From contig CAVXGK010000002.1 in the NCBI GenBank assembly GCA_963761305.1, positions 2,656,001 to 2,720,000 of the forward strand: a DNA stretch of 64,000 nucleotides, in the 5' to 3' direction. Both the position numbers and the translations under genes were made by a program. Origin of the DNA: an uncultured Gemmatimonadaceae bacterium (GTDB taxonomy: Bacteria > Gemmatimonadota > Gemmatimonadetes > Gemmatimonadales > Gemmatimonadaceae). A model generated the notes under the pieces. The model saw nothing but the letters and a program-made list of their open reading frames with translations. It made no database searches and was not told the origin of the DNA. Position 1 is the stretch's first letter. Every line of letters starts with the position of its first letter. This document shows positions 1 through 64,000 of the stretch, one piece after another.

Positions 1-1190
1 GCTCGACCGCTTCGGTCCCGACTATCGATTCAAGACGTCCGTCCTGCGCGACGCGCCGATCGAAGCTGACGGCTCGGTCGCCGGCGGCCTCTACCTGCGG
101 GGCGTCGGCGATCCGTCGCTCAGCGCGCGCTTCTGGCACGACCAGAATCCGATGGACGCGCTCGCATCCGAGATCGCATCCACCGGCATCAAGCACGTTC
201 GCGGCGACCTCGTCGGCGACGCGACCGCTTTTGACGACAAGCTCGTTCCGGAAGGCTGGAAGACGAGCTACCTCGGCGCCTCGTACGCGGCTCGCGTGTC
301 GGCGCTGTCGCTCAACGAGAACCTCGTATGGGTGTCCGTGGAGCCTGGCGGCGGCCGGGCGGTCGTGACGCTCGAGCCGGCGACGACGACGATTCCCGTC
401 GAGAACAGCGTGCGCGTGGTCAGCGGCGGCAGCGGCCGCATCAGTGCCGTCCGCCAGAACGACGGATCGATCAGCGTGCGCGGGACGATCGGATCGCGAT
501 CGGGACCGCTCAAGTATTCGCTCGTCGTCGACAACCCGCCACTATTCACCGTGGGCGCGCTACGCGCCGCGTTGCGCAAGCAGGGCATCACGGTCGACGG
601 CCAGACTCGGCTCGGCGCCACACCCGACGGCGCCACAGAGGTCGCAGCGATCGCGTCGCCAGCCGCTCGGCCAGATCATCGGCGAAATGGACCGGGAGAG
701 CATCAACGTCGTGGCCGAGCTGTTGTTCCGCGCCGCCGCCCACGCGGCGACGAGTCAGCCGGGTTCCGCCGAGACCGGACTCACCAACCTGCGCGACTTC
801 ATGACGAAGAAGGTCGGCATCGACGGTTCGGTCGTCCAAGTCTCGGACGGCAGCGGGCTTTCGCTGCTCGACCGGGTGACGCCGCGCTCCATGGTCGACC
901 TCCTGTCGTACGTGCATCGCGCGGAATGGGGTCCGGTCTTCCACGCGGCGCTCCCGGTGGAGGGCGAGTCGGGCACGCTCAAGCGTCGCGCCCGCGGCAC
1001 ACCGGCGCGTGGAAACCTGCACGCCAAGACCGGCACGACGAACACGGTCGCCGCCCTCGGCGGTTTCGTCACCGCTAAGAACGGCGAGGTGCTCGCGTTC
1101 TCGCTGCTGTACAACGGCGGCGACCGCTGGAACGCCAAGACGGCGATGGACCAGATCGGCGCCACGATGGCGGAGTTCGTCCGCCAATAG
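1..1190 (+). CDS. dacB: D-alanyl-D-alanine carboxypeptidase/endopeptidase (PBP4, peptidase S13), 5'-truncated by the window, +1 frameshift at about 661
   Basis: Frame +2 from position 2 reads LDRFGPDYRFKT...LYLRGVGDPSL...GDLVGDATAFD...AIASP. Frame +3 continues PLGQII...ESIN (SxN motif)...DGSGLS...HAKTGT (KTG motif). Deleting base 661 restores the typical SPPL junction. Confidence 0.9.
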
Positions 1191-1205
1191 CCCGGCCGCG
1201 CGGAA

Positions 1206-2345
1206 TCAGGATTCTTTGATGTCGATTCCGCGCTTCCGCAGCTCGCTGATGTAGGTGGTCGCCGGCACGCATTCGTCCGGCGTGCACACGCCGGGCGGCG
1301 CGATCTGCCCGCGCACCTGCATCAGCCCCGTGATCGAGAGCGAGTAGCCCGTCGTGCGCATCATCGCGCTCACACCGTGCTTCTCGTCGTAGCGGTCGAC
1401 GAGCTCGAACGACCTGCTCGCTTTCGTCCCGTTGTTGGAACCCGTCACGACGACGCGCAGCGCGACGAGATCGCGCCCCTTGGGCTTGGTGAGCTTGGGC
1501 TGCACGACGGCGATGAAGGCGTCGCGCGGCGCGACCTTCACGCCCTTCACGTCCACCGGGGCGGTGTCGAGCAGGCCGAGCGAGCGGATGTCCTCCATGA
1601 TCTGGGCGTGTCCGGGATAGCGAAGGGTCTTGTACTCCATCGCCGGAATCTTCCCCTCGTAGCGGAACGCCATCGTCGACAGGCCGCCGGCCGTGTGAAA
1701 CGCCTCGAGCTCGCCGAGCTGCGAGAACGTCACCGGCTCCCGCTCGGAGAGGGCCGTCACCTGCGTTCGCTTCCCGTCGCGCAGCACCCACGACAGCGTC
1801 GTGTAGTAGTCGAGCGCGCCCTCGAGCGAATAGACCAGCATGTAGTTGAGCGGCGGCTCGGGGTGCTGCGGCAAGCCGCCGACGAAGATCTTCACCGAGT
1901 CGACGCGATCGAACTGCTCGATGCCGTACTGCGCGAGGATGTTCACCATGCCCGGCGCGAGGCCGCAGTCGGGAACGACGGTGACGCGCTTTTCCTTCGC
2001 GTAGGTATCGAGCCCCTTCTGCTTGAAGACGATTTCGGTGTTGCCGCCCAGATCGCAGAAGTGCACGCCGGCTTCGACCGCCAGGCGGGCCATGTCGTAG
2101 TTGAGGTAGTATGGGATCGCGCTCATGACGGCGTCGCACTGGCGCATCGCGCCCAGGACAGCCGCGTGATCGCGCACGTCGAGGACCGTGGGGAGAAGCC
2201 GCGGCCCGGAGTAGGGAGCCAGAAACTCAGCCAGATGGCCGCCGTGGACGTCGGCGAGGCGGACTTCTTCTACGTCTTTGTCGTGAAGCAGGTCATACGC
2301 GCAGGCGGAACCCTGCAGCCCTGCGCCCAACACGAGCATTCGCAT
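1206..2345 (-). CDS. Saccharopine dehydrogenase / lysine 6-dehydrogenase family oxidoreductase
   Basis: N-terminal Rossmann motif VLGAGLQG, plus DLGG, CGLAPG, VGGLPQHP and YKTLRYPGH motifs. Confidence 0.85.
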   Translation of the reverse strand: MRMLVLGAGLQGSACAYDLLHDKDVEEVRLADVHGGHLAEFLAPYSGPRLLPTVLDVRDHAAVLGAMRQCDAVMSAIPYYLNYDMARLAVEAGVHFCDLGGNTEIVFKQKGLDTYAKEKRVTVVPDCGLAPGMVNILAQYGIEQFDRVDSVKIFVGGLPQHPEPPLNYMLVYSLEGALDYYTTLSWVLRDGKRTQVTALSEREPVTFSQLGELEAFHTAGGLSTMAFRYEGKIPAMEYKTLRYPGHAQIMEDIRSLGLLDTAPVDVKGVKVAPRDAFIAVVQPKLTKPKGRDLVALRVVVTGSNNGTKASRSFELVDRYDEKHGVSAMMRTTGYSLSITGLMQVRGQIAPPGVCTPDECVPATTYISELRKRGIDIKES

Positions 2346-2405
2346 CTTGGGGAGAAGCTCCGGTGGCTGAAATCGAGGGGTCGGGCAGAGAAACCTAACG
2401 CGACC

Positions 2406-3371
2406 CTACCGCTCGACGATCAGCGTTCCCCGGCGTGCGTCGAAGGTCCAACGCCCGCTCCGCAGCAGCGTCGCGACGTCTGCCGGCGTCGCGAGCCAGA
2501 CACCCGAGCGCAGCACCGAGATTCCGGTCGGCCGGTCGAGCGTTGGAAGCCGATCGCCGGGCACCTGCTCGTGGACGGACCCGTCGAGGTGCAGCGTCAG
2601 CGTCGCTGAGCTCGCGTCGCCACTCGGCGCGAAGCGCCCGAGGTCGGAGAGGCCGATCCGCGCCTGAGCTCCGGACGGCAGGCGTGCCGCGGTCACCGGC
2701 TGGTTCAGCATCGTCAAGCTGCCGATGCTCACGCTGTCGGCTACCGCGAGAAAGTCGCTGTCGCCTGTAGTATCCGCCCCGGCGGCGAACAAAGGAAGCG
2801 GGCGGTTCCCGAGCGCCGACCGCGAGACGGCGATGCCGCGCGCGCCCGCACTCACCGATGCGACGAGCGTCACGCCGTTGACCCGAATCGCGACGTTGCC
2901 GAGCGAGGCCGCGTCGTCGTTCGGCGCGATCGCCAGCGTGATCACCGAATCCGGCGCGACGACGCGCGGGTCGTGCGTCGTGAGCCACTTCGCGCGCTCG
3001 CGCTGAGCGGGCGACGCGGCCGGCGACGCGGCGAGCGGCGCGAAGTCGGCCATCTGGAGATACGCCCCGACCAGCTCGCGCCCGACGACGACCGGATCGC
3101 CTCCGAACTGCAGCGCTTCCTCGAGCAGCGTCGCGCCAACGCGCGTCGCTCCTCGTGCGATGAGAAATCGCCCCAGCGCCGCGCGGGCCGGCGGATCTCG
3201 CGGCCGATTGCGCGCGCCGGCATAGTACGCCGACTCGGCGCGGACTAGATCGCCGGCGGCGAGCAACGAGTCCGCCTGCGCGGATGCCTGGCCGAGCGCC
3301 GGCGTCGGCGCGACGAGCGCGACACACAGCGCCGCCGCCGTAGTGCCGATGCGCTTCACGACGGCGGTCAC
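2406..3371 (-). CDS. Secreted hypothetical protein: TPR-like helical N-terminus and degenerate retropepsin-like C-terminus
   Basis: GTG start overlaps the upstream stop (GTGA). Signal-like KRIGTTAAALCVALVAPTPALG. C-terminus has VAIRVNGVTLVASVSAGA and IGLSDLGRF. Confidence 0.6.
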   Translation of the reverse strand: MTAVVKRIGTTAAALCVALVAPTPALGQASAQADSLLAAGDLVRAESAYYAGARNRPRDPPARAALGRFLIARGATRVGATLLEEALQFGGDPVVVGRELVGAYLQMADFAPLAASPAASPAQRERAKWLTTHDPRVVAPDSVITLAIAPNDDAASLGNVAIRVNGVTLVASVSAGARGIAVSRSALGNRPLPLFAAGADTTGDSDFLAVADSVSIGSLTMLNQPVTAARLPSGAQARIGLSDLGRFAPSGDASSATLTLHLDGSVHEQVPGDRLPTLDRPTGISVLRSGVWLATPADVATLLRSGRWTFDARRGTLIVER

Positions 3372-5017
3372 TTGGCCGGCGTAAGCCGCATGGCCGCCAG
3401 CAACGTGACCTTTGGATCGAGGTCGACTTCCGATGGCGACGTCGGCGATCCGATTCGGATGGAGTGCAACTCGGTGTCGGCTGGAATCGGCAGCATCGCG
3501 CGGTGCACTCCGCCTAGCGAGTCGACGACGTCGATGAGGAGCGGGAACCGGAACGTGCCGAATCGCGACGACTGGCGGACGTCGATCACGGCCTCGTGCG
3601 TCTCGTGATCGTAGCGCCACCGCGCGTCCACTTCGGGATAGCCGGGGCGCCGCAGCCACTGGTCGAAGAACCAGTCCAGCTTTTTGTTGGCTGCGCTCTC
3701 CATCGCCGACTGGAGATCGTCGGTGACCGCGTTGCCGTCTCGATGCGCGGCATAGTACGAGCGTAGCGCGTGGAAGAAGGCCGAATCTCCGACCTCCGTG
3801 CGGAGCATCTGGAGCACGAAACCGCCCTTCTCGTAACTGTTGCGATTGAGCAGCTGGATCAGAGTGGTTTCGATCGTGTCGATGACCGGCCGCTTGGTGA
3901 CCGATACGGTGTCGCGCAGCACGGTCGTGCGGATGGCACGCATTCGCGTGCGGAAGGCCGAGTCGCCGCGCGCCTCGCGGTCCCACAGCGCCGCGAAGTA
4001 CGTGGCGAAGCCTTCGGAGAGCCAAACGTGCGGCCATGCACGCTCGGTGACGGCGTCGCCGAACCACTGATGTGCGGTCTCGTGGGCGATGAGGTCGTCG
4101 TTCATCGTGCCGCGGCGGAACGCGCCGTCGGAGTAGAAGATCTCGCTCGCGTTCTCCATCCCACCGTAGCGCGTCGACGATTGCAGATGCGCGAGCTTCT
4201 CATACGGGAACGGCGCGACGAGGCGCGAGAAGAGCGCGACGATGTCGCCGGCGCGCGCGAACGGGCCGGGCATCGTCTTCGCCTGTTCGGGCGCGGTGTA
4301 GACGAACTGCGGCACGCACCGCTGACCGTCGGCCAGGCCACATGCTGTTTCGCCCAGGTCGTACCGTACGAGCGGCGCCGCGGCGATGACCATGAGATAC
4401 GTCGGGATCGGACGGGACTCGCGCCAGACCCACTCGGTACGCGGTCCGGCCTGCCCGTCGGCGACCGGGCGGGTCGAGACCAACGCTCCATTCGCCACGA
4501 CGGTCTTGGCCGGCGACGCGCGCACGCGCCACGTGACGGTCGCCTTGTCGCTCGGATGGTCGAGACTCGGAATCCAGTGTCGCGCGCGGTCCGGCCAGTT
4601 GTCGCCGAAGTACGTCCAGCGGCCGGCACTATCGCGGCGCGCGATCAGTCCGTCGGTGACCGCGCCGCCATACTCGACTTCGACTTGCGTCCTGTCGCCG
4701 ACGCGTGCCGCGGGGAGAACGACGGAGATACCGGCGGGCGTCTGCCGAAACACGGCGGCCTTTCCGTTCACGGCCACGCGAGCGACCGTGAGGTCGAGCA
4801 GGTCGAGCATCAGCGTGTCGCGCGGAGCGGTGCGTTCCACGGTGAGCGTCGCGTCGGCATGGATCGTCGCGCCCGAGTCGGGAACGTCGATCGCGATGTC
4901 GTAGTGTCGAACGCGAAACCCCGGGCGATAGGCGGCGGTCTGCGCGCCGGATCGCGGCGCGATCGTCGTCCCGAATGTCAGAATTGCCGCGACGGCCAGC
5001 CGGGTTCGCATGGTCAT
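3368..5017 (-). CDS. M1 family zinc aminopeptidase, secreted
   Basis: GGMEN exopeptidase motif, HETAHQWFGD...WLSEGFATY (HExxH-x18-E), YEKG, N-terminal signal peptide. Confidence 0.92.
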   Translation of the reverse strand: MTMRTRLAVAAILTFGTTIAPRSGAQTAAYRPGFRVRHYDIAIDVPDSGATIHADATLTVERTAPRDTLMLDLLDLTVARVAVNGKAAVFRQTPAGISVVLPAARVGDRTQVEVEYGGAVTDGLIARRDSAGRWTYFGDNWPDRARHWIPSLDHPSDKATVTWRVRASPAKTVVANGALVSTRPVADGQAGPRTEWVWRESRPIPTYLMVIAAAPLVRYDLGETACGLADGQRCVPQFVYTAPEQAKTMPGPFARAGDIVALFSRLVAPFPYEKLAHLQSSTRYGGMENASEIFYSDGAFRRGTMNDDLIAHETAHQWFGDAVTERAWPHVWLSEGFATYFAALWDREARGDSAFRTRMRAIRTTVLRDTVSVTKRPVIDTIETTLIQLLNRNSYEKGGFVLQMLRTEVGDSAFFHALRSYYAAHRDGNAVTDDLQSAMESAANKKLDWFFDQWLRRPGYPEVDARWRYDHETHEAVIDVRQSSRFGTFRFPLLIDVVDSLGGVHRAMLPIPADTELHSIRIGSPTSPSEVDLDPKVTLLAAMRLTPAK

Positions 5018-5035
5018 GCGTCGTCCCTCACAGGG

Positions 5036-6004
5036 TTACACCGCGCTTCGTCCGTCCTGCGCGGCCGCCGCGAACGCTTTTGCGAAATCGACCGCCGTCT
5101 GATATCGGTCGTTCGGCTCGCGCCGCATGGCTTTCTCGAGAACGACGTCAACCTGGCGCGGAAACCGCAGGTCGGGACGCGCCTCGTGCAGGGTAATCGG
5201 ATCTTCTTTGAGCCGCGCGATCATGAGCGCCTGCTGCGTGCGTCCGCCGAACGGCAGCTTGCCCGTGAGCATCTCGAAGGTGACGAGTCCGAGCGCGTAC
5301 ACATCGGACCGGCGATCGAGCGATCTGCCGCGCAGTTGCTCGGGACTCATGAACTCCGGCGTACCCAGCACGATGCCGGTGGCGGTGAGCTTTTCGAGCT
5401 CTTTGCCGGCGTTGTGTGCTTTGGCCAAACCGAAATCCATCACGACCGCGTGCACGCCGCCGGCGTCCGTCCGGATGATGACGTTCTCCGGCTTGAGATC
5501 GCGATGCACGATTCCATTCTCGTGAGCGGCGTGCAAACCGGCGGCAATGTCGCTCACCAGGCGAACCACCTCGTCGAGCGGAATTTGGCCGAGGCGGTTC
5601 GTCCGCTCGACAAGTACCTCGCCTTCGACGTAGGGCATGACCATGTACGTCGCGCCGTCGGCCGTCTGCCCGAGGCGGATGATGTGGCAGATGTTCGGGT
5701 GGGCGAGCCGCATGCCGTACGCGGCCTCTCGCCGCAGACGCACCATCGCCTTGGGATCGCGGCCGAGGCCGCGAGTCAGCACTTTGATGGCGACGATCTC
5801 GTCCGTCGTCTTGTCCGACGCGAGATACACGAGGCTCATCCCGCCTTCGCCCAGCTTGCGCTGGATCTCGTAGCGATCGTCGAGCGTCTGGCCGACCAGT
5901 TCGGCCGTCGGTGGCGTCGGAACGACCAGCCGGGTTCCGTCGCGCGTGCAGAAATTGGCTTCGTCGCCGTATTCTCGGCCGCAGTTCGGACAACGTTTGT
6001 TCAC
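5036..6004 (-). CDS. Hanks-type Ser/Thr protein kinase with N-terminal zinc ribbon
   Basis: CPNC...CTRDG ribbon; LGEGGMSLVY, VAIKVL, HRDLKPEN, DFGLAK, GTPEFMSPEQ. Confidence 0.93.
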   Translation of the reverse strand: MNKRCPNCGREYGDEANFCTRDGTRLVVPTPPTAELVGQTLDDRYEIQRKLGEGGMSLVYLASDKTTDEIVAIKVLTRGLGRDPKAMVRLRREAAYGMRLAHPNICHIIRLGQTADGATYMVMPYVEGEVLVERTNRLGQIPLDEVVRLVSDIAAGLHAAHENGIVHRDLKPENVIIRTDAGGVHAVVMDFGLAKAHNAGKELEKLTATGIVLGTPEFMSPEQLRGRSLDRRSDVYALGLVTFEMLTGKLPFGGRTQQALMIARLKEDPITLHEARPDLRFPRQVDVVLEKAMRREPNDRYQTAVDFAKAFAAAAQDGRSAV

Positions 6005-7518
6005 GTTCTGACCTGGTTCCTCCCGCCTGACTTCGCGCGATACAGCGCCTCGTCGGCCCGCGCGAACAGGTCGTCGGTCGACGCCACTCCGGACGAAGGA
6101 AACGTAGCCAGGCCTATGCTGACCGTGAGTCGCACCGACCGCTGGCCGCCGATGTCGAAGACCTGCGCCGCGATCCGCTCGCGCAGACGTTCGGCGAACA
6201 CGGCGGCACCGTCCATCAGCGTTTCGGGAAGCATCGCGACGAACTCTTCGCCGCCGTAGCGCGCGAGGACGTCGACCTTTCGCATCGCGTCGGACAGGAG
6301 CGCGCCGAGCTGGCGGAGCACGCTGTCGCCCGCGAGGTGTCCGGCGGTGTCGTTGATTTCCTTGAAGTGGTCGATGTCGAACAGGAGCAGCGCGAGCGAC
6401 GAATCATATCGACGCGCGCGGTCGCACTCGGCGGTGAGACGGTCCAGCAGCGCCCGCCTGTTGAGGACGCGTGTGAGCGGGTCCGTCGTCGCGAGCGCCT
6501 CGAGGCGGCGGTTCTCGGCGCGGGTCGTCTCCAGCGCCTGCGCACGGCGAACCACGGCGACAGCGGCGCGCAACACGGCGTCGACGAACGACACGTCTTC
6601 GGCGGTGAGTGCGCGCTCTTCGCGCAGCGTACGCAGCAGCAACGCGCCGGACCGCCAGCGGTCGATCGCGAACGGAATCGCCGCCGACGACCGAATCTCG
6701 GCGCGCGTTCCTTCGCGCCCCGCTCCGGGAACGTCGGCGAGCTTCGCGTACAGCGGATGTCCTCGCGCATCCTCGATCAACAGCGATCGTCCCGACGCGA
6801 TCGCGGTCGCGACTTCGGGATAGGCCTCGAGGCGAATCTCCGGACCGTGCACCGACTCGCCCTGCGCCGCGGCGAGCATGCCCGTCGTTTCGCCCGGACG
6901 CGCCAGCAGGATCACCGATCGCGGCAGGCCGAGCGCGCGGGCGATTCGCCGCGCGAGCACGCGATAGATCTCCGACGCCGCGAGCTCCCCCGTGATCTCG
7001 TGCAGAATCTCGACGAGACGACGATTGCTGGCCGCGTCTTCGCGGACGCGCTCGAGCTCCACCGTCGTGTCGTGCAGCGCGGATCGCGCGGCGCGAAGCT
7101 GGTCGCTGGCGCGAAGCTGCGTGCGAACCCGGCCGAGCAGCTCGGCGACGCGCAGCGGCTTGCTCACCCAGTCGTCGGCACCTGTTGGGAGACCCTCGTC
7201 CGCATTGCCGGCCGGCCAGGGCGTGGTGACGACGACGCGCACGTCGTGACAGCGCTCGTCGGCACGCAGGTCCGAGAGTACGCCGAGGTCGCGCTGCGCG
7301 ACGCTGCCGTCGAGGACGATGAGATCGGGCGCGTCGCTCTCGATCAGCTTGAACAGCTCGACGCGGTCGCTCGCCGTCGAGACGGTGAAGCCGTGCTCGC
7401 GCAGCAGCCAGGAGATTGTTCCCGCGACCACCGGATCGCGTTCGGCGACTACGACACGAGTCCCCGTGGCCGGGGTGGACGTAGGCGTGGCGAGACGGAT
7501 CTCACCCGAGGAGCTCAC
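6001..7518 (-). CDS. Diguanylate cyclase (REC-GAF-GGDEF)
   Basis: Receiver domain (DLIVLD...KP), GAF-like middle, TDPLT, DIDHFKEIND, RKVD I-site and intact GGEEF. Confidence 0.9.
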   Translation of the reverse strand: MSSSGEIRLATPTSTPATGTRVVVAERDPVVAGTISWLLREHGFTVSTASDRVELFKLIESDAPDLIVLDGSVAQRDLGVLSDLRADERCHDVRVVVTTPWPAGNADEGLPTGADDWVSKPLRVAELLGRVRTQLRASDQLRAARSALHDTTVELERVREDAASNRRLVEILHEITGELAASEIYRVLARRIARALGLPRSVILLARPGETTGMLAAAQGESVHGPEIRLEAYPEVATAIASGRSLLIEDARGHPLYAKLADVPGAGREGTRAEIRSSAAIPFAIDRWRSGALLLRTLREERALTAEDVSFVDAVLRAAVAVVRRAQALETTRAENRRLEALATTDPLTRVLNRRALLDRLTAECDRARRYDSSLALLLFDIDHFKEINDTAGHLAGDSVLRQLGALLSDAMRKVDVLARYGGEEFVAMLPETLMDGAAVFAERLRERIAAQVFDIGGQRSVRLTVSIGLATFPSSGVASTDDLFARADEALYRAKSGGRNQVRT

Positions 7519-8476
7519 GCAGCCCGTCCCATTCGATGTTGCCGCCGCTCAAGACGGCGACCGTCGCGCCGTTTCCGCGCGGCCGGACTTTGCCATCGAG
7601 GAGCGCGGCGACGGTGATCGCACCGCTCGGCTCGACGACCAGCTTCATGCGGTCGAGAAGAAGACGCATCGCGCCGGGCAGCGACGAGTCGTCCACCGTG
7701 ACGACGTCGTCGAGAAAGCGCTCATGGTGCGCGAAGGTGAGCGAACCGATTTGGACGGAGAGCAAACCGTCGGCGAGGCCGCCGCTGTGCTCGATGCGCA
7801 CCGGCTTTCCCGCCTCGCGGGCGCGCGACAGCTTCGCGGCGCCAGTCGGTTCAACGCCGACGACGCGCGCATTGGGTAGCGAGAGCTTGATAGCGGCTGA
7901 AACGCCGGCGCTGAATCCGCCGCCGCCGACCGGCACGAGGACCGTGTCGACGTCCGGCATGTCGGCCGCGATTTCGAGACCGACGGTGCCCTGCCCCGCG
8001 ATGATCCACGGATGGTCGTACGGCGGCACGAGCGTGAGCCCCTCTTGGGCGACGAGCTCCTCGGCCCGCTCGAGGCGATCCTGGGTCGTGCGTCCGGCCA
8101 ATACGACCCGCGCGCCCAGCCGCTCGGCGCCGGAACGTTTGGCGGGCGTCACCGTCACCGGCATGACGACGGTCGCCGGTACGCCGTAGAGCTTCGCCGC
8201 GAGCGCGACCGCTTGCGCGTGATTTCCAGACGACGGCGCGACGACGCCGCGTTGGCGAGCCTCGGGCTCGAGGCGCGAGAGAAAGTTGTACGCGCCGCGG
8301 AACTTGAACGCGCCGCCGCGCTGGAGCGTCTCCGGTTTGATCCACACGGGGGCGCCGGCCTTCTCGGCGACGGCTTCGGCGGCGAGTACGGGCGTCCGCA
8401 CCGCCACGGGCGCGATGACCCGCGCGGCGTCGCGGATCTCTTCGAGCGTCACCAACTGCTGCGTCGTCGTGATCAC
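7502..8476 (-). CDS. PLP-dependent threonine/serine dehydratase family protein
   Basis: KPETLQRGGAFKFRGA (PLP lysine), SSGNHAQA, PVGGGG, VEPSGA, SGGN. Confidence 0.9.
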   Translation of the reverse strand: MITTTQQLVTLEEIRDAARVIAPVAVRTPVLAAEAVAEKAGAPVWIKPETLQRGGAFKFRGAYNFLSRLEPEARQRGVVAPSSGNHAQAVALAAKLYGVPATVVMPVTVTPAKRSGAERLGARVVLAGRTTQDRLERAEELVAQEGLTLVPPYDHPWIIAGQGTVGLEIAADMPDVDTVLVPVGGGGFSAGVSAAIKLSLPNARVVGVEPTGAAKLSRAREAGKPVRIEHSGGLADGLLSVQIGSLTFAHHERFLDDVVTVDDSSLPGAMRLLLDRMKLVVEPSGAITVAALLDGKVRPRGNGATVAVLSGGNIEWDGLRELLG

Positions 8477-8524
8477 GTTTTGAAGAATGGGGTCGTGTAA
8501 GCTATGGATGGAGTTGTACCCCGG

Positions 8525-8563
8525 AAAGCACGAAGGCGTGGAACATGTCGTTCCACGCCTTCG
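8525..8563 (-). terminator. Intrinsic terminator downstream of gyrA
   Basis: Perfect 14-bp stem CGAAGGCGTGGAAC / GTTCCACGCCTTCG with 5-nt loop, followed on the minus strand by TGCTTT. Confidence 0.65.
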
Positions 8564-8596
8564 CGAGTCTTGGAGACGCGTACCACCGGGCGGCGT

Positions 8597-11110
8597 CTAC
8601 TCTTCGTCCGAACCGCCAACCACGGCCGGGTGCTCGGAGCCCTCGCCCGGCTCCTCGTCGTCGTCCGGAACGACGCGGGCGACGTCCATGACCAAGTCGT
8701 TCTCCTCGAGGTTGACGAGGCGAACGCCTTGCGTGTTGCGCCCGGCGACGCGGATGCCCTTCACCGGCATCCGGATGGCGACGCCCTGCTTCGTGATGAG
8801 CATCAGCTCGTCGTCCGGCAAAACTTCTTTGATCGAGACGGCGTCGCCGGTCTTGTCGGTGCGGTGGACGGTGATAATTCCCTTTCCACCCCGTTTCTGG
8901 ACTCGGTATTCATCGATGGGCGAACACTTGCCCATGCCCTTTTCGGTGACGACCAGCAGGTTCGCCTCGCGCTTGATCACGACCATCCCGATGAGGCGGT
9001 CGTCCTTGCTCAACTCGATGCCCTTCACGCCGGTCGTGTCGCGCCCCATCTCGCGCGCGTCCTGCTCGTGGAAGCGGATCGACAGCCCGTGCTGCGTGGC
9101 AAGCACGATGTCGTTCGTCCCGCTTGTCACCTGCACGTCGATCAGCTCGTCCCCGGCCTCGATCTTGATCGCCTTGATGCCCACCGTGCGCGGGTTCGAG
9201 TACTGCGAGAGCGACGTCTTCTTCACTGTGCCGAGCTTGGTGGCGAAGAGGAGGAACTGATCCTCGGGGAAGTCGCGCGTGGTGACGAGTGCCGAGACCT
9301 TCGTATCAGGTGACACGTTGATCATGTTGACGATCGGCTTGCCCTTAGCGGCGCGTCCGGCCTGCGGGATCTCGTGCACCTTGAGCCAGAAGCAGCGGCC
9401 GTCGTCGGTGAAGATCAGCACATAGTCGTGCGTCGACGCCACGAACAGGTGCTCGATGAAATCCTCGTCCTTGAGCGTCGCGCCATTGTTGCCGCGTCCG
9501 CCGCGTCGCTGCCGCTTGTACGTCGACGCCGACGTGCGCTTGATGTAGCCCGAGTGCGAGATGGTGACGACCATCTCCTCTTCGGCGATGAGGTCTTCGA
9601 TGGTGAACTCGCCCTCGTCGCTGGTGATCTCGGTGCGACGCTCGTCGCCGAACTTCTTCGCGACGTCGGTGAGCTCGTCCTTGAGCACCTTCATGCGTTT
9701 GTCCTTCGAGTCGAGGAGCGCGCGCAGGTCCTTGATGAGGGCGCGCACTTCCTTGAGCTCCTCTTCGAGCTTTTCGATCTCGAGGCCGGTGAGCTTGGCG
9801 AGGCGCATGTTGAGGATCGCCTCGGCCTGCCGCTCCGTGAGCTTGAAGCGTTTCTGGAGCTGCGTGCTGGCGGCCGGCGTGTCCGACGCGGCGCGAATGA
9901 CCTTGATGACCGCGTCGATGTTGTCGACCGCGATCTTGAGGCCGTCGAGGATGTGCTCGCGCTCGAGCGCCTTGTCGAGATCGAACTGCGTGCGTCGGAC
10001 GATGACTTCGTGGCGGTGCGCGATGTAGTGCTCGAGGCATTCCTTGAGCGACATCACCTTCGGCACGAGGCTGCCCGTCGTCGCGTCGGGCACCAGCGCG
10101 AGCATGATCACGCCGAACGTCGCCTGCATCGCGGTGTGCTTGTAGAGCTGATTGAGCACCACTCGCGGGATGGCATCGCGCTTGAGCTCGATCACCAACC
10201 GCACGCCGTCACGATCCGATTCGTTTCTCAGATCGCTGATGCCCTCCAGCTTCTTGTCGCGAATCAGGTCGGCAATGTTGGCGACGAGGCGGTCCGGGTT
10301 GACCTGATACGGCACTTCGGTGATGACGATCTGCGCCTTGTTCGACGATTCCTTCTCTTCGATCACCGCGCGCGCGCGCATCACGATGCGCCCGCGTCCC
10401 GTCTCCTGATAATCCTTGATTCCCGCGCGGCCGTAGATGTACGCGCCGGTCGGGAAGTCCGGACCCTTGATGAGCTTTCTGATGTCGGCGAACGACGCGT
10501 CGGGATCGTCGATCAGCAGCGTGATCGCGTTGATGACCTCGCGCAGATTGTGCGGAGGAATGTTCGTCGCCATGCCGACGGCGATGCCCGACGATCCGTT
10601 GACGATGAGGTTCGGCACGCCCGCGGGGAGAACGGTCGGCTCTTCATCGTGGTCGTCAAAGTTCGGCGTGAAGTTGACCGTCGCCTTGTCGATGTCGGCG
10701 ACCATCTCCAACGCGATCGGCATGAGCCGCGCTTCGGTGTACCGGTACGCCGCCGGCGGATCGCCGTCGACCGATCCGAAGTTTCCCTGCCCGTCGATGA
10801 GCGGATAGCGCAGCGAGAAATCCTGCACCATGCGCACGAGCGCGTCGTACACCGAGCTGTCGCCGTGCGGGTGATACTTGCCCAGCACGTCGCCGACGAC
10901 GGTCGCGGATTTCTTGTACGGACGTCCCGGCACGAGCCCCGTGTCGAACATCGAGTACAGCACGCGCCGATGCACCGGTTTCAATCCGTCGCGCACGTCG
11001 GGCAGCGCGCGCGACACGATGACGCTCATCGAGTAGTTGATGAACGACTCTTTGATTTCGTCGTCGATCAGGCGCGGAAGAATGCGTTCGCGATTGTTCG
11101 GAGCGGTCAT
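8597..11110 (-). CDS. gyrA: DNA gyrase subunit A
   Basis: [32 protein letters not shown] (catalytic Tyr), GyrA-box QRRGGRG and pinwheel repeats. Confidence 0.97.
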
Positions 11111-11319
11111 GGAAAACCGGGTGGCCGATAGGCGGTTTCGACCGTCGCACCGAGCGGCGACGGCGTGTTTTCAGGGGCGTTTTGCGAGACCCTGAAAGGT
11201 ACCCGAACACCCAGCGAAAATCAACGCGCGGCCTGTCTGGTAACGCCTTAACTCACAACGGGTTACAGCATCACGCGCCGAGCCACCCGAGGTCTTCCGC
11301 GCACTCCGGCGCTATCGAG

Positions 11320-12132
11320 TCAGCCCTTCGGTTCGCTCGGCGGAACTGCCTGGTTCACCTGCGGCGTTTTCCGGGCGCGCTCGGCCGCTTCCTCGGCGCG
11401 AATCTCGGCTTCGCCTTCGGCGTTCTCTTCGCGCTCGCGCTCGATCGCTTCCGCACGCTCGCGACGATATCGGTTGTACCACTCGCGCGTGATCTCCGCG
11501 GCGAGGTCGCGATTGCCGAGTCCGAATGCGAGAGCGAGCGCGAATGCGATCGCGCCGAACAAAATCGCGAATGCCGTGGTGACGATGTCCGTGGCGATGC
11601 CGAGCTGCTGCAGCGCCATGAAGATCGCGAGCACGATCACGCCGCCGCGGCCCAGTCGGGCGAGCGCTCGCCCGCCGTGCACCGCGCCTGCCGACGCCGC
11701 GATCAAGCCGCCGACGAATCCGCCGAGCACGATGCCGACGAGGATGATCACGATCGCGGCGATCACGCTCGGGATGTAGCTCACGAGCGTCGACACCACG
11801 TTCGCCAGCGAATCGAGTCCGAGCGCGTTCGCGGCGAGCAGGATCACCGTGAACATCACGAGCCAGAACACGAGATTCGCTAGCACGCGCACGGGATTCA
11901 CGTGCGTACCCGACCGCTCGACGGCCTGGATCACGCCGCCGCGCACGAGCATTTGGTTGAGACGAATCTTGCGCAGGCCCTTCTCGACGGCCTTCTCCAA
12001 CAGCTTCGCCAGCAAATAGCCGGCGAACAGAATGACCAACGCGCCGAGCATCGCGGGCAACGTCCGCCCGAGAAGGTCGGTCACGGCGCCGTGGAGACGG
12101 TCGCCGAGGTTCGAGGTGTCTGGCTGTTGCAT
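11320..12132 (-). CDS. Conserved TM-helix membrane protein (MscS-associated/CmpX-like)
   Basis: Repeated hydrophobic segments LPAMLGALVILFAGY and YIPSVIAAIVIILVG; ALALAFGLG motif; charged C-terminal tail. Confidence 0.75.
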   Translation of the reverse strand: MQQPDTSNLGDRLHGAVTDLLGRTLPAMLGALVILFAGYLLAKLLEKAVEKGLRKIRLNQMLVRGGVIQAVERSGTHVNPVRVLANLVFWLVMFTVILLAANALGLDSLANVVSTLVSYIPSVIAAIVIILVGIVLGGFVGGLIAASAGAVHGGRALARLGRGGVIVLAIFMALQQLGIATDIVTTAFAILFGAIAFALALAFGLGNRDLAAEITREWYNRYRRERAEAIEREREENAEGEAEIRAEEAAERARKTPQVNQAVPPSEPKG

Positions 12133-12245
12133 GTAGGGCCGCCTCCAATCTACCGGGACCGGACTCGGGCGTCACGCAATCGGGGAGACAGCTGGGCGGC
12201 TAGGCGGCTGCATAGAATACGACGACCGCCTGTCGACGGCAGCGC

Positions 12246-12473
12246 TCAGTTTCGCGTTCCGCGCTTCACGTCGAATAGCACGCTGCGCCGGCATTCCGGG
12301 CAGATCAGCCACTCGCGGTTTCGGGCGTACCCCAGGCCGAAGGACCCGCCGCCGATCTTGCGCGTCGTCATGGTAGCGCCGTCTCGAGGACAGACGAGCG
12401 GTTCGCCGGCGGCAAAGCGCGCGCGGAGTCCGCGTTCCTCGTCGGGGTCGTACCGCGCCGACGCGTCGGTCAC
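12246..12473 (-). CDS. Small zinc-ribbon protein (75 aa)
   Basis: GTG start overlaps the upstream stop (GTGA). CPRD...CPEC motif pair. Confidence 0.65.
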   Translation of the reverse strand: MTDASARYDPDEERGLRARFAAGEPLVCPRDGATMTTRKIGGGSFGLGYARNREWLICPECRRSVLFDVKRGTRN

Positions 12474-13507
12474 GAGACGCGGACCACGACCTTGCCGAAG
12501 CGCGCCGGATCGGCCTGCCGCTCGAACGCGGCGCGTCCCTGCTCGAGCGGAAACTCGCTGTCGATCACCGGCAGCAGCCGCCCGGCGCGCAACTCGCCGA
12601 CGACCGCGTCGAACTCGGCGTCGTTCCCCATCGTCGATCCGAGAATCGACCACTGATTCCAGAACAATCGGCGGACGTCGGTCTCGACGATCGGGCCGGA
12701 TGTCGCGCCGCACGTGACGAGGCGGCCCCGCCGTCCGAGCGCGACGAGCGACGAGCTCCACGACGCCTTGCCGACGTTGTCGATCACGACCTCCACGCCG
12801 CGCTTCGCCGTGCGGTCGCGGACCACTTTGCCGACGTCGAGGCGTTCGTGGTTGAGCAGCTCGTCGGCGCCGAGGCCCGCCGCGCGCTCCAGCTTGTCGT
12901 CGCTCGACGACACGGCCCACACCCGAGCCCCGATCTGCTTGCAGAGCTGCAGGGCCGCGAGCGCGACGCCGCCGCTGATGCCCCAGATCAACACGTTCTC
13001 GCCCGACTGCACGCGTGCGCGCGTCACGACCATGCGCCACGCCGTGAGCGCCGCCAGGACGAACGCGCCGGCGTGCGGCGGCGAGATCGTCGGTGGCACG
13101 GTTCGGACGTTGGCCTCGGGAACGACGACGAGTTCGGCGAGCGTGCCGGGATGATGTTCGCCAAGCAAGCCGAACCGCGGGCAGAGCGGCTGCTCGCCTT
13201 CGCGACAGTACTCGCATGTGCGATCGCTCAACCCCGCGTTCACGACCACGTGATCGCCCGGAATGACCGACTTGACCTCGTCGCCGACCGACTCGACGAC
13301 GCCGTACGCGTCGGCGCCCAGGATCCATGGCGGCTTGATCGTCACACCGGGCAGCCCGGCGACCACGAAGAGATCGAGATGGTTGAGCGCGGCCGTGCGC
13401 ACGCGAATCCGCACGTCGGTCGGCGTTCGAATCTCGGGCGCGGCGACGTCGTCGCGCACCTCGAGTCGATCGAGCCCACCGTGTGCCGAGATCGTGAGTG
13501 CGCGCAT
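12470..13507 (-). CDS. Zinc-binding (MDR family) dehydrogenase / quinone oxidoreductase
   Basis: ALNHLD, ILGADAYG, CEYC...C structural site, WGISGGVA nucleotide-binding loop, FGKVVV. Confidence 0.9.
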   Translation of the reverse strand: MRALTISAHGGLDRLEVRDDVAAPEIRTPTDVRIRVRTAALNHLDLFVVAGLPGVTIKPPWILGADAYGVVESVGDEVKSVIPGDHVVVNAGLSDRTCEYCREGEQPLCPRFGLLGEHHPGTLAELVVVPEANVRTVPPTISPPHAGAFVLAALTAWRMVVTRARVQSGENVLIWGISGGVALAALQLCKQIGARVWAVSSSDDKLERAAGLGADELLNHERLDVGKVVRDRTAKRGVEVVIDNVGKASWSSSLVALGRRGRLVTCGATSGPIVETDVRRLFWNQWSILGSTMGNDAEFDAVVGELRAGRLLPVIDSEFPLEQGRAAFERQADPARFGKVVVRVS

Positions 13508-13575
13508 AGTGGTTTGTTGGACGGCGTTATATTCAAGCCGTCCGTCAAGTTAGTCCACCGTCCCGTGCGCACTGC

Positions 13576-14883
13576 ATGACCGCCATCAAAGTTCCCCCGC
13601 TTGGTGAATCGATCACCGAAGCGACTGTATCGCGCTGGTTGAAAAACGAGGGCGATTCGGTCGCGGTCGGGGAGACGCTCGTCGAACTCGACACGGACAA
13701 GATTACGGTCGAAGTTCCAGCGATGATGGCCGGCGTGCTGACGAAGCGAGCCCACGCCGAAGGCGACGTCGTGAAGGTGGACGACCTCCTCGCCGAGGTG
13801 GATGAGAACGCCGCTCCGACCGCGGGAGCAGCGCCAACTGCCGCTTCGCCGACGAAAGCGCCCACCCCGCCGCCCGCTCCGGCTCCAAGCGCTCCCGCCC
13901 AAAAGGCGGCGCCACCGAGTCCGGCGTCACCGCCGCCGCCTCCGCGTGCCGAGGACGTCCGCGTTTCGCCAGCGGCGCAACGCGTTGCCGCGGAGCGCGG
14001 GATCGACGTCGGGACGGTTCAGGGCACGGGGCGCGGTGGCGTGGTCAGCAAGCCGGACGTGATCGCCCGCGCCGAGCAACCGCCGCCGGCCACGCCGCGA
14101 CAGCAGCCGGTGCAGCAGCCGCAGGTAAACGTCATTCGGCCGATGGCGCCGAGCGCTGTCACGCCGACCGACGGGCGCGCGGCCGGTCAGCGTGAGACGC
14201 GCGAGAAGATGACGACGCGCCGCAAGCGCATCGCCGAGAATCTGCTCGAGTCGCAACACGCGACGGCGCACCTGACGACGTTCAACGAGATCGACATGTC
14301 GGCCGTGATCGGCGTGCGCGAGCGGCTCAAGGAGCGCGTCGAGAAGGAGCACGGCGTCAAGCTCTCGTTCATGCCGTTCTTCGTGAAGGCAGCGTGCATC
14401 GCGCTCGAACAGTTCCCGACCGTGAACGCGCTGGTGGACGGCGACACGATCGTCTATCGCCACTACGTGAACATGGGGATCGCCGTCGCGGTCGACTCGG
14501 GGCTCGTCGTGCCGAACATCAAGGACGCCGATCGCAGAACCATGATCGAGGTATCGCGCGAGATCGGCGAGCTGGCGAAGCGCGCGCGCGACACGAAGCT
14601 CACGATGGACGACCTCACCGGCGGCACGTTCACGATCACCAATGGCGGCGTGTTCGGCTCGCTCGTCTCGACGCCGATCATCAACTATCCGCAGGTGGCG
14701 ATTCTCGGTCTCCACAAAACGCAGGATCGCCCCGTGGCGATCGCCGGCAAGGTCGAGATCCGGCCGATGATGTACGTCGCGCTCTCGTACGACCACCGGA
14801 TCATCGACGGACAGCACGCGGTGCTGTTCCTCGTGCGCGTGAAGGAGCTGATGGAAGATCCGGCTTCGATGCTCGTGGGCTGA
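13576..14883 (+). CDS. sucB: 2-oxoglutarate dehydrogenase E2 (dihydrolipoamide succinyltransferase)
   Basis: Lipoyl domain [10 protein letters not shown]...[10 protein letters not shown]3-binding domain [39 protein letters not shown]. Confidence 0.92.
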
Positions 14884-14906
14884 GCACAATGGGAGCGTCA
14901 TCGAAC

Positions 14907-16340
14907 ATGACTGCGGCCGGCACGACGCCCGCGGATGTCGTCATCATCGGTGGCGGTCCCGGCGGCTACACCGCCGCGATTCGCGCCGCCCAGCTTGGGC
15001 TCTCCACCGTCTGCGTCGAGATGGACAAGACGCTCGGCGGAACGTGCGTGAACGTCGGGTGCATTCCGTCGAAGGCGCTGCTCACGTCGACGGAGCACTA
15101 CGATTTCATGAAGCACGCCGCGGCGGCGCATGGGATCGGCGTCGGTGACCTGACGCTCGATCTCCCGACGATGCTCGGCCGCAAGGACGAGGTCGTGCGG
15201 CAGAACACGCGCGGCATCGAATTCCTGTTCCGGAAGAACAAGATCACCTGGGCGAAAGGGCGCGGCGTGCTGCGGCCGGGGAATCTGGTGGAGGTCGAAG
15301 CGGTCGGCGGAGCGGGGGGCCCCCCCGCTGAAAAAATCGCCGAGTATCAGGCGAAGAGCGTCATCATTGCGACCGGCTCCGTACCAATCGAGCTCCCGTT
15401 CCTGAAATTCGACGAGACGCGGATCCTCTCGAACGTCGGCGCCCTCATCATCCCCAAGGTCCCCGAGCACCTCATCGTCGTCGGCGGCGGCGTGATCGGA
15501 CTCGAGCTCGGCTCCGTCTGGCGCCGGCTCGGCGCAAAGGTCACCGTCGTCGAGCTCATGCCGACGATTCTGCCCGGCATGGACGACGACGTGATCAAGG
15601 AAGCCGACCGCGTCCTGCGCAAACAGGGCCTCGACATCCGCACGAACACGAAGGTCGTGAACGGCGGCCTCACCGACGCCGGTGTGTTCATCGAGATTGA
15701 GCGCGACGGAGCGCGCGAGCGCATCGAGGGCGATCACGTGCTCGTCTCCGTCGGCCGCCGACCGTCGACGAACGGAATCGACGCCAAGGCGCTGGGCCTC
15801 GAGATCGGCAAACGCGGCGAGATTCTCGTCGACGATCAGATGCGAACAAACCTGCCCAACGTTTACGCGATCGGCGACTGCGTGCCGGGGCTGATGCTCG
15901 CCCACAAGGCCGAGCACGAGGGCGTCGTCGCGGCGGAAGTCATCGCCGGACAGCCGTCTCACATGCACTACAAGGCGATTCCCAACGTGGTCTACACGTG
16001 GCCCGAGATCGCCGCCGTCGGCCTCACCGAACGCCAGGTCAAAGAGAGCGGCCGTGAGTACCGCACCGGCAAGTTCCCCTTCTCCGCCAACGGCCGAGCG
16101 CGGTCGATGGGCGAGTCTAACGGATTTGTAAAGTTCGTGGCTGACGCCAAGACCGACGAGCTGCTCGGCGCGCACATGGTGGGACCAAACGTCTCCGAGC
16201 TCATCGGCGAGGTGGTTCTGGGCTTCGAGTACCGGGCGTCGTCGGAAGACATCGGCGTCACGATGCACGCCCATCCAACCCTTTCCGAGGTCACGAAGGA
16301 AGCGGCGCTTGCGACGCTGGGGCGCGCGTTGCAGATCTGA
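14907..16340 (+). CDS. lpdA: Dihydrolipoamide dehydrogenase (E3)
   Basis: GGGPGGY, GGTCVNVGCIPSK redox disulfide, GGGVIGLE, HAHPTLSE. Alternative ATG at 14889. Confidence 0.96.
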   Translation: MTAAGTTPADVVIIGGGPGGYTAAIRAAQLGLSTVCVEMDKTLGGTCVNVGCIPSKALLTSTEHYDFMKHAAAAHGIGVGDLTLDLPTMLGRKDEVVRQNTRGIEFLFRKNKITWAKGRGVLRPGNLVEVEAVGGAGGPPAEKIAEYQAKSVIIATGSVPIELPFLKFDETRILSNVGALIIPKVPEHLIVVGGGVIGLELGSVWRRLGAKVTVVELMPTILPGMDDDVIKEADRVLRKQGLDIRTNTKVVNGGLTDAGVFIEIERDGARERIEGDHVLVSVGRRPSTNGIDAKALGLEIGKRGEILVDDQMRTNLPNVYAIGDCVPGLMLAHKAEHEGVVAAEVIAGQPSHMHYKAIPNVVYTWPEIAAVGLTERQVKESGREYRTGKFPFSANGRARSMGESNGFVKFVADAKTDELLGAHMVGPNVSELIGEVVLGFEYRASSEDIGVTMHAHPTLSEVTKEAALATLGRALQI

Positions 16341-16344
16341 GGTT

Positions 16345-16827
16345 GTGACCGGCTACTTCGCGCTCGCTCCGCGCCCGCTGCAACCCGAGGACTCGCAGGG
16401 CACTCGGAACCTGCTCATGGGGGCGCTCGGCGTCACGCCGTACATCGACCGGGCCATCGAGGTTCTCGCGCTCGCCGAGCGCGGACACGACCCGGAGCAC
16501 AAGGCGCTCGTCATCGCTCGCGACGGAACGGTCGCCGGACTCGCGCTCTTCGGTCCGATCGCCGGCACCGCGCACGGAATGCGGTTGCACGTCGCCGTAC
16601 TGGCGCCCGGCGTGGACGCCGAGGACGTGGGCGACCGGCTGTTGAGCGCCGTCGCCGACGCGGCACGCGCCGACGGTGCGACGTACTTGCTCGCCGAGCT
16701 CCCCGACGATCCCGCGCTCGGAACCGTCGTGTCGCTGCTCAAGCACCACGGCTTCAAGCAGGAAGCACGCATCCCCGATTTCTATCGCGACGGCGTCGCG
16801 CTGACGTTGTCCCGCCTGGCGCTGTGA
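16345..16827 (+). CDS. GNAT-fold protein with degenerate acetyl-CoA-binding loop
   Basis: GTG start just after the lpdA stop. C-terminal HHGFKQEARIPDFYRDG is typical of GNATs. Confidence 0.6.
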   Translation: MTGYFALAPRPLQPEDSQGTRNLLMGALGVTPYIDRAIEVLALAERGHDPEHKALVIARDGTVAGLALFGPIAGTAHGMRLHVAVLAPGVDAEDVGDRLLSAVADAARADGATYLLAELPDDPALGTVVSLLKHHGFKQEARIPDFYRDGVALTLSRLAL

Positions 16828-18539
16828 CTCTCCAAACGAAAATGAGATCGATCATAATCTCCGTCGCCGCGATGGCGACCCTGTCGGCGTGCACCCATCC
16901 GACCACGAATCCCGCTCCGGCATCCGTCGAACGATTCGACGTCGTCATCGAGAACGGACGAATCGTCGACGGCACGGGTGCCGCGTGGTTCTACGGCGAC
17001 GTCGGGATTCGCGGCGACCGCATCGCCGCCGTGACGCCGCGCGGGCTTCTGCACGGCGCACCGGCCACGGCGCGCGTCGACGCGCGCAACATGGTCGTCG
17101 CCCCGGGCTTCATCGACATCCAGGATCAATCGGGCGGACAATTATTGCTCGGAGACGGGCGGCAGCTCGGCAAGATCACGCAGGGCGTGACGACGGGAAT
17201 CCTCGGCGAAGGTTCGACGCCCGCGCCGCTCAATCCGGCGAACCTGCCTCCCGACGCGAGCGAGCTGTTGCGCCGCTTCGCGCAGCCGCACGGCTTCGAC
17301 GCGTGGCTCAGCGCGATGCAGGCGCACGGCATCTCGCAGAACGTCGGGTCGTTCATCGGCGCCGGCACGATTCGCCAGTACGGCATGGCCGAGCGCATGG
17401 GCGCCGCGACCGGCGCCGCGCTCGATTCGATGCGCGCCGCCGTGCGTCGCGGCATGGAGGACGGCGCGTTCGGTCTCGCCAGCGCGCTGATCTATCCGCC
17501 CAACACGTACGCGTCGACCGAAGAGCTGGTCGAAGAGTCGAAAGCGATGGCGCCGTACGGCGGCGTCTACATCACGCACATGCGGTCGGAAGCGGATCAT
17601 CTGCTCGAAGCAGTCGACGAGGTCGTTCGCATCTCGCGCGAGGGCGGTGTCCCCGGCGAGATCTACCACCTCAAAGCGGCCGGCACGCGGAATTGGAGCA
17701 AGGAAGCGCCGATGATCGCCAAGATCGACTCGGCGCGCGCCGCCGGCGTCGACGTGCAGGCGGACATGTATCCCTACACCGCCGGCGCCACCGGACTCAC
17801 ATCGTGTCTTCCGCCCCCGTTCTCCGCCGAGGGCAAGCTCTACGAGAACCTCGCCAGCCAGGACATTCGCGTGAAGATCCGCGAAGAGGTCGCCCACCCG
17901 ACGAGCGATTGGGAGAACCTGTGCGAGCTCGCGACGCCTGAGAACGTTCTGATCACGAATCTCAGAAAGCCTGAGAATCAGCCGTACATCGGCAAGCGGC
18001 TGGCGGAGATCGCGCGGATGAAGAACGAGACCTATCTCGACGCCGCGATGGATTTGATCCTGAGCGAGCACAATCGCGTCGAGACGACGTACTTCCTCAT
18101 GAGCGAGGACAACGTCAAGCTGCAGCTGCGGCAGCCGTGGATGAAGTTCGGCACGGACGCCGGCGGACCGGATCCCGACAGCGTGCGCGCGCTCGTCCAT
18201 CCGCGCACGTTCGGCAACTATCCGCGCATCCTCGGCCTCTACGTGCGTGACGAGAAAGTGATCCCGCTCGAGGACGCGATTCGCAAAATGACGTCCGCGG
18301 TGGCGACGCGGCTCTCGATCCCCGATCGCGGTTTGCTGAAGCCCGGGATGTACGCCGACGTCGTCGTGTTCGATCCGGCGACGATCGCCGATCGCGCCAC
18401 GTACGAACAGCCGAAGCAGCTTTCGGTCGGCGTGCGCGACGTATGGGTGAACGGCGTCCAGGTATTGCGCGATGGAAAGCACACAGGCGCCACGCCCGGG
18501 CGCGCGTTGCGCGGCCCGGGCTACCGGACGGCGCGCTAG
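16824..18539 (+). CDS. N-acyl-D-amino-acid deacylase (amidohydrolase family), predicted lipoprotein
   Basis: LSAC lipobox; GRIVDGTG, APGFID, THMRSE, YHLK, HPRTFGNYPR, ADVVVFD. The start may be the ATG at 16842. Confidence 0.88.
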   Translation: MTLQTKMRSIIISVAAMATLSACTHPTTNPAPASVERFDVVIENGRIVDGTGAAWFYGDVGIRGDRIAAVTPRGLLHGAPATARVDARNMVVAPGFIDIQDQSGGQLLLGDGRQLGKITQGVTTGILGEGSTPAPLNPANLPPDASELLRRFAQPHGFDAWLSAMQAHGISQNVGSFIGAGTIRQYGMAERMGAATGAALDSMRAAVRRGMEDGAFGLASALIYPPNTYASTEELVEESKAMAPYGGVYITHMRSEADHLLEAVDEVVRISREGGVPGEIYHLKAAGTRNWSKEAPMIAKIDSARAAGVDVQADMYPYTAGATGLTSCLPPPFSAEGKLYENLASQDIRVKIREEVAHPTSDWENLCELATPENVLITNLRKPENQPYIGKRLAEIARMKNETYLDAAMDLILSEHNRVETTYFLMSEDNVKLQLRQPWMKFGTDAGGPDPDSVRALVHPRTFGNYPRILGLYVRDEKVIPLEDAIRKMTSAVATRLSIPDRGLLKPGMYADVVVFDPATIADRATYEQPKQLSVGVRDVWVNGVQVLRDGKHTGATPGRALRGPGYRTAR

Positions 18540-19075
18540 CGGAGGGCCACCGCCGCCTTCGTGCGGTCGAGCAACGTCTGCTCGAGATGGCCCGTGGTGC
18601 CGCACGGGATCCGGTCCGAGCTGTCGCCGCTCAGGTCCTGGCCCAACGCGGAGAACGTCATCTGCACGAGGGTTCCACCCTTGTCGTCGGCCCTGATGTC
18701 GGTGAGAAGCGACATGTAGATGCGGTAGCTCGCCGCCTTCGCGCCGATCATCCCGGATCCGCAGTCGACGAACAACGTCATCGACTCACCGCCCAGCTCA
18801 CGGGATTTGTAGAAATTCTGATTGCCCATCTGGTGGCCGCTCGGATTCTCGAACGTGACCGGAATGCCGAGCGACGCGTAGGCCTGCTTGGCGGCGGCCC
18901 ACACGACGGTGACCGGGGCCGCGATGTTCATCATCGACGCGCGCGGCTTGTCGGCGTCGAGTCGCGCGGTGGAGGCGTCGCCCGCATAGATGGTCGCCTG
19001 CTTCGGCGTATAGGTCTCGCCGGAATTTCCGCTCGCACAGCCAGCCAGGAGCAGGAGTAATGCGACACGACGCAT
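18536..19075 (-). CDS. Hypothetical lipoprotein
   Basis: MRRVALLLLLAGC lipobox. Mature part has paired cysteines (DCG...PCGTTG). Confidence 0.7.
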   Translation of the reverse strand: MRRVALLLLLAGCASGNSGETYTPKQATIYAGDASTARLDADKPRASMMNIAAPVTVVWAAAKQAYASLGIPVTFENPSGHQMGNQNFYKSRELGGESMTLFVDCGSGMIGAKAASYRIYMSLLTDIRADDKGGTLVQMTFSALGQDLSGDSSDRIPCGTTGHLEQTLLDRTKAAVALR

Positions 19076-19140
19076 GAGGATCCTCGCCAGGTTCGAGGTG
19101 TGAACAAACAACTTGTCGTACCGCGCAACGCCTGAAAAGG

Positions 19141-19794
19141 TCAGCGCCGGGAGCTCAGGATGCCCGTGGCGATGGGGAGGATAGCGCGGGCCCACTGAAG
19201 GTACATCGCCGCCGACGGATGCAGACCGTCTCCAGCCACCAAAGTGCGGTCGCCGCCGGCGAGGCGCGAGAGACCGGTGATGTCCACGTAGTGCGCGCCG
19301 GCGGCGGTCGCCTCGTCGCGATTCACCGTATTGAACGCGTCGACGTCGGCGGCAATCTTGTGGCGATCGCGCCCCTGCGCGTGCGGCGTGACCCCCCAGT
19401 CGGGAATCGAGATCACGATAACCGACCTCGGCCGCTTCCCGGCGTGCGTCAACGCGCGATTCAGCGCAAGATGGAACTGCGACCTGTATTCGCCGGTGGA
19501 CCGGCCACGATATTGGTCGTTCACGCCGATGAGCAGCGTGACCAGGTCGAACGGGCCGCGCGGCCGCGCGTCGTCGATCGCCACGCTCAGCTCGCGCGTT
19601 GTCCATCCGGTGCGCGCGATGATCACCGGGTCGTCGACGTCGATGCCGCTCGAGCGAAGCATGCCGGCGAGCCCCACCGGCCAACGATCGTCCGACGAGA
19701 CCGATTCGCCGATCGTATAGGAATCTCCCAACGACAACATCCGCAACCGCGCGAGCGAGTCACTCCGGCTTCGGTTCGGCGCCGCGTGCGTCAT
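19141..19794 (-). CDS. SGNH/GDSL hydrolase
   Basis: LGDSYT, ARTGWTT, LIGVND and DGLHPS blocks. Confidence 0.92.
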   Translation of the reverse strand: MTHAAPNRSRSDSLARLRMLSLGDSYTIGESVSSDDRWPVGLAGMLRSSGIDVDDPVIIARTGWTTRELSVAIDDARPRGPFDLVTLLIGVNDQYRGRSTGEYRSQFHLALNRALTHAGKRPRSVIVISIPDWGVTPHAQGRDRHKIAADVDAFNTVNRDEATAAGAHYVDITGLSRLAGGDRTLVAGDGLHPSAAMYLQWARAILPIATGILSSRR

Positions 19795-20945
19795 GGCTTC
19801 ACGTAGCCGCCGAACACCAGGTCGGCGTATCCGCGCAACTCGCCGCCAGCGTAGCGCTTGGCGAACGAGTCCATCGTCTCGATCATCGAGGTGCTGATGT
19901 TGCCCGCCGCCGGCACATAGAGCGGATGCACCATGCCCAACCGTCCGAAATAGCTGCGGATGATGACGCTCGTGCTGTCGCGCGGCAACGCGATGACGTT
20001 GCGCGCGTACTCCTCGAACCCGCCGTCGCGGCCGAGCAGATACTGCTCGACGTTCGACAAATAGAACGCCGAGATCACCTGATGGTGGTCGGTCGCGTAC
20101 TGGCCGACGGCCTTCACCGCTTTCTCGCCGGCGACATTGCCGACGACCGGCACGATGAGGTCGCGCACTTCCATCGATCGCACGAACAGGTATCGGTCTT
20201 CTTCAGCCAGGTAGCTCGCCGCGCGGCCGCCGCGATCCGGGGCGAGCATGAGTTGGCGGAACGTCGGATAGTCCATGCGATTGTTTCGGCCGATGCTCGA
20301 GTAGCGGGTGTCGAGCCCGTCGCCGATGAATTCGGACCGATAGCGATCGATCATCGTGCGGTCGCGCGCGTCGAGCGGAACGCCGAAGCTCGCAATGCGC
20401 TCGTTGCTCAGCCGCCGGGTTTCGGCGACGGCCGCCGAGTCGGTCGGGGTTCGCTCGAGATAGGCGAGGACCAGACCGAGTTGCCGTCCCGTCCACTTGT
20501 CGATGTCCGCCGGCACCGGCTTGCCGAACAGGCGGCAGAGAAATTCAGTCCGGTTCCGCGACAGCTCGAACAACGATTTGTAGAAGAGATGCTCGAGCAG
20601 ATTATCGCGCCGGATGTCGAGCATGAACGCGATCGACGGGCGGATGAGCGCGATGTACGAGAAATTCTGATCCGGCCCGACGCCGACGTACACGCCGCCG
20701 TGCGTGCCGGTCTTGGTCAGCTGTGTCGTGACCTGGAGGTATGATTCCTCATTGGAGATGATGTTGTCGGAGTCGAAATAGCCCGCGTTCTCCGAAAGTC
20801 GCGCGACGAGCGCCGCGAACGATGAATCCGCCGGCCGTTGCGCACGGGCCGACATAATCGCGGGCTGCGCCAGGACGAGCGCCTGAGCCAGCGCGCCCGC
20901 GGCAAGCCACGCGCGTGGCGTGGCGCGACGAGTGATGGCGGTCAC
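19791..20945 (-). CDS. Secreted conserved hypothetical protein
   Basis: Signal-like N-terminus; ordered motifs SNE, GGVYVGVGPDQNFSY and FYLSNVEQYL; overlaps the downstream gene start. Confidence 0.7.
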   Translation of the reverse strand: MTAITRRATPRAWLAAGALAQALVLAQPAIMSARAQRPADSSFAALVARLSENAGYFDSDNIISNEESYLQVTTQLTKTGTHGGVYVGVGPDQNFSYIALIRPSIAFMLDIRRDNLLEHLFYKSLFELSRNRTEFLCRLFGKPVPADIDKWTGRQLGLVLAYLERTPTDSAAVAETRRLSNERIASFGVPLDARDRTMIDRYRSEFIGDGLDTRYSSIGRNNRMDYPTFRQLMLAPDRGGRAASYLAEEDRYLFVRSMEVRDLIVPVVGNVAGEKAVKAVGQYATDHHQVISAFYLSNVEQYLLGRDGGFEEYARNVIALPRDSTSVIIRSYFGRLGMVHPLYVPAAGNISTSMIETMDSFAKRYAGGELRGYADLVFGGYVKP

Positions 20946-20955
20946 ACCCGAGAAT

Positions 20956-21153
20956 TTACTGCTTTGCCGGATGCGTCATGACGGCGCGGAGGCGGGAGAG
21001 AAACGCCTCCGGACCGGCCCCATCGGGCAGAGCGGCAAGAACTCGGCGCACGTCGTCCTCGCGGATGGCGAGGCCCGCGCTGAGCGCATTCGGATCGACT
21101 CCGACGCGTTCGAATTCGCGAAGCAGCTGGTCGAATCGTTCTTCTTGTGACAT
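20956..21153 (-). CDS. Small hypothetical protein (65 aa)
   Basis: MSQEERFDQLLREFERVGVDP...; protein-like composition; stop lies 10 nt before the next gene. Confidence 0.55.
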   Translation of the reverse strand: MSQEERFDQLLREFERVGVDPNALSAGLAIREDDVRRVLAALPDGAGPEAFLSRLRAVMTHPAKQ

Positions 21154-21233
21154 GTGGCGCGACGATGAGCTCGCCGACCAAAGTGCACGTGCGGCGACCA
21201 CTTTGGAAGCCCGAGGCCGCTTGGTGGCGAACG

Positions 21234-21265
21234 AAAAGGCCGGCCCACGAGCGGGCCGGCCTTTT
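21234..21265 (-). terminator. Intrinsic terminator after the sigma/anti-sigma operon (bidirectional geometry)
   Basis: AAAAGGCCGGCCC-ACGAGC-GGGCCGGCCTTTT. Confidence 0.8.
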
Positions 21266-21298
21266 GTCGATCAAGAACCAGGTTGCCGTTTCGGGCCC

Positions 21299-21754
21299 TT
21301 ACCGGGCGAACACCATCACGGTGATCGTCACGGCGGCGGCAGCCACCACGAGGGCAGTGGCGGTCGCGACGGCGAACTTCGGCGTCACGACGAATTCCCG
21401 TCGGTACCAGGGCGTGATCACCACTGGGACCGTTTGCGGCAGAGCTTCCATGATGCGCGTTTCGACGTAGGCCGGAGTGCGCATGCGGCGGCGGCGGTCG
21501 ACTTCGACGTTGATCTGTTTCCAGAACTCGACGTCGCGACCCGTTTCGCCCTTCCGGACACTGGCTTCCGGAAGTTCTCCATCCAACCACGCGTGTACGG
21601 CCGGCGCCAACACGCGGGCATCCTGTTCCTGGTGACCCAGCGGGACCTCTCTATCGGCGAGCGGACGTTCCTGTTCGGGACGTTTGCGCGCGCGATCGTG
21701 AAAGTGTCCGTCGAACCCGCTGAGGCCGTCGTCGGAGCGGAGATCGTCAATCAT
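21299..21754 (-). CDS. Putative membrane-anchored anti-sigma factor
   Basis: Starts immediately after the ECF sigma stop. AVHAWLDGELP resembles the anti-sigma domain helix; one C-terminal TM segment. Confidence 0.65.
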   Translation of the reverse strand: MIDDLRSDDGLSGFDGHFHDRARKRPEQERPLADREVPLGHQEQDARVLAPAVHAWLDGELPEASVRKGETGRDVEFWKQINVEVDRRRRMRTPAYVETRIMEALPQTVPVVITPWYRREFVVTPKFAVATATALVVAAAAVTITVMVFAR

Positions 21755-22336
21755 TTAGGCGTACTTCTCCTCTAAGAGTGCCTGGAGCGCCTCTCGCGCG
21801 CGATGTACGCGCATCTTCAGCGCTCCAACCGTGGTACCGAGTAGGTCGGCCATCTCTTCATAAGAGCGGCCTTCGACGTGCTTCATTACGAATGCCTCGC
21901 GCAACGACGCGGGGAGCGTCGTCAACGCGCGGTCCAGATCACTGCGCAACTCCGTCCGATCCAGCTCTTCATCGGGCGTCGCGTAGGCGGATGGCTGGTC
22001 GTCTTCGTCGTAGCTCAGGTGAGATCGACGAATGTTCTTGAGCCAATCCTTGCAGCCGTTCGCGACTATCCTGAATACCCAAGCATCGAAGCGTCCGCGG
22101 ACTTCCGCGAGGTGTTGGTACGCTTTGATGAAGCTGAGTTGCAGAATGTCTTCAGCAACGTCTGGGCTGCCCGTCATGCATAGCGCATGTCGATACAGCG
22201 GATCGCTGTAACGCGTGATCAAGATTTTGAACGCGTCCCGGTTGCCTCCCAGAACACGCTGGATCACGAGTTGATCAGTGTTTTCCTGATCAACGACGGT
22301 TTCATCAGCCCGCAGAACTGCCTCCGTCGTCTTCAC
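21755..22336 (-). CDS. ECF (sigma-70 group 4) RNA polymerase sigma factor
   Basis: Region 2 (DVAEDILQLSFIKAY...FDAWVFRIVAN) and region 4 (LPASLREAF...SYEEMADLLGTTVGALKMRVHRAR). GTG start inferred. Confidence 0.92.
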   Translation of the reverse strand: MKTTEAVLRADETVVDQENTDQLVIQRVLGGNRDAFKILITRYSDPLYRHALCMTGSPDVAEDILQLSFIKAYQHLAEVRGRFDAWVFRIVANGCKDWLKNIRRSHLSYDEDDQPSAYATPDEELDRTELRSDLDRALTTLPASLREAFVMKHVEGRSYEEMADLLGTTVGALKMRVHRAREALQALLEEKYA

Positions 22337-22419
22337 GACAACAGAGTAATTCGGTTGCTGCGCTTCGGACAGTGCGCGAGCTCCGCTTCGCTGCTCCAGA
22401 AGGGTCGCCACGTGATCAA

Positions 22420-22445
22420 GACGAGATTCCTCGGCTGAGGTAACA
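22420..22445 (-). promoter_or_regulatory. Candidate autoregulatory ECF promoter TGTTAC-N16-CGTC
   Basis: Minus strand reads TGTTAC ctcagccgaggaatct CGTC, about 85 nt upstream of the sigma start, matching general ECF promoter geometry. Confidence 0.5.
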
Positions 22446-22513
22446 AAGGGTTGCAACAGAATCTCGCGGGTAAAGTCGCGAGGCCCGTAAATCAAGGTTC
22501 GGCCTTGCCCCGC

Positions 22514-23626
22514 CTACCCGTTCTTGGCCCTCAAGGGTGTAACAATTTTGAACACCCCCCACCCATGCTGGCGAATCATATCGGAATGCTCACCAAGTGT
22601 GGGAGGTGCAAAACGCACGAATCCGGGAACACTCGGGGCGACACCCGTGAGCGGCGAGGCGCCGGCATCCCGCAACGCCTCGAGCACCGTGCGAACGACG
22701 CCGCTCGGGACGCCGGCCAGCGCCAGCCGTTCGCTCCAGTGCCGCGCCGGTTGGGTACCGAGTCGCTCGGAAAATGCCGAGACGATTCGGTCGCGTTGGG
22801 CGAGCCGCCCGGGGTTCGTGGAAAGCGTTTGGTCATCGGCAAGCGAGTCGAGTTCTAGCGCGCGAGCACAAGCCACCCACTGGGCGTCGCTCCCCACGGC
22901 GACCACGATCGGACGGTCGGCCGCGCGGAACAGCTGATACGGAACGAGATTCGGGTGCGCGTTGCCCCAGCGCCGGGCGTCGTGCCCCGTGACGAGTGCG
23001 TTCTGGGCGACGTTGACAAGTGCCGCCCTCGCCGAGTCGATGAGCGAAATCGAAAGCCTCGCCCCGCGACCAGTTCGGGCCCGCTGGACGAGAGCCGCCA
23101 GGATGGCGATCGCCGCGTCCTTCCCGGCCAAGACGTCGGCCAGCGCCACGCCGACTTTCATTGGATCACCATCCGGTTCGCCGGTGACGGCCATCCACCC
23201 GCCCTCGGCTTGCGCGACGAAATCGTAGCCCGGACGGTCGTTGCCGAGCCCAAAACCGGTGACCGTGCACCACACGAGATCCGGCCGTCGCGCGCACCAC
23301 TCCGCCGGCGACAGACCGCGGCGATCGAGGACGCCGGGACGGAAGTTGTCGACCACGACGTCGGCCTCGCCCAACAGTCGTTCGACATATCGGCGATCCC
23401 CTTCCCCGTCGAGGTCGGCGGCCATCCCGAGCTTGTTTCTATTGATACTGAGGTAGTAGGCGCTTCGGCCCTTGGCGTCGAAAGGCGGCCCCCAGGTTCG
23501 CGACTCGTCCCCAGTTCCCGGTCGTTCGACCTTGATGACATCGGCGCCCAGGTCGCCAAGCAGCATGGTGCACAGTGGACCGGCCAGCACCCGCGTCAGG
23601 TCGAGCACTTTCACGCCGGATAGCAT
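22514..23626 (-). CDS. Family III CoA-transferase (CaiB/BaiF)
   Basis: LSGVKVLDLTRVLAGP, LGADVIKVE, NRNK, DNFRPG, GYDFVAQAEGG, PPTLGEH. Confidence 0.93.
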   Translation of the reverse strand: MLSGVKVLDLTRVLAGPLCTMLLGDLGADVIKVERPGTGDESRTWGPPFDAKGRSAYYLSINRNKLGMAADLDGEGDRRYVERLLGEADVVVDNFRPGVLDRRGLSPAEWCARRPDLVWCTVTGFGLGNDRPGYDFVAQAEGGWMAVTGEPDGDPMKVGVALADVLAGKDAAIAILAALVQRARTGRGARLSISLIDSARAALVNVAQNALVTGHDARRWGNAHPNLVPYQLFRAADRPIVVAVGSDAQWVACARALELDSLADDQTLSTNPGRLAQRDRIVSAFSERLGTQPARHWSERLALAGVPSGVVRTVLEALRDAGASPLTGVAPSVPGFVRFAPPTLGEHSDMIRQHGWGVFKIVTPLRAKNG

Positions 23627-23726
23627 CTACTGTCGCGAAAGTGTCTCGTTGCGTGTATGAAGATGAACGCAGTGGACGCCAAAAATCGCCAAAGACGACT
23701 CGCTTGTTAGTACAGTCGAACCTGTC

Positions 23727-23754
23727 TTGCGTAGCTAACGGAGAATCATATACT
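23727..23754 (+). promoter_or_regulatory. Candidate sigma-70 promoter (TTGCGT-N16-TATACT)
   Basis: In the AT-richer divergent intergenic region upstream of 23871. Confidence 0.4.
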
Positions 23755-23870
23755 TCCGCCGTTCGACGCCCTGGCCGCCGAACTTAGCGCACCCGCCAGC
23801 GCACGACAACGAGCAGTCCCAGCCGCGACCTCCCCTTCCGCTCGTTTTCTCACGCGACCCATCACCATCT

Positions 23871-24527
23871 ATGGCGGAAAAACCGCAGCCTCCTTCCCCG
23901 GTTCCAAGCGACTCGAGTGACCCGGCGAACCCGGCGGTTCGTCGATCACCTGGCCATCGTGTGGACATGCGCGATGCAGTCGCCGAGCTGGCCGAACGGG
24001 CCCAGGTCATCAGCCAGGAAGCGGGGACCAAGGTTGCCTCGGCGATGAAAGACGTCGTCAGCGCGGCGGCCGGCATCGCGGGGTTCGCGATCGAGAGCGC
24101 GCGGGATCTTGTTCAATACATGGTACGGCGAGGTCAGATGACGCCCGAAGAGGGCGAGCGGCTGATCCGCGAAGCCGAGGCGGCGCATGACAAACGGTCG
24201 CCGGGAGACAAAGCCCGGGCGACCGCTTCGAAGATCGCCGAGCGTGCGGCTGCCGCCAAGGCTGAAGCGGCCGCGCGGGCGGCAGCCCAGGTCACAGCCT
24301 ACTCGAGACCGATCGCGAAACAGCCGGCGGTTCCAACTCCGAGCAGCACGAAGGCGGTTCCGGCGAGCAAGACTCGTCCGGCGAAGCCGTCGGCTGCGAA
24401 GCCGGCGGCTGCGAAGCCGGCGGCTGCGAAGACCGCTGCTGCGAAGCCGGCGGCGCCCGCCAAGGTCGAGAACGCAAAGCCGGTCAAGCCCGCCAAGGCC
24501 AGCAAACCGGCCAAGAAGCGGAAGTAA
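23871..24527 (+). CDS. Phasin/PhaF-like protein with histone H1-like AAKP tail
   Basis: Helical segment AGIAGFAIESARDLVQYMVRRGQMTPEEGERL resembles granule-associated proteins. Lys/Ala/Pro-rich C-terminus. Confidence 0.6.
   Translation: MAEKPQPPSPVPSDSSDPANPAVRRSPGHRVDMRDAVAELAERAQVISQEAGTKVASAMKDVVSAAAGIAGFAIESARDLVQYMVRRGQMTPEEGERLIREAEAAHDKRSPGDKARATASKIAERAAAAKAEAAARAAAQVTAYSRPIAKQPAVPTPSSTKAVPASKTRPAKPSAAKPAAAKPAAAKTAAAKPAAPAKVENAKPVKPAKASKPAKKRK
24381..24455 (+). repeat. 5 x 15-bp coding tandem repeat (AKPAA units)
   Basis: GCGAAGCCGGCGGCT consensus repeated five times with minor variation. Confidence 0.9.
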
Positions 24528-25346
24528 TCAACCGGCGCGAACCGGTCGGGCGCGCAACAACACCACCGCTTCCAACAACTCCAGCATCGCCGCAGGCGAG
24601 CCGACGAAAAACTCGGCCGACGTCGGTCGCGCGTGAAGCACCGGCTCCACGGCCACCGTGACCGACGCGCGCGCCCGTTCCCGCACGGCGCGGAGCATGT
24701 CCTCATCCGTTTCGTCGTCGCCGGCACACAGGATCGACGCGCCGTGATCGAGCGCGCCGAGTCGATGGGCGAGGTCGATCGCCGCGGTGCCTTTGTTGAT
24801 GCGAACCGGAGGTCGCAGTTCGAGCACTTCTTTCCCGCCGGTGACGTCGAGGCCGAGCTCGCGAGCCACGCGGCGGACTCTGAGGCCGAGCTCCGGGACG
24901 GAATCGCGTTCGGCGAGGCGATAGTGAACGCTGAGCGTCCACCGCTTGTTCTCGAGGATCGTTCCCGGAACGGAGCGAACCATTTGCGCCAGCCTCGCTG
25001 CCGCGACGTCCACCGGATGCGCGAACTGCGCAACGGCATCCGGGACCGTGGGCGGTTCGCCGGGCGCCGCGACCTCCAACCCGTGATTCCCGACGTACCA
25101 CGAGCCCTCGACGCCGACCAGGCGACGCGCGTCGCCAACCGACCGACCGGTGACGACGGCGACGTGGACGCCGTCGGTGCGCGTCAGCTCGTCGAGCAGA
25201 TGGCGCGCGCGCGGCGACACGACGGCCTCCGCCGGAGTCGGCGCGATCGGCGTCAGCGTGCCGTCGATGTCGAGCAGAAGCAGGAGCGGAGTTCCAACGA
25301 GGCGCGCCGCGAGGTCCGTCGGAACGGGCAGCGCGGGGATGGTCAT
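24528..25346 (-). CDS. otsB: Trehalose-6-phosphate phosphatase
   Basis: HAD motifs LDIDGTL, VTGR, GNHGLE, ENK...SVHYR, NKG, AGDDETDED; adjacent to otsA. Confidence 0.92.
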   Translation of the reverse strand: MTIPALPVPTDLAARLVGTPLLLLLDIDGTLTPIAPTPAEAVVSPRARHLLDELTRTDGVHVAVVTGRSVGDARRLVGVEGSWYVGNHGLEVAAPGEPPTVPDAVAQFAHPVDVAAARLAQMVRSVPGTILENKRWTLSVHYRLAERDSVPELGLRVRRVARELGLDVTGGKEVLELRPPVRINKGTAAIDLAHRLGALDHGASILCAGDDETDEDMLRAVRERARASVTVAVEPVLHARPTSAEFFVGSPAAMLELLEAVVLLRARPVRAG

Positions 25347-25350
25347 CGTT

Positions 25351-26838
25351 CTATGCCGGTTCGGGCTGTGGCAGAAGTCCCATGATCTCGGCAGAGCGTT
25401 CGAGAATCGACTCGAGCCAATCGAAGATGGTCGAATTGTGCAGCTGCCGCCGCATGCGATGCATACGCCTCCGGCGTTCTTCCGGGGACATCGACAGTGC
25501 GGCATGAATCGCCGCGACGAACCCGTCGATGTTGAACGGATTGATCAGCATGGCGCCGTCGATCTCTTCGGCCGATCCGGTGAATCGGCTCAACAGCAAC
25601 ACGCCGCGCTCGTCCAGTTGGCAAGCGACGAATTCCTTGGCGACGAGATTCATTCCGTCCTGCAGCGACGACACGATGCACATGTCGCCGGCCCGGTAGA
25701 CCGCGGCGAGCAGATCGGCGTCGACGTTCTCGCTGATCAGCACGATGGGAGTCCAGTGGCTGTTGCCGAAACGGGCGTTGATCGAGATCACCGCGTCGAC
25801 GACGTCGCGCTCGAGCGTCGTGTACGCGGGGACTTCGCTGCGCGACGGCGTGCACACGAAGATAAATGTGAACTGCTCGCGAAGCTCGCTCGACTCGGTC
25901 CACAGTGTGTCGAGCGCGCGAATGCGCTCGAGAATCCCCTTCGTGTAATCGATCCGGTCGACACAGACGCCGAGCTGACGCGTGGGCGCGTGGCGTTTGC
26001 GCAAGGTCCGGGCGAGCGTCCGCGAAGCGCGCGACCCGGCCATTTCCTCGAACTTGGCGACGTCGATGCTGATCGGAAACGCGCCGACGTGGACGGTGCG
26101 GCCGCGGAACTGAACGACTTGATTCGCCCGGTCGATCTTCGCTTCGGGAACGAATCGCTCGACACAGTCGACGAAGTTGGTCGCGTAGCGTTCGATCTGA
26201 AATTCGATGAGGTCGTTGCCGAGGATTCCGAGCAGCACGGCCTCGTTCGTTCGCGACGGCAGGAGCTGGAGAATGTCCGGCGGCGGAAAGGGGATGTGCC
26301 AGAACTGATGGATGAACTGCGGCGGACGCATCGCCCGCAGCATCGCCGGGACGAGCGCGAAGTGATAATCCTGTATCCAGACGGTCGCCTTTCCCGACGA
26401 GCGTTCCGCCTCGTCGGCCACCGCGTGGGCGAATCGCAGGTTGACGTCGCGATACCGGTTCCAGTACTCCGTGCGATACTCGAAGTGCTGGATGAGCATG
26501 TGGCAGAGCGGCCAGAGCGCGCGGTTCGCGAACCCATGGTAGTAGCCGTTCACGTCGGCTTCGTCGAGCCAGACGCGTCGCAGCGTGTAGGACTGCTCGC
26601 CTTCCGGCACCGCCACGCGGCCCATCTCGTCGGCGACCTCGCGGTCCGCCGAACCCGATCCCCACGCCACCCATGTCCCGTGCGTTCGGCGCATCGTGGG
26701 ATCGAGCGCGCTCACCAAACCACCGGCCGGCTGCTTTACTTCAGGCGTGCCGTCGACGCCATGGAAATGCTCGTACGGCTCCCGATTGGAGACAAGAATG
26801 AACTTGCTGTCGCCGAGGTAGTGCGTGAAATCGAGCAT
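25351..26838 (-). CDS. otsA: Trehalose-6-phosphate synthase (GT20)
   Basis: VSNREPY, AGGLVSAL, WIQDYH, FWHIPFP, VDRIDYTKG, DGMNLVAKEF. Confidence 0.95.
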   Translation of the reverse strand: MLDFTHYLGDSKFILVSNREPYEHFHGVDGTPEVKQPAGGLVSALDPTMRRTHGTWVAWGSGSADREVADEMGRVAVPEGEQSYTLRRVWLDEADVNGYYHGFANRALWPLCHMLIQHFEYRTEYWNRYRDVNLRFAHAVADEAERSSGKATVWIQDYHFALVPAMLRAMRPPQFIHQFWHIPFPPPDILQLLPSRTNEAVLLGILGNDLIEFQIERYATNFVDCVERFVPEAKIDRANQVVQFRGRTVHVGAFPISIDVAKFEEMAGSRASRTLARTLRKRHAPTRQLGVCVDRIDYTKGILERIRALDTLWTESSELREQFTFIFVCTPSRSEVPAYTTLERDVVDAVISINARFGNSHWTPIVLISENVDADLLAAVYRAGDMCIVSSLQDGMNLVAKEFVACQLDERGVLLLSRFTGSAEEIDGAMLINPFNIDGFVAAIHAALSMSPEERRRRMHRMRRQLHNSTIFDWLESILERSAEIMGLLPQPEPA

Positions 26839-26949
26839 TAGGGGCGAAAGAGGTGCAACTGGCGTGCCCGCTACGGATTGTGTCCGAGCGCACTGCGCAA
26901 CGCATCGGAACTGGCGCGCGGCGGCGGGCAGCACGATCATTTGTCCCCC

Positions 26950-27924
26950 GTGAGCGACACGATCATCACGCGCGCACCAACGCGCATCGACTTCGGCGGC
27001 GGATGGACCGACGTGCCGCCCTACTCGGACGAAGTCGGCGGCTTCGTGTGCAACGTGGCCATCAATCGGTACGCAACAGCGACGGTGACGCGTTCGGTGC
27101 ACTCGATCGTCGCGCCGGTGACCGCGTCGTCATCGGCCGGCGATCAGTCCATCGCGCTCGCCGCCGCGCGGCGCTTCCATTTGTCCGGCGCTCACATCGA
27201 CGTACACAGCGATTTCCCGGCGGGTGCCGGATTGGGCGGGTCGTCGGCGGTGGGCGTCGCTATCGTTGCCGCGCTCAGCGCGGTGAGCGACGGTTCGACC
27301 GAGTCCAACGACGATCGCACTTGGCTCGCCGAACTGAGCCGAGCAGTCGAGATCGGCGACCTGGGCGTTCCGGGTGGGCGGCAAGATCACTACGCCGCGG
27401 CGTACGGTGGCGCGCTCGGTCTTCGGTTTTCGCGCGGGCGCGTGGACGTGCGACCCATCCCACTGAGCGACGCGCTGCGCTCCGAGCTCGAGCGGCGATG
27501 CATCGTGATCTACACGGGACAGAGCCGCATTTCCGGCGAGACGATCGATGCGGTGCTCGGCGCGTACGCCCGACGCGAGCCGCGCGTGCTGGCGGCGCTC
27601 GAAGGCATGCGCGAGACAGCCGAGCGGATGGCGACTGCGCTCGAGGCGGGCGACCTCGACGCCCTCGCGGCGTTGGTTGCCGAACAGTGGATGCACCAGC
27701 GCTCGCTCCATCCGGCGATTCCGACGCCGCTGATCGACGAGATCATCGAACGAGGCACCAACGCAGGAGCAGCGGGCGCAAAAGCGCTCGGCGCGTCGGG
27801 CGGCGGATGCGTGCTGCTCATCGCGCGCCCGGAGCGGGTCGACGAAGTGCGCACCGCGATCGCGCCGCTCGGCGAGCTGCTGTCGTTCGCGGTGGATGAA
27901 CACGGAGTCCAGCGTTGTCGATAG
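26950..27924 (+). CDS. GHMP-family sugar kinase (HddA-like heptose-7-phosphate kinase)
   Basis: RAPTRIDFGGGWTD, PAGAGLGGSSA, GGRQDHYAAAYGG, GAKALGASGGG. Confidence 0.85.
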   Translation: MSDTIITRAPTRIDFGGGWTDVPPYSDEVGGFVCNVAINRYATATVTRSVHSIVAPVTASSSAGDQSIALAAARRFHLSGAHIDVHSDFPAGAGLGGSSAVGVAIVAALSAVSDGSTESNDDRTWLAELSRAVEIGDLGVPGGRQDHYAAAYGGALGLRFSRGRVDVRPIPLSDALRSELERRCIVIYTGQSRISGETIDAVLGAYARREPRVLAALEGMRETAERMATALEAGDLDALAALVAEQWMHQRSLHPAIPTPLIDEIIERGTNAGAAGAKALGASGGGCVLLIARPERVDEVRTAIAPLGELLSFAVDEHGVQRCR

Positions 27925-29072
27925 CGCGCGGCGACGCGGCGGCGTTGACGCGCGAATTGGTGCGCGTCGATTCGCGCAATCCCTCGCTCGTTCCGGGCGG
28001 GCCGGGAGAGAACGCCGTCGCCAAGACGCTCGCCGCGGTGCTTCAGGAGTGGGGACTGCGCGTCGACCTTCAGCACGCCGCACCGCAGCGCCCGAACGTC
28101 ATCGCGCGAGCGGGCCGCGCCGGCGGACGCACGTTGATGTTCAACGGACACCTCGACGTAGTCGGCGTGGACGGCATGACGCACGCGCCGTGGGACGCCT
28201 TTCAGCGTGAAGGGCGCATCTACGGGCGCGGGTCGGCGGACATGAAGGCGGGCGTCGCGGCGATGTGCGCCGCGGCGGCGCGCGCGGCCGACGAGCTCGA
28301 GGGAGAAGTGGTGATCACGGCGGTCGTCGACGAAGAGTACGAGAGCATCGGGACGCGAGCGCTGGTCGCGGCCGGCGTTCGAGCCGACGCGGCGGTCGTC
28401 ACTGAGCCCACAGGGCTCGCGATCATGCCGGCGCATCTCGGATTCGTCTGGGCAGACGTCACCATGCACGGACGCGCGGCGCACGGCAGCCGATGGGAGA
28501 TCGGCGTCGACGCCATTCGACACGCCGGCTACTTCCTCACCGAGTTGGATCGGATCGATGCCGAGGATTTGCCGCAGAAATCGCATCCGCTGCTTGGCAG
28601 GCCGTCGGTGCACGCGTCGCTGATCGAAGGCGGATCGGGGATGTCGACCTATCCCGATCGCTGCTGCGTTCGCATCGAACGACGCACGATTCCCGGCGAG
28701 AAACCTGCCGACGTCGAGCGCGAGCTTCGCGACGCGTGCGACCGTGTGGCCGCGTACCGGCCGGGCTTCAGCGCCACTGTGCGAATCACGTTCGCGCAAG
28801 AGCCGTCGGACGTAGCGGTGGAAGCGCCGATCGTGCGCGCGCTCTCGACGGCGATCTGCGAAGACGACGACGATCCGCGCATCGCCGGCATGTCGGCGTG
28901 GACCGACGCCGCGATTCTCAACGCGGCCGGGATTCCAGCCGTCTGTTTCGGGCCGGGCGACATCGCGCTCGCCCATTCGGCGGAGGAGTACGTGCCGGTG
29001 TTCGAGATCGAACGAGCGACGACGATTCTCGCGTCGCTCGCCAAGCGTTGGTGCTCCGTCCGCATCTCGTGA
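27915..29072 (+). CDS. M20 metallopeptidase/deacylase (ArgE/DapE family)
   Basis: NGHLDVV, GRGSADMKAG, DEE, TEPT, GRAAHGS, AHSAEE. Confidence 0.9.
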   Translation: MSIARGDAAALTRELVRVDSRNPSLVPGGPGENAVAKTLAAVLQEWGLRVDLQHAAPQRPNVIARAGRAGGRTLMFNGHLDVVGVDGMTHAPWDAFQREGRIYGRGSADMKAGVAAMCAAAARAADELEGEVVITAVVDEEYESIGTRALVAAGVRADAAVVTEPTGLAIMPAHLGFVWADVTMHGRAAHGSRWEIGVDAIRHAGYFLTELDRIDAEDLPQKSHPLLGRPSVHASLIEGGSGMSTYPDRCCVRIERRTIPGEKPADVERELRDACDRVAAYRPGFSATVRITFAQEPSDVAVEAPIVRALSTAICEDDDDPRIAGMSAWTDAAILNAAGIPAVCFGPGDIALAHSAEEYVPVFEIERATTILASLAKRWCSVRIS

Positions 29073-29290
29073 GTCCGCTGAGTCATCGCGACTACGACAC
29101 CCTCGAGAGCGCAGTCTCGAGAGGAGCGCGCGTCGCGATCAGCCGCCCGGGCCGCCGTGAGCTCGTGCTCGTGCCGTTGACGCTCAAGTTGGACGACGGG
29201 CGCGAGGTGATCACCGCACGCAACCCGACGACCGGCCACGAGCTGACCATCTTCCTCGACGAAGTGGAACGAATTGAGGCAGTGACGTGA
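29069..29290 (+). CDS. Small hypothetical protein (73 aa)
   Basis: GTGA overlaps at both ends. MSPLSHRDYDTLESAVSRG...IFLDEVERIEAVT. Confidence 0.7.
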   Translation: MSPLSHRDYDTLESAVSRGARVAISRPGRRELVLVPLTLKLDDGREVITARNPTTGHELTIFLDEVERIEAVT

Positions 29291-29913
29291 GCCGCGCGAG
29301 GGACGGGAGTGGAGATGGGGTGCCGAGACCGACTCCCGAGGTGCAGCAACCGGCGCAGGGGGCGGAAACCGCGCTGCGGCGGATCGCGATCTTCGCCGAC
29401 GAGTCGTGCCTGGGCAACGGTCGCGAGGGGAGTAACCCGGGCGGGGCGGCGGGCGTCATCGAGTATGTGAGCCCGTCGGGCCGGCTCTCGCGGCACGACT
29501 ACTGGGTGTCGGAACCGGCCACGACGAACAACCGCATGGCGCTGCGCAGCGCGATCGAGGCGCTGAACGGCATCGCGCGGAAAGGCGCGCGGTTCCGCGT
29601 CGAGTTCACGAGCGACTCGCAGTATCTGATCAAAGGAATGAGTGAGTGGGTGCACGGCTGGATCGCGCGTGGGTGGCGCAAGAAGGACGGCCCGATACTG
29701 AATCTGGAGTTGTGGCAGGATCTGGTCGAAGCGACGCGCGGGCACGTCGTGAGTTGGCGGTGGGTGCGCGGCCACGAAGGACATCCGCAGAACGAATACG
29801 CGAACGACCTCGCCGTGCGCGCCGCGAAGGAGCAGTCGTCGTCGAAGGGTATCGTCGACTCGCACTTCGATGAGTGGCTGGCGGCGGAGAGAGAAAAGGG
29901 ACGAATCAAATGA
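29287..29913 (+). CDS. rnhA: Ribonuclease HI, atypical active site
   Basis: IFADESCLGN, NPGG, TTNNRM, TSDSQY, WIARGW, NLELWQ, WVRGHEGHPQNE. Confidence 0.88.
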   Translation: MSRARDGSGDGVPRPTPEVQQPAQGAETALRRIAIFADESCLGNGREGSNPGGAAGVIEYVSPSGRLSRHDYWVSEPATTNNRMALRSAIEALNGIARKGARFRVEFTSDSQYLIKGMSEWVHGWIARGWRKKDGPILNLELWQDLVEATRGHVVSWRWVRGHEGHPQNEYANDLAVRAAKEQSSSKGIVDSHFDEWLAAEREKGRIK

Positions 29914-30092
29914 AGAAGCTATTGGTGGCACTGATCCTCGGGCTGGCGATGGGGTATCACTGGGGATACGACGAAGGGAGCGACGGCAAGCCGTCGATCG
30001 CGCTTCGCGTGCTCGACAAGTTCGGCGCGTCGAAGCTCAGGAACGCCCAGGAGGCCCAGGACAAGCGCGTCGAGGAAGCCAGCAAGCCTTGA
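29910..30092 (+). CDS. Small membrane/secreted protein (60 aa)
   Basis: ATGA overlap with the rnhA stop. MKKLLVALILGLAMGY hydrophobic N-terminus. Confidence 0.65.
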   Translation: MKKLLVALILGLAMGYHWGYDEGSDGKPSIALRVLDKFGASKLRNAQEAQDKRVEEASKP

Positions 30093-30181
30093 CCCGGAGT
30101 CGGCCCGGTAGTCGATGAACGACCTTGCGCGCTAGGTTGGTGCGAAGGCTCTCCCCTTTTCCGACAGTCGGCACCGAAGAC

Positions 30182-30973
30182 ATGGACAACCTCGATCGGA
30201 TGTACCGCCATCTGGTGAGGGTGGTGCGTTCGCGGTTCCCGCAGCATCTCGTTCAACCGTTCAGCGTCTCCGACCTCAACCAGACGATCCTTCCATATCG
30301 TCTGCACCGGCGAGAGCTCGGCCTCGACACGAACGACGACTACGAGCTCACGCTCACCGAGCTGGTCTCCGGGACGCGGGACTATCTCATCGTCGACGAC
30401 ACGATGCGCGACACACTCGGCGCGGCACTCGCCGAGGTGAATCCGGACCCGTCGGCGTTCAAGAAGTTCGCGTCGTCGATGGTCGCGCTCTCGCCAAGCG
30501 CGCTGCGCAGTCTGGACGTCGGTCTGGACGAAGGGGCGGGCTCGTCCATCCTGCCGGGTGTGCGTTCCGCCGCAATGTCGCCGGCGACGACCGCGGCTGC
30601 CGCGGGAGTCGCCGCGGCAGCCGCGCCGGCAGCCCCGGCTCGAGGCGCCGCTCGGCCTGCACCCTCCGCCCCTGCGCCGGCAGCGGCGCCAAAGGCACCC
30701 AAAGCACCCACGACCCCGGCGACTTCACCCGCTCCAGCGATGCCGACCCCCACGACGACAACAAAAACCAGCGGCGGTGTACGAGTCGTTGTCCCTCAGG
30801 CGGGCGATCGATGTCGATCGTGCAGTGAACCGTTGCCCGCCGGGCGTCCGATCACGTTCTGCCCACACTGCGGCTCGAACGTGACGACGTTGAACTGTCC
30901 AGCGTGTGGCTCGGAGTTGGAACTAGGATGGAAGTTCTGTCCATCGTGCGGGCGGCCGGCCGCGACGCGGTAG
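30182..30973 (+). CDS. Double zinc-ribbon domain protein
   Basis: Globular N-terminal domain, Ala/Pro linker, four C-terminal CxxC pairs (CRSC, CPHC, CPAC, CPSC). Confidence 0.8.
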   Translation: MDNLDRMYRHLVRVVRSRFPQHLVQPFSVSDLNQTILPYRLHRRELGLDTNDDYELTLTELVSGTRDYLIVDDTMRDTLGAALAEVNPDPSAFKKFASSMVALSPSALRSLDVGLDEGAGSSILPGVRSAAMSPATTAAAAGVAAAAAPAAPARGAARPAPSAPAPAAAPKAPKAPTTPATSPAPAMPTPTTTTKTSGGVRVVVPQAGDRCRSCSEPLPAGRPITFCPHCGSNVTTLNCPACGSELELGWKFCPSCGRPAATR

Positions 30974-31014
30974 CGCCGCCACAACGGAAGAAGGTTGTCC
31001 GCCGGCGCGCCGCG

Positions 31015-32136
31015 TTGCGCGTCGCAGGTTCGCTCGCGGCGTTCATCCTCGTCGCGACGGCGTGCATGACTCCCGCCGGACGCACTTCGGGTGCGCGCCG
31101 GGTGTCGCCGAGAAACCGAAGTCGCGCCTCGACGCAGCCGGCGCAGCTTCAGCAGCGCGGTTGGCGCGTCTCGACCGGCGAACACATCGATTTGTGGCTG
31201 CACGGCTTCGCGCTGCTGACGAGCGACACGGGGCGCGTACCGTTCTTCGCGCGCGGGTACAAGCAAGAGATCACGGCGATCAAGCGACAGAAGAACGCGT
31301 ATTCGCTGCTCGACGCCAACCAACCGGAGCTGTCGGCTCGCTTCGCGACGAATCCCGAGCTCGCCAACGCGCAGTTCCTGGCGATGTACTTCACGACCTT
31401 TCCGGAGATCGTGAGCGCGACGGACTACTTCATTCGCTCCGGCGGCAACCCGCGCTCGGCCGCCGATCCGAGAATTCAGCAGGAGATCGCTCTCCTCGCC
31501 GCGAACTTTCGCACCGACGCCGACCGCAAGTGGCTTCGACTGTTCGTGCAGAGCCTGGATGATGAGAGCAAGAAGTTCTATCACGACTACTGGATGGGCG
31601 AGCAGCAGACACGCGGCGCGGCGCTCGCCCAGGTCGTGCAGCAGTGGACCAACACGTACTACCCGAAGCTTTCGCGTTTCCTGAACAACACACAGCAAGC
31701 GTCCGGCGAAATCATCCTCTCGCTGCCGTTGGGCGGCGAAGGGCGCACGGTGAACAACGGGAAGCAGTCGAACACCGTGGCCGTCGAATTCCCGAAGACG
31801 GCAGCCGACGCGCCCAACGCGCTGTTCGCGTTCGTTCACGAGGCCGTGGCGACGATCGTCGACGGCGTGATTCGCGACAACACGACGCCGGCCGAGCAGC
31901 GTTCCGGCGTGACGTCGGGCTACGTGGGGAACGGCGCCGTCCGCGGCGGAGCCTTGCTGCTGCAACACATCGCGCCCGAGTTGGTGCCGGCCTACATGCG
32001 ATACTATCTCGCCACCGCGGGTCTGGCCGGCATCGCCGGCGACCCCGCGACGACGTTCGCCAACACCTTCCCGCTGCCACAATCGGTCCTCGACGGCATC
32101 TCCCGGCAGATCGACGTCGTGCTCGGCGGCATCTGA
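31015..32136 (+). CDS. Hypothetical lipoprotein
   Basis: LAAFILVATAC lipobox-like segment; long ORF with typical codon usage. Start uncertain. Confidence 0.65.
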   Translation: MRVAGSLAAFILVATACMTPAGRTSGARRVSPRNRSRASTQPAQLQQRGWRVSTGEHIDLWLHGFALLTSDTGRVPFFARGYKQEITAIKRQKNAYSLLDANQPELSARFATNPELANAQFLAMYFTTFPEIVSATDYFIRSGGNPRSAADPRIQQEIALLAANFRTDADRKWLRLFVQSLDDESKKFYHDYWMGEQQTRGAALAQVVQQWTNTYYPKLSRFLNNTQQASGEIILSLPLGGEGRTVNNGKQSNTVAVEFPKTAADAPNALFAFVHEAVATIVDGVIRDNTTPAEQRSGVTSGYVGNGAVRGGALLLQHIAPELVPAYMRYYLATAGLAGIAGDPATTFANTFPLPQSVLDGISRQIDVVLGGI

Positions 32137-32193
32137 GTCGTGGGCTTCTTCCCCCGCTTCGCCGAGCGTCGTAGTCGGCAATCCGAGAGCCGC

Positions 32194-32330
32194 GGGGGTA
32201 CAAGACACAACGGATTGAACGGAAACAAACTGATCAACAACTCGGGGAACTGCGCGACTCGCTTGGTTGCGCAGTTCCCTTTTGACTTCTCCGTTCTTGT
32301 CAGTTCGATCCGTCTGTGTCCTGTTCCCCC
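32194..32330. repeat. Long imperfect intergenic palindrome with 9-mer sub-repeats (possible ncRNA or REP-like element)
   Basis: GGGGGTACAAGACACAACGGATTGAAC pairs with GTTCGATCCGTCTGTGTCCTGTTCCCCC. Inner stem GGGAACTGCGCGAC / GTTGCGCAGTTCCC. Confidence 0.7.
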
Positions 32331-32453
32331 TGGTTATCCCGCCCGCGGCGGGAGGAACCTTCGGCGCCGACCGCCTGTTGTGGTATCTGAAACAGTCGAG
32401 CGGGTTGGCCGGTAGAGCTGGATCATGACTCTGAAACATCGGTAACTTTCGGC

Positions 32454-33302
32454 ATGCCAGACGCACCGGCACCCCGCCCCCCTGCCCCTCAGCAACGCAT
32501 CGACCGCGGCGCGCTCGAGCGCGTGCTCGCGCGCGCGGCTGAGCTTCAGGGACGCTCGGCGGACAGCGACCCGAGCGAGGAATTCACCGAAGAGCAGTTG
32601 ATCGACCTCGGCAAAGAGGTCGGGCTCAATGCGCAGAATCTGCGGCAGGCGCTCGCCGAGGAGCGTACTCGGTCGGTGCTCCCCGAAGAGGAGCATGGAC
32701 TCATCGCGCGGATCGTCGGCGCGTCGCGTGTGGCGGCGTCGCGGACGGTGGATGGAAAGCCGGCTGACGTGCTCCGCAACATCGACGCGTGGATGCAGCG
32801 CGAAGAGCTCCTGATCGTGAAGCGGCATCACGGTGATCGCATCGTCTGGGAACCGCGCCGCGACTTCTTCGTCGGCTTGAAGCGCGCGCTCAAGGCGGGC
32901 GGTCGCGACTACGCGTTGTCGCGCGCGTTCGAGGTGGCGGCCACGGCGATTGCCGTCGACGAAGCCAGAACGCACGTCGCGCTCGACGCCGATTTTCGCA
33001 CGCACCGTTCAGTAGCCGTCGGACAGATCGGCGCGAGCTCGTTCTTCGGCGTCGCGGCCACGGCGTCGCTGTTGGTGATGCACGTGTTCCCGCCGCTCGC
33101 GATCGTGCCGGTCGTCGTCGCGCCGGTGATGGGCGTGGCCGGCGCGCGGTCCGCGCACAACCGGGTGTTGCCGCGCGCGCAGCTCGCGCTCGAGCAACTG
33201 CTCGACCGGCTCGAGCGGGGCGAACCCGGACGACGCGGCGCGGATGCGCTGTTCGGTGCGATCGTCGCCGCGGCGACGGCACTGCCGAACCGCAGGATCT
33301 GA
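32454..33302 (+). CDS. Conserved hypothetical membrane protein
   Basis: N-terminal ERVLARAAELQ...LIDLGKEVGL helical motif; two C-terminal hydrophobic segments. Confidence 0.7.
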   Translation: MPDAPAPRPPAPQQRIDRGALERVLARAAELQGRSADSDPSEEFTEEQLIDLGKEVGLNAQNLRQALAEERTRSVLPEEEHGLIARIVGASRVAASRTVDGKPADVLRNIDAWMQREELLIVKRHHGDRIVWEPRRDFFVGLKRALKAGGRDYALSRAFEVAATAIAVDEARTHVALDADFRTHRSVAVGQIGASSFFGVAATASLLVMHVFPPLAIVPVVVAPVMGVAGARSAHNRVLPRAQLALEQLLDRLERGEPGRRGADALFGAIVAAATALPNRRI

Positions 33303-33331
33303 TTTCCGCGCCGGGCACGGTACCGGCAGCC

Positions 33332-34957
33332 ATGCAACCACCGAACGGCTTCCGCGGCGTCTTCCGAAGCGACGACGACGCGCGAGGAGTCTACGCCGAG
33401 GCCGCCGGCATCGCCCGCAGCGTGCCGTTGGCCGTCGCCGTACCGCGTGACGCCGACGATCTCTCGCTGCTCGTGCGTTGGGCGCGCGAACACGCGGTAC
33501 CGCTGATCGCGCGCGGTTCCGGGAGCAGCATGCCGGGCGGCGCGATCGGAAGCGGCGTCGTCGTCGACGTCAGTCGATGGCGTTCGATGTCGGCGGTGAA
33601 TGCGGATGCGCGAACGATCAACGTCGAGCCGGGCGTGCTGCGCGGCGAAGTCGACGCCGCGGCACGATCTCAGAGTTTGCGATTCCCGGTCGATCCGTCG
33701 AGCGGCGCTTTTTGTACAATCGGCGGCATGACGGCGACGAACGCGGCCGGACCGCACTCGATGCATTTCGGCTCGATGCGACCCTGGGTTCGTGCGCTCG
33801 ACTGCGTGTTCGACGACGGTTCGCGTGCCGAAGTGCGGCGCGGAGCACCGTGGCCGACGGACGTTCCAGCAATCGCGCGCTTCGCCACCATCGCCGATCG
33901 ACTCGGGTCGGCTGAGCGCGCCGCGCCATCGATTCACAGTGGCGTGGCGAAGGATTCGTCGGGATACGGCATCGCGCGTTTCGCCGAAACGGGTGATCTG
34001 GTCGATCTGCTCGTCGGCAGCGAAGGGACGCTCGCCTTCTTCGCTCGCGTCGAGTTGTCGCTCACGCCGATCGCCGGTGCGACCAGCAGTGTGCTCGGCA
34101 CGTTCGCGTCTCTCGACGATGCCGTCACCGCCGCCGTGCGCGCGCGTGAGGCCGGCGCCGTCGCGTGCGAGCTGCTCGACCGCACGTTTCTCGACGTCGT
34201 CGCGTCCGGCGGCGGGTCGAGCGACGTTCCAGCCGGCACGGAAGCCGCCCTCTTGGCGGAAGTCGAAGGCGACAATGCCGAAACGGCGGGAAACGCGGCG
34301 CGAGACGTCGAGCGACTGTTCCGAGAATCGGGTGCGACCGTCGTACGAGTCGCGCTCGACCGTCCGACCGAAACCGAATTGTGGGAGTTGCGGCACGCCG
34401 CGAGCCCGATTCTCAACCGACTCGATCCCGATCTGAAGTCGATGCAGTTCATCGAGGATTGCGCCGTGCCGCCCGACGCGCTTCCTGCTTATGTGCGCGG
34501 CGTGCGTCGAATCCTCGCCGCGAACGACACGCGCGTGGTGATCTTCGGGCACGCCGGCGACGCGCACGTGCACGTGAATCCGCTCGTGGACGTGCGACGG
34601 GCCGATTGGCGAGCGCGGGTGACGCGAATTCTCGATGAAGTCACCGCATTGACCGCGTCGCTCGGGGGAACGCTCACCGGAGAACACGGCGACGGCCGGC
34701 TGCGGACGCCATTGCTTCCGCGAGTCTGGTCGGAGTCGGCGCGCGAGCACTTCGCCGAGGTCAAGCACGCGTTCGATCCCACGAACATGCTGAACCCGGG
34801 CGTGAAGGTGGCTGTCGCCGGTGAGTCGCCGCTCGGCGACATCAAGTACGATCGCGGCCTCGCACCGCTCACTCGGCGCGCGCGCGCCGCGCTCGATCAG
34901 GTCGAAGGGCGGCGGGCGTACGCGCGATCGCGTCTCGATCTTCTGGACGGCGCGTAG
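33332..34957 (+). CDS. FAD-linked oxidoreductase (GlcD / D-2-hydroxyacid dehydrogenase family)
   Basis: ARGSGSS, DPSSGAFCTIGGM, GSEGTL, FGHAGDAHVH, GEHGDG, FDP..LNPG. Confidence 0.9.
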   Translation: MQPPNGFRGVFRSDDDARGVYAEAAGIARSVPLAVAVPRDADDLSLLVRWAREHAVPLIARGSGSSMPGGAIGSGVVVDVSRWRSMSAVNADARTINVEPGVLRGEVDAAARSQSLRFPVDPSSGAFCTIGGMTATNAAGPHSMHFGSMRPWVRALDCVFDDGSRAEVRRGAPWPTDVPAIARFATIADRLGSAERAAPSIHSGVAKDSSGYGIARFAETGDLVDLLVGSEGTLAFFARVELSLTPIAGATSSVLGTFASLDDAVTAAVRAREAGAVACELLDRTFLDVVASGGGSSDVPAGTEAALLAEVEGDNAETAGNAARDVERLFRESGATVVRVALDRPTETELWELRHAASPILNRLDPDLKSMQFIEDCAVPPDALPAYVRGVRRILAANDTRVVIFGHAGDAHVHVNPLVDVRRADWRARVTRILDEVTALTASLGGTLTGEHGDGRLRTPLLPRVWSESAREHFAEVKHAFDPTNMLNPGVKVAVAGESPLGDIKYDRGLAPLTRRARAALDQVEGRRAYARSRLDLLDGA

Positions 34958-35020
34958 GACTCACGCGGCGAAGTCGCGGCTTGTTTCGAGCGACGCGAGC
35001 CCGTTGATTTCCGGCTCATC

Positions 35021-35779
35021 ATGTCGACTCGCTACTACGTCGAGCCCGTAGTCACGCTCCTCGCGCGTCCGGCCTTCACCACGCCGGCGCATCTTCCCGT
35101 GAACTGGATCGGCGACAGTACGGGCGGAGAACAGCTCGCCGAGTTCGCCGGGCGGCTCTGTTACATGAGCCAACACAATCCGGCCAAGCGAGAGACGCGC
35201 GAGTACCTCGAGAACATCAAGAAGCAGGGACACGGGAGCGTCCTCGAGCACGCGAACTACTCGATTCTCCTCGAGGGCGTGAGCCGTTCGCTCACCCACG
35301 AGCTGGTGCGCCATCGCGCCGGATTCGCCTACTCGCAGCTCTCGCAGCGGTACGTGGACGAGTCGGAAGCGAACTTCGTGTTGCCGCCGGCGATCATCGG
35401 GGACGAGGCGCTGGAGGGCGCGTGGCGGGCGCAGATGGATGGCGCGCAGAAGCAATACGTCGCGCTCGTCGCCGATCTGATGGAGCGATACGGCTGGGTC
35501 GCCGACAAGGTGCACCGTCGCAAAATGGCGCGTGAAGCGGCGCGCTCGGTGCTGCCCAACGCGACGGAAACGAAGATCGTCGTCACCGGAAACGCACGCG
35601 CGTGGCGCACGATGCTCGAGCTGCGGTCGAGTGAAGGCGCCGAGTTGGAGATTCGCCGGTGCGCCGTCACCCTGCTGCGATTGCTGCGGACCGAAGCGCC
35701 CGGATTCTTCTCCGATTTCGAGATCTACGTCGCCGACGATCGGCGAGAAGCGGCGCGAATCGGGTATCACAAGGTCTGA
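35021..35779 (+). CDS. thyX: FAD-dependent thymidylate synthase
   Basis: GHGSVLEH, ThyX motif RHRAGFAYSQLSQRY, EAARSVLPN, ELEIR. Confidence 0.96.
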   Translation: MSTRYYVEPVVTLLARPAFTTPAHLPVNWIGDSTGGEQLAEFAGRLCYMSQHNPAKRETREYLENIKKQGHGSVLEHANYSILLEGVSRSLTHELVRHRAGFAYSQLSQRYVDESEANFVLPPAIIGDEALEGAWRAQMDGAQKQYVALVADLMERYGWVADKVHRRKMAREAARSVLPNATETKIVVTGNARAWRTMLELRSSEGAELEIRRCAVTLLRLLRTEAPGFFSDFEIYVADDRREAARIGYHKV

Positions 35780-35794
35780 TCTCGAAGAAAATCA

Positions 35795-35823
35795 TTGCGC
35801 GAAAAAAAATGTGTTCCTATTTT
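35795..35823 (+). promoter_or_regulatory. Candidate sigma-70 promoter of the ATP-grasp/KamA operon
   Basis: TTGCGC-17 nt-TATTTT in a conspicuously A/T-rich patch about 130 nt upstream of 35953. Confidence 0.55.
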
Positions 35824-35952
35824 CATTGTCGAGGAATCGTCGGCATTCGTTTTGCGCCCTCGCGTCGGTCGATGAACTGAACACACACGACGCACTTCTC
35901 GCCGGTCGAGAGTCTGGTAGCGGGACGCCAGAGGACGACAACCAGGGACGGG

Positions 35953-37119
35953 ATGACGCGCATCGGGTTCGCGTACAACCAAAAACCTGAGAAGGCAACT
36001 GTGGGAGGAAGGATCGCCGGCACGGCTCGTCACGAGTCGCGCTCGGGCGACGACCCTCCCAGTCCCATTTCCGCACACGATGACGTCTATGCGGAATGGG
36101 ACTCCGCAGAGACCATCGACGCCGTCGCCGCCGCCCTCTCTCCATTTGGCGACGTGATCCGCATCGAGGCGAACGACGACCTCCCTCTCCGCCTTCGCAC
36201 CGAACGCCCCGACATCGTCTTCAACATCGCGGAGGGACTCTACGGTCCCAACCGCGAAGCGCACGTCCCCGCGATCTGCGAGTTCTACGGCATTCCCTAC
36301 TCGGGCAGCGATCCGTTCACGCTGTCGCTCTGCCTGCACAAGGCGCGGACGAAGGATCTGCTCCGCGCGCACGGCGTCCCCACGGCGCCCTTCGTCCTCG
36401 TCGAATCGGAAAGCGACATCGCATCCCTGCTTTCCAATGAGTCGGCGTTGGCACCTAGACCCACCTTCAGCGCGCCGATCTTCGTCAAACCGGTCCAGGA
36501 GGGTTCGTCGAAAGGAATCACCGAACGGAACTTCGTCCGGTCGCGCGCCGAGCTCGAAGCGACGGTGCGATTCCTCCTCGCGACCTACCAGCAACCGGTC
36601 ATCGCCGAGGCATTTCTGCCCGGCGCTGAATTCACGTGCGGCGTTCTCGGCAACGGCCGATCGGCGCGCGTGCTGCCGCTGGTCGGGATGAACTTCGCCT
36701 CCCTGCCCTCCGGGGCGCTCCCCATCTATGGATACGAGGCGAAGTGGGTGTGGGACTCGATCGAGCGTCCGCTGGACATCTTCGAGTGTCCGGCGCGGGT
36801 CGACCTGCGCCTGCAGCACGCCATCGACGAGGTCGTGCTGCACGCCTACCGGGTCCTCGGCTGCCGCGATTGGTCGCGCATCGACGTCCGACTCGACGAG
36901 CACGGCGCTCCGAACATCGTCGAAGTGAATCCGCTCCCCGGCATCCTGCCCAATCCCGCCGACAACTCGTGCCTGCCCAAGGCGGCGCGCGCGGCGGGGA
37001 TGAGCTATGACGCGCTCATTCAAAGCGCGCTGCTCGCCGCGGCAGGCCGGACCGGCGTCCACCTCGACGCAGCGTCGTTGGTCCGGACGACGATGCGAAC
37101 CGCAACCCTGGTCGCATGA
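35953..37119 (+). CDS. Ddl-like ATP-grasp ligase (1)
   Basis: FNIAEG, YSGSD...LHK, VKPVQEGSSKGI, YGYEAKW, RIDVRLD, EVNPLPG. Confidence 0.88.
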   Translation: MTRIGFAYNQKPEKATVGGRIAGTARHESRSGDDPPSPISAHDDVYAEWDSAETIDAVAAALSPFGDVIRIEANDDLPLRLRTERPDIVFNIAEGLYGPNREAHVPAICEFYGIPYSGSDPFTLSLCLHKARTKDLLRAHGVPTAPFVLVESESDIASLLSNESALAPRPTFSAPIFVKPVQEGSSKGITERNFVRSRAELEATVRFLLATYQQPVIAEAFLPGAEFTCGVLGNGRSARVLPLVGMNFASLPSGALPIYGYEAKWVWDSIERPLDIFECPARVDLRLQHAIDEVVLHAYRVLGCRDWSRIDVRLDEHGAPNIVEVNPLPGILPNPADNSCLPKAARAAGMSYDALIQSALLAAAGRTGVHLDAASLVRTTMRTATLVA

Positions 37120-38198
37120 AAGTCGCCCTCCTCCTCGACGGTGCATCGGCGTACGCGGCCAATCCTGACCGGCTGATCATCGGCACCGCCGAGGACATCG
37201 AGCGATCGCTCGTGGCCGAGGGCAACACCGTCACCTGGATTCCGGTCTACCAGGACGGCAAGTGGATCGACAAGGTGCGGCGCGGCAAGTTCGACCTCGC
37301 CTTCAACATGTGCGAAGGGATCGACGGGATCGCGACGCTCGAGTCGTCGGTGATCTCGGTGCTCGAGCTGTTCAAGGTGCCGTTCACCGGCGCGTCGAGC
37401 TACACGACGTCGATCTGCCTCCGCAAACCGGTCATCAACGCGATTCTGGAGAAGGCGGGGCTGCCGATTCCCAGGTTTGCCACGCTTCAGCGCGGCGATC
37501 CGCTCGTCAGCGTCGGATTCCCGGCCATCGTCAAGCCGGCGGCCGAAGACGCGTCGCTCGGCGTCGAACAGCGGTCGGTCGTGCGAAACAACCGGCAGCT
37601 CGCCGAGCGCGTCGAAGCGATGCTCGAGCTGTGGAGCGAGGTCATCGTCCAGCGATACGTCGACGGGCGCGAGGTGAACGTCGGCATTCTTGGCGATACG
37701 GTGCTGCCGATCTCGGAGATCGACTTCAAGAAGACGCCGGCCGGCCGCTGGCGCATCGTGACGTACAAATCGAAGTGGGTCACGGGGAGCGAGGACGACC
37801 TGTCGGCCATCCCGCGGTGCCCGGCGAAGTTGCCGGCCAAGGTCGCGAACGAGATTCGGCGAGTGGCGGGCGCAGCGTGGAAGCTGGTGGGCGGGTTCGG
37901 GTATGGACGCGTCGACATGCGCATCGACGGCGAGGGGCGCCCGTGGATCCTCGAGGTGAACGCGAACCCCGACATCATGCACAACGCCGGGTTCGCGACG
38001 ATGGCGCAGGTCGCTGGCATGGAATACGCCGCGCTCATCCGAAACATCTGCGAGTTGGGGCTAGAGCGTTCACGGGCGAAGGTCGCGCAGGAAAATTGGG
38101 CGCTGGTCAACCAGTTGTCGGGGCTCGAGCCGGAACCGACCGAGTTGGATCTCTTCGGCGACGTCGGCTCGGCATTCGTCGCGCCCGAGCCGACTTGA
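37116..38198 (+). CDS. Ddl-like ATP-grasp ligase (2)
   Basis: FNMCEG, PFTGA, VKPAAEDASLG, TYKSKW, GRVDMR, EVNANPD. ATGA overlap with ligase 1. Confidence 0.88.
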   Translation: MKVALLLDGASAYAANPDRLIIGTAEDIERSLVAEGNTVTWIPVYQDGKWIDKVRRGKFDLAFNMCEGIDGIATLESSVISVLELFKVPFTGASSYTTSICLRKPVINAILEKAGLPIPRFATLQRGDPLVSVGFPAIVKPAAEDASLGVEQRSVVRNNRQLAERVEAMLELWSEVIVQRYVDGREVNVGILGDTVLPISEIDFKKTPAGRWRIVTYKSKWVTGSEDDLSAIPRCPAKLPAKVANEIRRVAGAAWKLVGGFGYGRVDMRIDGEGRPWILEVNANPDIMHNAGFATMAQVAGMEYAALIRNICELGLERSRAKVAQENWALVNQLSGLEPEPTELDLFGDVGSAFVAPEPT

Positions 38199-38201
38199 CG
38201 C

Positions 38202-38783
38202 ATGCAAGTCAGACTTGGGGCCCTGCAACGGGGACATCGCACTCGTATTCGGGAGATTCTCGACGCGACGTCGGTGTTTCGTGAGGACGAAGTCGCCGTG
38301 GCGCTGGAGTTGTTCGACGAAACGTTCGCTGCGGGAGCGGGGCGCGCTCCGTACGATCCGGGCGACGGCGTCGCCGACTACGAATTCGTCGGATCGTTCG
38401 CGCCGGATGGACAGCTCATCGGCTATGTGTGCTACGGATCGACGCCGGGAACGGATCGCACGTACGACCTCTATTGGATCGCGATGCACCCGGATTTTCA
38501 GGGAACGGGCGCCGGATCTCAGTTACTCGACGAAGTGGAACGCCGTCTTCGTCAACGGGAAGCGCGATTGTTGGTCGTCGAGACGTCGTCCCGCGACGAC
38601 TATGCGCCTACTCGCCGCTTTTATGAGGTGCACGGTTACACGGTGGTCGCGGCGATCACCGACTTCTACGCACCGGGCGATTCGCGCGTGATCTACACGA
38701 AGCGTCTCGCTCAACGGCAGCACGAAGGAGAAGGAGCAGTGCACTTTCACGACCGAGCCTTGGAGTCGTCCCGCAATGAGTGA
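38202..38783 (+). CDS. GNAT N-acetyltransferase
   Basis: LYWIAMHPDFQGTGAGSQLL (motif A), VETSS, RRFYEVHGY, DFYAPG. Confidence 0.9.
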   Translation: MQVRLGALQRGHRTRIREILDATSVFREDEVAVALELFDETFAAGAGRAPYDPGDGVADYEFVGSFAPDGQLIGYVCYGSTPGTDRTYDLYWIAMHPDFQGTGAGSQLLDEVERRLRQREARLLVVETSSRDDYAPTRRFYEVHGYTVVAAITDFYAPGDSRVIYTKRLAQRQHEGEGAVHFHDRALESSRNE

Positions 38784-39966
38784 CTGGCAAAAAGTTCTTC
38801 ACGCAGGCGTGGATTCGCTCGACGCACTCGCCGAGCGATTCGGGAGCGACGTCATCGACGTCGAAGCCCTGAAGCCCGCCTTCGACAACTTCCAGATGCG
38901 GATCACGCCGAACTCGCTGGCGTCGATCCAGGAAGTCGGCGACCCGATGTGGCAACAGTACGTGCCCACGGTGGCGGAGCTCGACGTCGTCGACGGCGTC
39001 ATCGACTCCCTGGATGAAGACGGGGATTCGCCGGTTCCCAACATCACGCACCGCTATCCGGACCGCGTGCTGTTCCTGGTGAGCCCGGTCTGCGCGACCT
39101 ACTGCCGGTTCTGCACGCGGCGGCGAAAGGTCGGCGACCCCGAGAAGATCCCGCTCAACCAGTACGAGTCAGCGTTCGAATACATCCGCGCGCACCCCGA
39201 GATCCGAGACGTGATCATGTCGGGCGGCGACCCGATGATGTTGTCCGATCGGCGGCTCGAGTACCTGTTCCAGAAGCTGCGCGAGATCCCGCACGTCGAG
39301 ATCATCCGCATCGGCAGCCGGATCACGTCACACCTGCCGCAGCGCATCACGCCCGAGTTCTGCGAGATGGTGAAGAAGTACCATCCCGTGTACATGAACA
39401 CGCACTTCAATCATCCGGCCGAGCTGACGCCCGAGACCATCGCCGCGCTCGCGCGGTTGGCGGACGCCGGCGTTCCGCTTGGCTGCCAGACGGTGCTGCT
39501 CCGCGGCGTGAACGACGATCCGCAGATCATGAAGGAGCTGATGCAGAAGCTTCTCAAGGCGCGGGTCCGGCCGTACTACATCTACATGGCCGACCAGGTG
39601 GCCGGCGGCGAGCACTTCCGCACGACGGTCGAGAAGGGTCTGGAGATCGTGAAGGCGCTGCGCGGGTGGACGTCGGGCCTCGCCGTGCCGCACTTCGTGA
39701 TCGACGCGCCGGGTGGCGGCGGCAAGGTGCCGCTCCTGCCGGAGTACGTCGAGGAGATCAACGACGACGAGGTGATTTTCCGCAACTACGCCGGCGAGCG
39801 GTACGTCTACAAGCAACCGCGCCAGCCGGCGATCGCGGCGTCGGCGTGTGGCGACGCCGCGGCGGCGCAGTCGGACATCGTGTCGATCGCGACCGGAACG
39901 AAGAAGCGGAAGCACGCGGTCAAGCGCGTCGGCAAGATCGCGAGAAAACGAAGAACGGGGACCTGA
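38776..39966 (+). CDS. kamA: KamA-family radical SAM/PLP lysine 2,3-aminomutase
   Basis: THRYPDRV, CATYCRFCTRRR, SGGDP, THFNHP, QTVLLRGVND, VRPYY, IDAPGGGGKVP (PLP lysine). Confidence 0.9.
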   Translation: MSDWQKVLHAGVDSLDALAERFGSDVIDVEALKPAFDNFQMRITPNSLASIQEVGDPMWQQYVPTVAELDVVDGVIDSLDEDGDSPVPNITHRYPDRVLFLVSPVCATYCRFCTRRRKVGDPEKIPLNQYESAFEYIRAHPEIRDVIMSGGDPMMLSDRRLEYLFQKLREIPHVEIIRIGSRITSHLPQRITPEFCEMVKKYHPVYMNTHFNHPAELTPETIAALARLADAGVPLGCQTVLLRGVNDDPQIMKELMQKLLKARVRPYYIYMADQVAGGEHFRTTVEKGLEIVKALRGWTSGLAVPHFVIDAPGGGGKVPLLPEYVEEINDDEVIFRNYAGERYVYKQPRQPAIAASACGDAAAAQSDIVSIATGTKKRKHAVKRVGKIARKRRTGT

Positions 39967-39986
39967 TCTCGATCCTCAGAGAGACG

Positions 39987-40019
39987 AACGGACCGGCGAT
40001 CGCCGGTCCGTTTTTCTTT
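39987..40019 (+). terminator. Intrinsic terminator of the ATP-grasp/KamA operon
   Basis: AACGGACCGGC-GATC-GCCGGTCCGTT followed by TTTCTTT. Confidence 0.85.
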
Positions 40020-40555
40020 AAGGCCGGACATCTGACGGGCGTTCACAGTTACTCCGGGGTAGCGACGAAGCCGACTGAAACGGAAATGCGTGCGTCCTAT
40101 GTGGGAGCACGTGCGCCTACATTGGATGTGGGTGCACAGACGCCCGTTCGGCAGAGGCGCCCCGAGGAAGTCGAAGCACGCGGGGGCGCAGTCGAGGCGT
40201 CGCTCGGTGATTCGCGTGGCGGCCGGAGCGGAGTGCGGTCGAGACAAAGGGGCGCCGGTGCTGTCCGTCGAGAAGGCCGGACGGCGACGAAGGCAGGGAG
40301 CAATCGCAAACGCGCCGTCGTGCTGGAAACAGAGGCGGGTGAGGGCGGATAGCAGGCGGCCAGTGCGCGCCTCTTCATAGGAGAGGCACTGCGACGTGGG
40401 AGCGCGCCGTGCTCGGACGGACGCCGCGCATGCTCCTTTGTAATGACGTTCGCGACGTCTCGCACATCGACGAATCACTCGAACACCCGACGCAAGTGAG
40501 CGGGCGGCGTGGGTCAGTCACCCCTCGCGAGGCAATGTGTCCCGCCGGTCGTGCA

Positions 40556-40828
40556 AAGTCGCCGGCGCTCCCGGGAAACTCAGGTGTCCGCGCTGGAAAG
40601 TCGGACGTCCGCCTTCCCAAATCGAACGTCCGCCGTCCCAAATCGAACGATCTCGAGGGATTGGCGGGTGAACGCCGGCGAAAGCTCGATGGCGCCGCGG
40701 AGAGATACAGCGCCCGCAGTCCGAAGTCGCGTGTCTCGAGGCGAAGGTTCGCCGCTGCCCGTCGTAACCAAACGGACTTCCAACCGAAGTCCGGCGTCCG
40801 AACACGGAATTCCGATGAGCGCCGGTTC
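40556..40828. repeat. Degenerate 21-bp tandem array (about 13 units)
   Basis: Core units AAGTCGGACGTCCGCCTTCCC / AAATCGAACGTCCGCCGTCCC / AAATCGAACG. In-frame translation gives heptads KSPALPG NSGVRAG KSDVRLP KSNVRRP...KSRVSRR...KSGVRTR NSDERRF. Confidence 0.7.
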
Positions 40829-41045
40829 AACCGTGTTGAACTCGAGGAATTCAGACCCGTCTTCCGTCGTTACTGAGCTACGCGCGTTCGGAAGTCACGC
40901 GACTGCGATCTCATCTCCGACCAGCTTCTTCCCAAGTCGTCGATGGCTCAGCGACAGTCGCGTGGGCGGTGATGGCGGGCGCGATGACGTTCGGGCGAGT
41001 CGTCGAACGCGGTGGCGCCCCGGAGAATCCGACAACGAGGCCCAC

Positions 41046-41082
41046 AAAGACAACGGGCCGGCTCATCGCCGACCCGCTGTCT
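41046..41082 (-). terminator. Terminator downstream of the EF-G paralogue
   Basis: Minus strand AGACAGCGGGTCGGC-GATGA-GCCGGCCCGTTGTCT-TT; fully paired only on this strand, using G-U pairs. Confidence 0.6.
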
Positions 41083-41102
41083 CTTCGTCACCCGACCACC
41101 CG

Positions 41103-43211
41103 CTAGTGCGCGGTCGCCAACTCCTCGTCCTTCTCCTTCGCCGACTCCTCGATGATCTTCTGCTGCGTCTCGTGCGGCGCTTCCTCGTATCCCTTGAAGC
41201 GCCGCTTGAACGAGGCGCGCCCCTGCGTCATCGACGAGACCGCACTCGAATAGCCGAACAGCTCGGCCTGGGGGACGATCGCGCGAATCCTCGTGGCGCC
41301 GTCGGCCGGCTCCGTGCCGAGAATGTGTCCGCGTCGCGACGACAGGTCGCCGAGCACATCCCCCATGTAGTCGTCTGGCGTCTCGATCTCCAACTCGTCG
41401 AGTGGCTCGAGCAACGTCGGTTTGCATTTGACGGCGACCGCCTTGAACGCCTGGATGCCCGCCATCTTGAACGACATTTCGTTCGAGTCGACGGTGTGGT
41501 ACGAACCATCGAACACCTCGGCCTGGAAGTCGACCAGCGGGTATCCTGCGAGGATACCGCGCACCGCGGCTTCCTGAATTCCACGGTCCACGGCCGGGAT
41601 GTACTGCCGCGGAATCGAGCCGCCGACGATCTCGTCAACGAACTGATAGCCGGCGCCACGCGGGAGCGGCGCGAACCTCACCCAGCAGTCGCCGAACTGG
41701 CCACGGCCGCCGGACTGTTTCTTGTGACGGCCCTGCCCCTCGGCTTTGCCTTTGAGCGTTTCGCGATAGGCGATGCGCGGCTTGGACAGCTCCGCCGTCA
41801 CGCCGAATTTCCGCTTGAGCTTCGACATCCCGACCTCGAGATGCCGCTCGCCGAGGCCCGACACGATCGTCTCGTGCGTCTCGGCGTTGTAGTGCACCTC
41901 GAACGTCGGGTCTTCGTCGTGCAGCCGATGGACACCGGCTTGGAGCTTTTCCTCGTCGGCGCGGTTCGCGGCATGCACGGCCATCTGGATGGCGCCTTCG
42001 GGAAACGCGATGAGCGGCAGACGCACCGGATGCTGGCGCGTCGACAGCGTGTCGTTCGTGTGCGTGTTGCGCAGCTTCGCCACGCAGCCGATGTCGCCGG
42101 CGTGGAGCGACTGGATCTCGATGCGCTCCTTCCCCTGCGCGACGGACAGGTGGTTGAGCTTTTCCAGACCGCTGCGCGTGGCGTTGTACAGCTCGTCGCC
42201 GTTGTGGATCGTGCCGGCGAAGAGCCGGAAGAACGTCACGTCGCCGACGTGCGGTTCGGACATCGTCTTGAACACGTGCGCGACCGGCGACGCCGTGTCC
42301 GTCGCGTGGATCTCCACCGTCGCGTCGCCCTCGGCGCCCGTGAACGCGTGCAGCTCTTCCATCTCGAACGCGTTCGGCATCAGCTCGACGATCGTCGAGA
42401 GGATGGCCTGCATGCCGTAGTTCAACTCGCTGGAGACGACGAAAAGGGGAAAGAGCTCCATCTTCTTCATCGCTTCCTTCATCGCGGCGATCGCTTCGTC
42501 ACGCGAGATCTCGGCCCCCTCGAGGTAGTGCTCGAGGAGCGTGTCGTCGGTGGCGGAGATGGATTCGATCAGCTCCGCGTAGTAGCGATCGAACAACTCC
42601 TTGGATTCGTCGGGAATCTCGGTCTCTTCGTACTCCCCGGTCTTGACGCCCTTCTTGTACTGGTGCGCCTTCTTGGTGAAGAGGTTGACGACGCCGTGGA
42701 AGCTGTGCGCCTGGCCGACGGGCACCTCGACCGGAATGACTTTGTTCGAGAGGCGCGTCTTGATCTGTTGATAGATGCGATCGAAGTCCGCGTGCTCCTT
42801 GTCCATCATCGAGACGACGAACAGCACCGGGTCGCGCCGCGCGACCGCTTCGCGGAACATCTTTTCGGTGCCGACCTCGACGCCCGCCGTCGCGGAGACG
42901 ACGACCAGCGCGCCGTCGGCGGCGGCGAGCCCCGCGACCGCATCGCCGTGGAAGTCGAGATATCCTGGCGTGTCGATGAGGTTGATCTTGTTGTCCTGCC
43001 ATTCGGCGAAGGCCGGACCCAGGTTGATCGAGTACCCGCGCTCGATCTCTTCCGCGGCGTGATCGGTGAGGGCGGTGCCGTCCTTCACCGATCCGTGCCG
43101 CTTGGAGCTTCCTGATACGAAGGCGAGCGCATCGACCAGACTGGTCTTGCCGCTCGCCCCGTGTCCCACCACCGCGATGTTGCGGATCTCCGACCCTTTG
43201 TATTCCCTCAT
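41103..43211 (-). CDS. fusA: Elongation factor G paralogue (EF-G2-like)
   Basis: IRNIAVVGHGASGKTSL, DTPG, HKKQSGGRGQFG, DGSYHTVDS, LLEP. Not in an rpsL-rpsG-tuf context. Confidence 0.92.
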   Translation of the reverse strand: MREYKGSEIRNIAVVGHGASGKTSLVDALAFVSGSSKRHGSVKDGTALTDHAAEEIERGYSINLGPAFAEWQDNKINLIDTPGYLDFHGDAVAGLAAADGALVVVSATAGVEVGTEKMFREAVARRDPVLFVVSMMDKEHADFDRIYQQIKTRLSNKVIPVEVPVGQAHSFHGVVNLFTKKAHQYKKGVKTGEYEETEIPDESKELFDRYYAELIESISATDDTLLEHYLEGAEISRDEAIAAMKEAMKKMELFPLFVVSSELNYGMQAILSTIVELMPNAFEMEELHAFTGAEGDATVEIHATDTASPVAHVFKTMSEPHVGDVTFFRLFAGTIHNGDELYNATRSGLEKLNHLSVAQGKERIEIQSLHAGDIGCVAKLRNTHTNDTLSTRQHPVRLPLIAFPEGAIQMAVHAANRADEEKLQAGVHRLHDEDPTFEVHYNAETHETIVSGLGERHLEVGMSKLKRKFGVTAELSKPRIAYRETLKGKAEGQGRHKKQSGGRGQFGDCWVRFAPLPRGAGYQFVDEIVGGSIPRQYIPAVDRGIQEAAVRGILAGYPLVDFQAEVFDGSYHTVDSNEMSFKMAGIQAFKAVAVKCKPTLLEPLDELEIETPDDYMGDVLGDLSSRRGHILGTEPADGATRIRAIVPQAELFGYSSAVSSMTQGRASFKRRFKGYEEAPHETQQKIIEESAKEKDEELATAH

Positions 43212-43247
43212 ACGCGTCGAGTCTCCTGCCCGCCGCAGCGCGGCGGG

Positions 43248-43496
43248 CTACAACAATGTTCCGATGCGCGGGGCTTCCTCCAGCCACGCTCGCAGGGCGT
43301 CGTCGCTGACCGAGTCGTCGAGCGTCGTGAGCTCAACCGCGATTGCTCGAGCCGCCTGCCGCATCTCGGTGGCGCAGTTGAAGACGAGGACTCCGCCGCT
43401 CGCGGCAGCGCTCCACAGTCTTCCAATCGCGTCGGCGAACACGCGGACGTTGGTACTCGGGCCCTGGGCGGCGCTCTTGGCGGACAGCCTGGTCAT
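43248..43496 (-). CDS. Small hypothetical protein (82 aa)
   Basis: RBS-like CAGGTG upstream; RVFADAIGRLW...DDALRAWLEEAPRIGTL; lies directly upstream of the EF-G paralogue. Confidence 0.6.
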   Translation of the reverse strand: MTRLSAKSAAQGPSTNVRVFADAIGRLWSAAASGGVLVFNCATEMRQAARAIAVELTTLDDSVSDDALRAWLEEAPRIGTLL

Positions 43497-43661
43497 TCGT
43501 GACGCACCTGTTTCCGAGAGACTGTCTCTCGGAGACCGGGCGCGTCAAGGGGGCGGTCCCCCAACGGCGCACTCAACTGTCAACTTCTGGCCTGCCGAGT
43601 CGGGCATGAACCGCCGAGATTCCGCGGTCACCCCCACCGTTCATACTTTGGGTACCCCGCA

Positions 43662-44072
43662 ATGCACCGATCGATCGGGTTGGTCGCGCTGGTTGTCCGA
43701 GACTACGACGAGGCGATCGCCTTCTATGTAGGGGTGCTCGGCTTCTCCGTGGTCGAAGACCGGCCGGTCCCCGAACAGAACAAGCGGTGGGTCGTGGTCG
43801 CTCCGCCGGGCGCGACGGAATCGCGCCTGCTGTTGGCCCGCGCCGTCGGCCCGGAGCAATCGTCGCGCATCGGCAACCAGACAGGCGGACGGGTCTTTCT
43901 CTTCCTCCGCACCGACGATTTCTGGCGCGACTTTCACGCGTACGAGGCGAACGGCGTGATATTCGTCAGGTCGCCGAAGGAAGAGAGCTATGGAACGGTG
44001 GCCGTCTTTCAGGACCTGTACGGCAACCTGTGGGACCTGGTTCAGATGAAAGCCGAGAGGTCTGACGTCTGA
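43662..44072 (+). CDS. VOC/glyoxalase family protein
   Basis: VALVVRDYDEAIAFY, KRWVVVAP, GNQTGGRVFLFL, YGTVAVFQDLYGNLWDL. Confidence 0.92.
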   Translation: MHRSIGLVALVVRDYDEAIAFYVGVLGFSVVEDRPVPEQNKRWVVVAPPGATESRLLLARAVGPEQSSRIGNQTGGRVFLFLRTDDFWRDFHAYEANGVIFVRSPKEESYGTVAVFQDLYGNLWDLVQMKAERSDV

Positions 44073-44098
44073 AGTCAGATATCTGACGTCAGATGTCT
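44061..44098. repeat. Heptamer repeat TCTGACG/TCAGATG
   Basis: tctgacg tctgaag tcagata tctgacg tcagatg tct; contains the VOC stop codon. Confidence 0.8.
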
Positions 44099-44123
44099 CC
44101 GGCGGATTCCGAGTCCGAAATGC

Positions 44124-44158
44124 GAAACGGGGGCGGCCCATTGGGCCGCCCCCGCTTC
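44124..44158. terminator. Hairpin/terminator between convergent genes
   Basis: CGGGGGCGGCCCA-T-TGGGCCGCCCCCG inverted repeat flanked by GAAA and CTTC. Confidence 0.7.
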
Positions 44159-44184
44159 ATTCTGACAAGGTAGGGTTCTCTATC

Positions 44185-44724
44185 TCAATCTCCTTCGGTC
44201 TCGAACGCCAGCGCGTCTGCCAATCGCAGGCGTTCAATCATGGACTCGAGCGGCGTGAACACCGGTCCTGTGACTCCAACGATCGGCCCGATCGAGATAC
44301 TGATCGCCCGTCGGGCGCCTTCCGGCCAATCCGGCATCGACAACCCTGCCACCAACCGCCGGATCAACTGACCGCATTCCGCCAACAACTGCCTTGCTGT
44401 CGAGTGGAGCGTCTCCAGTGGAATCTCGAGATCGCTCGTCACGAGTCTCCCCGAAGGGTCCCTCCACGCCGCATCTCCTACTGCTCCCCGCTCAGGCCAC
44501 ACGCCGAGATGGCGGACTGCGTCGACCTGTCCATCGCTCGTTCGGTGCGACTCGACTGCTGCCGCGAGAGCCAGCGCAAGCGACTCCGGATTTGGTTCCC
44601 CGTACAGCGTCACGATGTCCCGGGACGGCCGTTCAGACGAATGCAACGGCGACGGAACGGAATTCACGTGCGCCAATACCGGCGAGTGATCGGGGTTCTC
44701 CTCGAGCATTACGAGGATGTCCAT
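44185..44724 (-). CDS. Hypothetical protein
   Basis: Strong RBS AGGAGG before ATG at 44724; 179-aa ORF with no motif I recognise. Confidence 0.55.
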   Translation of the reverse strand: MDILVMLEENPDHSPVLAHVNSVPSPLHSSERPSRDIVTLYGEPNPESLALALAAAVESHRTSDGQVDAVRHLGVWPERGAVGDAAWRDPSGRLVTSDLEIPLETLHSTARQLLAECGQLIRRLVAGLSMPDWPEGARRAISISIGPIVGVTGPVFTPLESMIERLRLADALAFETEGD

Positions 44725-44918
44725 TTCCCCCTCCTGGTATTGGTACTTCGGATACTGCGCAACTGCCCCGCTGTCCTGCCCTTCCACCGCGCTCTCCTCC
44801 CTTCTCCCTATGGCTCGAAACGTTGCCGAGTTTCAAACGAGGCCATCGGGCGCTTCACGAAATCCAACCCGATTCACGATCCAATGTTCCTTCTACAACT
44901 GCCTCGTACCACTGGTGG

Positions 44919-45419
44919 TCACATTCGCGTTTCGCCATGCGACGATTCGTGCATTGCGCCTGAATCCGGAACGTTCTGCGACGGCGCGACAGACAGCCAA
45001 ACTCCCACCGCGCACGACGCCGCGATCACCACCGCCAGCACGATTCGATCGCCCAACGCCAACACCGAGGCGAGTCCGTGGCCCGTCGACGTCGCGACCA
45101 CCCACGACAGCGCAAACTCGGCAATGCCTACGGCGAGGCCGGCGCTCGCCAACCGCCAACCACGTGTGACCAAGAACACAAAAGCCACGGCCCACATGAA
45201 GCTCAGCAAGACGTGGCAAACGAAACCGACCAACACCAACGCCGTCGTCTCGCTTGAACTAGTAGCATGAGCAAGCGTCGCGCCGATGGCGGCAAACGGT
45301 AGACGGATGCTCCCGAGGCGACGCCCCATGGCGATGAGCGCGCCGGTCGACGCCGACGCGACGATGCCACCCGCTACGACCACGGGCGCGACGCCACGGC
45401 GGGACACGGATTTCGGCAT
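44919..45419 (-). CDS. Hypothetical integral membrane protein
   Basis: Four hydrophobic segments; GFVCHVLLSFMWAVAF pattern. Confidence 0.6.
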   Translation of the reverse strand: MPKSVSRRGVAPVVVAGGIVASASTGALIAMGRRLGSIRLPFAAIGATLAHATSSSETTALVLVGFVCHVLLSFMWAVAFVFLVTRGWRLASAGLAVGIAEFALSWVVATSTGHGLASVLALGDRIVLAVVIAASCAVGVWLSVAPSQNVPDSGAMHESSHGETRM

Positions 45420-45524
45420 CGCGTGCGGGTCGGTCACACCCAAAGCAAATGATGCCCCCTCGCCGACTCAAGTGCCCGCGAAACGCTTGCTCCCGCCAAG
45501 CACCGCGCTGATCTTAGCCGAACG

Positions 45525-46232
45525 ATGCCGGGCTCGGCTCCGCGCCAATCGATTCTGATCATCGAGGACAACTCACGCCTCGTCGCCATGCTCGACCGCG
45601 CCCTGCGCGAGCAGGGTTACGGCGTGCGCTCGGCGCGCGACGGCGACGCAGGCCTGGTCAGCGCTCTCGACAACGAACCCGACCTCGTCATCCTCGACGT
45701 CGGTCTTCCGCGGCGAAACGGCTTTGACGTGGTCCGCGAGCTCCGCCGCGGCGGACTTCGCACCCCGACACTCATGCTCACCGCGAGGCGCGAGGTCGCT
45801 GACCGCGTGACCGGCCTCGAGGCGGGGGCCGACGACTACCTCGTCAAACCGTTCGACGTGGACGAGCTGGTCGCACGCGTACGAGCCCTGCTGCGCCGCG
45901 CGGCGACGCCGGAGCGCTCTCCGATTCTCGGCGTCGGCGACCTCGTTCTCGACCCCGTGGCCCGCACGGCTCGCCGCGGCGACCGCCAGCTGGCGCTGAC
46001 GCAGCGTGAGTTCGACTTGCTCGAATGCTTCATGCGGCATCCGGGCGAAGCGCTCGGACGCAACGCGATCGCACGCTACGTGTGGCACGAGATCGTCGAC
46101 GGCGGCGACAGCAACATCGTCGACGTGTACGTCGCCTACCTTCGCCGAAAGCTCGACGCCGAAGAGGAGACGCCGATGCTGCACACGCTGCGCGGCGTGG
46201 GCTACATGCTGCGCGCTCCGTCCGAAGACTGA
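45525..46232 (+). CDS. OmpR/PhoB-family DNA-binding response regulator
   Basis: ILIIED, ILDVGLP, LTAR, GADDYLVKPF, LTQREFDLL, VDVYVAYLRRK, TLRGVGY. Confidence 0.95.
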   Translation: MPGSAPRQSILIIEDNSRLVAMLDRALREQGYGVRSARDGDAGLVSALDNEPDLVILDVGLPRRNGFDVVRELRRGGLRTPTLMLTARREVADRVTGLEAGADDYLVKPFDVDELVARVRALLRRAATPERSPILGVGDLVLDPVARTARRGDRQLALTQREFDLLECFMRHPGEALGRNAIARYVWHEIVDGGDSNIVDVYVAYLRRKLDAEEETPMLHTLRGVGYMLRAPSED

Positions 46233-46268
46233 CGATCGTCGATACGACTCGCTGCGAGGACGTTCGAA

Positions 46269-46307
46269 AAGACGACGGCCCCGGCGAGATGCCGGGGCCG
46301 TCGTCTT
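46269..46307. terminator. Bidirectional terminator hairpin between convergent genes
   Basis: Perfect 17-bp stem AAGACGACGGCCCCGGC / GCCGGGGCCGTCGTCTT with 5-nt loop. Confidence 0.8.
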
Positions 46308-46329
46308 GTGTCGTCAACCGTCGGTCAGA

Positions 46330-47061
46330 TCAATGTCCGCCGCCGCCGTCGACAACCGGACCGCCGTCGTCGACGCAATCGGGATCATCGGGCGATGGAT
46401 CGCAGGGAAGTCCGCTGTAGACGTTGTAGCCGCTGAAGTGCTTGATGCGGCGCCACACGAGCCCGGTCGACAGATTCACGTGCGTCACGAGACTCGGATC
46501 GCGGCCGGCGTCCGTCTGTCCCGCGCCGCCGAGCGACGGCTCGTAGTAAATGCCGAGGAAGTGCAACGCCCCGGGGTTCGCCGCGAAGAAGTTCGAGAAC
46601 GTCGTGAGCGACAGCGCGTACGCGCTCGTCGAGATCGTGACGTTCGTGTTCGGATTGAATCGCAGAGCCGGCGAAAAATCCACCGAAAAACCGGAGCTCG
46701 TGAATCCGTAGGTCGCGGTGATCGTCACCGACTGACCGTCGGCGAGCGTCGCACACGGATCATCCCACGTGCCGGGGCCGTAGCTGCTCGCGGCCGGATC
46801 GCAGATCGAGTTCGCCGGGAAATTTAGAGAATACAAAGCGCCGACGGCGAACGAACCGCCAGCGGGCGTCACGGTGAACGAGGTCGATCGAAGGCCGCTG
46901 AAGAGCGCGCCAGAATTCCAATCGAGCGAGGGCGTACCGTTCGCCGGGGCGCGCCGGACTTCTGTTCCGCTCGGCGCAAGAGTCGATTCGCCGCAGCTCA
47001 TCGACAAGACTGCCAACATCGCCGCTCCGACAACAGGGAGGGCACTCGAAAAGCGCCGCAT
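46330..47061 (-). CDS. Hypothetical lipoprotein
   Basis: LAVLSMSC lipobox; beta-rich sequence; FPANSICDP...SYG..TWDDPC, VDFSPALRF, RRIKHFSGY. Confidence 0.7.
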   Translation of the reverse strand: MRRFSSALPVVGAAMLAVLSMSCGESTLAPSGTEVRRAPANGTPSLDWNSGALFSGLRSTSFTVTPAGGSFAVGALYSLNFPANSICDPAASSYGPGTWDDPCATLADGQSVTITATYGFTSSGFSVDFSPALRFNPNTNVTISTSAYALSLTTFSNFFAANPGALHFLGIYYEPSLGGAGQTDAGRDPSLVTHVNLSTGLVWRRIKHFSGYNVYSGLPCDPSPDDPDCVDDGGPVVDGGGGH

Positions 47062-47160
47062 GATTCACCAGCCATTTCTAAAGAACAACCAGCAAACACG
47101 TCCGTCGGCGGAGCGTAGATCGAAGCTAAGCTCGCTCCCACGGTTGTGCTAGCGTCAACT

Positions 47161-50100
47161 CTACGGCTGTGGTCGCTCTCTCGAAGACTCCAATGCGTCA
47201 AATCGTCTTGTCATCTCTGGATAGCCGAGCTTTTTGACTCGTACGGCGTACGCACGTACCAGTTCGGTGACACGCGGTCGGTCGATTCGGCCGACCGTTT
47301 CCGCGCACGCAGAGATGAGCCAGGCGGCGCAATAGACATCCGTTGATTCGGCCAGCTCAACCGAGCGGGCTAACCGTTGAACCGCATGTTGGCGCCTTTC
47401 GCCATCACCGGCGTCGGTCCGAATCTGCAGCGCTTCGACCACCTCTCGGCCAAGATACCAGTCAGTGCGATCCTTGGTCCGGCTCTCCAGCGACTGGATC
47501 GCCGCCAACGCGGCGTCGGCGTGCCCCAACTCGAGTGCGCACAACCCCGCGCCGGCCATGGCGCCCGCCTCGATGTCCGCTTGCCCGATGCGCTGCGCCA
47601 GGGAGATGGTTGTCTCGTACAGCTGCGTCGCCGATTCCCAGCGCCCGACTTCGCGCTCGACGTGCGCCATGTTGAACAGCGCCGCGAGCTGATATTCGCT
47701 GTGCTTCACGGCGACGAAGAGACCCAGCGCCTCGCCGAACAGATCGCGCGCCCTGTCATAGTCGCCGCACCGCTGCGACAGTACGCCGAGGTTGAGCGCC
47801 GCGAGTCCCCACATGTCGGGCATCCCGCCGGCGCGCCCCACCGTCATGCCGCGCGTGTACGCCTCGAAGGCCGCGTCGAGCCGCGACTCGAATTGCGCCA
47901 TGATGCCCATGTTGCTGTACGTCCTCGCCTGTCCGCGCGCGTCGCCGACGCTCTCGTACAGCGACAGCGCGCGCTCGAGAATCGAGTACGCGCGATTCGG
48001 CGCCTCGCTGAACATCGCGCCGCCGAGTCGCGTGACCGCGTCGGCCAGGAGCAGCGTGTCGCCGACTTGTTCCGCCATCGCCACGCCTTCCGCGGCGATG
48101 CGCTCCGAGGTTCGGCGATCGCCGAGCCGGCCATACGTCTGGGACATCATGAGCAACACGGCGACGCTCTCGTGGTCGAAGCCGAGCCGCTTGGCCTCGG
48201 CCTCGAGGACCTTGAGCGCCTCGAGCGTGACGAGCGCCGGCTGGCCGAGCTCCATCCGGGCTCGCTCGCGCAAGCGGCGCAGCGTGAGGGAACGCCGCTC
48301 GTCGCCCTGGCCGTCGAACCACTCGATGGCGAGATCGCAGAGCTCTTCGACTTCGTCGAAGCGTCCGCCCGTCTCGGACACGTGCGCGAGCGCGACGCGA
48401 ATCTCCGCCAGCTCGCCGGGACTCGTCGCGTTTCGAGCGGCGAGTTGCAGATACGCGCTCGCCGCGCCGAACGCGTGCACGCGCTCGGCCGCTTTCGCCG
48501 CGAGCTGCCCCCAGCGGTACGCGTCGGCTGATTCGCCCGCGGCGTCGTAGTGCAGCGCGATGTCGTCGGCGGAATCGGGACGCAGTTTTTCGAGCGCCTG
48601 CGCCACGCGCAGATGCAGCTGCCTTTGTTGCTGCTTGGGCAGGCCGTCGATCAACACCTCGGCGACGTCGTCGTGCGTGAACGCGAAGCTGCCGCGTTTG
48701 CGCTCACGCGTCGGACGCAGCAGTCCGGCGCTGGCCGCCTCCGACAACGCCAGACGCACGGCGAGCTCGCTGCCCGCGCCCGCGCCGACGAGAAGGTGCA
48801 CGTCGAATTCGCGACCGACGACTGCCGCCGTCCACAGCACGGCGTGTGTGCTGGCCGAAAAACGTTCGAGCCGGTGCGCGATGAGCGCCGTCCGCCCGGC
48901 GGAAATGCGCAGCTCGGAGACGGGCGTCCATTCCCACCGCGTCCCGTTGTGCCAGATGGAGCCGTCTTCCACCAATGCGCGAAGCAGGTGCCCGATGAAG
49001 AGCGGATTTCCCTCCGTGTGACGATAGATGAACGCGAGCAGCTCGCGTCCCACTTGCTGCCGGTGAAACGCGGCCTCGAGCCACTGCTTCACCTCGTCGC
49101 GCGTCAGGTTCGCGATCGTGATCTGGCGCGTGAGCTCCGGACGCGACGTCACGCGACGCATCCACCCGGCGTCGTTCGGGCCGTCCGTGCGGTACGTCAT
49201 GCAAATCATGATGCGGTCGCGATCCAGCTGTCCGATCAAGTGCTCGAGCGCGTCCCACGACGTGGAGTCGGCCCACTGCATCTCGTCGAGCACGAGAACG
49301 AGCGGCCGCCCCGACGCGAGCGATCGCACGTAGTCCGTCAGCTCCCCCAACAGCCGGAACTGGCTTCCGGTGCGCGGCACGGCGAGCGACTCCCCGAGCG
49401 CCGGCTCGAGGTGTTGCAGCTCGGCCCACTCGCGCTCGGGAGACGGCTGGAACACGTGCGTCGCGCGAAGGAGCGCGCGCCACACGCCGTACGGCTTGGG
49501 CAGCTGACGCTTGGGAGACGCAACGACGGCGAACAAGCCACCGCGGAGACGCGCTTCCGATTCGAGCTGCTGGAGGAGCGTCGCGGTTCCAGTCCCCGCC
49601 GCGCCCGACACGCTCACGACCCGCGGTTGACCGCCATTCGCTTCGTCGAGCCATTGCGTGAGCGACGCGAACTCCTGTCCGCGCCCGGCGAATCGGTCGA
49701 TCGACAGCGGACGGCGCAGCGCGTCGTGATGCGCGAGCGGCATCGCGGCGGCGCCGTCGCGGCCCTGCGCCTGAATTCTGGCGAGCGCGTCGACGGCCGC
49801 GTCGAGCACCGCTTCGTACGACTGGCCGTGATCCGGCGCCGCGGCCGCGCCTACCGAGAGCGTCCTCGCCCCGAATCCGTTGGCGAACCGATGCACCCGA
49901 ATGGCGGCACACAGACGGTCGCCGACCGCACGGCCATCGTCGGCGGTCGTGTTCGCCAGGACCATCACGACTCGCCCGCCGACGCGCCCGACCAGGTCGC
50001 CGCCGCGGAGCGAGGCTCCGATCATCTTGGCGACGGCCGTGTTGAGTACGTCGGCGTACTCGGCCTCTTCCGCGGGTTGCCAGTCAGCGGTTCCCGGCGG

Positions 50101-50229
50101 GGTCGAGGCCCGGCCGTCGACCTCGGCCACGACGACCGCGATCGGCCCGTGTCCCTTCCGGCCAGCCTCGGCCACCGCCGCCCTCGCGGCAGCGTCGAGC
50201 TCGTTTGCGTCCAAAAAGAGGTGCGACAT
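47161..50229 (-). CDS. Degenerate GGDEF + STAND-like AAA ATPase + TPR protein
   Basis: N-terminal GGDEF-like fold (SLRGGDLVGRVGG...LSVGAA), FAGRGQEF, GAAGTGTAT, LVLDEMQWAD, TEGNPLFI, FTHD, multiple TPR-like repeats. Confidence 0.8.
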   Translation of the reverse strand: MSHLFLDANELDAAARAAVAEAGRKGHGPIAVVVAEVDGRASTPPGTADWQPAEEAEYADVLNTAVAKMIGASLRGGDLVGRVGGRVVMVLANTTADDGRAVGDRLCAAIRVHRFANGFGARTLSVGAAAAPDHGQSYEAVLDAAVDALARIQAQGRDGAAAMPLAHHDALRRPLSIDRFAGRGQEFASLTQWLDEANGGQPRVVSVSGAAGTGTATLLQQLESEARLRGGLFAVVASPKRQLPKPYGVWRALLRATHVFQPSPEREWAELQHLEPALGESLAVPRTGSQFRLLGELTDYVRSLASGRPLVLVLDEMQWADSTSWDALEHLIGQLDRDRIMICMTYRTDGPNDAGWMRRVTSRPELTRQITIANLTRDEVKQWLEAAFHRQQVGRELLAFIYRHTEGNPLFIGHLLRALVEDGSIWHNGTRWEWTPVSELRISAGRTALIAHRLERFSASTHAVLWTAAVVGREFDVHLLVGAGAGSELAVRLALSEAASAGLLRPTRERKRGSFAFTHDDVAEVLIDGLPKQQQRQLHLRVAQALEKLRPDSADDIALHYDAAGESADAYRWGQLAAKAAERVHAFGAASAYLQLAARNATSPGELAEIRVALAHVSETGGRFDEVEELCDLAIEWFDGQGDERRSLTLRRLRERARMELGQPALVTLEALKVLEAEAKRLGFDHESVAVLLMMSQTYGRLGDRRTSERIAAEGVAMAEQVGDTLLLADAVTRLGGAMFSEAPNRAYSILERALSLYESVGDARGQARTYSNMGIMAQFESRLDAAFEAYTRGMTVGRAGGMPDMWGLAALNLGVLSQRCGDYDRARDLFGEALGLFVAVKHSEYQLAALFNMAHVEREVGRWESATQLYETTISLAQRIGQADIEAGAMAGAGLCALELGHADAALAAIQSLESRTKDRTDWYLGREVVEALQIRTDAGDGERRQHAVQRLARSVELAESTDVYCAAWLISACAETVGRIDRPRVTELVRAYAVRVKKLGYPEMTRRFDALESSRERPQP

Positions 50230-50410
50230 TCCTTTACTTCGCCGTTGGGAGGACCGATATGCGGGTTCACTACCGTAGGAAACGACCGCGAACCCCGCAA
50301 GATCTTTTTACGACGACATTTGCGGCCCTCCCGGGGCTCACGGGTATGGTTAACGAGGCAGGCCGGCGGGCGTCTACCTAGACGGCACCTTCGGTCATCG
50401 GAACCCTTCC

Positions 50411-52300
50411 ATGCGCCAACTCGCTTTCCTGACGTCCGCGCTCGTCTCCGCCGCGTGCAGCGCCCAGGCCCCGCGCCCGCAGGCGACGCCCGTCGCGCCG
50501 GCGTCGCAAACGCCGCTTCAGCCGTCGGCTTCTGCCGCCGCCCCGGTGATGCCCGGCGAGCTGCTGCCCGACGAACAAGTTCAGCAAGTTCTCAATCGCC
50601 TCACGTTCGGCGCCCGCCCCGGCGACGCCGAGAAGGTCCGCGCGATGGGCATCGACAAGTGGATCGATCTCCAGCTGAATCCGGATCGCATTTCGGATCC
50701 CGCGGGCGACGACATCATCAAGAACTACTCCGTCTTCTCGACGCCCACCGGCGACATCGTGGGGCAGTTCGAGGAGTTGCAGCGTTTGCAGCGGCAGGCC
50801 AAGCGCAACGCGAGCGACACGACGATGTCGAAGCCGGAAGAGCGGCAGGAAGTCCTTGCTCGGAATCCGCAGCTCGCGCAGGCCGCGCAGCGCAATCAGC
50901 AGATGGTCGGCCAGGTCCAATCGGCGCAGCTCGCCCGCGCGGTGACGAGCGAGCGGCAGCTCAACGAAGTGATGGTCGACTTCTGGGAAAACCATTTCAG
51001 CGTGTTCGCTGGCAAGGGGCAGACGCGTTTGTATCTCGCGCAGTACGATCGCGACGTGATCCGTCCGCACGCGATGGGAAAATTCCGCGATCTGCTCGGC
51101 GCGGTGGCGCACAGCCCGGCGATGCTCTTCTTCCTCGACAACTGGGAAAGCGCCGCCGACAGCGTTCATCCCACGCTCGCGCAGGCGCGCCGGCCGGCGT
51201 TTCGCCGCGGGGCGTTCGGCACGCTCATCCCGATTCGGCCCGGACCGCAACAGCAGCAGCGCGCCAAGCGCGGCTTGAACGAGAACTACGCGCGTGAGCT
51301 CATGGAGCTGCACACGCTCGGCGTCGACGGCGGCTACTCACAGAAGGACGTACAGGAAGTCGCGCGGGCGCTCACGGGATGGACGTTCAACCGCCAGAAT
51401 GGCGAGTTCGTCTTCAACCCGAACATTCACGACGCCGGCGAGAAGCTGATTCTCGGCCAGCGCTTCCCCGCCGGCCACGGCGAGGACGAAGGCGAGCGCG
51501 TGCTGGACATGGTGGCGCGCCATCCTTCCACGGCCCATTTCATCGTCACCAAGCTCGCGCGTCACTTCGTGAGCGACGATCCGCCGAAACCCCTCGTCGA
51601 CCGCTGCGCGAGTACGTTCACCAAGACTGACGGCGACATCCGCGAGACGCTGCGCTGCGTCGTCACGAGCCCCGAGTTCTTCAGCCGCGCGGCCTATCGC
51701 GCCAAGGTGAAGACGCCGTTCGAGGTCGTGGCCAGCGCGCTGCGCGCGGTCAATGCGAGTCCGGATGCATCGCCTCGCTCGGCGCAGATCGTCGCGCGGC
51801 TCGGCCAGCCGATCTTCGGCCGGCAGACGCCGGACGGTTGGCCCGATCGCGGCGACGCGTGGATGAACACCGGGGCGATCCTCAACCGTATCAACTTCGG
51901 TCTGAGTCTCGCGGCGGGTCAGGTTCCGGGTGCGCAGCTCGCGAACTGGACTGACTTCTCGACGCTTCGTAGCGAGCCGCGCACGCAGCAGGTGGATGCG
52001 GTCGTGAAGTCGATGTTGGGCGGACAGGTGTCGCCCGAGACGCGTCAGGTGCTGATGAGCGGTGAGAATCCGATGCTCGCGGCCAACGACGCGAACGGCA
52101 TGGTCGACAGCTCGTCCATGGATCCAGGCGGCGGACGCCGTGGCGGCCGCGGCGCTCAGCAGCAGCAGAAACCGGACGGCAAGGGATTCCCGCGCGGACC
52201 GGCGGCGCAGATCCCGGGCTTTGGACGGCCGGTGAACCTTCAGGGACTTCCGCAGGTAGTGGGTCTGGCGCTGGGCGCTCCCGAATTTCAACGACGGTGA
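50411..52300 (+). CDS. DUF1800 family lipoprotein
   Basis: SAAC lipobox; LNRLTFG, QLNEVMVDFWENHF, SPAMLFFLDN, NENYARELMELHTLG, HDAGEK, KVKTPFE, PEFQRR. Confidence 0.9.
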   Translation: MRQLAFLTSALVSAACSAQAPRPQATPVAPASQTPLQPSASAAAPVMPGELLPDEQVQQVLNRLTFGARPGDAEKVRAMGIDKWIDLQLNPDRISDPAGDDIIKNYSVFSTPTGDIVGQFEELQRLQRQAKRNASDTTMSKPEERQEVLARNPQLAQAAQRNQQMVGQVQSAQLARAVTSERQLNEVMVDFWENHFSVFAGKGQTRLYLAQYDRDVIRPHAMGKFRDLLGAVAHSPAMLFFLDNWESAADSVHPTLAQARRPAFRRGAFGTLIPIRPGPQQQQRAKRGLNENYARELMELHTLGVDGGYSQKDVQEVARALTGWTFNRQNGEFVFNPNIHDAGEKLILGQRFPAGHGEDEGERVLDMVARHPSTAHFIVTKLARHFVSDDPPKPLVDRCASTFTKTDGDIRETLRCVVTSPEFFSRAAYRAKVKTPFEVVASALRAVNASPDASPRSAQIVARLGQPIFGRQTPDGWPDRGDAWMNTGAILNRINFGLSLAAGQVPGAQLANWTDFSTLRSEPRTQQVDAVVKSMLGGQVSPETRQVLMSGENPMLAANDANGMVDSSSMDPGGGRRGGRGAQQQQKPDGKGFPRGPAAQIPGFGRPVNLQGLPQVVGLALGAPEFQRR

Positions 52301-52333
52301 GCCCGGCCGTAAATAGGACAAAGGGATAGCGAT

Positions 52334-53641
52334 ATGAATCGTCGAGTATTCATGAAGTCGGGCGCGATGGCGCTGGCCACGATGGGGCTCAACCCCACCT
52401 TCCTCCGCCGCACTGTGTTCGCGCAGGATCTGCTCAAAGGAGCGGCGCTCAAGGGGAACGGACGCGGCAAGGTGCTCGTCGTCCTCTTCCAGCGCGGCGC
52501 GGCCGACGCCCTGAACGTCGTCGTGCCGCACGGTGAGCGGAACTACTACGCGATGCGTCCGTCGATCGCGATTCCGCGGCCGGTCTCCGGCACGGCGAAC
52601 ACGGCGATCGATCTCGACGGATTCTTCGGGCTTCACCCGTCGCTCTCGCCGTTCAAGAAGCTGTGGGACGACGGGATCCTCGCGCCGGTTCACGCCGTCG
52701 GATCGCCGAGCAATTCGCGGTCGCACTTCGACGCGCAGGACTACATGGAAAGCGGCACGCCCGACAACAAGGGCACGCGCGACGGTTGGTTGAATCGCTA
52801 TCTCGCCGTGAAGGGCACCTGCGACGAATGCAAGTTGCACGACGCGAGCGGTGCGACGGCGACCGGCGCGAAGGCGGCGCCGTTCCAAGCCGTGTCGATG
52901 ACGCCGCAGACGCCGCGCATTCTCGAGGGCGACTCGCCGACGGTGGCGATGAACAGCATCGACGAGTTCACCATCCGAACCAACGGTACGCAAGCGGAAC
53001 GCATCGAGGCGCTCTATCGCACGGGCAACGCCGACGTCGTGCACGCCGCCGGCGGCGAGATGTTCGAGGCGATGAAGATCCTCAAGGCGGCGAACCCGCA
53101 GCAATACACCCCGGAGAATGCCGCCGACTACCCGCGGACACCGTTCGGCCAGCATCTGAAGCAGATCGCGCAGCTCATCAAGGCGGACGTGGGTCTCGAG
53201 ATCGCGTTCGCCGACGTCGGCGGCTGGGACACGCACGTGAATCAGGGCGGCGCGACTGGTCAGCTCGCGCAGCGCCTCGACGATTTCTCCAAGTCGATCG
53301 GGGCGATGGTGCAGGACCTCGGCAACCGCGTGGCCGACGTCACGATCCTCACGATGTCCGAGTTTGGCCGTACGGCGCGCCAGAACGGCAACGGTGGCAC
53401 CGACCACGGCCACGCGACGTCGATGTTCGTGATCGGCGGCGACGTGAAGGGCAAGAAGGTCCACGGCAAGTGGCCGGGCCTCGAACCCGAGCAGTTGAAC
53501 GAAGGCCGCGACCTCGCGCTGACGACCGACTTCCGGTCAGTCTTCTCGGAAGTGGCGTTCAAGCATCTCGGCGCCGCCAAGATGGACGCCGTGTTCCCGG
53601 GTTTCCACGGCGACGAGTCGAAGTGGGTCGGCGTGCTCTAG
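52334..53641 (+). CDS. DUF1501 family protein, Tat-exported
   Basis: MNRRVFMK twin-arginine signal; FQRGAADALN, RSHFDAQ, GWLNR, GGWDTH, SEFGRT, GTDHG, TTDFR. Confidence 0.9.
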   Translation: MNRRVFMKSGAMALATMGLNPTFLRRTVFAQDLLKGAALKGNGRGKVLVVLFQRGAADALNVVVPHGERNYYAMRPSIAIPRPVSGTANTAIDLDGFFGLHPSLSPFKKLWDDGILAPVHAVGSPSNSRSHFDAQDYMESGTPDNKGTRDGWLNRYLAVKGTCDECKLHDASGATATGAKAAPFQAVSMTPQTPRILEGDSPTVAMNSIDEFTIRTNGTQAERIEALYRTGNADVVHAAGGEMFEAMKILKAANPQQYTPENAADYPRTPFGQHLKQIAQLIKADVGLEIAFADVGGWDTHVNQGGATGQLAQRLDDFSKSIGAMVQDLGNRVADVTILTMSEFGRTARQNGNGGTDHGHATSMFVIGGDVKGKKVHGKWPGLEPEQLNEGRDLALTTDFRSVFSEVAFKHLGAAKMDAVFPGFHGDESKWVGVL

Positions 53642-53666
53642 CCGCAGAAGCCTAGTGGTGCTCGAA

Positions 53667-53710
53667 AAATCGGACGTCTGATATCTGACATCAGACGTCC
53701 GATTTCTCTT
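53667..53710. terminator. Heptamer-built palindrome at the junction of two convergent operons
   Basis: AAATCGGACGTCTGAT-ATCTGAC-ATCAGACGTCCGATTT, flanked by A- and T-rich runs. Confidence 0.75.
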
Positions 53711-56380
53711 TCAGCTCTGCGGCTTCCACCCGGTGAATACGTTCATCCAGCTGCGCACAACGCGTGGCAAAAAGCGCTGTGGCCGCACGCGATCGATCAT
53801 CGCGTAGAACGAGATGCGATCCACGAGGAGCTCACAGAGCGCGGCCCTGAATCCGGCGTCCCACTCCTCTTGGTAGAGGTCGACGCTGCCGGCCGACGCG
53901 AGCAGCGATCGGTAGCGCTCCACCCACGACGCGATCGTTTCGCCGGACGCGTTCGGCGGCAGCACGAACACGAGGAACTCGGCGAGGTCGCGCTGCGGCG
54001 CGCCGATCGTCGCCAGCTCCCAATCGAACGCGCACAGATGGAGTCCGGTCGCGCCACGCCGAAGCGCCACGTTGCGCGGATTGAAATCGTTGTGAAGCAG
54101 CGTGCGCGGCGACGCGTCGAGCACGTTCGCCCACGAGGCGATGTCGCTCACCAATCGCGCGTGGATGCGTCGGAGCGCCGGATCGCGGAATGCCGTCGAC
54201 CGCTCGTGGGCGTGCTCGGCCAGCGCGCGCCAGAGAGGCGCCATCGCGACGTACTTCACCGAATCGCGGCGCGGCGGCAGCCACGATGTGGTCGCCAGCG
54301 ATTCGTCGCCGAGTCCGACCGCGTGAATGTCTGCCAGGCCGGTGAGCGCCGCGTCGATCGCGGCGGCGTTCCAGCGCGCCGGATCGTTGGCGTTGATCAG
54401 CACGGCGTCGTCGATCCGCTCGAGGGCAATCAGCCATCGACGTCGGGCGTCGTCGCGCTCGATGAGTATCGGACGCGGCGTGTGCGAACGAAGGCGCGGA
54501 TCGCGAAGCGCGTAGACCGCCAGCTCGCGCACCTGCGAGCGCGTGATGCCGAGGTCGTCTCTGAATTTCGTGACGGACTCGCCCAATGCAGGCGAGACGA
54601 GGCCCGCGAGCGCTACCGCCACGTCGACCGAGTGCGTGTCGGCCGCCTTGGATTTCACGAACAGGCGCGCATCGCGACTCGCACCATGCTCGTCATGGAC
54701 GGAGACCACGGCGTCGAACAAGCCGGCCTGCGTTCCCTCCCCCGCCCGCCACGCCGTCAACTCGGCGACGATGCTCTCGTCGCTGGCGATCGGCGTCAAG
54801 TCCACTCGGTCGAGGTACAGCGGACCGGCACCGAGCCAATCACTCAGCCCGGCGGCCAGCGCATCGCTCGGCTCGAGGAGCGGACGTCGTTCCTTTCGAG
54901 CGGGACAAGCCACCGCGGCGCCAATATCCGGCACGATGCCCTGACGAACGAAATCGTCGAAGTACCGTGATAGAAGGTGCGAGTCTACGTCGCCGACGCG
55001 CACGCCGAGCGCGTCGAGCGCACGCAGTGACACGGCGCCGTTCACGCTCGACCGCCGCGACTCTTCGAGCAGCTCGGGCAGCGTGAGCGCGTTCTCCGCC
55101 GCAATGCGTCGGAGAAAGAACGATCGCAGCGGGAACAACGGATTGTTCGCGTCGGCCGTCGCTTTCAGCCGCTCCGCCCACTCGGCGTACGGCAGTAATG
55201 CGACGTCGTAGCCGCGCAGGCGCATCCAGAGCGCGCACTCGCGCCAGTGCCGCGGCCGCGCGGCGATCACGTGATGAACGCTCGAGCCCACGTCGTGCGC
55301 GAGTGCAAGCCGCACGATCGCCCGCGCCGCGTCGTCCACCGGCACGCAGTCCATTCGCCAATCGAGATCGGGAGCGGCGCGCATGCCAATGCATCCGGCG
55401 ATGAACCGCGACGTGAGGTCGTCCACGTTCGACCGTCCGCGCGCGTCGCCACTGATGAGCGACGGCCGCACGATCGTCACCGGAAGCCCGCGCGCGCCAG
55501 CTTCGCGCACCAGCGCTTCGGCCACGCATTTACTCTGGGCGTAACCGAGCCACAGTCCGTGTACGCTGTCGAAGACGTCGGTGCGCTCGTCGACGCTCCG
55601 CCGGTTCGACGTGGAGTGGCAGACGCTGGTGCTCGACACGAAGTGCAGCGGCTTGGGCGTGCCCACGCACGCGAGCCGCAGCAACTCGCGCGTGCCGAGC
55701 ACGTTCGCGTCGCGCAGGCGTTCGTACGAGTGCACCCAATTGACGTCGGCCGCCGCATGGTAGATGGCTTCGATCTCGGCGGCCAACGCCGAAAACGCGC
55801 CCGCGTCGCGACCCAAGCGCGGCCGGGAAAGATCGCCGTCCACGACGCGAATGCGGTCCACGTCCGCGTCGTGCCAGAGCCCGTACGCGGTCAGGTTGCG
55901 ACGCACGCGCGCGAATCCATCGCCGCGCCCCGCTCGAACCAGACAATGCACCGTTGCCGTCGTTTCGTCGAGCAACGTGCGCAAGAGATACGCGCCGAGG
56001 AAACCCGTCGCCCCGGTGAGCAGCACGCGGCGTGCGGCGCGAGTGGGGGGCGCGATGCCGCGAGGCGCGATCTCGGGCGGCAGCGCGGCATCGACGCGCA
56101 TCTGTCTGATTTGTCGCTCGCGAGCACCGTCGGTGTTTCCGTCCTCGATGAAGCGGCACAGCGAATCGATATCCGGATGTTCGTGCACGGCGGTGAGCGG
56201 CAGCTCGATTCCCAGGTCGTCCTCGATCGCCGCGGTGAGCTCGACCGCGGCCAACGAATCCATTCCGAGCGAGGCGAACGTGTCGAACGGTCCGACGCGG
56301 GCGACACTCACGCGGAGTGTCGCGCCGACGACCGCCGCCAGGCGATCGCGAAGCCCCTCGCGAGTCGCGACGCTCGTCAC
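53711..56380 (-). CDS. Fusion of acyl carrier protein, thioester reductase (extended SDR) and APH/choline-kinase-like phosphotransferase
   Basis: FASLGMDSLAAVEL (phosphopantetheine Ser); LLTGATGFLG, YHAAA, GYAQSK, RPSLISG; C-terminal LLHNDFNPRN...FDWE. Confidence 0.88.
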   Translation of the reverse strand: MTSVATREGLRDRLAAVVGATLRVSVARVGPFDTFASLGMDSLAAVELTAAIEDDLGIELPLTAVHEHPDIDSLCRFIEDGNTDGARERQIRQMRVDAALPPEIAPRGIAPPTRAARRVLLTGATGFLGAYLLRTLLDETTATVHCLVRAGRGDGFARVRRNLTAYGLWHDADVDRIRVVDGDLSRPRLGRDAGAFSALAAEIEAIYHAAADVNWVHSYERLRDANVLGTRELLRLACVGTPKPLHFVSSTSVCHSTSNRRSVDERTDVFDSVHGLWLGYAQSKCVAEALVREAGARGLPVTIVRPSLISGDARGRSNVDDLTSRFIAGCIGMRAAPDLDWRMDCVPVDDAARAIVRLALAHDVGSSVHHVIAARPRHWRECALWMRLRGYDVALLPYAEWAERLKATADANNPLFPLRSFFLRRIAAENALTLPELLEESRRSSVNGAVSLRALDALGVRVGDVDSHLLSRYFDDFVRQGIVPDIGAAVACPARKERRPLLEPSDALAAGLSDWLGAGPLYLDRVDLTPIASDESIVAELTAWRAGEGTQAGLFDAVVSVHDEHGASRDARLFVKSKAADTHSVDVAVALAGLVSPALGESVTKFRDDLGITRSQVRELAVYALRDPRLRSHTPRPILIERDDARRRWLIALERIDDAVLINANDPARWNAAAIDAALTGLADIHAVGLGDESLATTSWLPPRRDSVKYVAMAPLWRALAEHAHERSTAFRDPALRRIHARLVSDIASWANVLDASPRTLLHNDFNPRNVALRRGATGLHLCAFDWELATIGAPQRDLAEFLVFVLPPNASGETIASWVERYRSLLASAGSVDLYQEEWDAGFRAALCELLVDRISFYAMIDRVRPQRFLPRVVRSWMNVFTGWKPQS

Positions 56381-58170
56381 GTGCCGGTGCCGAGTGCGAC
56401 GGCGAATTCGGGATCCGCCACCCAGCGCGCCACTTCGTCGAGCGAGCGGTCACCGAATGCGTCGCGACACGCACGGCGGCGCAGCTTCCCGCTCGACGTC
56501 TTCGGCATCGTGCCGTGACGGAGCACGCTCACGGCCGAGAGCACGATGCCGTGGTGATCGACGACCGCCTCGCGCACACGTTGGATCAGTTCAGCCAGGA
56601 ACGCGTCGCAGATGGCGGTATCGTCGAGCTCCGGTGCGTGCCGGCGGTCGACTTCCACGGCAAGGGCCACTGCTTCGCCGCCTTCGCCGTCGATCGAAAA
56701 CGCAGCCGAGCATCCGGGCCTGATCGCCGCGTGCTGTCGCTCGGCGGTGCGCTCGACGTCCTGCGGGTAGTGCTTGAAGCCGCGCACGATGAGCACGTCT
56801 TTCAAGCGCCCCGCGATGAACAGCTCTCCGTCGTGCAGCGCGCCCAAGTCGCCCGTACGCAGGAACGGACCTTCACCGCCGGCGAGGCGCGCCTGGAACG
56901 TCTCTCGCGTCTCGTCGTCACGACGCCAGTAGCCGCGCGCCACGCTCGGCGACTCGACCCAGATCTCTCCGATGCGCCCGTCGGCGCATCGGAGACGCGT
57001 GTGCGGATCGACGATCAGCGCTCGTGTCCCGAACGACACCGGACCGCTCGACACGAGCGGACGCGTGCCCGAGTTCGACGCGCGCGCGATGCGGAGCCGG
57101 CCGCGCGTCAGGGCATCGGTGGAGACGTCGTGAATCACTGGCTCGTAGTGGCGCCCGCCGGTGGAGACGAGCAGCGTGGACTCGGCGAGGCCGTACACGG
57201 GATAGAACGAGCGCCATTCGAAGCCAACGCCTTGGAATCGCGCGTGAAACGCTTCGAGCGTCTCGGCGCGGATCGGTTCGGCGCCGTTGTACGCGGTGCG
57301 CCACGAGCTGAGATCCAGCGCGTCGCGTTGCGCGTCGGTGACTTTGCGAACGCAGAGATCGTAGGCGAAGTTCGGCCCGCCGCTCGTCGAAGCGCGATAA
57401 CGCGTGATCGCGCGCAGCCACCGAATCGGCCGGTGGAGGAACGACGCCGGCGCCATGAGAAATGCCGGATAGCCGCCGAAGATCGGACCGAGCACGCCCT
57501 CGATGAGTCCCATGTCATGAATCACCGGGAGCCACGACACGGATCGCGTCGAGCGGTCGCGGTCCGCGGCGCTGCTGGCGTAGGCGAGGTTGTGGAGCAG
57601 GTTCGCGTGCGACACCATGACGCCGCGCGGCGACGCCGTCGAGCCGGACGTGTACTGAAGAAACGCGAGATCGTGCGTGTCGATCGGCACGTCGTGCCAC
57701 TCGCCCGTGTCATGCTCGAACAGCGTGTCGGTGGCGAGCCACGGAATCGAGGCGAGCGCCGGCGCGTCGATCGACATGCGCGTCGCGGCGTCGGCGACGC
57801 TCGCGTTGGCGAGAACGATCGCGACGTCGGCGTCGGCGACGATGCTCAGCAAGCGCGGCAGCGTGCGCGACGCCTGTGACGGTTGCGGCGGATACGCCGG
57901 CACGGCGATCACGCCCGCGTACAGGCAGCCGAAGAACGCGGGGATGAAGTCGAGCCCGGGCGGATACAGCAGCAGGGCTCGATCGCCCGGGCTGACGCCG
58001 CGCTCGCGCAGCGCGCGGGCCACGCTTCGTGCGCGCTCGTCCAACTCGGCGTACGTGAGACGCGGACCTTCGCGCTCGCCGTCGATGAGGAACGTGAAAG
58101 CGGTGTCGCCTCCCTGCTCCGCCGCGCGGGATGCGAGCAGATCGACGAGCGTCGAATGCGGCGCGCTCAT
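56377..58170 (-). CDS. Fatty acyl-AMP ligase (FAAL)
   Basis: FLQYTSGSTASPRGV, WLPVIHDMGLI, GGPNFAY, YGLAESTL followed by a FAAL-type insertion, LRTGDLG, PKTSSGKLRR. Confidence 0.92.
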   Translation of the reverse strand: MSAPHSTLVDLLASRAAEQGGDTAFTFLIDGEREGPRLTYAELDERARSVARALRERGVSPGDRALLLYPPGLDFIPAFFGCLYAGVIAVPAYPPQPSQASRTLPRLLSIVADADVAIVLANASVADAATRMSIDAPALASIPWLATDTLFEHDTGEWHDVPIDTHDLAFLQYTSGSTASPRGVMVSHANLLHNLAYASSAADRDRSTRSVSWLPVIHDMGLIEGVLGPIFGGYPAFLMAPASFLHRPIRWLRAITRYRASTSGGPNFAYDLCVRKVTDAQRDALDLSSWRTAYNGAEPIRAETLEAFHARFQGVGFEWRSFYPVYGLAESTLLVSTGGRHYEPVIHDVSTDALTRGRLRIARASNSGTRPLVSSGPVSFGTRALIVDPHTRLRCADGRIGEIWVESPSVARGYWRRDDETRETFQARLAGGEGPFLRTGDLGALHDGELFIAGRLKDVLIVRGFKHYPQDVERTAERQHAAIRPGCSAAFSIDGEGGEAVALAVEVDRRHAPELDDTAICDAFLAELIQRVREAVVDHHGIVLSAVSVLRHGTMPKTSSGKLRRRACRDAFGDRSLDEVARWVADPEFAVALGTGT

Positions 58171-58961
58171 ACGAGCACCTCGACGGGAGCGGACGAAGGG
58201 AGCACGTCGATGGTGAGCGAGTCCGGCAGTCGGCCGGTGGATCGCATCGACTCGTGGACGCGAACGAACAGGTCGTGCACGGCGTCGCGGTTGCGTTCCA
58301 GGTCGGCGACGACCCAGTAGCTCGTATCGATCGGCGGGAGAAAGTAGACGTCGATCATACCAGGTTTGGCGTCGTATCCCATACCGGGGTTCATCTCGTT
58401 CGGGATCGCGAAGTAGATGGGCACGATCCGCGCGTGGAGACTCGTGGCGAGATGGAACGAGCCTTTGTTGAAGTGCCCGATCTCGCCGGTGGTGATGCGC
58501 ATGCCCTCGGGACTCAGATACACCGAGTCACCCGTCTCGCGAAGAATGCGGTCGGCGCGCTTGAAGATCTCGACACGCTTCGTCGGATATTCCTGCGGCA
58601 CGGTCCAGAAGATCCGGATGAGCGTGCCGATGATTCCCGTCGGCGGCATCCACTTGAGGAAGCCGCTGAGGAAGAACCGCGTGCGCGGCAGTCCCAGCGC
58701 GATCAGGACGAAGAGATCGAGCGTCGACGTGTGGTTCGAGACGTAGATCGTCTGGATGTTCGCGGGCTGCGGGGCGCCGTGCACGCGATAGCGCACGCCC
58801 CAGATGCGAAGCGCGGCTTCGCCCAACCAGCGCGCCATGACCTCGGAGTAGAATCGGCGCGCCAGAGAACACGTCGGGATCGCGACGATCAGCATGGCGA
58901 TCGCGCCGAACGTGAGGAAGATGAACGTCGCCGCGAGACGAACACGCATGCCGGAGCTCAT
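58167..58961 (-). CDS. PlsC-like lysophospholipid acyltransferase
   Basis: NHTSTLD (HxxxxD), SPEGMR, FNKGSF, IVPI; N-terminal membrane anchor. Confidence 0.9.
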   Translation of the reverse strand: MSSGMRVRLAATFIFLTFGAIAMLIVAIPTCSLARRFYSEVMARWLGEAALRIWGVRYRVHGAPQPANIQTIYVSNHTSTLDLFVLIALGLPRTRFFLSGFLKWMPPTGIIGTLIRIFWTVPQEYPTKRVEIFKRADRILRETGDSVYLSPEGMRITTGEIGHFNKGSFHLATSLHARIVPIYFAIPNEMNPGMGYDAKPGMIDVYFLPPIDTSYWVVADLERNRDAVHDLFVRVHESMRSTGRLPDSLTIDVLPSSAPVEVLV

Positions 58962-59944
58962 ACGCGTCTCCGGCAGATCACGGTCTGCATCGCGAAGTTG
59001 AGCTGCTTCTCGAACGCCAGCACGGGCGAGAACAGGATCTGGCCCAGGAAGTACGGGTAGATCGCGCGCGAGAGGTTGAGCCCTTTGCCGCGGAGCAGCT
59101 TGAAAGCCGCGCCGGCAAAGATGTAGAAAAAGGCCGGGAACGCGCCGTACGGCAGATAATCCACCACCTCGAGGCCCGCCTTGTCCATCGCCAACAGGAA
59201 TGTCGTGCGGTCGTAGAGTACCGTGTGCTGCGGCGCCTGTAGTCCGGGCCACCGATCGCCGTAAAGGCGGAACGTGGTGCTATCGAGCCTCGGCACCTCA
59301 ATGATCAGGCGGCCGTCGGGCTTCAACAGACGGCGCGCCGTGGCCAGCGTGCGCATCGGATCGTAATCGTGCTCGAGGAAGTGCCACATCGTCACGAGGT
59401 CGAAGGGCTTCTCGCCGAACTCCTGCTCGTAGAAGAGTCCACAACGAAAATCGACGCCGTCGAGCGACGGGCTCGCGCTCAGATCCTTGAAGTCCACCCC
59501 GGTCGCGCGCGCGCCGTAGCGCGAGCGCATCTTCTGGAGGAACGTGCCGACCGCGCAGCCGACGTCGAGGACGTCGCTGTGCGAGTCGAGCGCGACGTAC
59601 CGGCTGACGATCTTGTCCTTCTGCCGGTCGTGCCGGTCCATCGCCCAATTGAAGAAACCGGTGAGCACGCCCCAATCCTTCTTCTTGCGGTGCGCGATGT
59701 ACTCGTCGTCGTAGTATGACTTGATGTGCTCGACGGTGAGCCGCGGGTTCTGGTAGCGCAGGCCGCAGCGCGCGCACGTGACGAAGGTGAATCGTCCCGG
59801 TTTGCCGCTGAGATCGTCTTGGGCGGTGATGAAGGGTGAGGACTCGGAGCCGCCGCACAGATAACAGCACACGGTCTCGAACTGGCTGGCGACGGGCGCC
59901 TCGAGCGCGCGCGACGTGTCGGGCGGAATGGCAATCGCGGTCAT
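58958..59944 (-). CDS. Class I SAM-dependent methyltransferase with N-terminal Zn-ribbon
   Basis: CYLC...CARC...QNPR; VLDVGCAVG; FDLVTMWHFLEH; LKPDG..IIEVP. Confidence 0.9.
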   Translation of the reverse strand: MTAIAIPPDTSRALEAPVASQFETVCCYLCGGSESSPFITAQDDLSGKPGRFTFVTCARCGLRYQNPRLTVEHIKSYYDDEYIAHRKKKDWGVLTGFFNWAMDRHDRQKDKIVSRYVALDSHSDVLDVGCAVGTFLQKMRSRYGARATGVDFKDLSASPSLDGVDFRCGLFYEQEFGEKPFDLVTMWHFLEHDYDPMRTLATARRLLKPDGRLIIEVPRLDSTTFRLYGDRWPGLQAPQHTVLYDRTTFLLAMDKAGLEVVDYLPYGAFPAFFYIFAGAAFKLLRGKGLNLSRAIYPYFLGQILFSPVLAFEKQLNFAMQTVICRRRV

Positions 59945-60603
59945 GGGAGCTTCCCTCCGAGAAGGGTTGCGGTAGCGATGAGCATGGACACGAGCGCGCA
60001 TTCCGAGATCGCGATCCGGCGCGCGACCAGAGACGCACGGAGCGAAGGATCGTCGACGACCTCGTAGACGCAGAGAACGAGGTACAGCGCCGCGAGCGCG
60101 GCGAGCGGCGGCGCCGCCGGCGATACGGCGAAGGCCAGCGCCGGGTACTTGAGCAGCACGATGTGGCCATTGATCACGCCGCGTGTGACGACGGGTCGAA
60201 GCCGGTACCACGCGCCGAGAACGGCGACGGCCCCACCGACCACCCCGAGCCGTGCCGCGGCGCGCGGTCCAAGCGCGATGAGCGCCAACCCTGCCACGGC
60301 GAGGGCGATCGCCACCGCAATCAGCGGCGCGATCGACTCCGCGACGACCGTAACCCGGTTCGGATGCTCGCGCGCATCTCTCGAGCGATCCTCGATGTCG
60401 TCCCAGACGCGGAACGCGAGCATCAAAACGAGTCCCGTCACGGTCGCGCGCGCGAACTCGCTCACCGAGCGGCCGCCGTTCCACCCGTTCACCTGTCCAC
60501 CCGTCCACCCGTCCACCGCCGCCACAACCAGCGCCAGCGGCACGAACACGCGCAGCCGCGCGCGCTCGGCGAGGTATCGTACGATCAGCTCACGCGACGA
60601 CAT
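59941..60603 (-). CDS. UbiA-superfamily (prenyltransferase-like) membrane protein, short form
   Basis: Aspartate-rich RVWDDIEDRSRDAREHPNR motif, LLKYP, YEVVDD; several TM helices. Confidence 0.72.
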   Translation of the reverse strand: MSSRELIVRYLAERARLRVFVPLALVVAAVDGWTGGQVNGWNGGRSVSEFARATVTGLVLMLAFRVWDDIEDRSRDAREHPNRVTVVAESIAPLIAVAIALAVAGLALIALGPRAAARLGVVGGAVAVLGAWYRLRPVVTRGVINGHIVLLKYPALAFAVSPAAPPLAALAALYLVLCVYEVVDDPSLRASLVARRIAISECALVSMLIATATLLGGKLP

Positions 60604-63232
60604 GCACCTCTCCGCGATCGCCGTCCACCGTGACCGTCGTGCCGGATGGAATGCGCACCATGGCGTTCTTCACGCCCACCACGCACGGAATGCCGAACTC
60701 CCGGGCGATGATCGCGCCGTGCGACAACATCCCACCGCGCTCGATGACCAGTCCGGAAATGAGGAAGAACGCCGGCCCCCATCCGGGATCCGTCTGCTTG
60801 GTGACGAGCACGTCACCGCGCGCGAGGAGCGCCGTCTGCGTCACACTGTCGAGCACCGTCGCACGTCCGGTGACACGTCCGCCGCACGCGCTCGTCCCCG
60901 TCAACACACCGCTCGAAGTCGCCGCCGCCGATGTTTGCCAGTCCACCGGTCCATCGGTCCGCCGGTCCGCCGGCATTTCCAAGTACTCGCCTTCAGGCAG
61001 CGTGAACGAATCGGGCGGATTCGTCGCCGAGAGTCGCGCGTGATCGGTCTTGCGCGTAGCGATCAACGTGCGAGTCGCGCCGGGGAACATCGCGCTGCCG
61101 CCAGTCAGCTCGAGCAGCTCCTGCCACGTCAGGAAGAACACGTCGTCACGCTCGGCGATCGTTCCGCGGCGCGTCAGCTCGGTGCCGATCGCAAGAGCGA
61201 TTCGCCGGCACCGGCTGTAGAGCAGCGCCTGTTTGAGCCGCGCGCGTTCGCGATATCGAATCGCGGCGTGCACGCGCGGCACGAGAAGCTCGAGCAGCAT
61301 GGCGCGGGCCGTCGTGAGACGCTCGCCGACGCGCCCCGTCTCCTCCTCTCGCGCAGCAGCCTGCGCACGCAACGCATCGCGCGGCGAGTCTGCGTCGAGC
61401 CTGGCATAGGCGCGGAGCACGTCGATCAGCGGCGCCGGATCCTCCTGGAAGCTCGGCGTCGTGAGCATCAGCTCTTCGGAGCACCGAAAGCCCCAATCAT
61501 CCAGGTACCGCTGAAACGCCACGCGGAACTCGGCGTAGAGCGCGTCGACGCGAATTGCGTTCAACACCGCGTTCGGGTCCGCGTTCTCGAACAACGCGTT
61601 CAACGCGCCGTCGCGACGCACCAGTCGAGAGAGATCCCACAGTCGCAGCACCGGCTCACCGCTCACCACGTTCGGAATCGCCTTGAGCAGCGACGTGTGC
61701 GTCGCTTCGCCGAGTCCGGCGCCGCGCAGCAGGCGCTCGAGCGCGCCATAGCTGATCATCGCCGCGCCGTCGGCGAGTGAGGCATCGAGCCATTTGTGGC
61801 ACCGAATGTCGATGAAGCCGGCCAGCGTGTCGCGTAGCTCGGCAAGCGACATCGTGTCCAGAAGTGAGGGTTGTGTGCGCGCCGCGAACTCGTCCACCGA
61901 GCGCTCGAACCGCGCCACGCGACGCTCGAGCTGGACGAGAAGCGCCGTCGCTTTCGCCAGGATCACGGACACTTCGGCGATCTGCCGGACCTTGCTGCGG
62001 CGAGCAACCGGATTCGGCTCGACCTCGTTACCGTCGGCGCCGACGAACGTGTCGAAGCTCCGCGTCAGCGCGCTGCCGAAAGGTGCGAGGCGAAGCACCG
62101 AATGAATCGCCGAGAGATTGTAGTATATCCGGGCGCCGTGCACGCCGATGATGCGCTGGAACTCTGACTCCATCGCGCGCACTCGGGCGGCCGAGACGCC
62201 GCAGGCGACGGCGAGGTTGCGGAAGTAGTGCGTGTATCCCGCCGCGGCGATCGAGTACAGCAGCGGCGAAATCGGCCGCGGAAAATTCTCGTTGACGTTC
62301 GCGTTCGACCACGTGATGAGTCGTCGCGGTGACGCGACGCTCGCCGGCGGCATCGACACCGGCGCGGTGATCGGCCGCGACTGCACGACGTAGAGCGCGC
62401 CGCTCTGATCGATCGCCCATTCGACGTCCTGCGGCGCGCCGAACTCCCCTTCGAGTGCAAGGCCGGCGGCTCTGAGCTGCTCGGTCTCGCGATCACTCAG
62501 CGAACACGCAACGTGTCGATCGAGATGACGAGCCGTGCCACTCCGGCGATCGAGCGCCAGGCGGCCGGGATCCACAGCGCCGGCGACGAGCTTGTCGGCG
62601 AGACCCGGTCCGTACTCGACGAGGATCTCCCCGCTCGACGTCGTCGTGAACGACACGCCTGCTGCCCGCGCGTCGACCTGCCGCTGAATCACCACGCCCA
62701 TGCCACGCATCGGCGCGCCGCGCGCCCTCCTATAGAAGGCCGCGCGCTCCGACCACAGCGAGGCCCACACGTCGCGCACGGCTTGCTCGAGCATCGCCTG
62801 GTCGGTCACGTGCAGAATCGAGTCGAGTTGGCCGGCAAACGACTCGGCCGCTCCATCTTCCCCCACCGCCGAGCTTCGCACGACCACGGGGCCACGGGCG
62901 AGGAACGGCGCCGCATAGATCGCCAGCTGTTCTCGCAGCGTTCGGGGCAAGGCCGCGGTTCGCACGAACGACGGCCAGTCGGATGTGACGGCGCCGGCCG
63001 ACGCAACGTGAGCGTCGAGCGCGTGCACGGTGAGCACGAAGCCCTCCGGCACCGGCAATCCCGCACGCAGCATTCGGCCGAGTGCGTACGCTTTGCCACC
63101 GACGAGACTCGGATCGGCCGCCGCTACGAGCGGAGCGCAGAAAATGTTCGTGGACTCGGCCAACACGGTCGCCGGATCAGCGACGATCGGCGATGCGTCC
63201 GGCGGAGTGAGCGAGACTTCGACGGTCGTCAT
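60590..63232 (-). CDS. PEP-utilising/dikinase family phosphotransferase (rifampin phosphotransferase / PigC-like architecture)
   Basis: N-terminal ATP-grasp (VGGKA, VRSSAVGED, SFAGQ, QDVEWA, VQSRPIT), large central domain, C-terminal phospho-His swivel domain GGMLSHGAIIAREFGIP. Confidence 0.92.
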   Translation of the reverse strand: MTTVEVSLTPPDASPIVADPATVLAESTNIFCAPLVAAADPSLVGGKAYALGRMLRAGLPVPEGFVLTVHALDAHVASAGAVTSDWPSFVRTAALPRTLREQLAIYAAPFLARGPVVVRSSAVGEDGAAESFAGQLDSILHVTDQAMLEQAVRDVWASLWSERAAFYRRARGAPMRGMGVVIQRQVDARAAGVSFTTTSSGEILVEYGPGLADKLVAGAVDPGRLALDRRSGTARHLDRHVACSLSDRETEQLRAAGLALEGEFGAPQDVEWAIDQSGALYVVQSRPITAPVSMPPASVASPRRLITWSNANVNENFPRPISPLLYSIAAAGYTHYFRNLAVACGVSAARVRAMESEFQRIIGVHGARIYYNLSAIHSVLRLAPFGSALTRSFDTFVGADGNEVEPNPVARRSKVRQIAEVSVILAKATALLVQLERRVARFERSVDEFAARTQPSLLDTMSLAELRDTLAGFIDIRCHKWLDASLADGAAMISYGALERLLRGAGLGEATHTSLLKAIPNVVSGEPVLRLWDLSRLVRRDGALNALFENADPNAVLNAIRVDALYAEFRVAFQRYLDDWGFRCSEELMLTTPSFQEDPAPLIDVLRAYARLDADSPRDALRAQAAAREEETGRVGERLTTARAMLLELLVPRVHAAIRYRERARLKQALLYSRCRRIALAIGTELTRRGTIAERDDVFFLTWQELLELTGGSAMFPGATRTLIATRKTDHARLSATNPPDSFTLPEGEYLEMPADRRTDGPVDWQTSAAATSSGVLTGTSACGGRVTGRATVLDSVTQTALLARGDVLVTKQTDPGWGPAFFLISGLVIERGGMLSHGAIIAREFGIPCVVGVKNAMVRIPSGTTVTVDGDRGEVHVVA

Positions 63233-63813
63233 GCCGGTCGCGCCTTCACGCCGATCCGGTACAGCAGCACGCTGAACGCCAAGTGAATTCCCGGTCCGAT
63301 CACCAGCACGTACAGCCACAGCATCCATGGCGTCGGCACGACCAGTGACATCGCGATGAGCATTCCGAGGATGGAATCGACGCGATCGACGATGAACGTC
63401 ACCGCCGCGCCTACGCGGCCTGGCGCCGCCATCCCGGGCGCGACGTCGAACTGCCGTTTGACGAACGAATTCGGCAACTCACCGAGCATGAACCCAAGCC
63501 CGGCGACCGCGCCGAGGATCGCGTAGCCCGATGCGTCGAGTCGCCAGAGCTCACCGGCGATCGATGGCGAAACGCGTGAGACGATCGCGTGAAGCGCCGC
63601 GAACGCCGCCGCCGCCGCGGGAACCATCACGACAAACCCCCGCACCGTCTTGTTCTCGCCGAAAAGTCGCTTGCCGCGAACGTGCGCGCCGCCGTCGAGC
63701 GGCACGAGCAGACGTCGCGATGCCGGCATGCGAAGCCACGCGGAGTGCGCGAGCCCGGCGAGGATGAACGCGACCGTGAGAAACAGCGCGCACGCGAGCG
63801 GATCGAGAGTCAT
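63229..63813 (-). CDS. CDP-archaeol synthase (CarS)-like cytidylyltransferase
   Basis: PLDGG...GKRLFGENKTVRG, GELPNSFVKRQ and DRVDS correspond to the CarS-family motifs; multiple TM helices. Confidence 0.8.
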   Translation of the reverse strand: MTLDPLACALFLTVAFILAGLAHSAWLRMPASRRLLVPLDGGAHVRGKRLFGENKTVRGFVVMVPAAAAAFAALHAIVSRVSPSIAGELWRLDASGYAILGAVAGLGFMLGELPNSFVKRQFDVAPGMAAPGRVGAAVTFIVDRVDSILGMLIAMSLVVPTPWMLWLYVLVIGPGIHLAFSVLLYRIGVKARPA

Positions 63814-63821
63814 GTCGCGGC

Positions 63822-64000
63822 TCAGATGTCCGCGCCGGTCTCGAGGCGGTTGTGAAAGAGAAACAGCTCGCCTCGGAGCCCGCGTGCGCCCCGAATCCAC
63901 GCCCACAATCCGATCTCGTTTTCGGTTTCGTACCGCACCTCGCCGAGTCGATAGCCGGGCACGTAGGGGTACATGTGATGCAGTTCGTGCGCGTCTATGT
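63822..64000 (-). CDS. Membrane fatty-acid desaturase family protein, C-terminal fragment (5' end outside the window)
   Basis: Manual translation IDAHELHHMYPYVPGYRL...GADI* contains the third histidine box. Not in the supplied ORF track. Confidence 0.75.
   Translation of the reverse strand, partial: IDAHELHHMYPYVPGYRLGEVRYETENEIGLWAWIRGARGLRGELFLFHNRLETGADI

What the first reader, a model, noticed from the sequence alone, without database searches (positions are those of the whole stretch)
35795..40019. Self-contained operon of two divergent ATP-grasp ligases, a GNAT and a lysine 2,3-aminomutase: candidate beta-lysine peptide or osmolyte pathway
Seen: a promoter-like element, four tightly coupled genes and a terminator. 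The KamA protein keeps the two aspartates (YMADQV, VIDAPG) at the positions that bind the lysine side chain in clostridial lysine aminomutase, and it has the GGGK PLP loop rather than the EpmB type. No efp/epmA, lysine-fermentation or mur genes are adjacent. Established: aminomutase plus GNAT (AblA/AblB) makes the osmolyte N-epsilon-acetyl-beta-lysine; Ddl-like enzymes form peptide bonds. Inference: the two ligases build an acetylated beta-lysine di- or tripeptide, or attach beta-lysine to an envelope or protein target. I know of no characterised product.
Basis: partly seen in the sequence, partly recalled or inferred. Interest (0 to 1): 0.8.

Follow-up and report, generated by a model that had tools for sequence, protein, structure and literature searches.

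The report
Orphan beta-lysine twin-ligase operon
Four tightly packed genes in a Gemmatimonadota bacterium, inherited as a set across its phylum, likely turn lysine into beta-lysine, would join it into a small amide with a predicted pair of non-cell-wall ligases and likely cap it with an acetyl group, making a compound that no paper I could search describes.

Summary
Confirmed: ligA-ligB-GNAT-kamA is a real operon with its own promoter and terminator, in a Gemmatimonadaceae genome. In 121 genomes of the phylum, ligA, ligB and the GNAT occur in the same 58. The operon kamA is in 52 of those; 5 of the other 6 carry a different KamA-family gene. Ligase-ligase and ligase-KamA fusions exist elsewhere.

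KamA keeps the lysine-type residues. The ligases keep the ATP-grasp catalytic residues but are not cell-wall Ddl: His63 is Glu in all aligned members, and a canonical ddl lies elsewhere. The GNAT is not AblB; its closest structure is the uncharacterised PDB 2R7H. EF-P modification is excluded (PGNL loop, no EpmA found).

Added here: a conserved sigma-54-type site behind the sigma-70-type promoter, a modelled LigA-LigB heterodimer (possibly from likeness to Ddl dimers), and opposite charge patterns in the two predicted acceptor sites.

Best reading (0.6): a small N-acetylated beta-lysine amide; product and role are inferred, not shown. My paper searches found no description. The scan had noted this module on other DNA (143 earlier notes matched my search words), so it is a widespread orphan pathway, not a rarity.

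The parts
35795..35823 (+). Predicted sigma-70-type promoter: -35 TTGCGC (35795-35800), 17-nt A-rich spacer, -10 TATTTT (35818-35823)
   Evidence: Like motif in 83 of 89 ligA upstream regions, shuffle mean 1.0, none upstream of four control genes (pattern tuned on these sequences). Below the strict scan's threshold.
35841..35855 (+). Predicted sigma-54 (-24/-12) site CGGCA-N6-TTGC, GG-N10-GC spacing, 46 nt behind the start of the -35 box
   Evidence: In 38 of 89 ligA upstream regions, nearly always 43-48 nt behind the -35 box; shuffle mean 0.6; genome background 0.009 per 260 nt. rpoN present over cut-off. Consensus as given in PMC12316311.
35953..37119 (+). ligA: Ddl-like ATP-grasp ligase, 388 aa; E48, E94 (His63 position), K130, K179, K264, R309, D311, E324, N326, G330, S339 kept; R101 and K187 specific to its clade
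37116..38198 (+). ligB: second Ddl-like ATP-grasp ligase, 360 aa, 29.6% identical to ligA; D18, E67 (His63 position), K104, K140, K220, R265, D267, E280, N282 kept; D145, A146, D286, G292 replace the Ddl residues
38202..38783 (+). Small GNAT acetyltransferase, 193 aa, of the PDB 2R7H family; not AblB
   Evidence: (E 7e-46)
38776..39966 (+). kamA: radical-SAM/PLP 2,3-aminomutase with lysine-type residues (C106/C110/C113, R115, D273, D310, K317), no zinc cysteines, basic C-terminal tail
39986..40019 (+). Intrinsic terminator-like hairpin (12 pairs, 4-nt loop) with T run

Best explanation
The four genes form one operon whose aminomutase likely converts L-lysine to beta-lysine, whose two Ddl-like ligases are predicted to pair up and would use ATP to join beta-lysine into amide bonds, and whose acetyltransferase likely caps a free amine, giving a small, likely cytoplasmic N-acetylated beta-lysine amide. 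Shown from sequence: operon structure, co-inheritance, fusions, intact catalytic residues, and non-membership in Ddl, AblB and EpmB. Inferred: (1) both ligases activate a cationic beta- or diamino-acid donor as an acyl phosphate, because both carry two acidic residues (Glu15 and His63 positions) in the donor site; (2) LigA, with two extra invariant basic residues and the carboxylate-binding serine, takes an amino-acid acceptor; (3) LigB, with two extra aspartates and no such serine, takes an amine acceptor such as a beta-lysine side-chain amine or a polyamine; (4) the product stays in the cell as a stress or nitrogen-linked solute, under dual sigma-70/sigma-54 control in part of the family.
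For: Same 58 of 121 phylum genomes carry ligA, ligB and the GNAT. Operon-type kamA is in 52 of them and in none of the 63 others. A different KamA-family gene that keeps the D293/D330 positions occurs in 6 of 121 genomes: 5 of the 6 ligase-positive genomes lacking the operon kamA, 0 of the 52 that have it. Order A-B-G-K in 57 of 80 loci, A-B-K in 13, 10 cut by contig ends; 3 of 5 GNAT-less loci tested keep the GNAT elsewhere in the genome. Fusions among 150 representatives: 16 ligA-ligB, 3 kamA-ligA, 1 ligA-kamA; 2 more ligA-kamA among 120 long homologues. The halves of 6 of 7 sampled fused proteins form clean groups on the ligA and ligB sides of the tree. KamA R134/D293/D330/K337 positions kept in 67 of 67 operon copies. 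Catalytic residues kept in 32 of 32 of both ligases, and His63 is Glu in all 170 family rows tabulated. Heterodimer model 0.77 against best control 0.00; that mark was reached by 116 of 157 solved complexes and 2 of 215 mismatched pairs; runs agree in at least 80% of contacts, partner pLDDT at least 82; the pass may come from likeness to solved Ddl homodimers. Relatives point to beta/diamino-acid chemistry: a Thioflavicoccus plasmid ligase lies with diaminobutyrate transaminase, sbnA, an ornithine-cyclodeaminase-family gene and kamA.
Against: No enzyme assay, metabolite or phenotype exists. KamA is below the AblA equivalog cut-off (446 vs 525 bits) and lacks the zinc cysteines, so substrate and stereochemistry are inferred. 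Substrate-site readings rest on alignment and recalled Ddl residue roles, not docking. The genomes are kin: the co-occurrence and the KamA replacement may each reflect few events. The replacement KamA lies among catabolic-looking genes (CoA transferase, class III aminotransferase, aldehyde dehydrogenase) and is also in one genome where ligA was not found. One fused ligase-KamA has Gln at the D293 position. The sigma-54 site is missing in 51 of 89 loci. Stand-alone relatives of the ligases occur without kamA.
Confidence: 0.6

Rival explanations
1. The enzymes attach beta-lysine (acetylated or not) to a macromolecule: a protein terminus, a peptidoglycan precursor or an envelope polymer.
For: ATP-grasp enzymes of the RimK/LysX/TTL kind modify proteins (recalled). 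Atlas clusters of ligB carry a TTL Pfam label in up to 74% of members. The GNAT's best NCBIfam match is RimI, well under cut-off, and KamA has a basic tail (11 K/R in the last 30 residues).
Against: Sequence and fold matches are all Ddl-type dipeptide ligases. No target, carrier, membrane or export gene lies inside the operon in the 70 loci complete from ligA to kamA. EF-P has a PGNL loop and no EpmA was found.
Confidence: 0.15
2. LigA, LigB and the GNAT form a generic acetyl-dipeptide module whose donor is not beta-lysine; KamA acts on another diamino acid or only feeds a side branch.
For: The three genes co-occur perfectly while kamA is lost from the operon in one genus. KamA misses the AblA cut-off. 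The depositors of 2R7H call the GNAT a putative D-alanine N-acetyltransferase.
Against: KamA-ligase fusions in both orders; lysine-type residues in 67 of 67 copies; loss of operon kamA coincides with another KamA.
Confidence: 0.12
3. [quoted passage not shown]
For: Aminomutase plus acetyltransferase make this osmolyte in methanogens and, by annotation, in Pelobacter (PMC3543383 passage). GNAT and kamA overlap by 8 nt.
Against: The GNAT is not AblB and tracks the ligases (58 of 58), not kamA. In 13 of 70 loci ligB and kamA are adjacent with the GNAT gone from between them. True ablA-ablB loci in the phylum carry a solute symporter and no ligase.
Confidence: 0.08
4. The ligases are alternative cell-wall enzymes making D-Ala-D-Ala or a D-Ala-X terminus, as Van-type ligases do.
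For: Ddl is the closest family by HMM, PDB sequence and fold.
Against: Scores are about 100 bits under the Ddl cut-offs and far under all Van models. The GG-S-E and LHG-GE motifs are replaced. A canonical ddl over cut-off lies elsewhere in the genome. ligA was not found in 63 of 121 genomes of the phylum.
Confidence: 0.05

Closest known systems
AblA/AblB pathway to N-epsilon-acetyl-beta-lysine (methanogens; annotated in Pelobacter carbinolicus, PMC3543383 passage)
   Same: Lysine-type 2,3-aminomutase next to a GNAT acetyltransferase.
   Different: The GNAT is a 193-aa 2R7H-family protein, not the ~270-290-aa AblB; two ligases are obligate companions; KamA lacks the zinc cysteines and misses the AblA cut-off; no solute symporter in the operon.
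D-Ala-D-Ala ligase (Ddl) and Van-type ligases
   Same: ATP-grasp fold, ATP/Mg and oxyanion-hole residues, and a predicted dimer through the N-terminal half of each chain.
   Different: His63 is Glu, N-terminal motif replaced, two paralogues only 30% identical that occur fused elsewhere, below all cut-offs; the genome has its own ddl.
EpmA/EpmB beta-lysylation of EF-P (PMC2821294 passages)
   Same: A KamA-family enzyme would supply beta-lysine for transfer to an acceptor.
   Different: No EpmA found, EF-P loop is PGNL not PGKG, KamA scores 230 vs a 369 cut-off for EpmB and keeps the C-terminal LAM domain; the ligases are ATP-grasp, not synthetase-like.
Beta-amino-acid tailoring in antibiotics: viomycin/capreomycin (PMC9811515 passage); blasticidin S BlsG/BlsI, streptothricin, and pyrrolysine PylB/PylC (recalled)
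   Same: A radical-SAM mutase makes an unusual amino acid that is then amide-linked; in BlsI and PylC the ligase is, from recall, an ATP-grasp enzyme; acylation can cap the beta-amine.
   Different: No NRPS module, carrier protein, nucleoside core or exporter; two ligases plus a GNAT in a four-gene operon at a fixed chromosomal site beside thyX.
PDB 2R7H, 'putative D-alanine N-acetyltransferase of GNAT family'
   Same: Closest solved relative of the GNAT by far (profile E 7e-46; next hit 7e-6).
   Different: Its name is a depositor's guess; I found no functional paper. Its origin in a Desulfovibrio strain is recalled, not shown by a call.

Membership tests
D-Ala-D-Ala ligase (Ddl) | Score over the curated cut-off of TIGR01205 / NF002378 | tested here: not met
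   LigA 144/173 bits, LigB 135/153 bits against 245.65/243; the genome's own ddl scores 309/338.
D-Ala-D-Ala ligase (Ddl) | Donor-site motifs GG-S-E and LHG--GE (Glu15, His63, Glu68; numbering recalled) | tested here: not met
   Acid at the Glu15 position kept, but His63 is Glu in all 170 family rows; Glu68 is Arg in 32 of 32 LigA and not Glu in the LigB column.
D-Ala-D-Ala ligase (Ddl) | ATP-grasp fold with Lys97, Lys144, Lys215, Arg255, Asp257, Glu270, Asn272 | tested here: met
   32 of 32 in both ligases; best fold matches are Ddl.
D-Ala-D-Ala ligase (Ddl) | Forms D-Ala-D-Ala | not testable with these tools
   Needs an enzyme assay.
Lysine 2,3-aminomutase (clostridial KamA / AblA) | CxxxCxxC, Arg134, Asp293, Asp330, PLP Lys337 (roles recalled; positions from alignment to 2A5H) | tested here: met
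   C106/110/113, R115, D273, D310, K317; R/D/D/K kept in 67 of 67 operon copies.
Lysine 2,3-aminomutase (clostridial KamA / AblA) | Score over the TIGR03820 equivalog cut-off | tested here: not met
   446 vs 525.4 bits; still the best of the KamA models, and over the subfamily cut-off TIGR00238. A true AblA in G011 scores 766.
Lysine 2,3-aminomutase (clostridial KamA / AblA) | Structural zinc site (Cys268 plus three C-terminal cysteines; recalled) | tested here: not met
   Cys268 position is Asp in 59 of 67 copies and never Cys; 0 or 1 Cys in the tail against 3 in the AblA control.
Lysine 2,3-aminomutase (clostridial KamA / AblA) | Converts L-lysine to beta-lysine | not testable with these tools
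   Needs an anaerobic assay.
Glutamate 2,3-aminomutase | Lys in place of Asp293 and loss of Asp330 (recalled); TIGR04368 cut-off | tested here: not met
   Both aspartates kept; 397 vs 650 bits. A homologue in G012 has Lys/Thr there and ranks TIGR04368 first.
EpmA/EpmB EF-P modification | EpmB score, epmA in the genome, EF-P with PGKG | tested here: not met
   230 vs 369 bits; no TIGR00462 hit over cut-off, the two best being full-length class II synthetases; EF-P loop PGNL. Genome 93% complete.
AblB beta-lysine N-epsilon-acetyltransferase | TIGR03827 match, about 270-290 aa | tested here: not met
   No match for the 193-aa GNAT or anywhere in the genome, with controls ringing; positive control 332 bits.
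Lysine fermentation | Lysine 5,6-aminomutase in the genome | tested here: inconclusive
   PF09043 not found, but it rang in none of the 14 control genomes either.
Sigma-54-dependent promoter | GG-N10-GC consensus upstream, rpoN present, activator-dependent start about 12 nt downstream | tested here: inconclusive
   Motif and rpoN present and conserved; start site and activator not tested.

The most novel reading that the evidence does not exclude
LigA and LigB are a heterodimeric Ddl-family synthetase with two specialised active sites that builds an acetyl-capped oligo-beta-lysine or beta-lysyl-polyamine without any carrier protein: a widespread, undescribed nitrogen-rich intracellular solute or polyamine substitute of bacteria and some archaea, switched through sigma-54.
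Probability: 0.2. Interest if true: 0.8.

Novelty: new variant of a known kind. Interest (0 to 1): 0.55.

Why it matters
Beta-lysine has few known fates: fermentation, the AblAB osmolyte, EF-P modification and antibiotic tailoring. This operon points to another one, present in about half of the Gemmatimonadota genomes sampled and with relatives in several other phyla. It also shows that a large set of proteins annotated as 'D-alanine-D-alanine ligase' are probably not cell-wall enzymes. The pathway is only four soluble enzymes, one with a solved relative, so the product can be found directly; ligases that accept beta-amino acids would also be useful for making beta-peptides.

Tried and rejected
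Strict sigma-70 scan: nothing. Rfam at E<=1 over 34500-41500: 0 matches; the 5' leaders differ in length and sequence between relatives, so I saw no conserved leader RNA, but I built no covariance model. My early reading that the GNAT is dispensable (absent from 13 of 70 loci, 2 to 4 events on a KamA tree of 59 rows) was overturned: it is relocated, not lost; its new neighbours differ between the three genomes and gave no clue. Viral contigs: no relative of ligA; a second scan could not be run with the diverse alignment. Metatranscriptomes: three runs held only 5-6% of the words; contigs at 80% likeness cover all four genes, but come from relatives and cannot show strand, start or co-transcription. 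The metagenome scan was run with the Myxococcota tandem ligases, which proved to be a sister system (both halves ligA-like), so I have no own gene-order survey of the four-gene set outside Gemmatimonadota; breadth rests on fusions, Atlas taxa and one archaeal MAG label. Two close 'ligA-ligB fusions' and one 'thyX-ligA fusion' come from single contigs and look like frameshift artefacts (inferred); not counted as evidence. The wide structural search did not run. Literature: searches found no paper on this gene set; one found none on the KamA aspartates. The 2009 amidoligase survey by Iyer and Aravind (recalled) and the 2A5H paper were not held, and most subscription journals are outside the library, so a prior description cannot be excluded. 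No supplementary files were read.


Full report
OBSERVATION. The four ORFs are present at 35953-37119, 37116-38198, 38202-38783 and 38776-39966, with a 4-nt overlap, a 3-nt gap and an 8-nt overlap. Pfam assigns two Ddl C-terminal domains, a GNAT and a radical-SAM/LAM_C protein. A 12-pair hairpin with a T run follows kamA. The strict sigma-70 scan finds nothing, but TTGCGC-17 nt-TATTTT at 35795-35823 has a counterpart in 83 of 89 ligA upstream regions, against a shuffle mean of 1.0 and none upstream of four control genes; the pattern was tuned on these sequences. A sigma-54-type site (35841-35855) follows it, present in 38 of 89 regions at an almost fixed distance, shuffle mean 0.6, and rpoN is in the genome. 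The nearest relatives (86-90% identity in LigA) are titled Gemmatimonadaceae.

THE AMINOMUTASE. It aligns over residues 3-350 with the clostridial lysine 2,3-aminomutase 2A5H (E 8e-116). The cluster cysteines and the positions of Arg134, Asp293, Asp330 and Lys337 are kept; the last four in 67 of 67 operon copies. The roles of these residues are recalled; the structure paper was not held. AblA is the best model but the score is under its cut-off (446 vs 525), and the zinc cysteines are gone. A glutamate-type homologue in G012 has Lys and Thr at the two aspartate positions, which shows the test discriminates. EF-P modification is excluded: EpmB score low, no EpmA found, EF-P loop PGNL (PGKG rule from PMC2821294 passages). 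The genome is 93% complete.

THE LIGASES. They are 29.6% identical to each other and about 29% to a third, canonical Ddl elsewhere in the genome. Both score about 100 bits under the Ddl cut-offs, while Ddl remains the best sequence and fold match (model pLDDT 83 and 85). In an alignment anchored on the genome's own Ddl, the ATP, magnesium and oxyanion residues are kept in 32 of 32 copies of each, so both are probably active. The donor site differs: the Glu15 position stays acidic, and His63 is Glu in all 170 family rows. LigA has invariant Arg101 and Lys187 and keeps the serine of the acceptor-carboxylate site (Ser339, by the alignment and invariance). LigB has invariant Asp145 and Asp286 and lacks that serine. 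E. coli numbering and roles are recalled, except that a figure legend in PMC5717164 places Glu15 and Arg255 at the bound inhibitor. I infer a cationic donor for both, an amino-acid acceptor for LigA and an amine acceptor for LigB. A LigA-LigB model scored 0.77 against a best control of 0.00 (mark reached by 116 of 157 solved complexes and 2 of 215 mismatched pairs; runs agree in at least 80% of contacts; partner pLDDT at least 82), but the interface is symmetric and the pass may come from likeness to Ddl homodimers.

THE GNAT. It has no AblB match, and none is found in the genome; a true AblB in G011 scores 332 bits. Its closest solved relative is 2R7H, named a putative D-alanine N-acetyltransferase. 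In the library I found 2R7H only as a structural comparison in a figure legend.

CONSERVATION. Of 80 loci picked by ligA similarity, 57 read ligA-ligB-GNAT-kamA, 13 ligA-ligB-kamA, and 10 are cut by contig ends. In 121 genomes drawn from the phylum, ligA, ligB and the GNAT are found in the same 58 and in none of the other 63, including genomes where the GNAT has moved. Operon-type kamA is in 52 of the 58. A divergent KamA that keeps both aspartates is in 6 of 121 genomes: 5 of the 6 ligase-positive genomes without the operon kamA and one where ligA was not found; the sixth has its operon at a contig end. These genomes are kin, so the events are few. Beyond the phylum, 150 representatives at 50% clustering include 16 ligA-ligB, 3 kamA-ligA and 1 ligA-kamA fusions, and the fused halves fall on the ligA and ligB sides of a quick tree of 38 rows. 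Atlas clusters near ligB and the GNAT are led by Pseudomonadota, Chloroflexota, Planctomycetota, Acidobacteriota, Myxococcota and Thermodesulfobacteriota, and one ligA cluster has an archaeal MAG label. I did not survey gene order outside Gemmatimonadota.

MECHANISM. Most likely (0.6): KamA makes beta-lysine; the ligase pair activates it as an acyl phosphate and joins it in two amide-forming steps; the GNAT caps an amine; the product is a small intracellular N-acetylated beta-lysine amide. Operon structure, co-inheritance, fusions and residues are shown; substrates, order, product and role are inferred. Rivals: transfer to a macromolecule (0.15), a module whose donor is not beta-lysine (0.12), plain N-epsilon-acetyl-beta-lysine (0.08), alternative cell-wall ligases (0.05).

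WHAT IS KNOWN. It works like pathways that pair a radical-SAM mutase with an amide ligase and an acyl cap, but it is not a member of AblAB, EpmAB or Ddl by the tests above. Papers seen: passages of PMC2821294, PMC3543383, PMC9811515, PMC12316311, PMC12361552, PMC5572114, PMC5717164 and PMC4942678; search listings otherwise; no supplements. PMC12316311 gives the sigma-54 consensus and lists lysine 2,3-aminomutase among sigma-54-enriched genes in Bacilli. Searches found no description of this gene set; the library lacks most subscription journals, and a 2009 survey of amidoligase neighbourhoods that I recall could not be read. Earlier scan notes describe the same module on other DNA: 143 notes in at least 139 genomes held all my search words, of which I saw 8, with more. 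They are unchecked AI notes; they prompted my looks at fusions and at the leader region and the polyamine idea, and are not counted as support.

VERDICT. A real, conserved, apparently uncharacterised biosynthetic operon; a new variant of a known kind; interest 0.55. It is directly testable, but it is common and its product is unshown.

Noticed in passing
L122-L201 (metagenome loci): A sister system: single proteins with two ligA-like ATP-grasp domains (Myxococcota by NCBI labels). 34 of 80 loci hold an S58/DmpA-family peptidase, mostly directly downstream (a family that, from recall, includes beta-peptide aminopeptidases), and 7 of 80 have a KamA beside them.
   Followed up: partly
L204:10396-13872 and L118:6830-7951 (G012): A KamA with Lys/Thr at the D293/D330 positions (glutamate-aminomutase-like, with a gap in the assembly) precedes an M20 peptidase and a Ddl-like ligase fused to an M20 domain: possibly a beta-glutamate counterpart of this operon.
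   Followed up: partly
L085:3557-9038 (Thioflavicoccus mobilis plasmid NC_019941.1): Diaminobutyrate transaminase, sbnA, an ornithine-cyclodeaminase-family gene and a ligase of this family, with a convergent kamA: a likely diamino-acid peptide cluster.
   Followed up: partly
L108:10742-12139, L109, L110, L111: A divergent KamA type with CoA transferase, GntR, class III aminotransferase and aldehyde dehydrogenase genes, possibly a beta-lysine catabolic route; in L110 it lies at the end of a 1080-codon frame with no Pfam match at E<=1e-4.
   Followed up: partly
L104 and L105 (G011, G112): ablA - sodium:solute symporter - GNAT loci in the same phylum (TIGR03827 confirmed for L104); in L105 the symporter and GNAT are one 765-aa frame.
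   Followed up: partly
L092-L096; L084, L086, L087: Stand-alone ligases of the family without kamA or GNAT beside them, in five Gemmatimonadota genomes and on rhizobial plasmids.
   Followed up: no
L003:1480-2049 (G000:C2:84219-84764): The only EF-P found has Asn (PGNL) at the usually modified position.
   Followed up: yes
L202:6603-7901 (G000:C2, near 3195046): The canonical ddl is not beside mur genes but follows mutS and a cystathionine-beta-synthase-like gene.
   Followed up: partly
window 39880-39966: KamA ends in a basic tail (11 Lys/Arg in the last 30 residues) in place of the zinc-binding cysteines.
   Followed up: no
window 41103-43211 (-): An EF-G-family gene outside the ribosomal protein cluster; it lies downstream of the operon on the opposite strand in many relatives.
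   Followed up: no

Follow-up and report, generated by a model that had tools for sequence, protein, structure and literature searches.

In phytol salvage (VTE5/VTE6), an alcohol is converted to its phosphate, then to its diphosphate, and is passed on to a UbiA enzyme. To our knowledge, the origin of some soil bacterial ether lipids is an open question. FcrA, an HMG-CoA reductase (HMGR)-related fatty acyl-CoA reductase, often serves pathways other than wax ester formation, with ether lipids suggested among them, according to its description (Grossi et al. 2025, PMC11948995). Kinases with the APH fold and a DWE motif phosphorylate lipid hydroxyls, for example ACAD10 (bioRxiv 10.1101/2025.09.10.675409). 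In terminal reductase (R) domains of NRPS/PKS systems and their relatives (MxaA R domain 4u7w, MxcG and carboxylic acid reductases of A-T-R order), an ACP or PCP is followed by an SDR-type reductase. The window (the whole 64,000-nucleotide stretch that was analysed) carries an eight-gene operon, the predicted source of a membrane lipid not yet described, whose last gene encodes an ACP, a thioester reductase (TR) and a kinase in one polypeptide.

The fusion gene (53711..56380, minus strand) is a single ORF of 889 aa with a GTG start that overlaps the stop of the preceding gene by 4 nt, and its assignment draws on library domain matches, conservation and a single frame across loci. An ACP domain (residues 12-78; 56147..56347, minus strand; PF00550, E 2e-14) has its phosphopantetheine Ser42 (codon 56255-56257) in the motif GMDS (39-42). 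Next comes an SDR-type thioester reductase (residues 119-481; 54938..56026, minus strand) with TGATGF within TGATGFLG (122-129), S249/S250, and Y280 and K284 within YAQSK (280-284), and then a kinase of the APH/choline-kinase fold (about residues 501-889; 53714..54880, minus strand) with K576 and K578 in LFVKSK (573-578), E619 in VRELA (617-621), H763, D765 and N770 in HNDFNPRN (763-770), and D786-W787-E788 (DWE, 786-788). S42, T122-G129, S249/S250, Y280, K284 and the catalytic residues of the kinase are invariant across 38 aligned sequences. Pfam searches matched the kinase to PF01636 (APH; residues 618-824, E 9e-12, 45.7 bits versus a cut-off of 23.2), and PF02958 (EcKL) was also matched in the fusion (E 2e-6). 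The layout of ACP, reductase and kinase motif had been described in a sequence-only reading of this DNA, and its three domains stand, although some 100 residues separate the HxDxxxxN...DWE motif from the C-terminus, so that it is not at the very end. A 21-bp hairpin (53664..53708, no strand assigned; -33.8 kcal/mol, z -9.5, equalled by 0 of 200 shuffles) between the fusion stop and a convergent DUF1501 gene is a likely terminator.

Membership of the thioester reductase family is indicated by the TIGR01746 score (299 bits versus a cut-off of 213, NCBIfam), a PF07993 match (E 7e-61), the Rossmann GxxGxxG motif, the S/T-Y-K triad and the upstream carrier. The motifs are those of the R domains named above, but the reductase is internal rather than C-terminal in an assembly line, with a 389-aa kinase after it; a domain search of the operon found neither a C nor a KS module, and the fusion falls far under the cut-offs of whole-protein models for MxcG, Lys2 and CAR. 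The closest solved reductase is the MxaA R domain (4u7w, E 4e-78), which is reportedly alcohol-releasing. Sequence cannot tell two-electron from four-electron reductase domains apart; this best match and the exchange with FcrA-type reductases described below are indirect pointers to four-electron alcohol formation by the fusion reductase.

Fusion is the norm in this family: among the best 120 of 579 homologue matches, 104 are at least 850 aa long and conserve the ACP motif G-x-[DS]-S (104), DWE (104), HxDxxxxN (103), TG[AS]TGF (102) and YxxxK (101), in a sample that covers the outer edge of the family and its stand-alone members thinly. In 72 of the 76 GTDB loci where a reductase matched, a single open frame runs from the end of the reductase into the start of the kinase, and a genome of the same genus encodes a 919-aa open frame. 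Because of these long homologues and shared frames, an assembly accident or frameshift artefact is ruled out as the source of the fusion, and the homologues are fused rather than always separate genes, the outcome that the sequence-only reading had held would tell against it. In two loci the fatty acyl-AMP ligase (FAAL) is also fused in frame to the ACP-TR-kinase, giving the full A-T-R order, while a single locus with the kinase but no upstream reductase counts against the preferred explanation. The operon is patchily distributed, occurring in 3 of the 301 genomes of the phylum that were sampled, and in a word search of sequencing runs six DNA runs matched at no more than 10% of words, with no RNA run among those listed, a result that has no bearing on expression.

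The kinase domain gave a high-scoring model (pLDDT 96.2, pTM 0.94); a single-sequence model of the whole fusion protein reached pLDDT 38.5 and was left unused. The predicted fold is bilobed and protein-kinase-like, as the earlier reading had supposed and contrary to the lack of a kinase fold that it had named as a refutation, with its best match to a corramycin phosphotransferase (8agy; Z 18.5, rmsd 4.0, 288 residues aligned), followed by 2ppq and 2qg7 (both Z 17.7). At Z 17-18.5 and 9-14% identity the leading matches are tied, and as they include an antibiotic kinase, a homoserine kinase and choline/ethanolamine kinases, the fold search names no substrate. The beta-3 Lys, alpha-C Glu, HxDxxxxN and DxE elements of the APH/choline kinase superfamily are all present; across 140 sequences the H, D, N, D, W and E are invariant and K, K and E are conserved in at least 90%. 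A phmmer search of the PDB with the kinase alone returned no match under E 0.09. With a family profile, ACAD11 was the kinase of solved structure that matched best in sequence (E 6e-7, about 80 positions). Its family has hydroxyacyl-CoA and alkylglycerol as substrates rather than free fatty alcohol, which counts against the explanation preferred here.

All operon genes lie on the minus strand, in the order desaturase, CarS-like enzyme, RPH-like dikinase, UbiA-like protein, methyltransferase, acyltransferase, FAAL and fusion, and this order recurs in the Gemmatimonadota, Acidobacteriota, Planctomycetota, Pseudomonadota and Nitrospinota. The first gene, a membrane fatty-acid desaturase/hydroxylase (PF00487, E 4e-23) with three conserved His boxes, is represented by its 3' end (63822..64000), the remainder extending past the window to window-equivalent 65000. 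It is followed by a CarS-like (DUF46) cytidylyltransferase of 194 aa (63229..63813; PF01864, E 8e-13; 5guf, E 0.005) and an RPH/PigC-type PEP-utiliser identified by family matches (60590..63232; likely start at 63232 from an ATGA overlap, longest ORF from 63328). This dikinase retains the phospho-His and RE motif, resembles the rifamycin phosphotransferase models of NCBIfam and matches 5hv2 (E 2e-62), which we take to be the Listeria rifampin phosphotransferase. The next gene encodes a short UbiA-superfamily membrane protein (59941..60603), recognised from a weak PF01040 match below the cut-off, ESM Atlas UbiA clusters, an alignment and a family profile whose best solved match is DGGGP synthase (6m31, E 3e-6); RxxDDxxDxxxDxxxHxxR is kept. 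A class I SAM methyltransferase of 328 aa (58958..59944; PF13489) has an N-terminal CxxC...CxxC whose four Cys are 95-100% conserved in 65 sequences; PADLOC gave it one partial match (mad2, E 2e-8), read as generic, and none for the fusion or the dikinase. A PlsC/LPLAT-type acyltransferase of 264 aa (58167..58961; PF01553) with conserved HxxxxD and EG motifs precedes the FAAL (597 aa; 56377..58170), which adjoins the ACP and scores best with FAAL models (346-444 bits, whereas the top general CoA-ligase model reaches 160), under the mycobacterial cut-offs. Among the 59 loci whose upstream DNA extends for 9.1 kb or more, 56 have FAAL directly upstream of the fusion, but it is absent from the operon in four loci, which weighs against the preferred explanation. 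CarS is found in 57/59 TR-type loci and a PssA-like CDP-alcohol phosphotransferase in 41/59, though the latter is missing from the operon in the window, a further point against.

The same kinase family is also fused behind an HMG-CoA-reductase fold, in all of the best 120 of 956 matches. These HMGR-type sisters keep the catalytic Glu, Lys, Asp and His and carry all three FcrA residue changes (compared with PMC11948995 and PMC9500038): all 189 sequences compared have Glu or Asp at the Ser684 position and Phe at the Leu862 position, and 188 lack Lys735. The altered pocket for the HMG carboxylate led to the rejection of a mevalonate-kinase reading for these sisters. Two HMGR-type loci have homologues of six companion genes around the fusion, without FAAL or ACP-TR, and a third has the same set; the retention of these companions supports conversion of a fatty acid first into an alcohol and then into an alkyl phosphate. 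The desaturase type of this operon was matched in only 3 of 80 HMGR-type loci, which counts against the UbiA step proposed below. The kinase trees (FastTree) are midpoint-rooted and come from two separately sampled best-80 sets, so no direction is claimed for the reductase swap. Across the 80 HMGR-type loci, CarS occurs in 28 and DUF3419/BtaA in 17, never both, and well-supported branches force at least three switches between them; the dikinase and UbiA-like genes co-occur with either, and the reductase-kinase is likewise retained. In Brevibacillus laterosporus B9 and Roseinatronobacter sp. S2, the operon lacks the APH kinase and has a 439-aa membrane protein whose motifs, as we judge them, resemble a VTE5/SEC59-type alcohol kinase. 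Searches of Pfam, NCBIfam and the PDB gave no match to this protein (0.6% in an hhalign comparison with a CdsA-like protein), and replacement of the APH kinase by a VTE5/SEC59-type kinase in these two operons is unproven.

Taken as a prediction from sequence, the fusion probably performs the entry step of an uncharacterised membrane-lipid operon, in which a fatty acid would become an alcohol and then an alkyl phosphate. FAAL would load the fatty acid onto the ACP of the fusion, the reductase would reduce the acyl chain to a primary alcohol at the expense of two NADPH, and the fused kinase would transfer phosphate from ATP to give the alkyl phosphate. The conserved state of all three active sites backs this view. 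That reduction and phosphorylation take place in one polypeptide had been proposed in the sequence-only reading and gains from the fused homologues and the FcrA-type swap, whereas its suggestion of the CarS-like enzyme as direct consumer of the product fares poorly, given the 28, 17 and 0 of 80 loci above. The CarS-like enzyme is probably not that consumer, because a BtaA-like gene substitutes for it while the dikinase and UbiA-like protein are kept. The exclusion of CarS by DUF3419, with the dikinase and UbiA-like protein present alongside either, instead favours the dikinase, which the earlier reading had also named, followed by the UbiA-like protein. The UbiA-like protein as the step after the dikinase did not feature in that reading.

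What follows the alkyl phosphate is more tentative, and the route outlined here, though plausible, is one we hold at somewhat less than even confidence. The RPH-like dikinase would add a second phosphate to give an alkyl diphosphate, the UbiA-like protein would join the alkyl chain through an ether bond to a glycerol-phosphate-type hydroxyl, the acyltransferase would contribute an acyl chain, and the head group would be attached by the CarS-like enzyme, together with the PssA-like enzyme where present. The first Asp-rich motif of the UbiA-like protein and the dikinase His, both kept, back this route. However, UbiA enzymes are known to use allylic or anomeric diphosphates, and one with a saturated alkyl chain would serve poorly as donor; more speculatively, the allylic double bond usual for UbiA chemistry may be introduced by the desaturase. 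Also against the route, the UbiA-like protein is short (220 aa), under the Pfam cut-off and degenerate in its second acidic motif.

Alternatively, the alkyl phosphate may be made as proposed but pass to the CarS-like enzyme, giving a CDP-alkanol and then a phosphodiester, or serve as acceptor for the UbiA-like protein, much as decaprenyl phosphate is the acceptor for DPPR synthase, with no alkyl diphosphate or ether formed. This alternative, which concerns the downstream route alone, would sidestep the unreactive saturated diphosphate and agrees with the atypically short UbiA-like protein and the frequency of CarS and CDP-alcohol phosphotransferase genes in TR-type loci, but we consider it unlikely: it leaves no role for the dikinase, and the DUF3419 operons dispense with CarS yet keep the dikinase and UbiA-like genes.

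Slightly less likely again, the kinase could act later, on an alkylglycerol or monoacylglycerol-type intermediate, such that fusion would reflect a shared pathway and not direct hand-over of the alcohol. The profile match to ACAD11 suits this possibility, as does the phosphorylation of 1-O-alkylglycerol by ACAD10 kinases with a DWE motif (bioRxiv 10.1101/2025.09.10.675409), and a lyso-PA-type product would fit the acyltransferase and CarS-like enzyme. In contrast, the kinase remains fused behind two unrelated reductases. Moreover, BtaA needs a free hydroxyl, which phosphorylation of glycerol would oppose in the HMGR-type loci that have DUF3419/BtaA without CarS.

It is more improbable still that the substrate is a hydroxylated fatty acid, with the kinase acting on a mid-chain hydroxyl of the tethered thioester in the manner of LvaA and ACAD11, or with an alkanediol phosphate replacing the glycerol phosphate backbone. 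ACAD10/11 and LvaA phosphorylate 4-hydroxyacyl-CoA (PMC12440821), the desaturase-family gene could encode a hydroxylase, and the acyl ligase of the HMGR-type operons scores highest with PRK09274 and next with OleC beta-lactone synthetase models. The HMGR-type partners also retain the equivalents of Arg590 and Asp690, but these belong to the catalytic cis-loop region and need not imply a hydroxy substrate, while the FcrA signature indicates plain long-chain acyl groups. A bioactive lipid-like product, with the kinase and RPH-like enzyme as self-protection phosphotransferases, is very improbable, because although the corramycin and rifamycin phosphotransferase resemblances, the patchy operon and a Streptomyces HMGR-type fusion amid secondary-metabolite genes would suit it, the best fold match is tied with housekeeping kinases, the acyltransferase, CarS-like and PssA-like proteins are membrane-lipid enzymes, and no conserved transporter was found downstream of TR-type operons.

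If the preferred reading is true, a single polypeptide would convert fatty acid to alkyl phosphate and open a lipid pathway of uncultured soil and sediment bacteria, and the operon would be a concrete candidate for the origin of some of the ether lipids that bacteria leave in soils. The reductase swap connects the "thioester reductase" and "HMG-CoA reductase" families, which stand apart in annotation, and offers a reason for the HMGR look-alike with a kinase tail in many bacteria. More speculatively, and on balance doubtful, the operon could represent a fourth ether-lipid route, in which a fatty alcohol would be activated like a prenyl group, becoming an alkyl phosphate through the fused kinase and an alkyl diphosphate through the RPH-like dikinase, then transferred by a UbiA-family enzyme to a glycerol-phosphate backbone and finished by an archaeal-like CarS, with the desaturase and methyltransferase possibly making the alkyl chain allylic or methyl-branched. 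This would amount to a fatty-acid version of archaeal lipid assembly in many bacterial phyla, built from modules open to exchange, with an SDR or HMGR fold for the reductase and a CDP or BtaA type for the head group. In the literature searched, at abstract level and with most subscription papers outside it, neither the fusion nor the operon was described, and the one-polypeptide reaction pair appeared in no paper.

Comparison with described enzymes places the operon among several lipid systems. The proposed four-electron reduction of an acyl thioester would be shared with FcrA, although the reductase here is of an unrelated SDR fold and uses ACP; a kinase, phosphotransferase or UbiA goes unmentioned in the main text of the FcrA paper (PMC11948995). 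With the ACAD10/ACAD11 and LvaA kinases, the fusion shares the APH fold, DWE, a predicted lipid-chain hydroxyl target and fusion to an acyl-thioester oxidoreductase (PMC12440821 and bioRxiv 10.1101/2025.09.10.675409), but the similarity is remote (the ACAD11 profile match above; 13% identity to 3dxp), the partner is an N-terminal reductase and not a dehydrogenase, and close sequence kinship is not indicated, as a solved bacterial homologue has a beta-3 Arg and HYDxK loop where the fusion kinase has Lys and HNDFNPRN. The myxobacterial ether-lipid enzyme ElbD likewise brings together an acyl ligase, ACP, alcohol-forming reductase and PlsC-like domain for alkyl lipids; as described in PMC11948995 it is without a kinase, and the operon adds a kinase, dikinase, UbiA-like protein, CarS-like enzyme, methyltransferase and desaturase. 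The UbiA-like and CarS-like proteins have their best solved matches in the archaeal ether-lipid enzymes DGGGP synthase and CarS, both under NCBIfam or Pfam family cut-offs. In contrast to the archaeal pathway, GGPP/GGGP synthase is absent among the eight operon genes, a search of the rest of the 93%-complete genome for HMGR alone found none, and the chain would derive from a fatty acid; the proposed logic of the operon is that of phytol salvage by VTE5/VTE6.

The fusion is encoded by a single open reading frame of 889 aa on the minus strand (53711-56380), in which an ACP (residues 12-78) and a thioester reductase (residues 119-481; TIGR01746 above cut-off) precede a C-terminal APH/EcKL kinase region, and every ACP, reductase and kinase motif named in the sequence-only reading was found there. 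In an alignment with 37 of the 120 homologues listed, S42, the Rossmann motif, S249/S250, Y280 and K284 were invariant, as were the kinase residues K576, K578, E619, H763, D765, N770 and D786-W787-E788. The kinase fold expected for the C-terminal region was borne out by a model of residues 501-889 predicted from a 140-row alignment (pLDDT 96.2, pTM 0.94), whose structural matches span the whole domain and are APH/choline-kinase-family enzymes at 9-14% identity, including corramycin phosphotransferase (Z 18.5) and homoserine and ethanolamine kinases (Z 17.7). On this prediction, the APH/choline-kinase fold is settled, although the fold matches point to no particular substrate. A 362-aa protein on a 1.03-Mb contig (P0122) is identical to the fusion's C-terminal part; the gene may have been split or shortened by gene prediction in another assembly.

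Of 8000 candidates scored against the kinase region, 579 were homologues, and 104 of the 120 listed were full length with motifs of all three domains; the other 16 were shorter, and the nine of these inspected appeared fragment-like. A GTDB genome scan gave 408 pattern matches, of which 306 were confirmed and the best 80 retained as loci. Reductase matches occurred in 76 of these 80, sharing one frame with the kinase in 72 of the 76, while the four frame breaks between the two domains (L009, L024, L048 and L059), all in MAGs from one series, are read as putative indel errors. Loci with no reductase match comprised two at contig edges (L010 and L057), one lone kinase (L078) and one protein whose N-terminus differs (L079). 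The reductase-kinase fusion is therefore kept across homologues, among which a single frame is the norm. FAAL (fatty acyl-AMP ligase), ACP, reductase and kinase form one chain in L075 and L081, the loci covered by a Pfam check; four-domain single proteins of ~1400-1550 aa were seen at L075:6560-11230, L080:6944-11173 and L081:2-4168.

The fusion gene is the last of eight closely packed or overlapping genes, in the order desaturase, CarS-like, RPH/PigC-type dikinase, UbiA-like, zinc-ribbon methyltransferase, PlsC-type acyltransferase, FAAL and fusion. All 59 loci whose upstream DNA spans at least 9.1 kb had reductase, dikinase, acyltransferase and methyltransferase matches, with CarS in 57, FAAL in 56, a desaturase in 52 (the gene is often cut by the 10-kb flank), a UbiA-like match in 51 (a divergent gene, threshold 1e-5) and a CDP-alcohol phosphotransferase in 41. 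Catalytic motifs were retained in the companion-gene products, and gene order was constant across the Gemmatimonadota, Acidobacteriota, Planctomycetota, Pseudomonadota and Nitrospinota. Its distribution is patchy, with only 3 of 301 sampled genomes of the window's own phylum carrying the operon, and the window's nearest relatives are Gemmatimonadaceae. The FAAL gene was absent from L037, L044, L055 and L070, and an ACP match also from L044 and L070, suggesting that acyl-CoA is probably the substrate in such loci. No PssA-like ninth gene was found in the window's operon; elsewhere, its genome encodes four CDP-alcohol phosphotransferases and two PPTase matches. A second cluster, on the other contig (G000:C1 ~715200-722700), combines an adenylation enzyme and an ACP-like region with a PPTase match and could be the PPTase source. 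Transposase-like insertions break the operon near the FAAL gene in two genomes (L027 and L032). Radical SAM genes lie directly 3' of the kinase in one Planctomycetota and one deltaproteobacterial locus (L058:6406-9385 and L078:2951-4186), followed in L058 by a GNAT and another acyl ligase; no reductase lies upstream of the L078 kinase.

A strong hairpin lies 3' of the fusion stop codon. This 21-bp hairpin (53664-53708) has a degenerate look-alike near 44064 (~44050-44095), after a glyoxalase-like gene, and an 11-base core of it occurs nine times in the genome; a small palindrome dispersed in the genome, and not a terminator alone, is one possible reading. Downstream of the operon (47161-53641) lie a GGDEF-like/AAA/TPR gene, DUF1800 and DUF1501, an arrangement shared only with the closest Gemmatimonadaceae relatives; these genes are probably the insertion neighbourhood and outside the pathway.

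In L079, a kinase of the fusion family sits behind an HMG-CoA-reductase (HMGR) fold, and its kinase region gave 956 protein matches, with PF00368 in all 120 of those listed. A metagenome scan confirmed at least 583 such HMGR-type loci, of which 80 were taken; the 26 of at least 15 kb encoded a dikinase (25), a UbiA-like protein (21), an acyl ligase (20), a GNAT-like protein (20) and CarS (16). In L156 and L161, six of the window's companion genes have homologues (identity 52-56% for the methyltransferase, 33-38% for the desaturase, 32-35% for the dikinase, 28-32% for the acyltransferase, 26-28% for CarS and 24-27% for the UbiA-like protein), and an HMGR-type fusion stands in place of FAAL and the ACP-reductase-kinase. 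One branch with support of 100 parts HMGR-type from reductase-type kinases in a FastTree of 142 of 146 domains (four were too short or unmatched), read without a root, the two sets having been sampled separately. Across 189 HMGR-type sequences, the catalytic Lys, Asp and His were each present in 189 and Glu in 184 (five gaps), the Ser684 position held Glu/Asp and the Leu862 position Phe in all 189, and one had Lys at the Lys735 position. Changes at these three positions are the residue signature of FcrA, described by Grossi et al. (PMC11948995). Lys735 is the carboxylate salt-bridge lysine in PMC9500038; Grossi et al. number the lysine Lys795. Two unrelated acyl-thioester-reducing folds thus alternate in front of one kinase family, with the gene neighbours unchanged in kind. 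This swap is the strongest evidence overall, and from it we infer that the simplest chemistry shared by both reductases would be a fatty alcohol handed over to the kinase.

HMGR-type fusions also occur beside thymidylate-kinase-like genes, with a GH3-family ligase (L082:12012-16921 and L106:9959-15541) or a nucleotidyltransferase (L105 and L158) as neighbours; an NMP-type kinase there would suit a monophosphate-to-diphosphate step. Cultured organisms carry a sister operon (Brevibacillus laterosporus B9, L163:9734-21119; Roseinatronobacter sp. S2 plasmid, L164:1-8507) with HMGR-like, UbiA, dikinase, DUF3419, GNAT-like and acyl ligase genes and a 439-aa membrane protein, in which no APH kinase was found. 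The membrane protein, without a match in the libraries searched, carries what we take to be motifs of phytol/dolichol kinases.

Conversion of the putative fatty alcohol to an alkyl phosphate by the fusion is the reading we consider reasonably probable. The kinase could instead act on a later or hydroxylated intermediate, since ACAD10 kinases with the same fold and DWE motif phosphorylate alkylglycerols (bioRxiv 10.1101/2025.09.10.675409), ACAD10/11 and LvaA phosphorylate 4-hydroxyacyl-CoA (PMC12440821), and among solved structures the fusion kinase profile matches the sequence of ACAD11 best, though remotely. A self-protection role is possible but fits poorly with the operon's lipid genes.

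If an alkyl phosphate is formed, its proposed use by the CarS-like enzyme or the dikinase fares differently for the two. Among the 80 HMGR-type loci, 28 had CarS, 17 had DUF3419 (BtaA-like), none had both and 35 had neither (many of these being short). The CarS/DUF3419 state changes four times on the kinase tree (40 of 65 rows labelled), three changes being forced by well-supported branches, so related loci inflate the counts, yet more than one event occurred. Dikinase and UbiA-like genes accompany both states. CarS (with PssA-like) and BtaA are therefore read as putative alternative head-group modules on a scaffold from a constant core, making a kinase product dedicated to CarS unlikely and favouring the dikinase route. 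UbiA-family enzymes require a diphosphate donor, and two phosphotransferases are present in the core; we therefore tentatively favour a route in which the alkyl phosphate would become an alkyl diphosphate and then an ether. The main objection is chemical, because known UbiA donors are allylic or anomeric and most HMGR-type loci had no desaturase match; the shortness of the UbiA-like protein of this operon type also counts against it.

The fusion is real and conserved, and apparently undescribed: no description of it or of the operon was found in the literature searched. The main text of the FcrA paper, on an HMGR-related fatty acyl-CoA reductase (PMC11948995), does not contain 'kinase', 'phosphotransferase' or 'UbiA', but the HMGR-kinase architecture may be in its supplement or in Fig. 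4B, which lists fused domains. That the operon constitutes a new ether-lipid route is a more tentative proposal. Every domain of the fusion belongs to a known superfamily. The fusion itself belongs to no characterised system; it would operate as an MxaA-type reductase coupled to a predicted lipid-alcohol kinase.

Follow-up and report, generated by a model that had tools for sequence, protein, structure and literature searches.

A CarS-like membrane protein of a bacterial operon with fatty-acyl partners: a candidate CDP-lipid synthase for ether-type phospholipids

The 64,000-nucleotide stretch of DNA analysed here (the window) encodes a 194-aa membrane protein that is a distant relative of archaeal CarS and is CarS-like rather than CdsA. 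Its gene is the second of a tightly coupled eight-gene operon (Table 1). We regard CTP transfer by this protein as very probable, and just as probable that it serves a dedicated, non-housekeeping pathway. In our preferred but tentative reading, the enzyme would make a CDP-lipid (with CMP from CTP) on an ether-type phosphatidic acid that the operon builds from a fatty alcohol, and a PssA-type transferase would take over this CDP-lipid.

Table 1. Genes of the operon in the window, listed from gene 1 to gene 8
Feature	Position	Strand	Remarks
Membrane fatty-acid desaturase, 3' end (operon gene 1)	63822..64000	-	PF00487 82.8 bits
CarS-fold membrane CTP-transferase, bacterial 'ELPNS' subfamily	63229..63813	-	194 aa, ATG start
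PEP-utiliser/dikinase, rifampin-phosphotransferase (RPH)/PigC architecture	60590..63232	-	880 aa; PF01326+PF00391
Short UbiA/prenyltransferase-fold membrane protein	59941..60603	-	220 aa; PF01040 19.7 bits, below cut-off
Class I SAM methyltransferase, N-terminal CxxC..CxxC	58958..59944	-	PF13489 92.8 bits
Lysophospholipid-type acyltransferase	58167..58961	-	264 aa; PF01553 57.8 bits
Fatty acyl-AMP ligase (FAAL)	56377..58170	-	597 aa; PF00501
ACP + thioester reductase + APH/choline-kinase-fold kinase	53711..56380	-	889 aa; PF00550, PF07993, PF01636/PF02958

Family, fold and active site of the CarS-like protein

The CarS-like reading frame has a GC content of 0.69/0.49/0.82 at codon positions 1/2/3. 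A longer version starting with GTG at position 63906 was rejected since it overlaps the desaturase gene and the homologues are about 194 aa long; 1185 homologues were found, and nearly all of the best 120 had a length of 170-199 aa. The CarS-type motifs named in a sequence-only reading of this DNA were present in the translation (PLDGG at residues 38-42, KRLFGENKTVRG at 48-59, SFVKRQ at 116-121 and DRVDS at 143-147), and the HMM comparison of CarS with CdsA, set beforehand, came out on the side of CarS. The protein scored 49.7 bits with PF01864 (cut-off 22) and 19 bits with PF01148 (CTP_transf_1), the latter under the cut-off of 24 and over model positions 169-260 only. Scored with an HMM built from 120 archaeal-like CarS proteins of bacteria, it reached 38.1 bits, the best of 500 shuffled sequences reaching 7.6. 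The score with the NCBIfam equivalog NF003114 was 61.2, below the cut-off of 148.

The structure model (pLDDT 84.9) showed the CarS fold of five membrane helices with cytoplasmic loops. Its top Foldseek match was CarS of the archaeon Aeropyrum pernix (5GUF, E 6.9e-4, TM 0.57/0.68), which shares its Pfam family and 22-23% identity with the protein. In the VIA comparison 5GUF gave a Z of 12.8 (rmsd 2.9 over 152 residues), followed by bacterial CdsA with a Z of 6.8 (Thermotoga maritima 4Q2E; PF01148); the CarS-like protein is much shorter than CdsA, which has about 270-310 aa. Residues equivalent to those of A. pernix CarS were numbered from HMMER alignments to 5GUF, and we take the compared residues to have catalytic, CTP-binding or metal-binding roles. 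Nine of the 13 compared residues of the active-site region were common to both proteins: the equivalents of D41, K57, T58, S104, K107, R108, D122, D125 and H157 were kept in 41/41 operon sequences (T in 39/41), and the changes were N28 to G, D100 to E, G103 to N and N161 to S/N. With Gly in place of the helix-1 Asn28 and Glu in place of Asp100, the metal site differs from that of the archaeal enzyme. Since the NCBIfam cut-off was missed, the active site is the 'ELPNS' variant and no full-length GGGP synthase was found in the source genome or in the 50 operon genomes searched, the protein is not a CDP-archaeol synthase proper.

The stand-alone archaeal-like CarS proteins of bacteria (P0121 group, 563 proteins) also belong to PF01864 and also occur in Gemmatimonadota. 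Unlike the operon proteins, they keep the helix-1 Asn and the GD-motif Asp (20/20). They formed a separate clade (support 0.95) and scored 104 with NF003114, also below 148; the one locus read (L084) contained no such operon.

Operon anatomy and relatives of the CarS-like gene

An 8-nt gap separates the desaturase gene from the CarS-like start, and the CarS-like stop overlaps the dikinase start as ATGA. The desaturase has three conserved His boxes, and its full gene, of up to 392 aa, lies mostly beyond the window (G000:C2:2719822-2721000). In the dikinase the phospho-His H838 is conserved; the best PDB matches were 5HV2 (E 1.9e-62) and 5FBS (E 3.4e-62), presumably both RPH, and the NCBIfam matches to RPH, PigC and RedH were all under cut-off. 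The methyltransferase is the most conserved gene of the operon (58-89% identity in full-length matches) and gave weak PDB matches only. The acyltransferase motifs were NHxSxxD in 54/54 and PEG followed by R/K in 49/54 sequences, and the top NCBIfam matches of the FAAL were FAAL models, under cut-off. The ACP-reductase-kinase, the last operon gene in the source genome, scored 298.6 with TIGR01746 (cut-off 213) and conserves HxDxxxxN and DWE; its kinase domain had no PDB match below E 0.09.

The UbiA-fold protein has an intact DDxxDxxxD motif and a second motif shrunk to YExxxD, and R65, D68, D69, D76, R83 and E181 were invariant in 33/33 sequences. A PDB sequence search with its alignment gave weak matches only. 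Its model (pLDDT 90) combined the prenyltransferase fold with the Asp-rich motif, as in DGGGP synthase, and soluble prenyltransferases were tied with DGGGP synthase in the VIA comparison (Z of 13.7 for 8J8J, 13.5 for MoeN5, 13.1 for UbiA 4OD4 and 12.7 for DGGGPS 6M31). The fatty-acid context proposed from the sequence was borne out by the FAAL, ACP, thioester reductase, desaturase and acyltransferase genes. The accompanying statement that the operon has no GGPP or GGGP synthase held, whereas the UbiA-fold gene two genes downstream had been overlooked; given its intact motif, the operon cannot be called devoid of prenyltransferase-type chemistry.

The operon recurs in at least six phyla, and 35/79 related loci have a PssA-type transferase as a ninth gene, which scored 85-89 bits with archaetidylserine synthase models, far under their cut-off of 240, and 68-84 bits with PssA models. 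In loci with room for them, the dikinase gene was present in 79/79, the UbiA-fold gene in 71/71 and the acyltransferase gene in 68/68; the first two are adjacent in the source genome and in L149, L153, L160 and L193. Three loci of Pirellulales keep the first six genes with no FAAL or reductase beside them. Polyangium fumosum DSM 14668 and P. jinanense SDU13 are cultured carriers. A PF01864 search of the phylum matched 76/301, mostly over part of the model (positions ~43-140), and these partial matches were taken, without singly checking them, to be CdsA cross-matches. Three were fetched: G129 contained the operon, in G219 an insertion sequence interrupts the copy, and G276 has a stand-alone archaeal-like gene. 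A dikinase search of three CarS-only genomes found none in G970, a weak match in G877 and two moderate matches in G851. The plasmid search gave no match with the CarS-like query and two partial bacterial matches with P0121.

Relatives of the protein were found in a single chain with PssA (P0400), with a reductase (P0372) and with a PlsC-like acyltransferase (6/17 long representatives scanned), and one further protein joined CarS, acyltransferase and dikinase. The gene order dgkA-CarS-pssA-psd was seen in L153 and L164, CarS-psd adjacency in L185, and DgkA (PF01219) adjoining the gene in L153, L160 and L164. A membrane protein with no HMM match, which we take to be of the phytol/DGK1 type, lies beside the gene in L118, L148 and L150 and is fused to it in P0316, P0322 and P0340. 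Among outer-subfamily metagenome loci a CDP-alcohol transferase gene lay within 1.5 kb in 15/69, or 11/30 of those with room on both sides. A three-gene unit of reductase-kinase, CarS and CDP-alcohol transferase was whole in L127 and cut at the 5' end in L087, L105 and L117; the transferase of these units is PgsA/ClsA-like and not of PssA type, no dikinase, UbiA or acyltransferase gene was nearby, and they fall outside the operon clade. At 18 outer-subfamily loci the gene adjoins an Lrp-type regulator, at 12 of them also keto-acid dehydrogenase genes (labels from translations), and no operon-type genes were detected at the 18. The fusions of relatives with PssA, acyltransferase, dikinase or reductase domains, and the position of others between DgkA and PssA/Psd, make a CDP-lipid for a dedicated pathway likely.

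A candidate pathway and its alternatives

In the order that we propose, FAAL would load a fatty acid onto the ACP, the reductase would free it as fatty alcohol, and the kinase fused to the reductase would give alkyl phosphate. The RPH-type dikinase may then convert this to the diphosphate, and the UbiA-fold protein may move the chain, probably allylic through the desaturase, onto a glycerophosphate acceptor as an ether; these two steps are the least secure of the series. The acyltransferase would fill the other glycerophosphate position, the CarS-like enzyme would form the CDP-lipid and PssA would add serine. As the source operon lacks the ninth gene, the last step would fall there to the housekeeping psd-pssA pair of the genome. 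The methyltransferase has no place in this order. The conserved lyso-lipid acyltransferase and the six CarS-acyltransferase fusions point to a two-chain glycerophosphate substrate over a mono-alkyl phosphate. The repeated adjacency of the dikinase and UbiA-fold genes speaks for the ether step, and the CdsA found in the source genome and in all 50 operon genomes searched, together with the lack of a full-length GGGP synthase match there, for a separate pathway.

Several observations run against the ether reading. The UbiA-fold protein is short, scores under the Pfam cut-off and fits soluble prenyltransferases equally well. UbiA chemistry requires an allylic donor, which here depends on the putative regiochemistry of the desaturase. 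RPH-type enzymes mono-phosphorylate an OH group and are not known to make diphosphates. The L127-type unit favours alkyl phosphate, and the six-gene Pirellulales loci, the Lrp-adjacent loci and the altered metal site also weigh on this side.

Closest to the sequence-only reading is a Kennedy-like route, in which alkyl phosphate from the reductase-kinase would become CDP-alkanol through the CarS-like enzyme and a CDP-alcohol transferase would move the alkyl phosphate to serine, glycerophosphate or another lipid. The self-contained unit of L127, its partial counterparts, the CarS-reductase fusion and the three unrelated kinase types adjoining the gene across loci (APH/EcKL, DgkA and the putative phytol/DGK1 type) speak for it. 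We nevertheless consider it rather unlikely: it gives no role to the invariably present dikinase, UbiA-fold and acyltransferase genes, Psd beside relatives suggests a glycerophospholipid, and the three-gene units have a different transferase and sit outside the operon clade.

It is unlikely, too, that the protein acts as a further enzyme of the CdsA kind on ordinary diacyl phosphatidic acid, in which the operon acyltransferase has placed an unusual acyl chain (desaturated or methylated), with no ether bond being made. The six PlsC-like fusions, the glycerophosphate-type motifs retained by the acyltransferase and the dgkA-CarS-pssA-psd order, which reads as a plain route from DAG to PE, fit such an enzyme. 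On the other hand, the source genome has its own CdsA elsewhere (PF01148, 189 bits), as have 50/50 operon genomes searched, and this reading would leave the genes for reductase, kinase, dikinase and UbiA-fold protein unexplained. Archaeal CarS, moreover, is reported not to complement an E. coli cdsA mutant in parts of PMC9385802, which also place CarS and CdsA in one CTP-transferase superfamily.

A CTP-dependent kinase that supplies the UbiA-fold enzyme with alkyl diphosphate made from alkyl phosphate, in the manner of plant VTE6 acting on phytyl phosphate, is very improbable. VTE5/VTE6-type kinases are in one clan with CarS and CdsA. This membership, the altered metal site and the two-step VTE5/VTE6 salvage described in parts of PMC13415981 fit a kinase, and set against it are the PssA fusion, the repeated adjacency of CDP-alcohol transferase and Psd genes, the two kinases already in the operon and a CarS as the closest structure.

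That the protein is a true CDP-archaeol synthase of a bacterium making archaeal-type isoprenoid diethers can be given hardly any credence in spite of its family and fold, the resemblance of its UbiA-fold neighbour to DGGGP synthase and the slight preference of the ninth gene for archaetidylserine synthase models, given the low equivalog score and the failure to find GGGP synthase or G1P dehydrogenase in the source genome (93% complete). The searches there returned a PcrB match below cut-off, presumably TrpA, and a weak Fe-ADH_2 match, presumably AroB; among the 50 operon genomes none had a full-length PcrB-family match, and the five weak partial matches were not inspected singly. With no full-length GGGP synthase in these genomes, DGGGP would be an unlikely substrate.

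The preferred ether-lipid reading can be set beside known systems. The archaeal pathway of DGGGPS, CarS and archaetidylserine synthase likewise has UbiA-fold and PssA-type partners; unlike it, the operon adds FAAL, ACP, thioester reductase, desaturase, acyltransferase and dikinase, and no GGGP synthase was found. ElbD of Myxococcus xanthus (elbB-E) contains adenylation, carrier, reductase and acyltransferase domains. These four functions also occur in the operon, where they likewise point to an ether lipid and a fatty alcohol; here three genes share them in another order, and the reductase carries a fused kinase. To our knowledge elb has no CarS-like, dikinase, UbiA-fold, desaturase or methyltransferase gene. 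The elb ether-lipid cluster is named in parts of bioRxiv 10.64898/2026.06.23.733905 and PMC11868695. For mycobacterial Rv2047c, beside pks12 (phosphomycoketide), parts of PMC2443190 propose that reductase and PEP-utiliser release and phosphorylate an alkyl chain; this is a single protein with a polyketide substrate, and those parts name no CarS, UbiA or PssA partners. The source genome gave no match to DUF2229 (Ger/Pls-type) and no second strong thioester-reductase match. Our literature search found no description of the operon, and CarS is not mentioned in PMC6431249.

Origin and meaning

In a FastTree tree that had 165 rows and a single CdsA fragment as its root and contained no archaeal CarS, the 41 operon sequences and 45 representatives formed a clade with support 0.999, and the whole ELPNS group had support 0.36; the direction of transfer is not readable from this tree. 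The CarS-like gene is a rare, patchy accessory gene beside a normal CdsA, and says little as yet on LUCA. For this reason, and because the tree lacks archaeal sequences and other bacterial CarS-like genes lie in non-lipid contexts, the earlier proposal that the enzyme was repurposed and bears on the lipid divide is unproven, as would be an origin from archaea.

Automatic annotation applies the name 'CDP-archaeol synthase' to a large subfamily of bacterial proteins that have an active-site signature and fatty-acyl partners of their own. A CarS match therefore does not mark a bacterium as a maker of archaeal lipids. It is conceivable, though doubtful, that bacteria of at least six phyla apply the ether-lipid logic of archaea to fatty chains: a choline-kinase-fold kinase and an RPH-type dikinase would turn a fatty alcohol into an allylic alkyl diphosphate, a minimal UbiA-fold enzyme would make the glycerol ether, and a CarS-fold enzyme with rewired metal site would complete an ether phospholipid together with PssA. 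This bacterial way of making ether bonds would differ from Elb, AGPS and Ger/Pls, and its kinases and its reductases (of thioester-reductase or HMG-CoA-reductase fold) would be interchangeable. If CarS-fold enzymes take fatty-chain substrates, the role given to CarS and CdsA in parts of PMC9385802, to 'uphold the lipid divide', would need qualifying. In Acidobacteria the role of the elb and agps products has not been conclusively shown, according to parts of PMC11868695. If the predicted lipid holds, the operon would represent a bacterial route to ether-type phospholipids not described so far, and for ether-bond formation in aerobic soil bacteria (such as Acidobacteriota and myxobacteria) it is a compact candidate that lends itself to testing and has cultured carriers.

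Family and fold of the CarS-like protein

The sequence-only reading had assigned the CarS-like gene to CarS rather than to CdsA, the ordinary bacterial phosphatidate cytidylyltransferase. The motifs that it quoted were all seen in the translation, and the assignment was borne out by both sequence and fold. The protein scored 49.7 bits against PF01864 (CarS-like, cut-off 22) but 19 bits against PF01148, under the cut-off of 24; its score against the archaeal equivalog NF003114 was 61.2, under the cut-off of 148. The sole PDB sequence match was Aeropyrum pernix CDP-archaeol synthase (ApCarS, 5GUF; E 0.005). Searches with an AlphaFold2 model built from 30 homologues (pLDDT 84.9) ranked 5GUF first in Foldseek (E 6.9e-4) and placed it on top of a wide VIA structure search (Z 12.8, rmsd 2.9, 152 residues), where CdsA 4Q2E came second (Z 6.8). 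Scored with an HMM built from 120 archaeal-like bacterial CarS proteins, the protein reached 38.1, against 7.6 for the best of 500 shuffles. It is a real CarS-fold enzyme that lies outside CarS in the strict sense.

Active-site residues and phylogeny

When 1.84 billion representatives were searched with a profile, 1576 matched at E 0.001. The alignment combined the 103 near-full-length members of the best 150 with 41 operon sequences, 20 archaeal-like bacterial homologues out of the 120 listed, and a single CdsA fragment; ApCarS numbering was read off HMMER alignments. The equivalents of D41, K57, T58, S104, K107, R108, D122, D125 and H157 are retained in the CarS-like subfamily. Three positions differ as one set: D100 is replaced by Glu (144/144 sequences), G103 by Asn (143/144) and helix-1 N28 by Gly (136/144). 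In contrast, the Asn and Asp are retained in 20/20 archaeal-like bacterial proteins. The new Asn may take the place of the lost helix-1 Asn in the metal site, given the roles assumed for these residues.

The operon-type clade (41 operon sequences and 45 representatives) was supported at 0.999; the whole ELPNS group, the bacterial CarS-like proteins with this signature, received only 0.36 in the tree, built without archaeal sequences. No operon of this type surrounds the archaeal-like CarS gene in L084, the one locus read.

The lipid operon and its relatives

Reading beyond the window edge revealed an eight-gene operon whose junctions comprise five 4-nt start/stop overlaps, one 14-nt overlap and one 8-nt gap. 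The genome (G000) is 5.2 Mb and 93% complete, and its closest named relatives are Gemmatimonadaceae (80-82%). The UbiA-fold gene had escaped the sequence-only reading; in VIA its model matched DGGGP synthase at Z 12.7, level with other UbiA and soluble prenyltransferases, and Foldseek returned nothing below E 0.001.

Features of the operon region (window positions; window = G000:C2:2656001-2720000) and of loci carrying relatives
Feature	Position	Strand	Observation
Gene 1		-	Desaturase
Gene 2	63229-63813	-	CarS-like, 194 aa
Gene 3		-	RPH/PigC-type dikinase
Gene 4		-	UbiA-fold protein; pLDDT 90 model, prenyltransferase fold
Gene 5		-	Methyltransferase
Gene 6		-	Lyso-lipid acyltransferase
Gene 7		-	FAAL
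Gene 8		-	ACP-thioester reductase-kinase
Repeat run	60470-60525		Short 8-nt repeats inside gene 4; residues 33-45 form a low-confidence Gly/Trp/Asn loop longer than in most relatives
DUF1800 + DUF1501 pair	50411-53641	+	Convergent with operon 3' end, where relatives carry a PssA-type gene
1022-aa protein	47161-50229	-	GGDEF-like, AAA ATPase, TPR
Operon copy (G219)	L086:4322-8880		CarS-like gene truncated, middle genes gone, dikinase broken by apparent insertion sequence
Archaeal-like CarS (G276)	L084:8004-8504		Second bacterial CarS group, 563 proteins
HMG-CoA-reductase-fold proteins	L149:4412-6808, L193:15800-18577, L200:5423-7410		Fused to or beside lipid-type kinases; related clusters
DUF3419 + PLP decarboxylase	L109:3413-3847		Downstream of dikinase-CarS pair; DUF3419 presumably BtaA-like (betaine lipid)

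In a pattern scan, 137 relatives came to light among 185,579 species genomes; record titles of the best 80 name Gemmatimonadota, Acidobacteriota, Myxococcota, Planctomycetota, Verrucomicrobiota and Pseudomonadota. Counted over loci with sufficient DNA or the gene seen, and with HMMs built from the same loci, the partners near the CarS-like gene were desaturase (75/77), dikinase (79/79), UbiA-fold (71/71), methyltransferase (69/69), acyltransferase (68/68), FAAL (61/66), reductase (59/63) and kinase (54/59); L029 and L063 are probably cut at the locus edge, and L004, a second copy on the L005 contig, was left out. On that contig two inverted copies lie ~12 kb apart, one rich in frameshifts, possibly a long-read assembly artefact. 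A PssA-type CDP-alcohol transferase was present in 35/79 loci; where at least 250 bp were visible past the kinase, it was present in 24/40. It is absent from the operon in G000 and its nearest relatives. In three Pirellulales loci (L054, L073, L081) the first six genes are present, FAAL and reductase-kinase are not beside them, and the opposite strand holds a second dikinase and an aminotransferase-like gene. By a broad subfamily profile the gene is rare, matching 13/251 Myxococcota-phylum genomes (including the centre genome and G946), 4/251 Acidobacteriota and 1/401 Pseudomonadota (the centre genome itself).

Among 17 long representatives, six are CarS-acyltransferase fusions, each from a separate 50% cluster, and single cases join CarS to dikinase, to reductase, and to acyltransferase and dikinase (Oligoflexus); single metagenomic fusions may be frameshift artefacts. 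Three more bear an N-terminal membrane domain without a Pfam match, which by its motifs we take to be a phytol/DGK1-type kinase, and in five no second family was found. A Myxococcota-phylum locus (L193, P0400) encodes PssA-CarS as a single chain. Its neighbours are a dikinase, a UbiA protein and a fusion of an HMG-CoA-reductase fold with a kinase, a replacement of the reductase-kinase shared with L149. The HMG-CoA-reductase-fold proteins of L149, L193 and L200 may reduce long acyl-CoA, not HMG-CoA.

Of 80 metagenome loci, 69 hold the outer subfamily. A CDP-alcohol transferase lies within 1.5 kb in 15/69 (11/30 of those with enough sequence on either side), and 5/69 have a dikinase no more than 6 kb away. 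Gene order is dgkA, CarS, pssA, psd, UbiA in L153 and L164, and dgkA, CarS, UbiA, dikinase in L160. In L189 a class III aminotransferase fusion follows CarS. Speaking against a universal link, 18 outer-subfamily loci adjoin an Lrp-type regulator, and operon-type genes were not detected there.

Substrate and pathway

A CDP-lipid is the most likely product, since the PssA, PgsA-like and Psd partners use CDP-lipids and derived products (PMC9385802). Our tentative first choice is a linear route, favoured because acyltransferase, dikinase and UbiA-fold genes are constantly present. Fatty acid would be converted to alcohol, alkyl phosphate, alkyl diphosphate and then a glycerol ether, which would be acylated to give the presumed substrate, activated with CDP and joined to serine; the methyltransferase has no assigned step. 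Direct activation of alkyl phosphate is a lesser possibility, favoured by three-gene units; L127 is one (reductase-kinase, CarS, PgsA/ClsA-like transferase).

Ordinary PA with a special chain as the substrate is a slightly smaller possibility. That the enzyme is a kinase is very doubtful. DGGGP as substrate is highly improbable, and G000 does not look archaeal-type. It encodes a full CdsA (189 bits) and, away from the operon, a psd-pssA pair. A search of 50 operon-bearing genomes, covering 50 of the 79 loci, gave a PF01148 match at E 1e-10 or better in every one. For GGGP synthase and G1P dehydrogenase the 93% complete genome of G000 gave weak PcrB and Fe-ADH_2 matches only, which by their motifs we take to be TrpA and AroB, and its two UbiA matches are presumably CyoE and MqnP. 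No full-length PcrB match occurred in the 50 genomes; of five weak partial ones, one passed the cut-off, only together with neighbouring segments.

DGGGP is preferred by CarS and PA by CdsA (PMC9385802, PMC4244643), CarS is lacking in Cloacimonetes (PMC7852524), Rv2047c is proposed to be a reductase and PEP-utiliser that releases and phosphorylates an alkyl chain (PMC2443190), and VTE5/VTE6 are described (PMC13415981). The elb, agps and ger genes are treated in PMC11868695 and bioRxiv 10.64898/2026.06.23.733905; term searches found neither CarS nor UbiA in the latter and no CarS in PMC6431249. No description of the operon or subfamily was found in the full-text literature searched, which lay largely outside subscription journals and supplements. 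The CarS-like gene belongs to a conserved bacterial lipid operon that is apparently uncharacterised.
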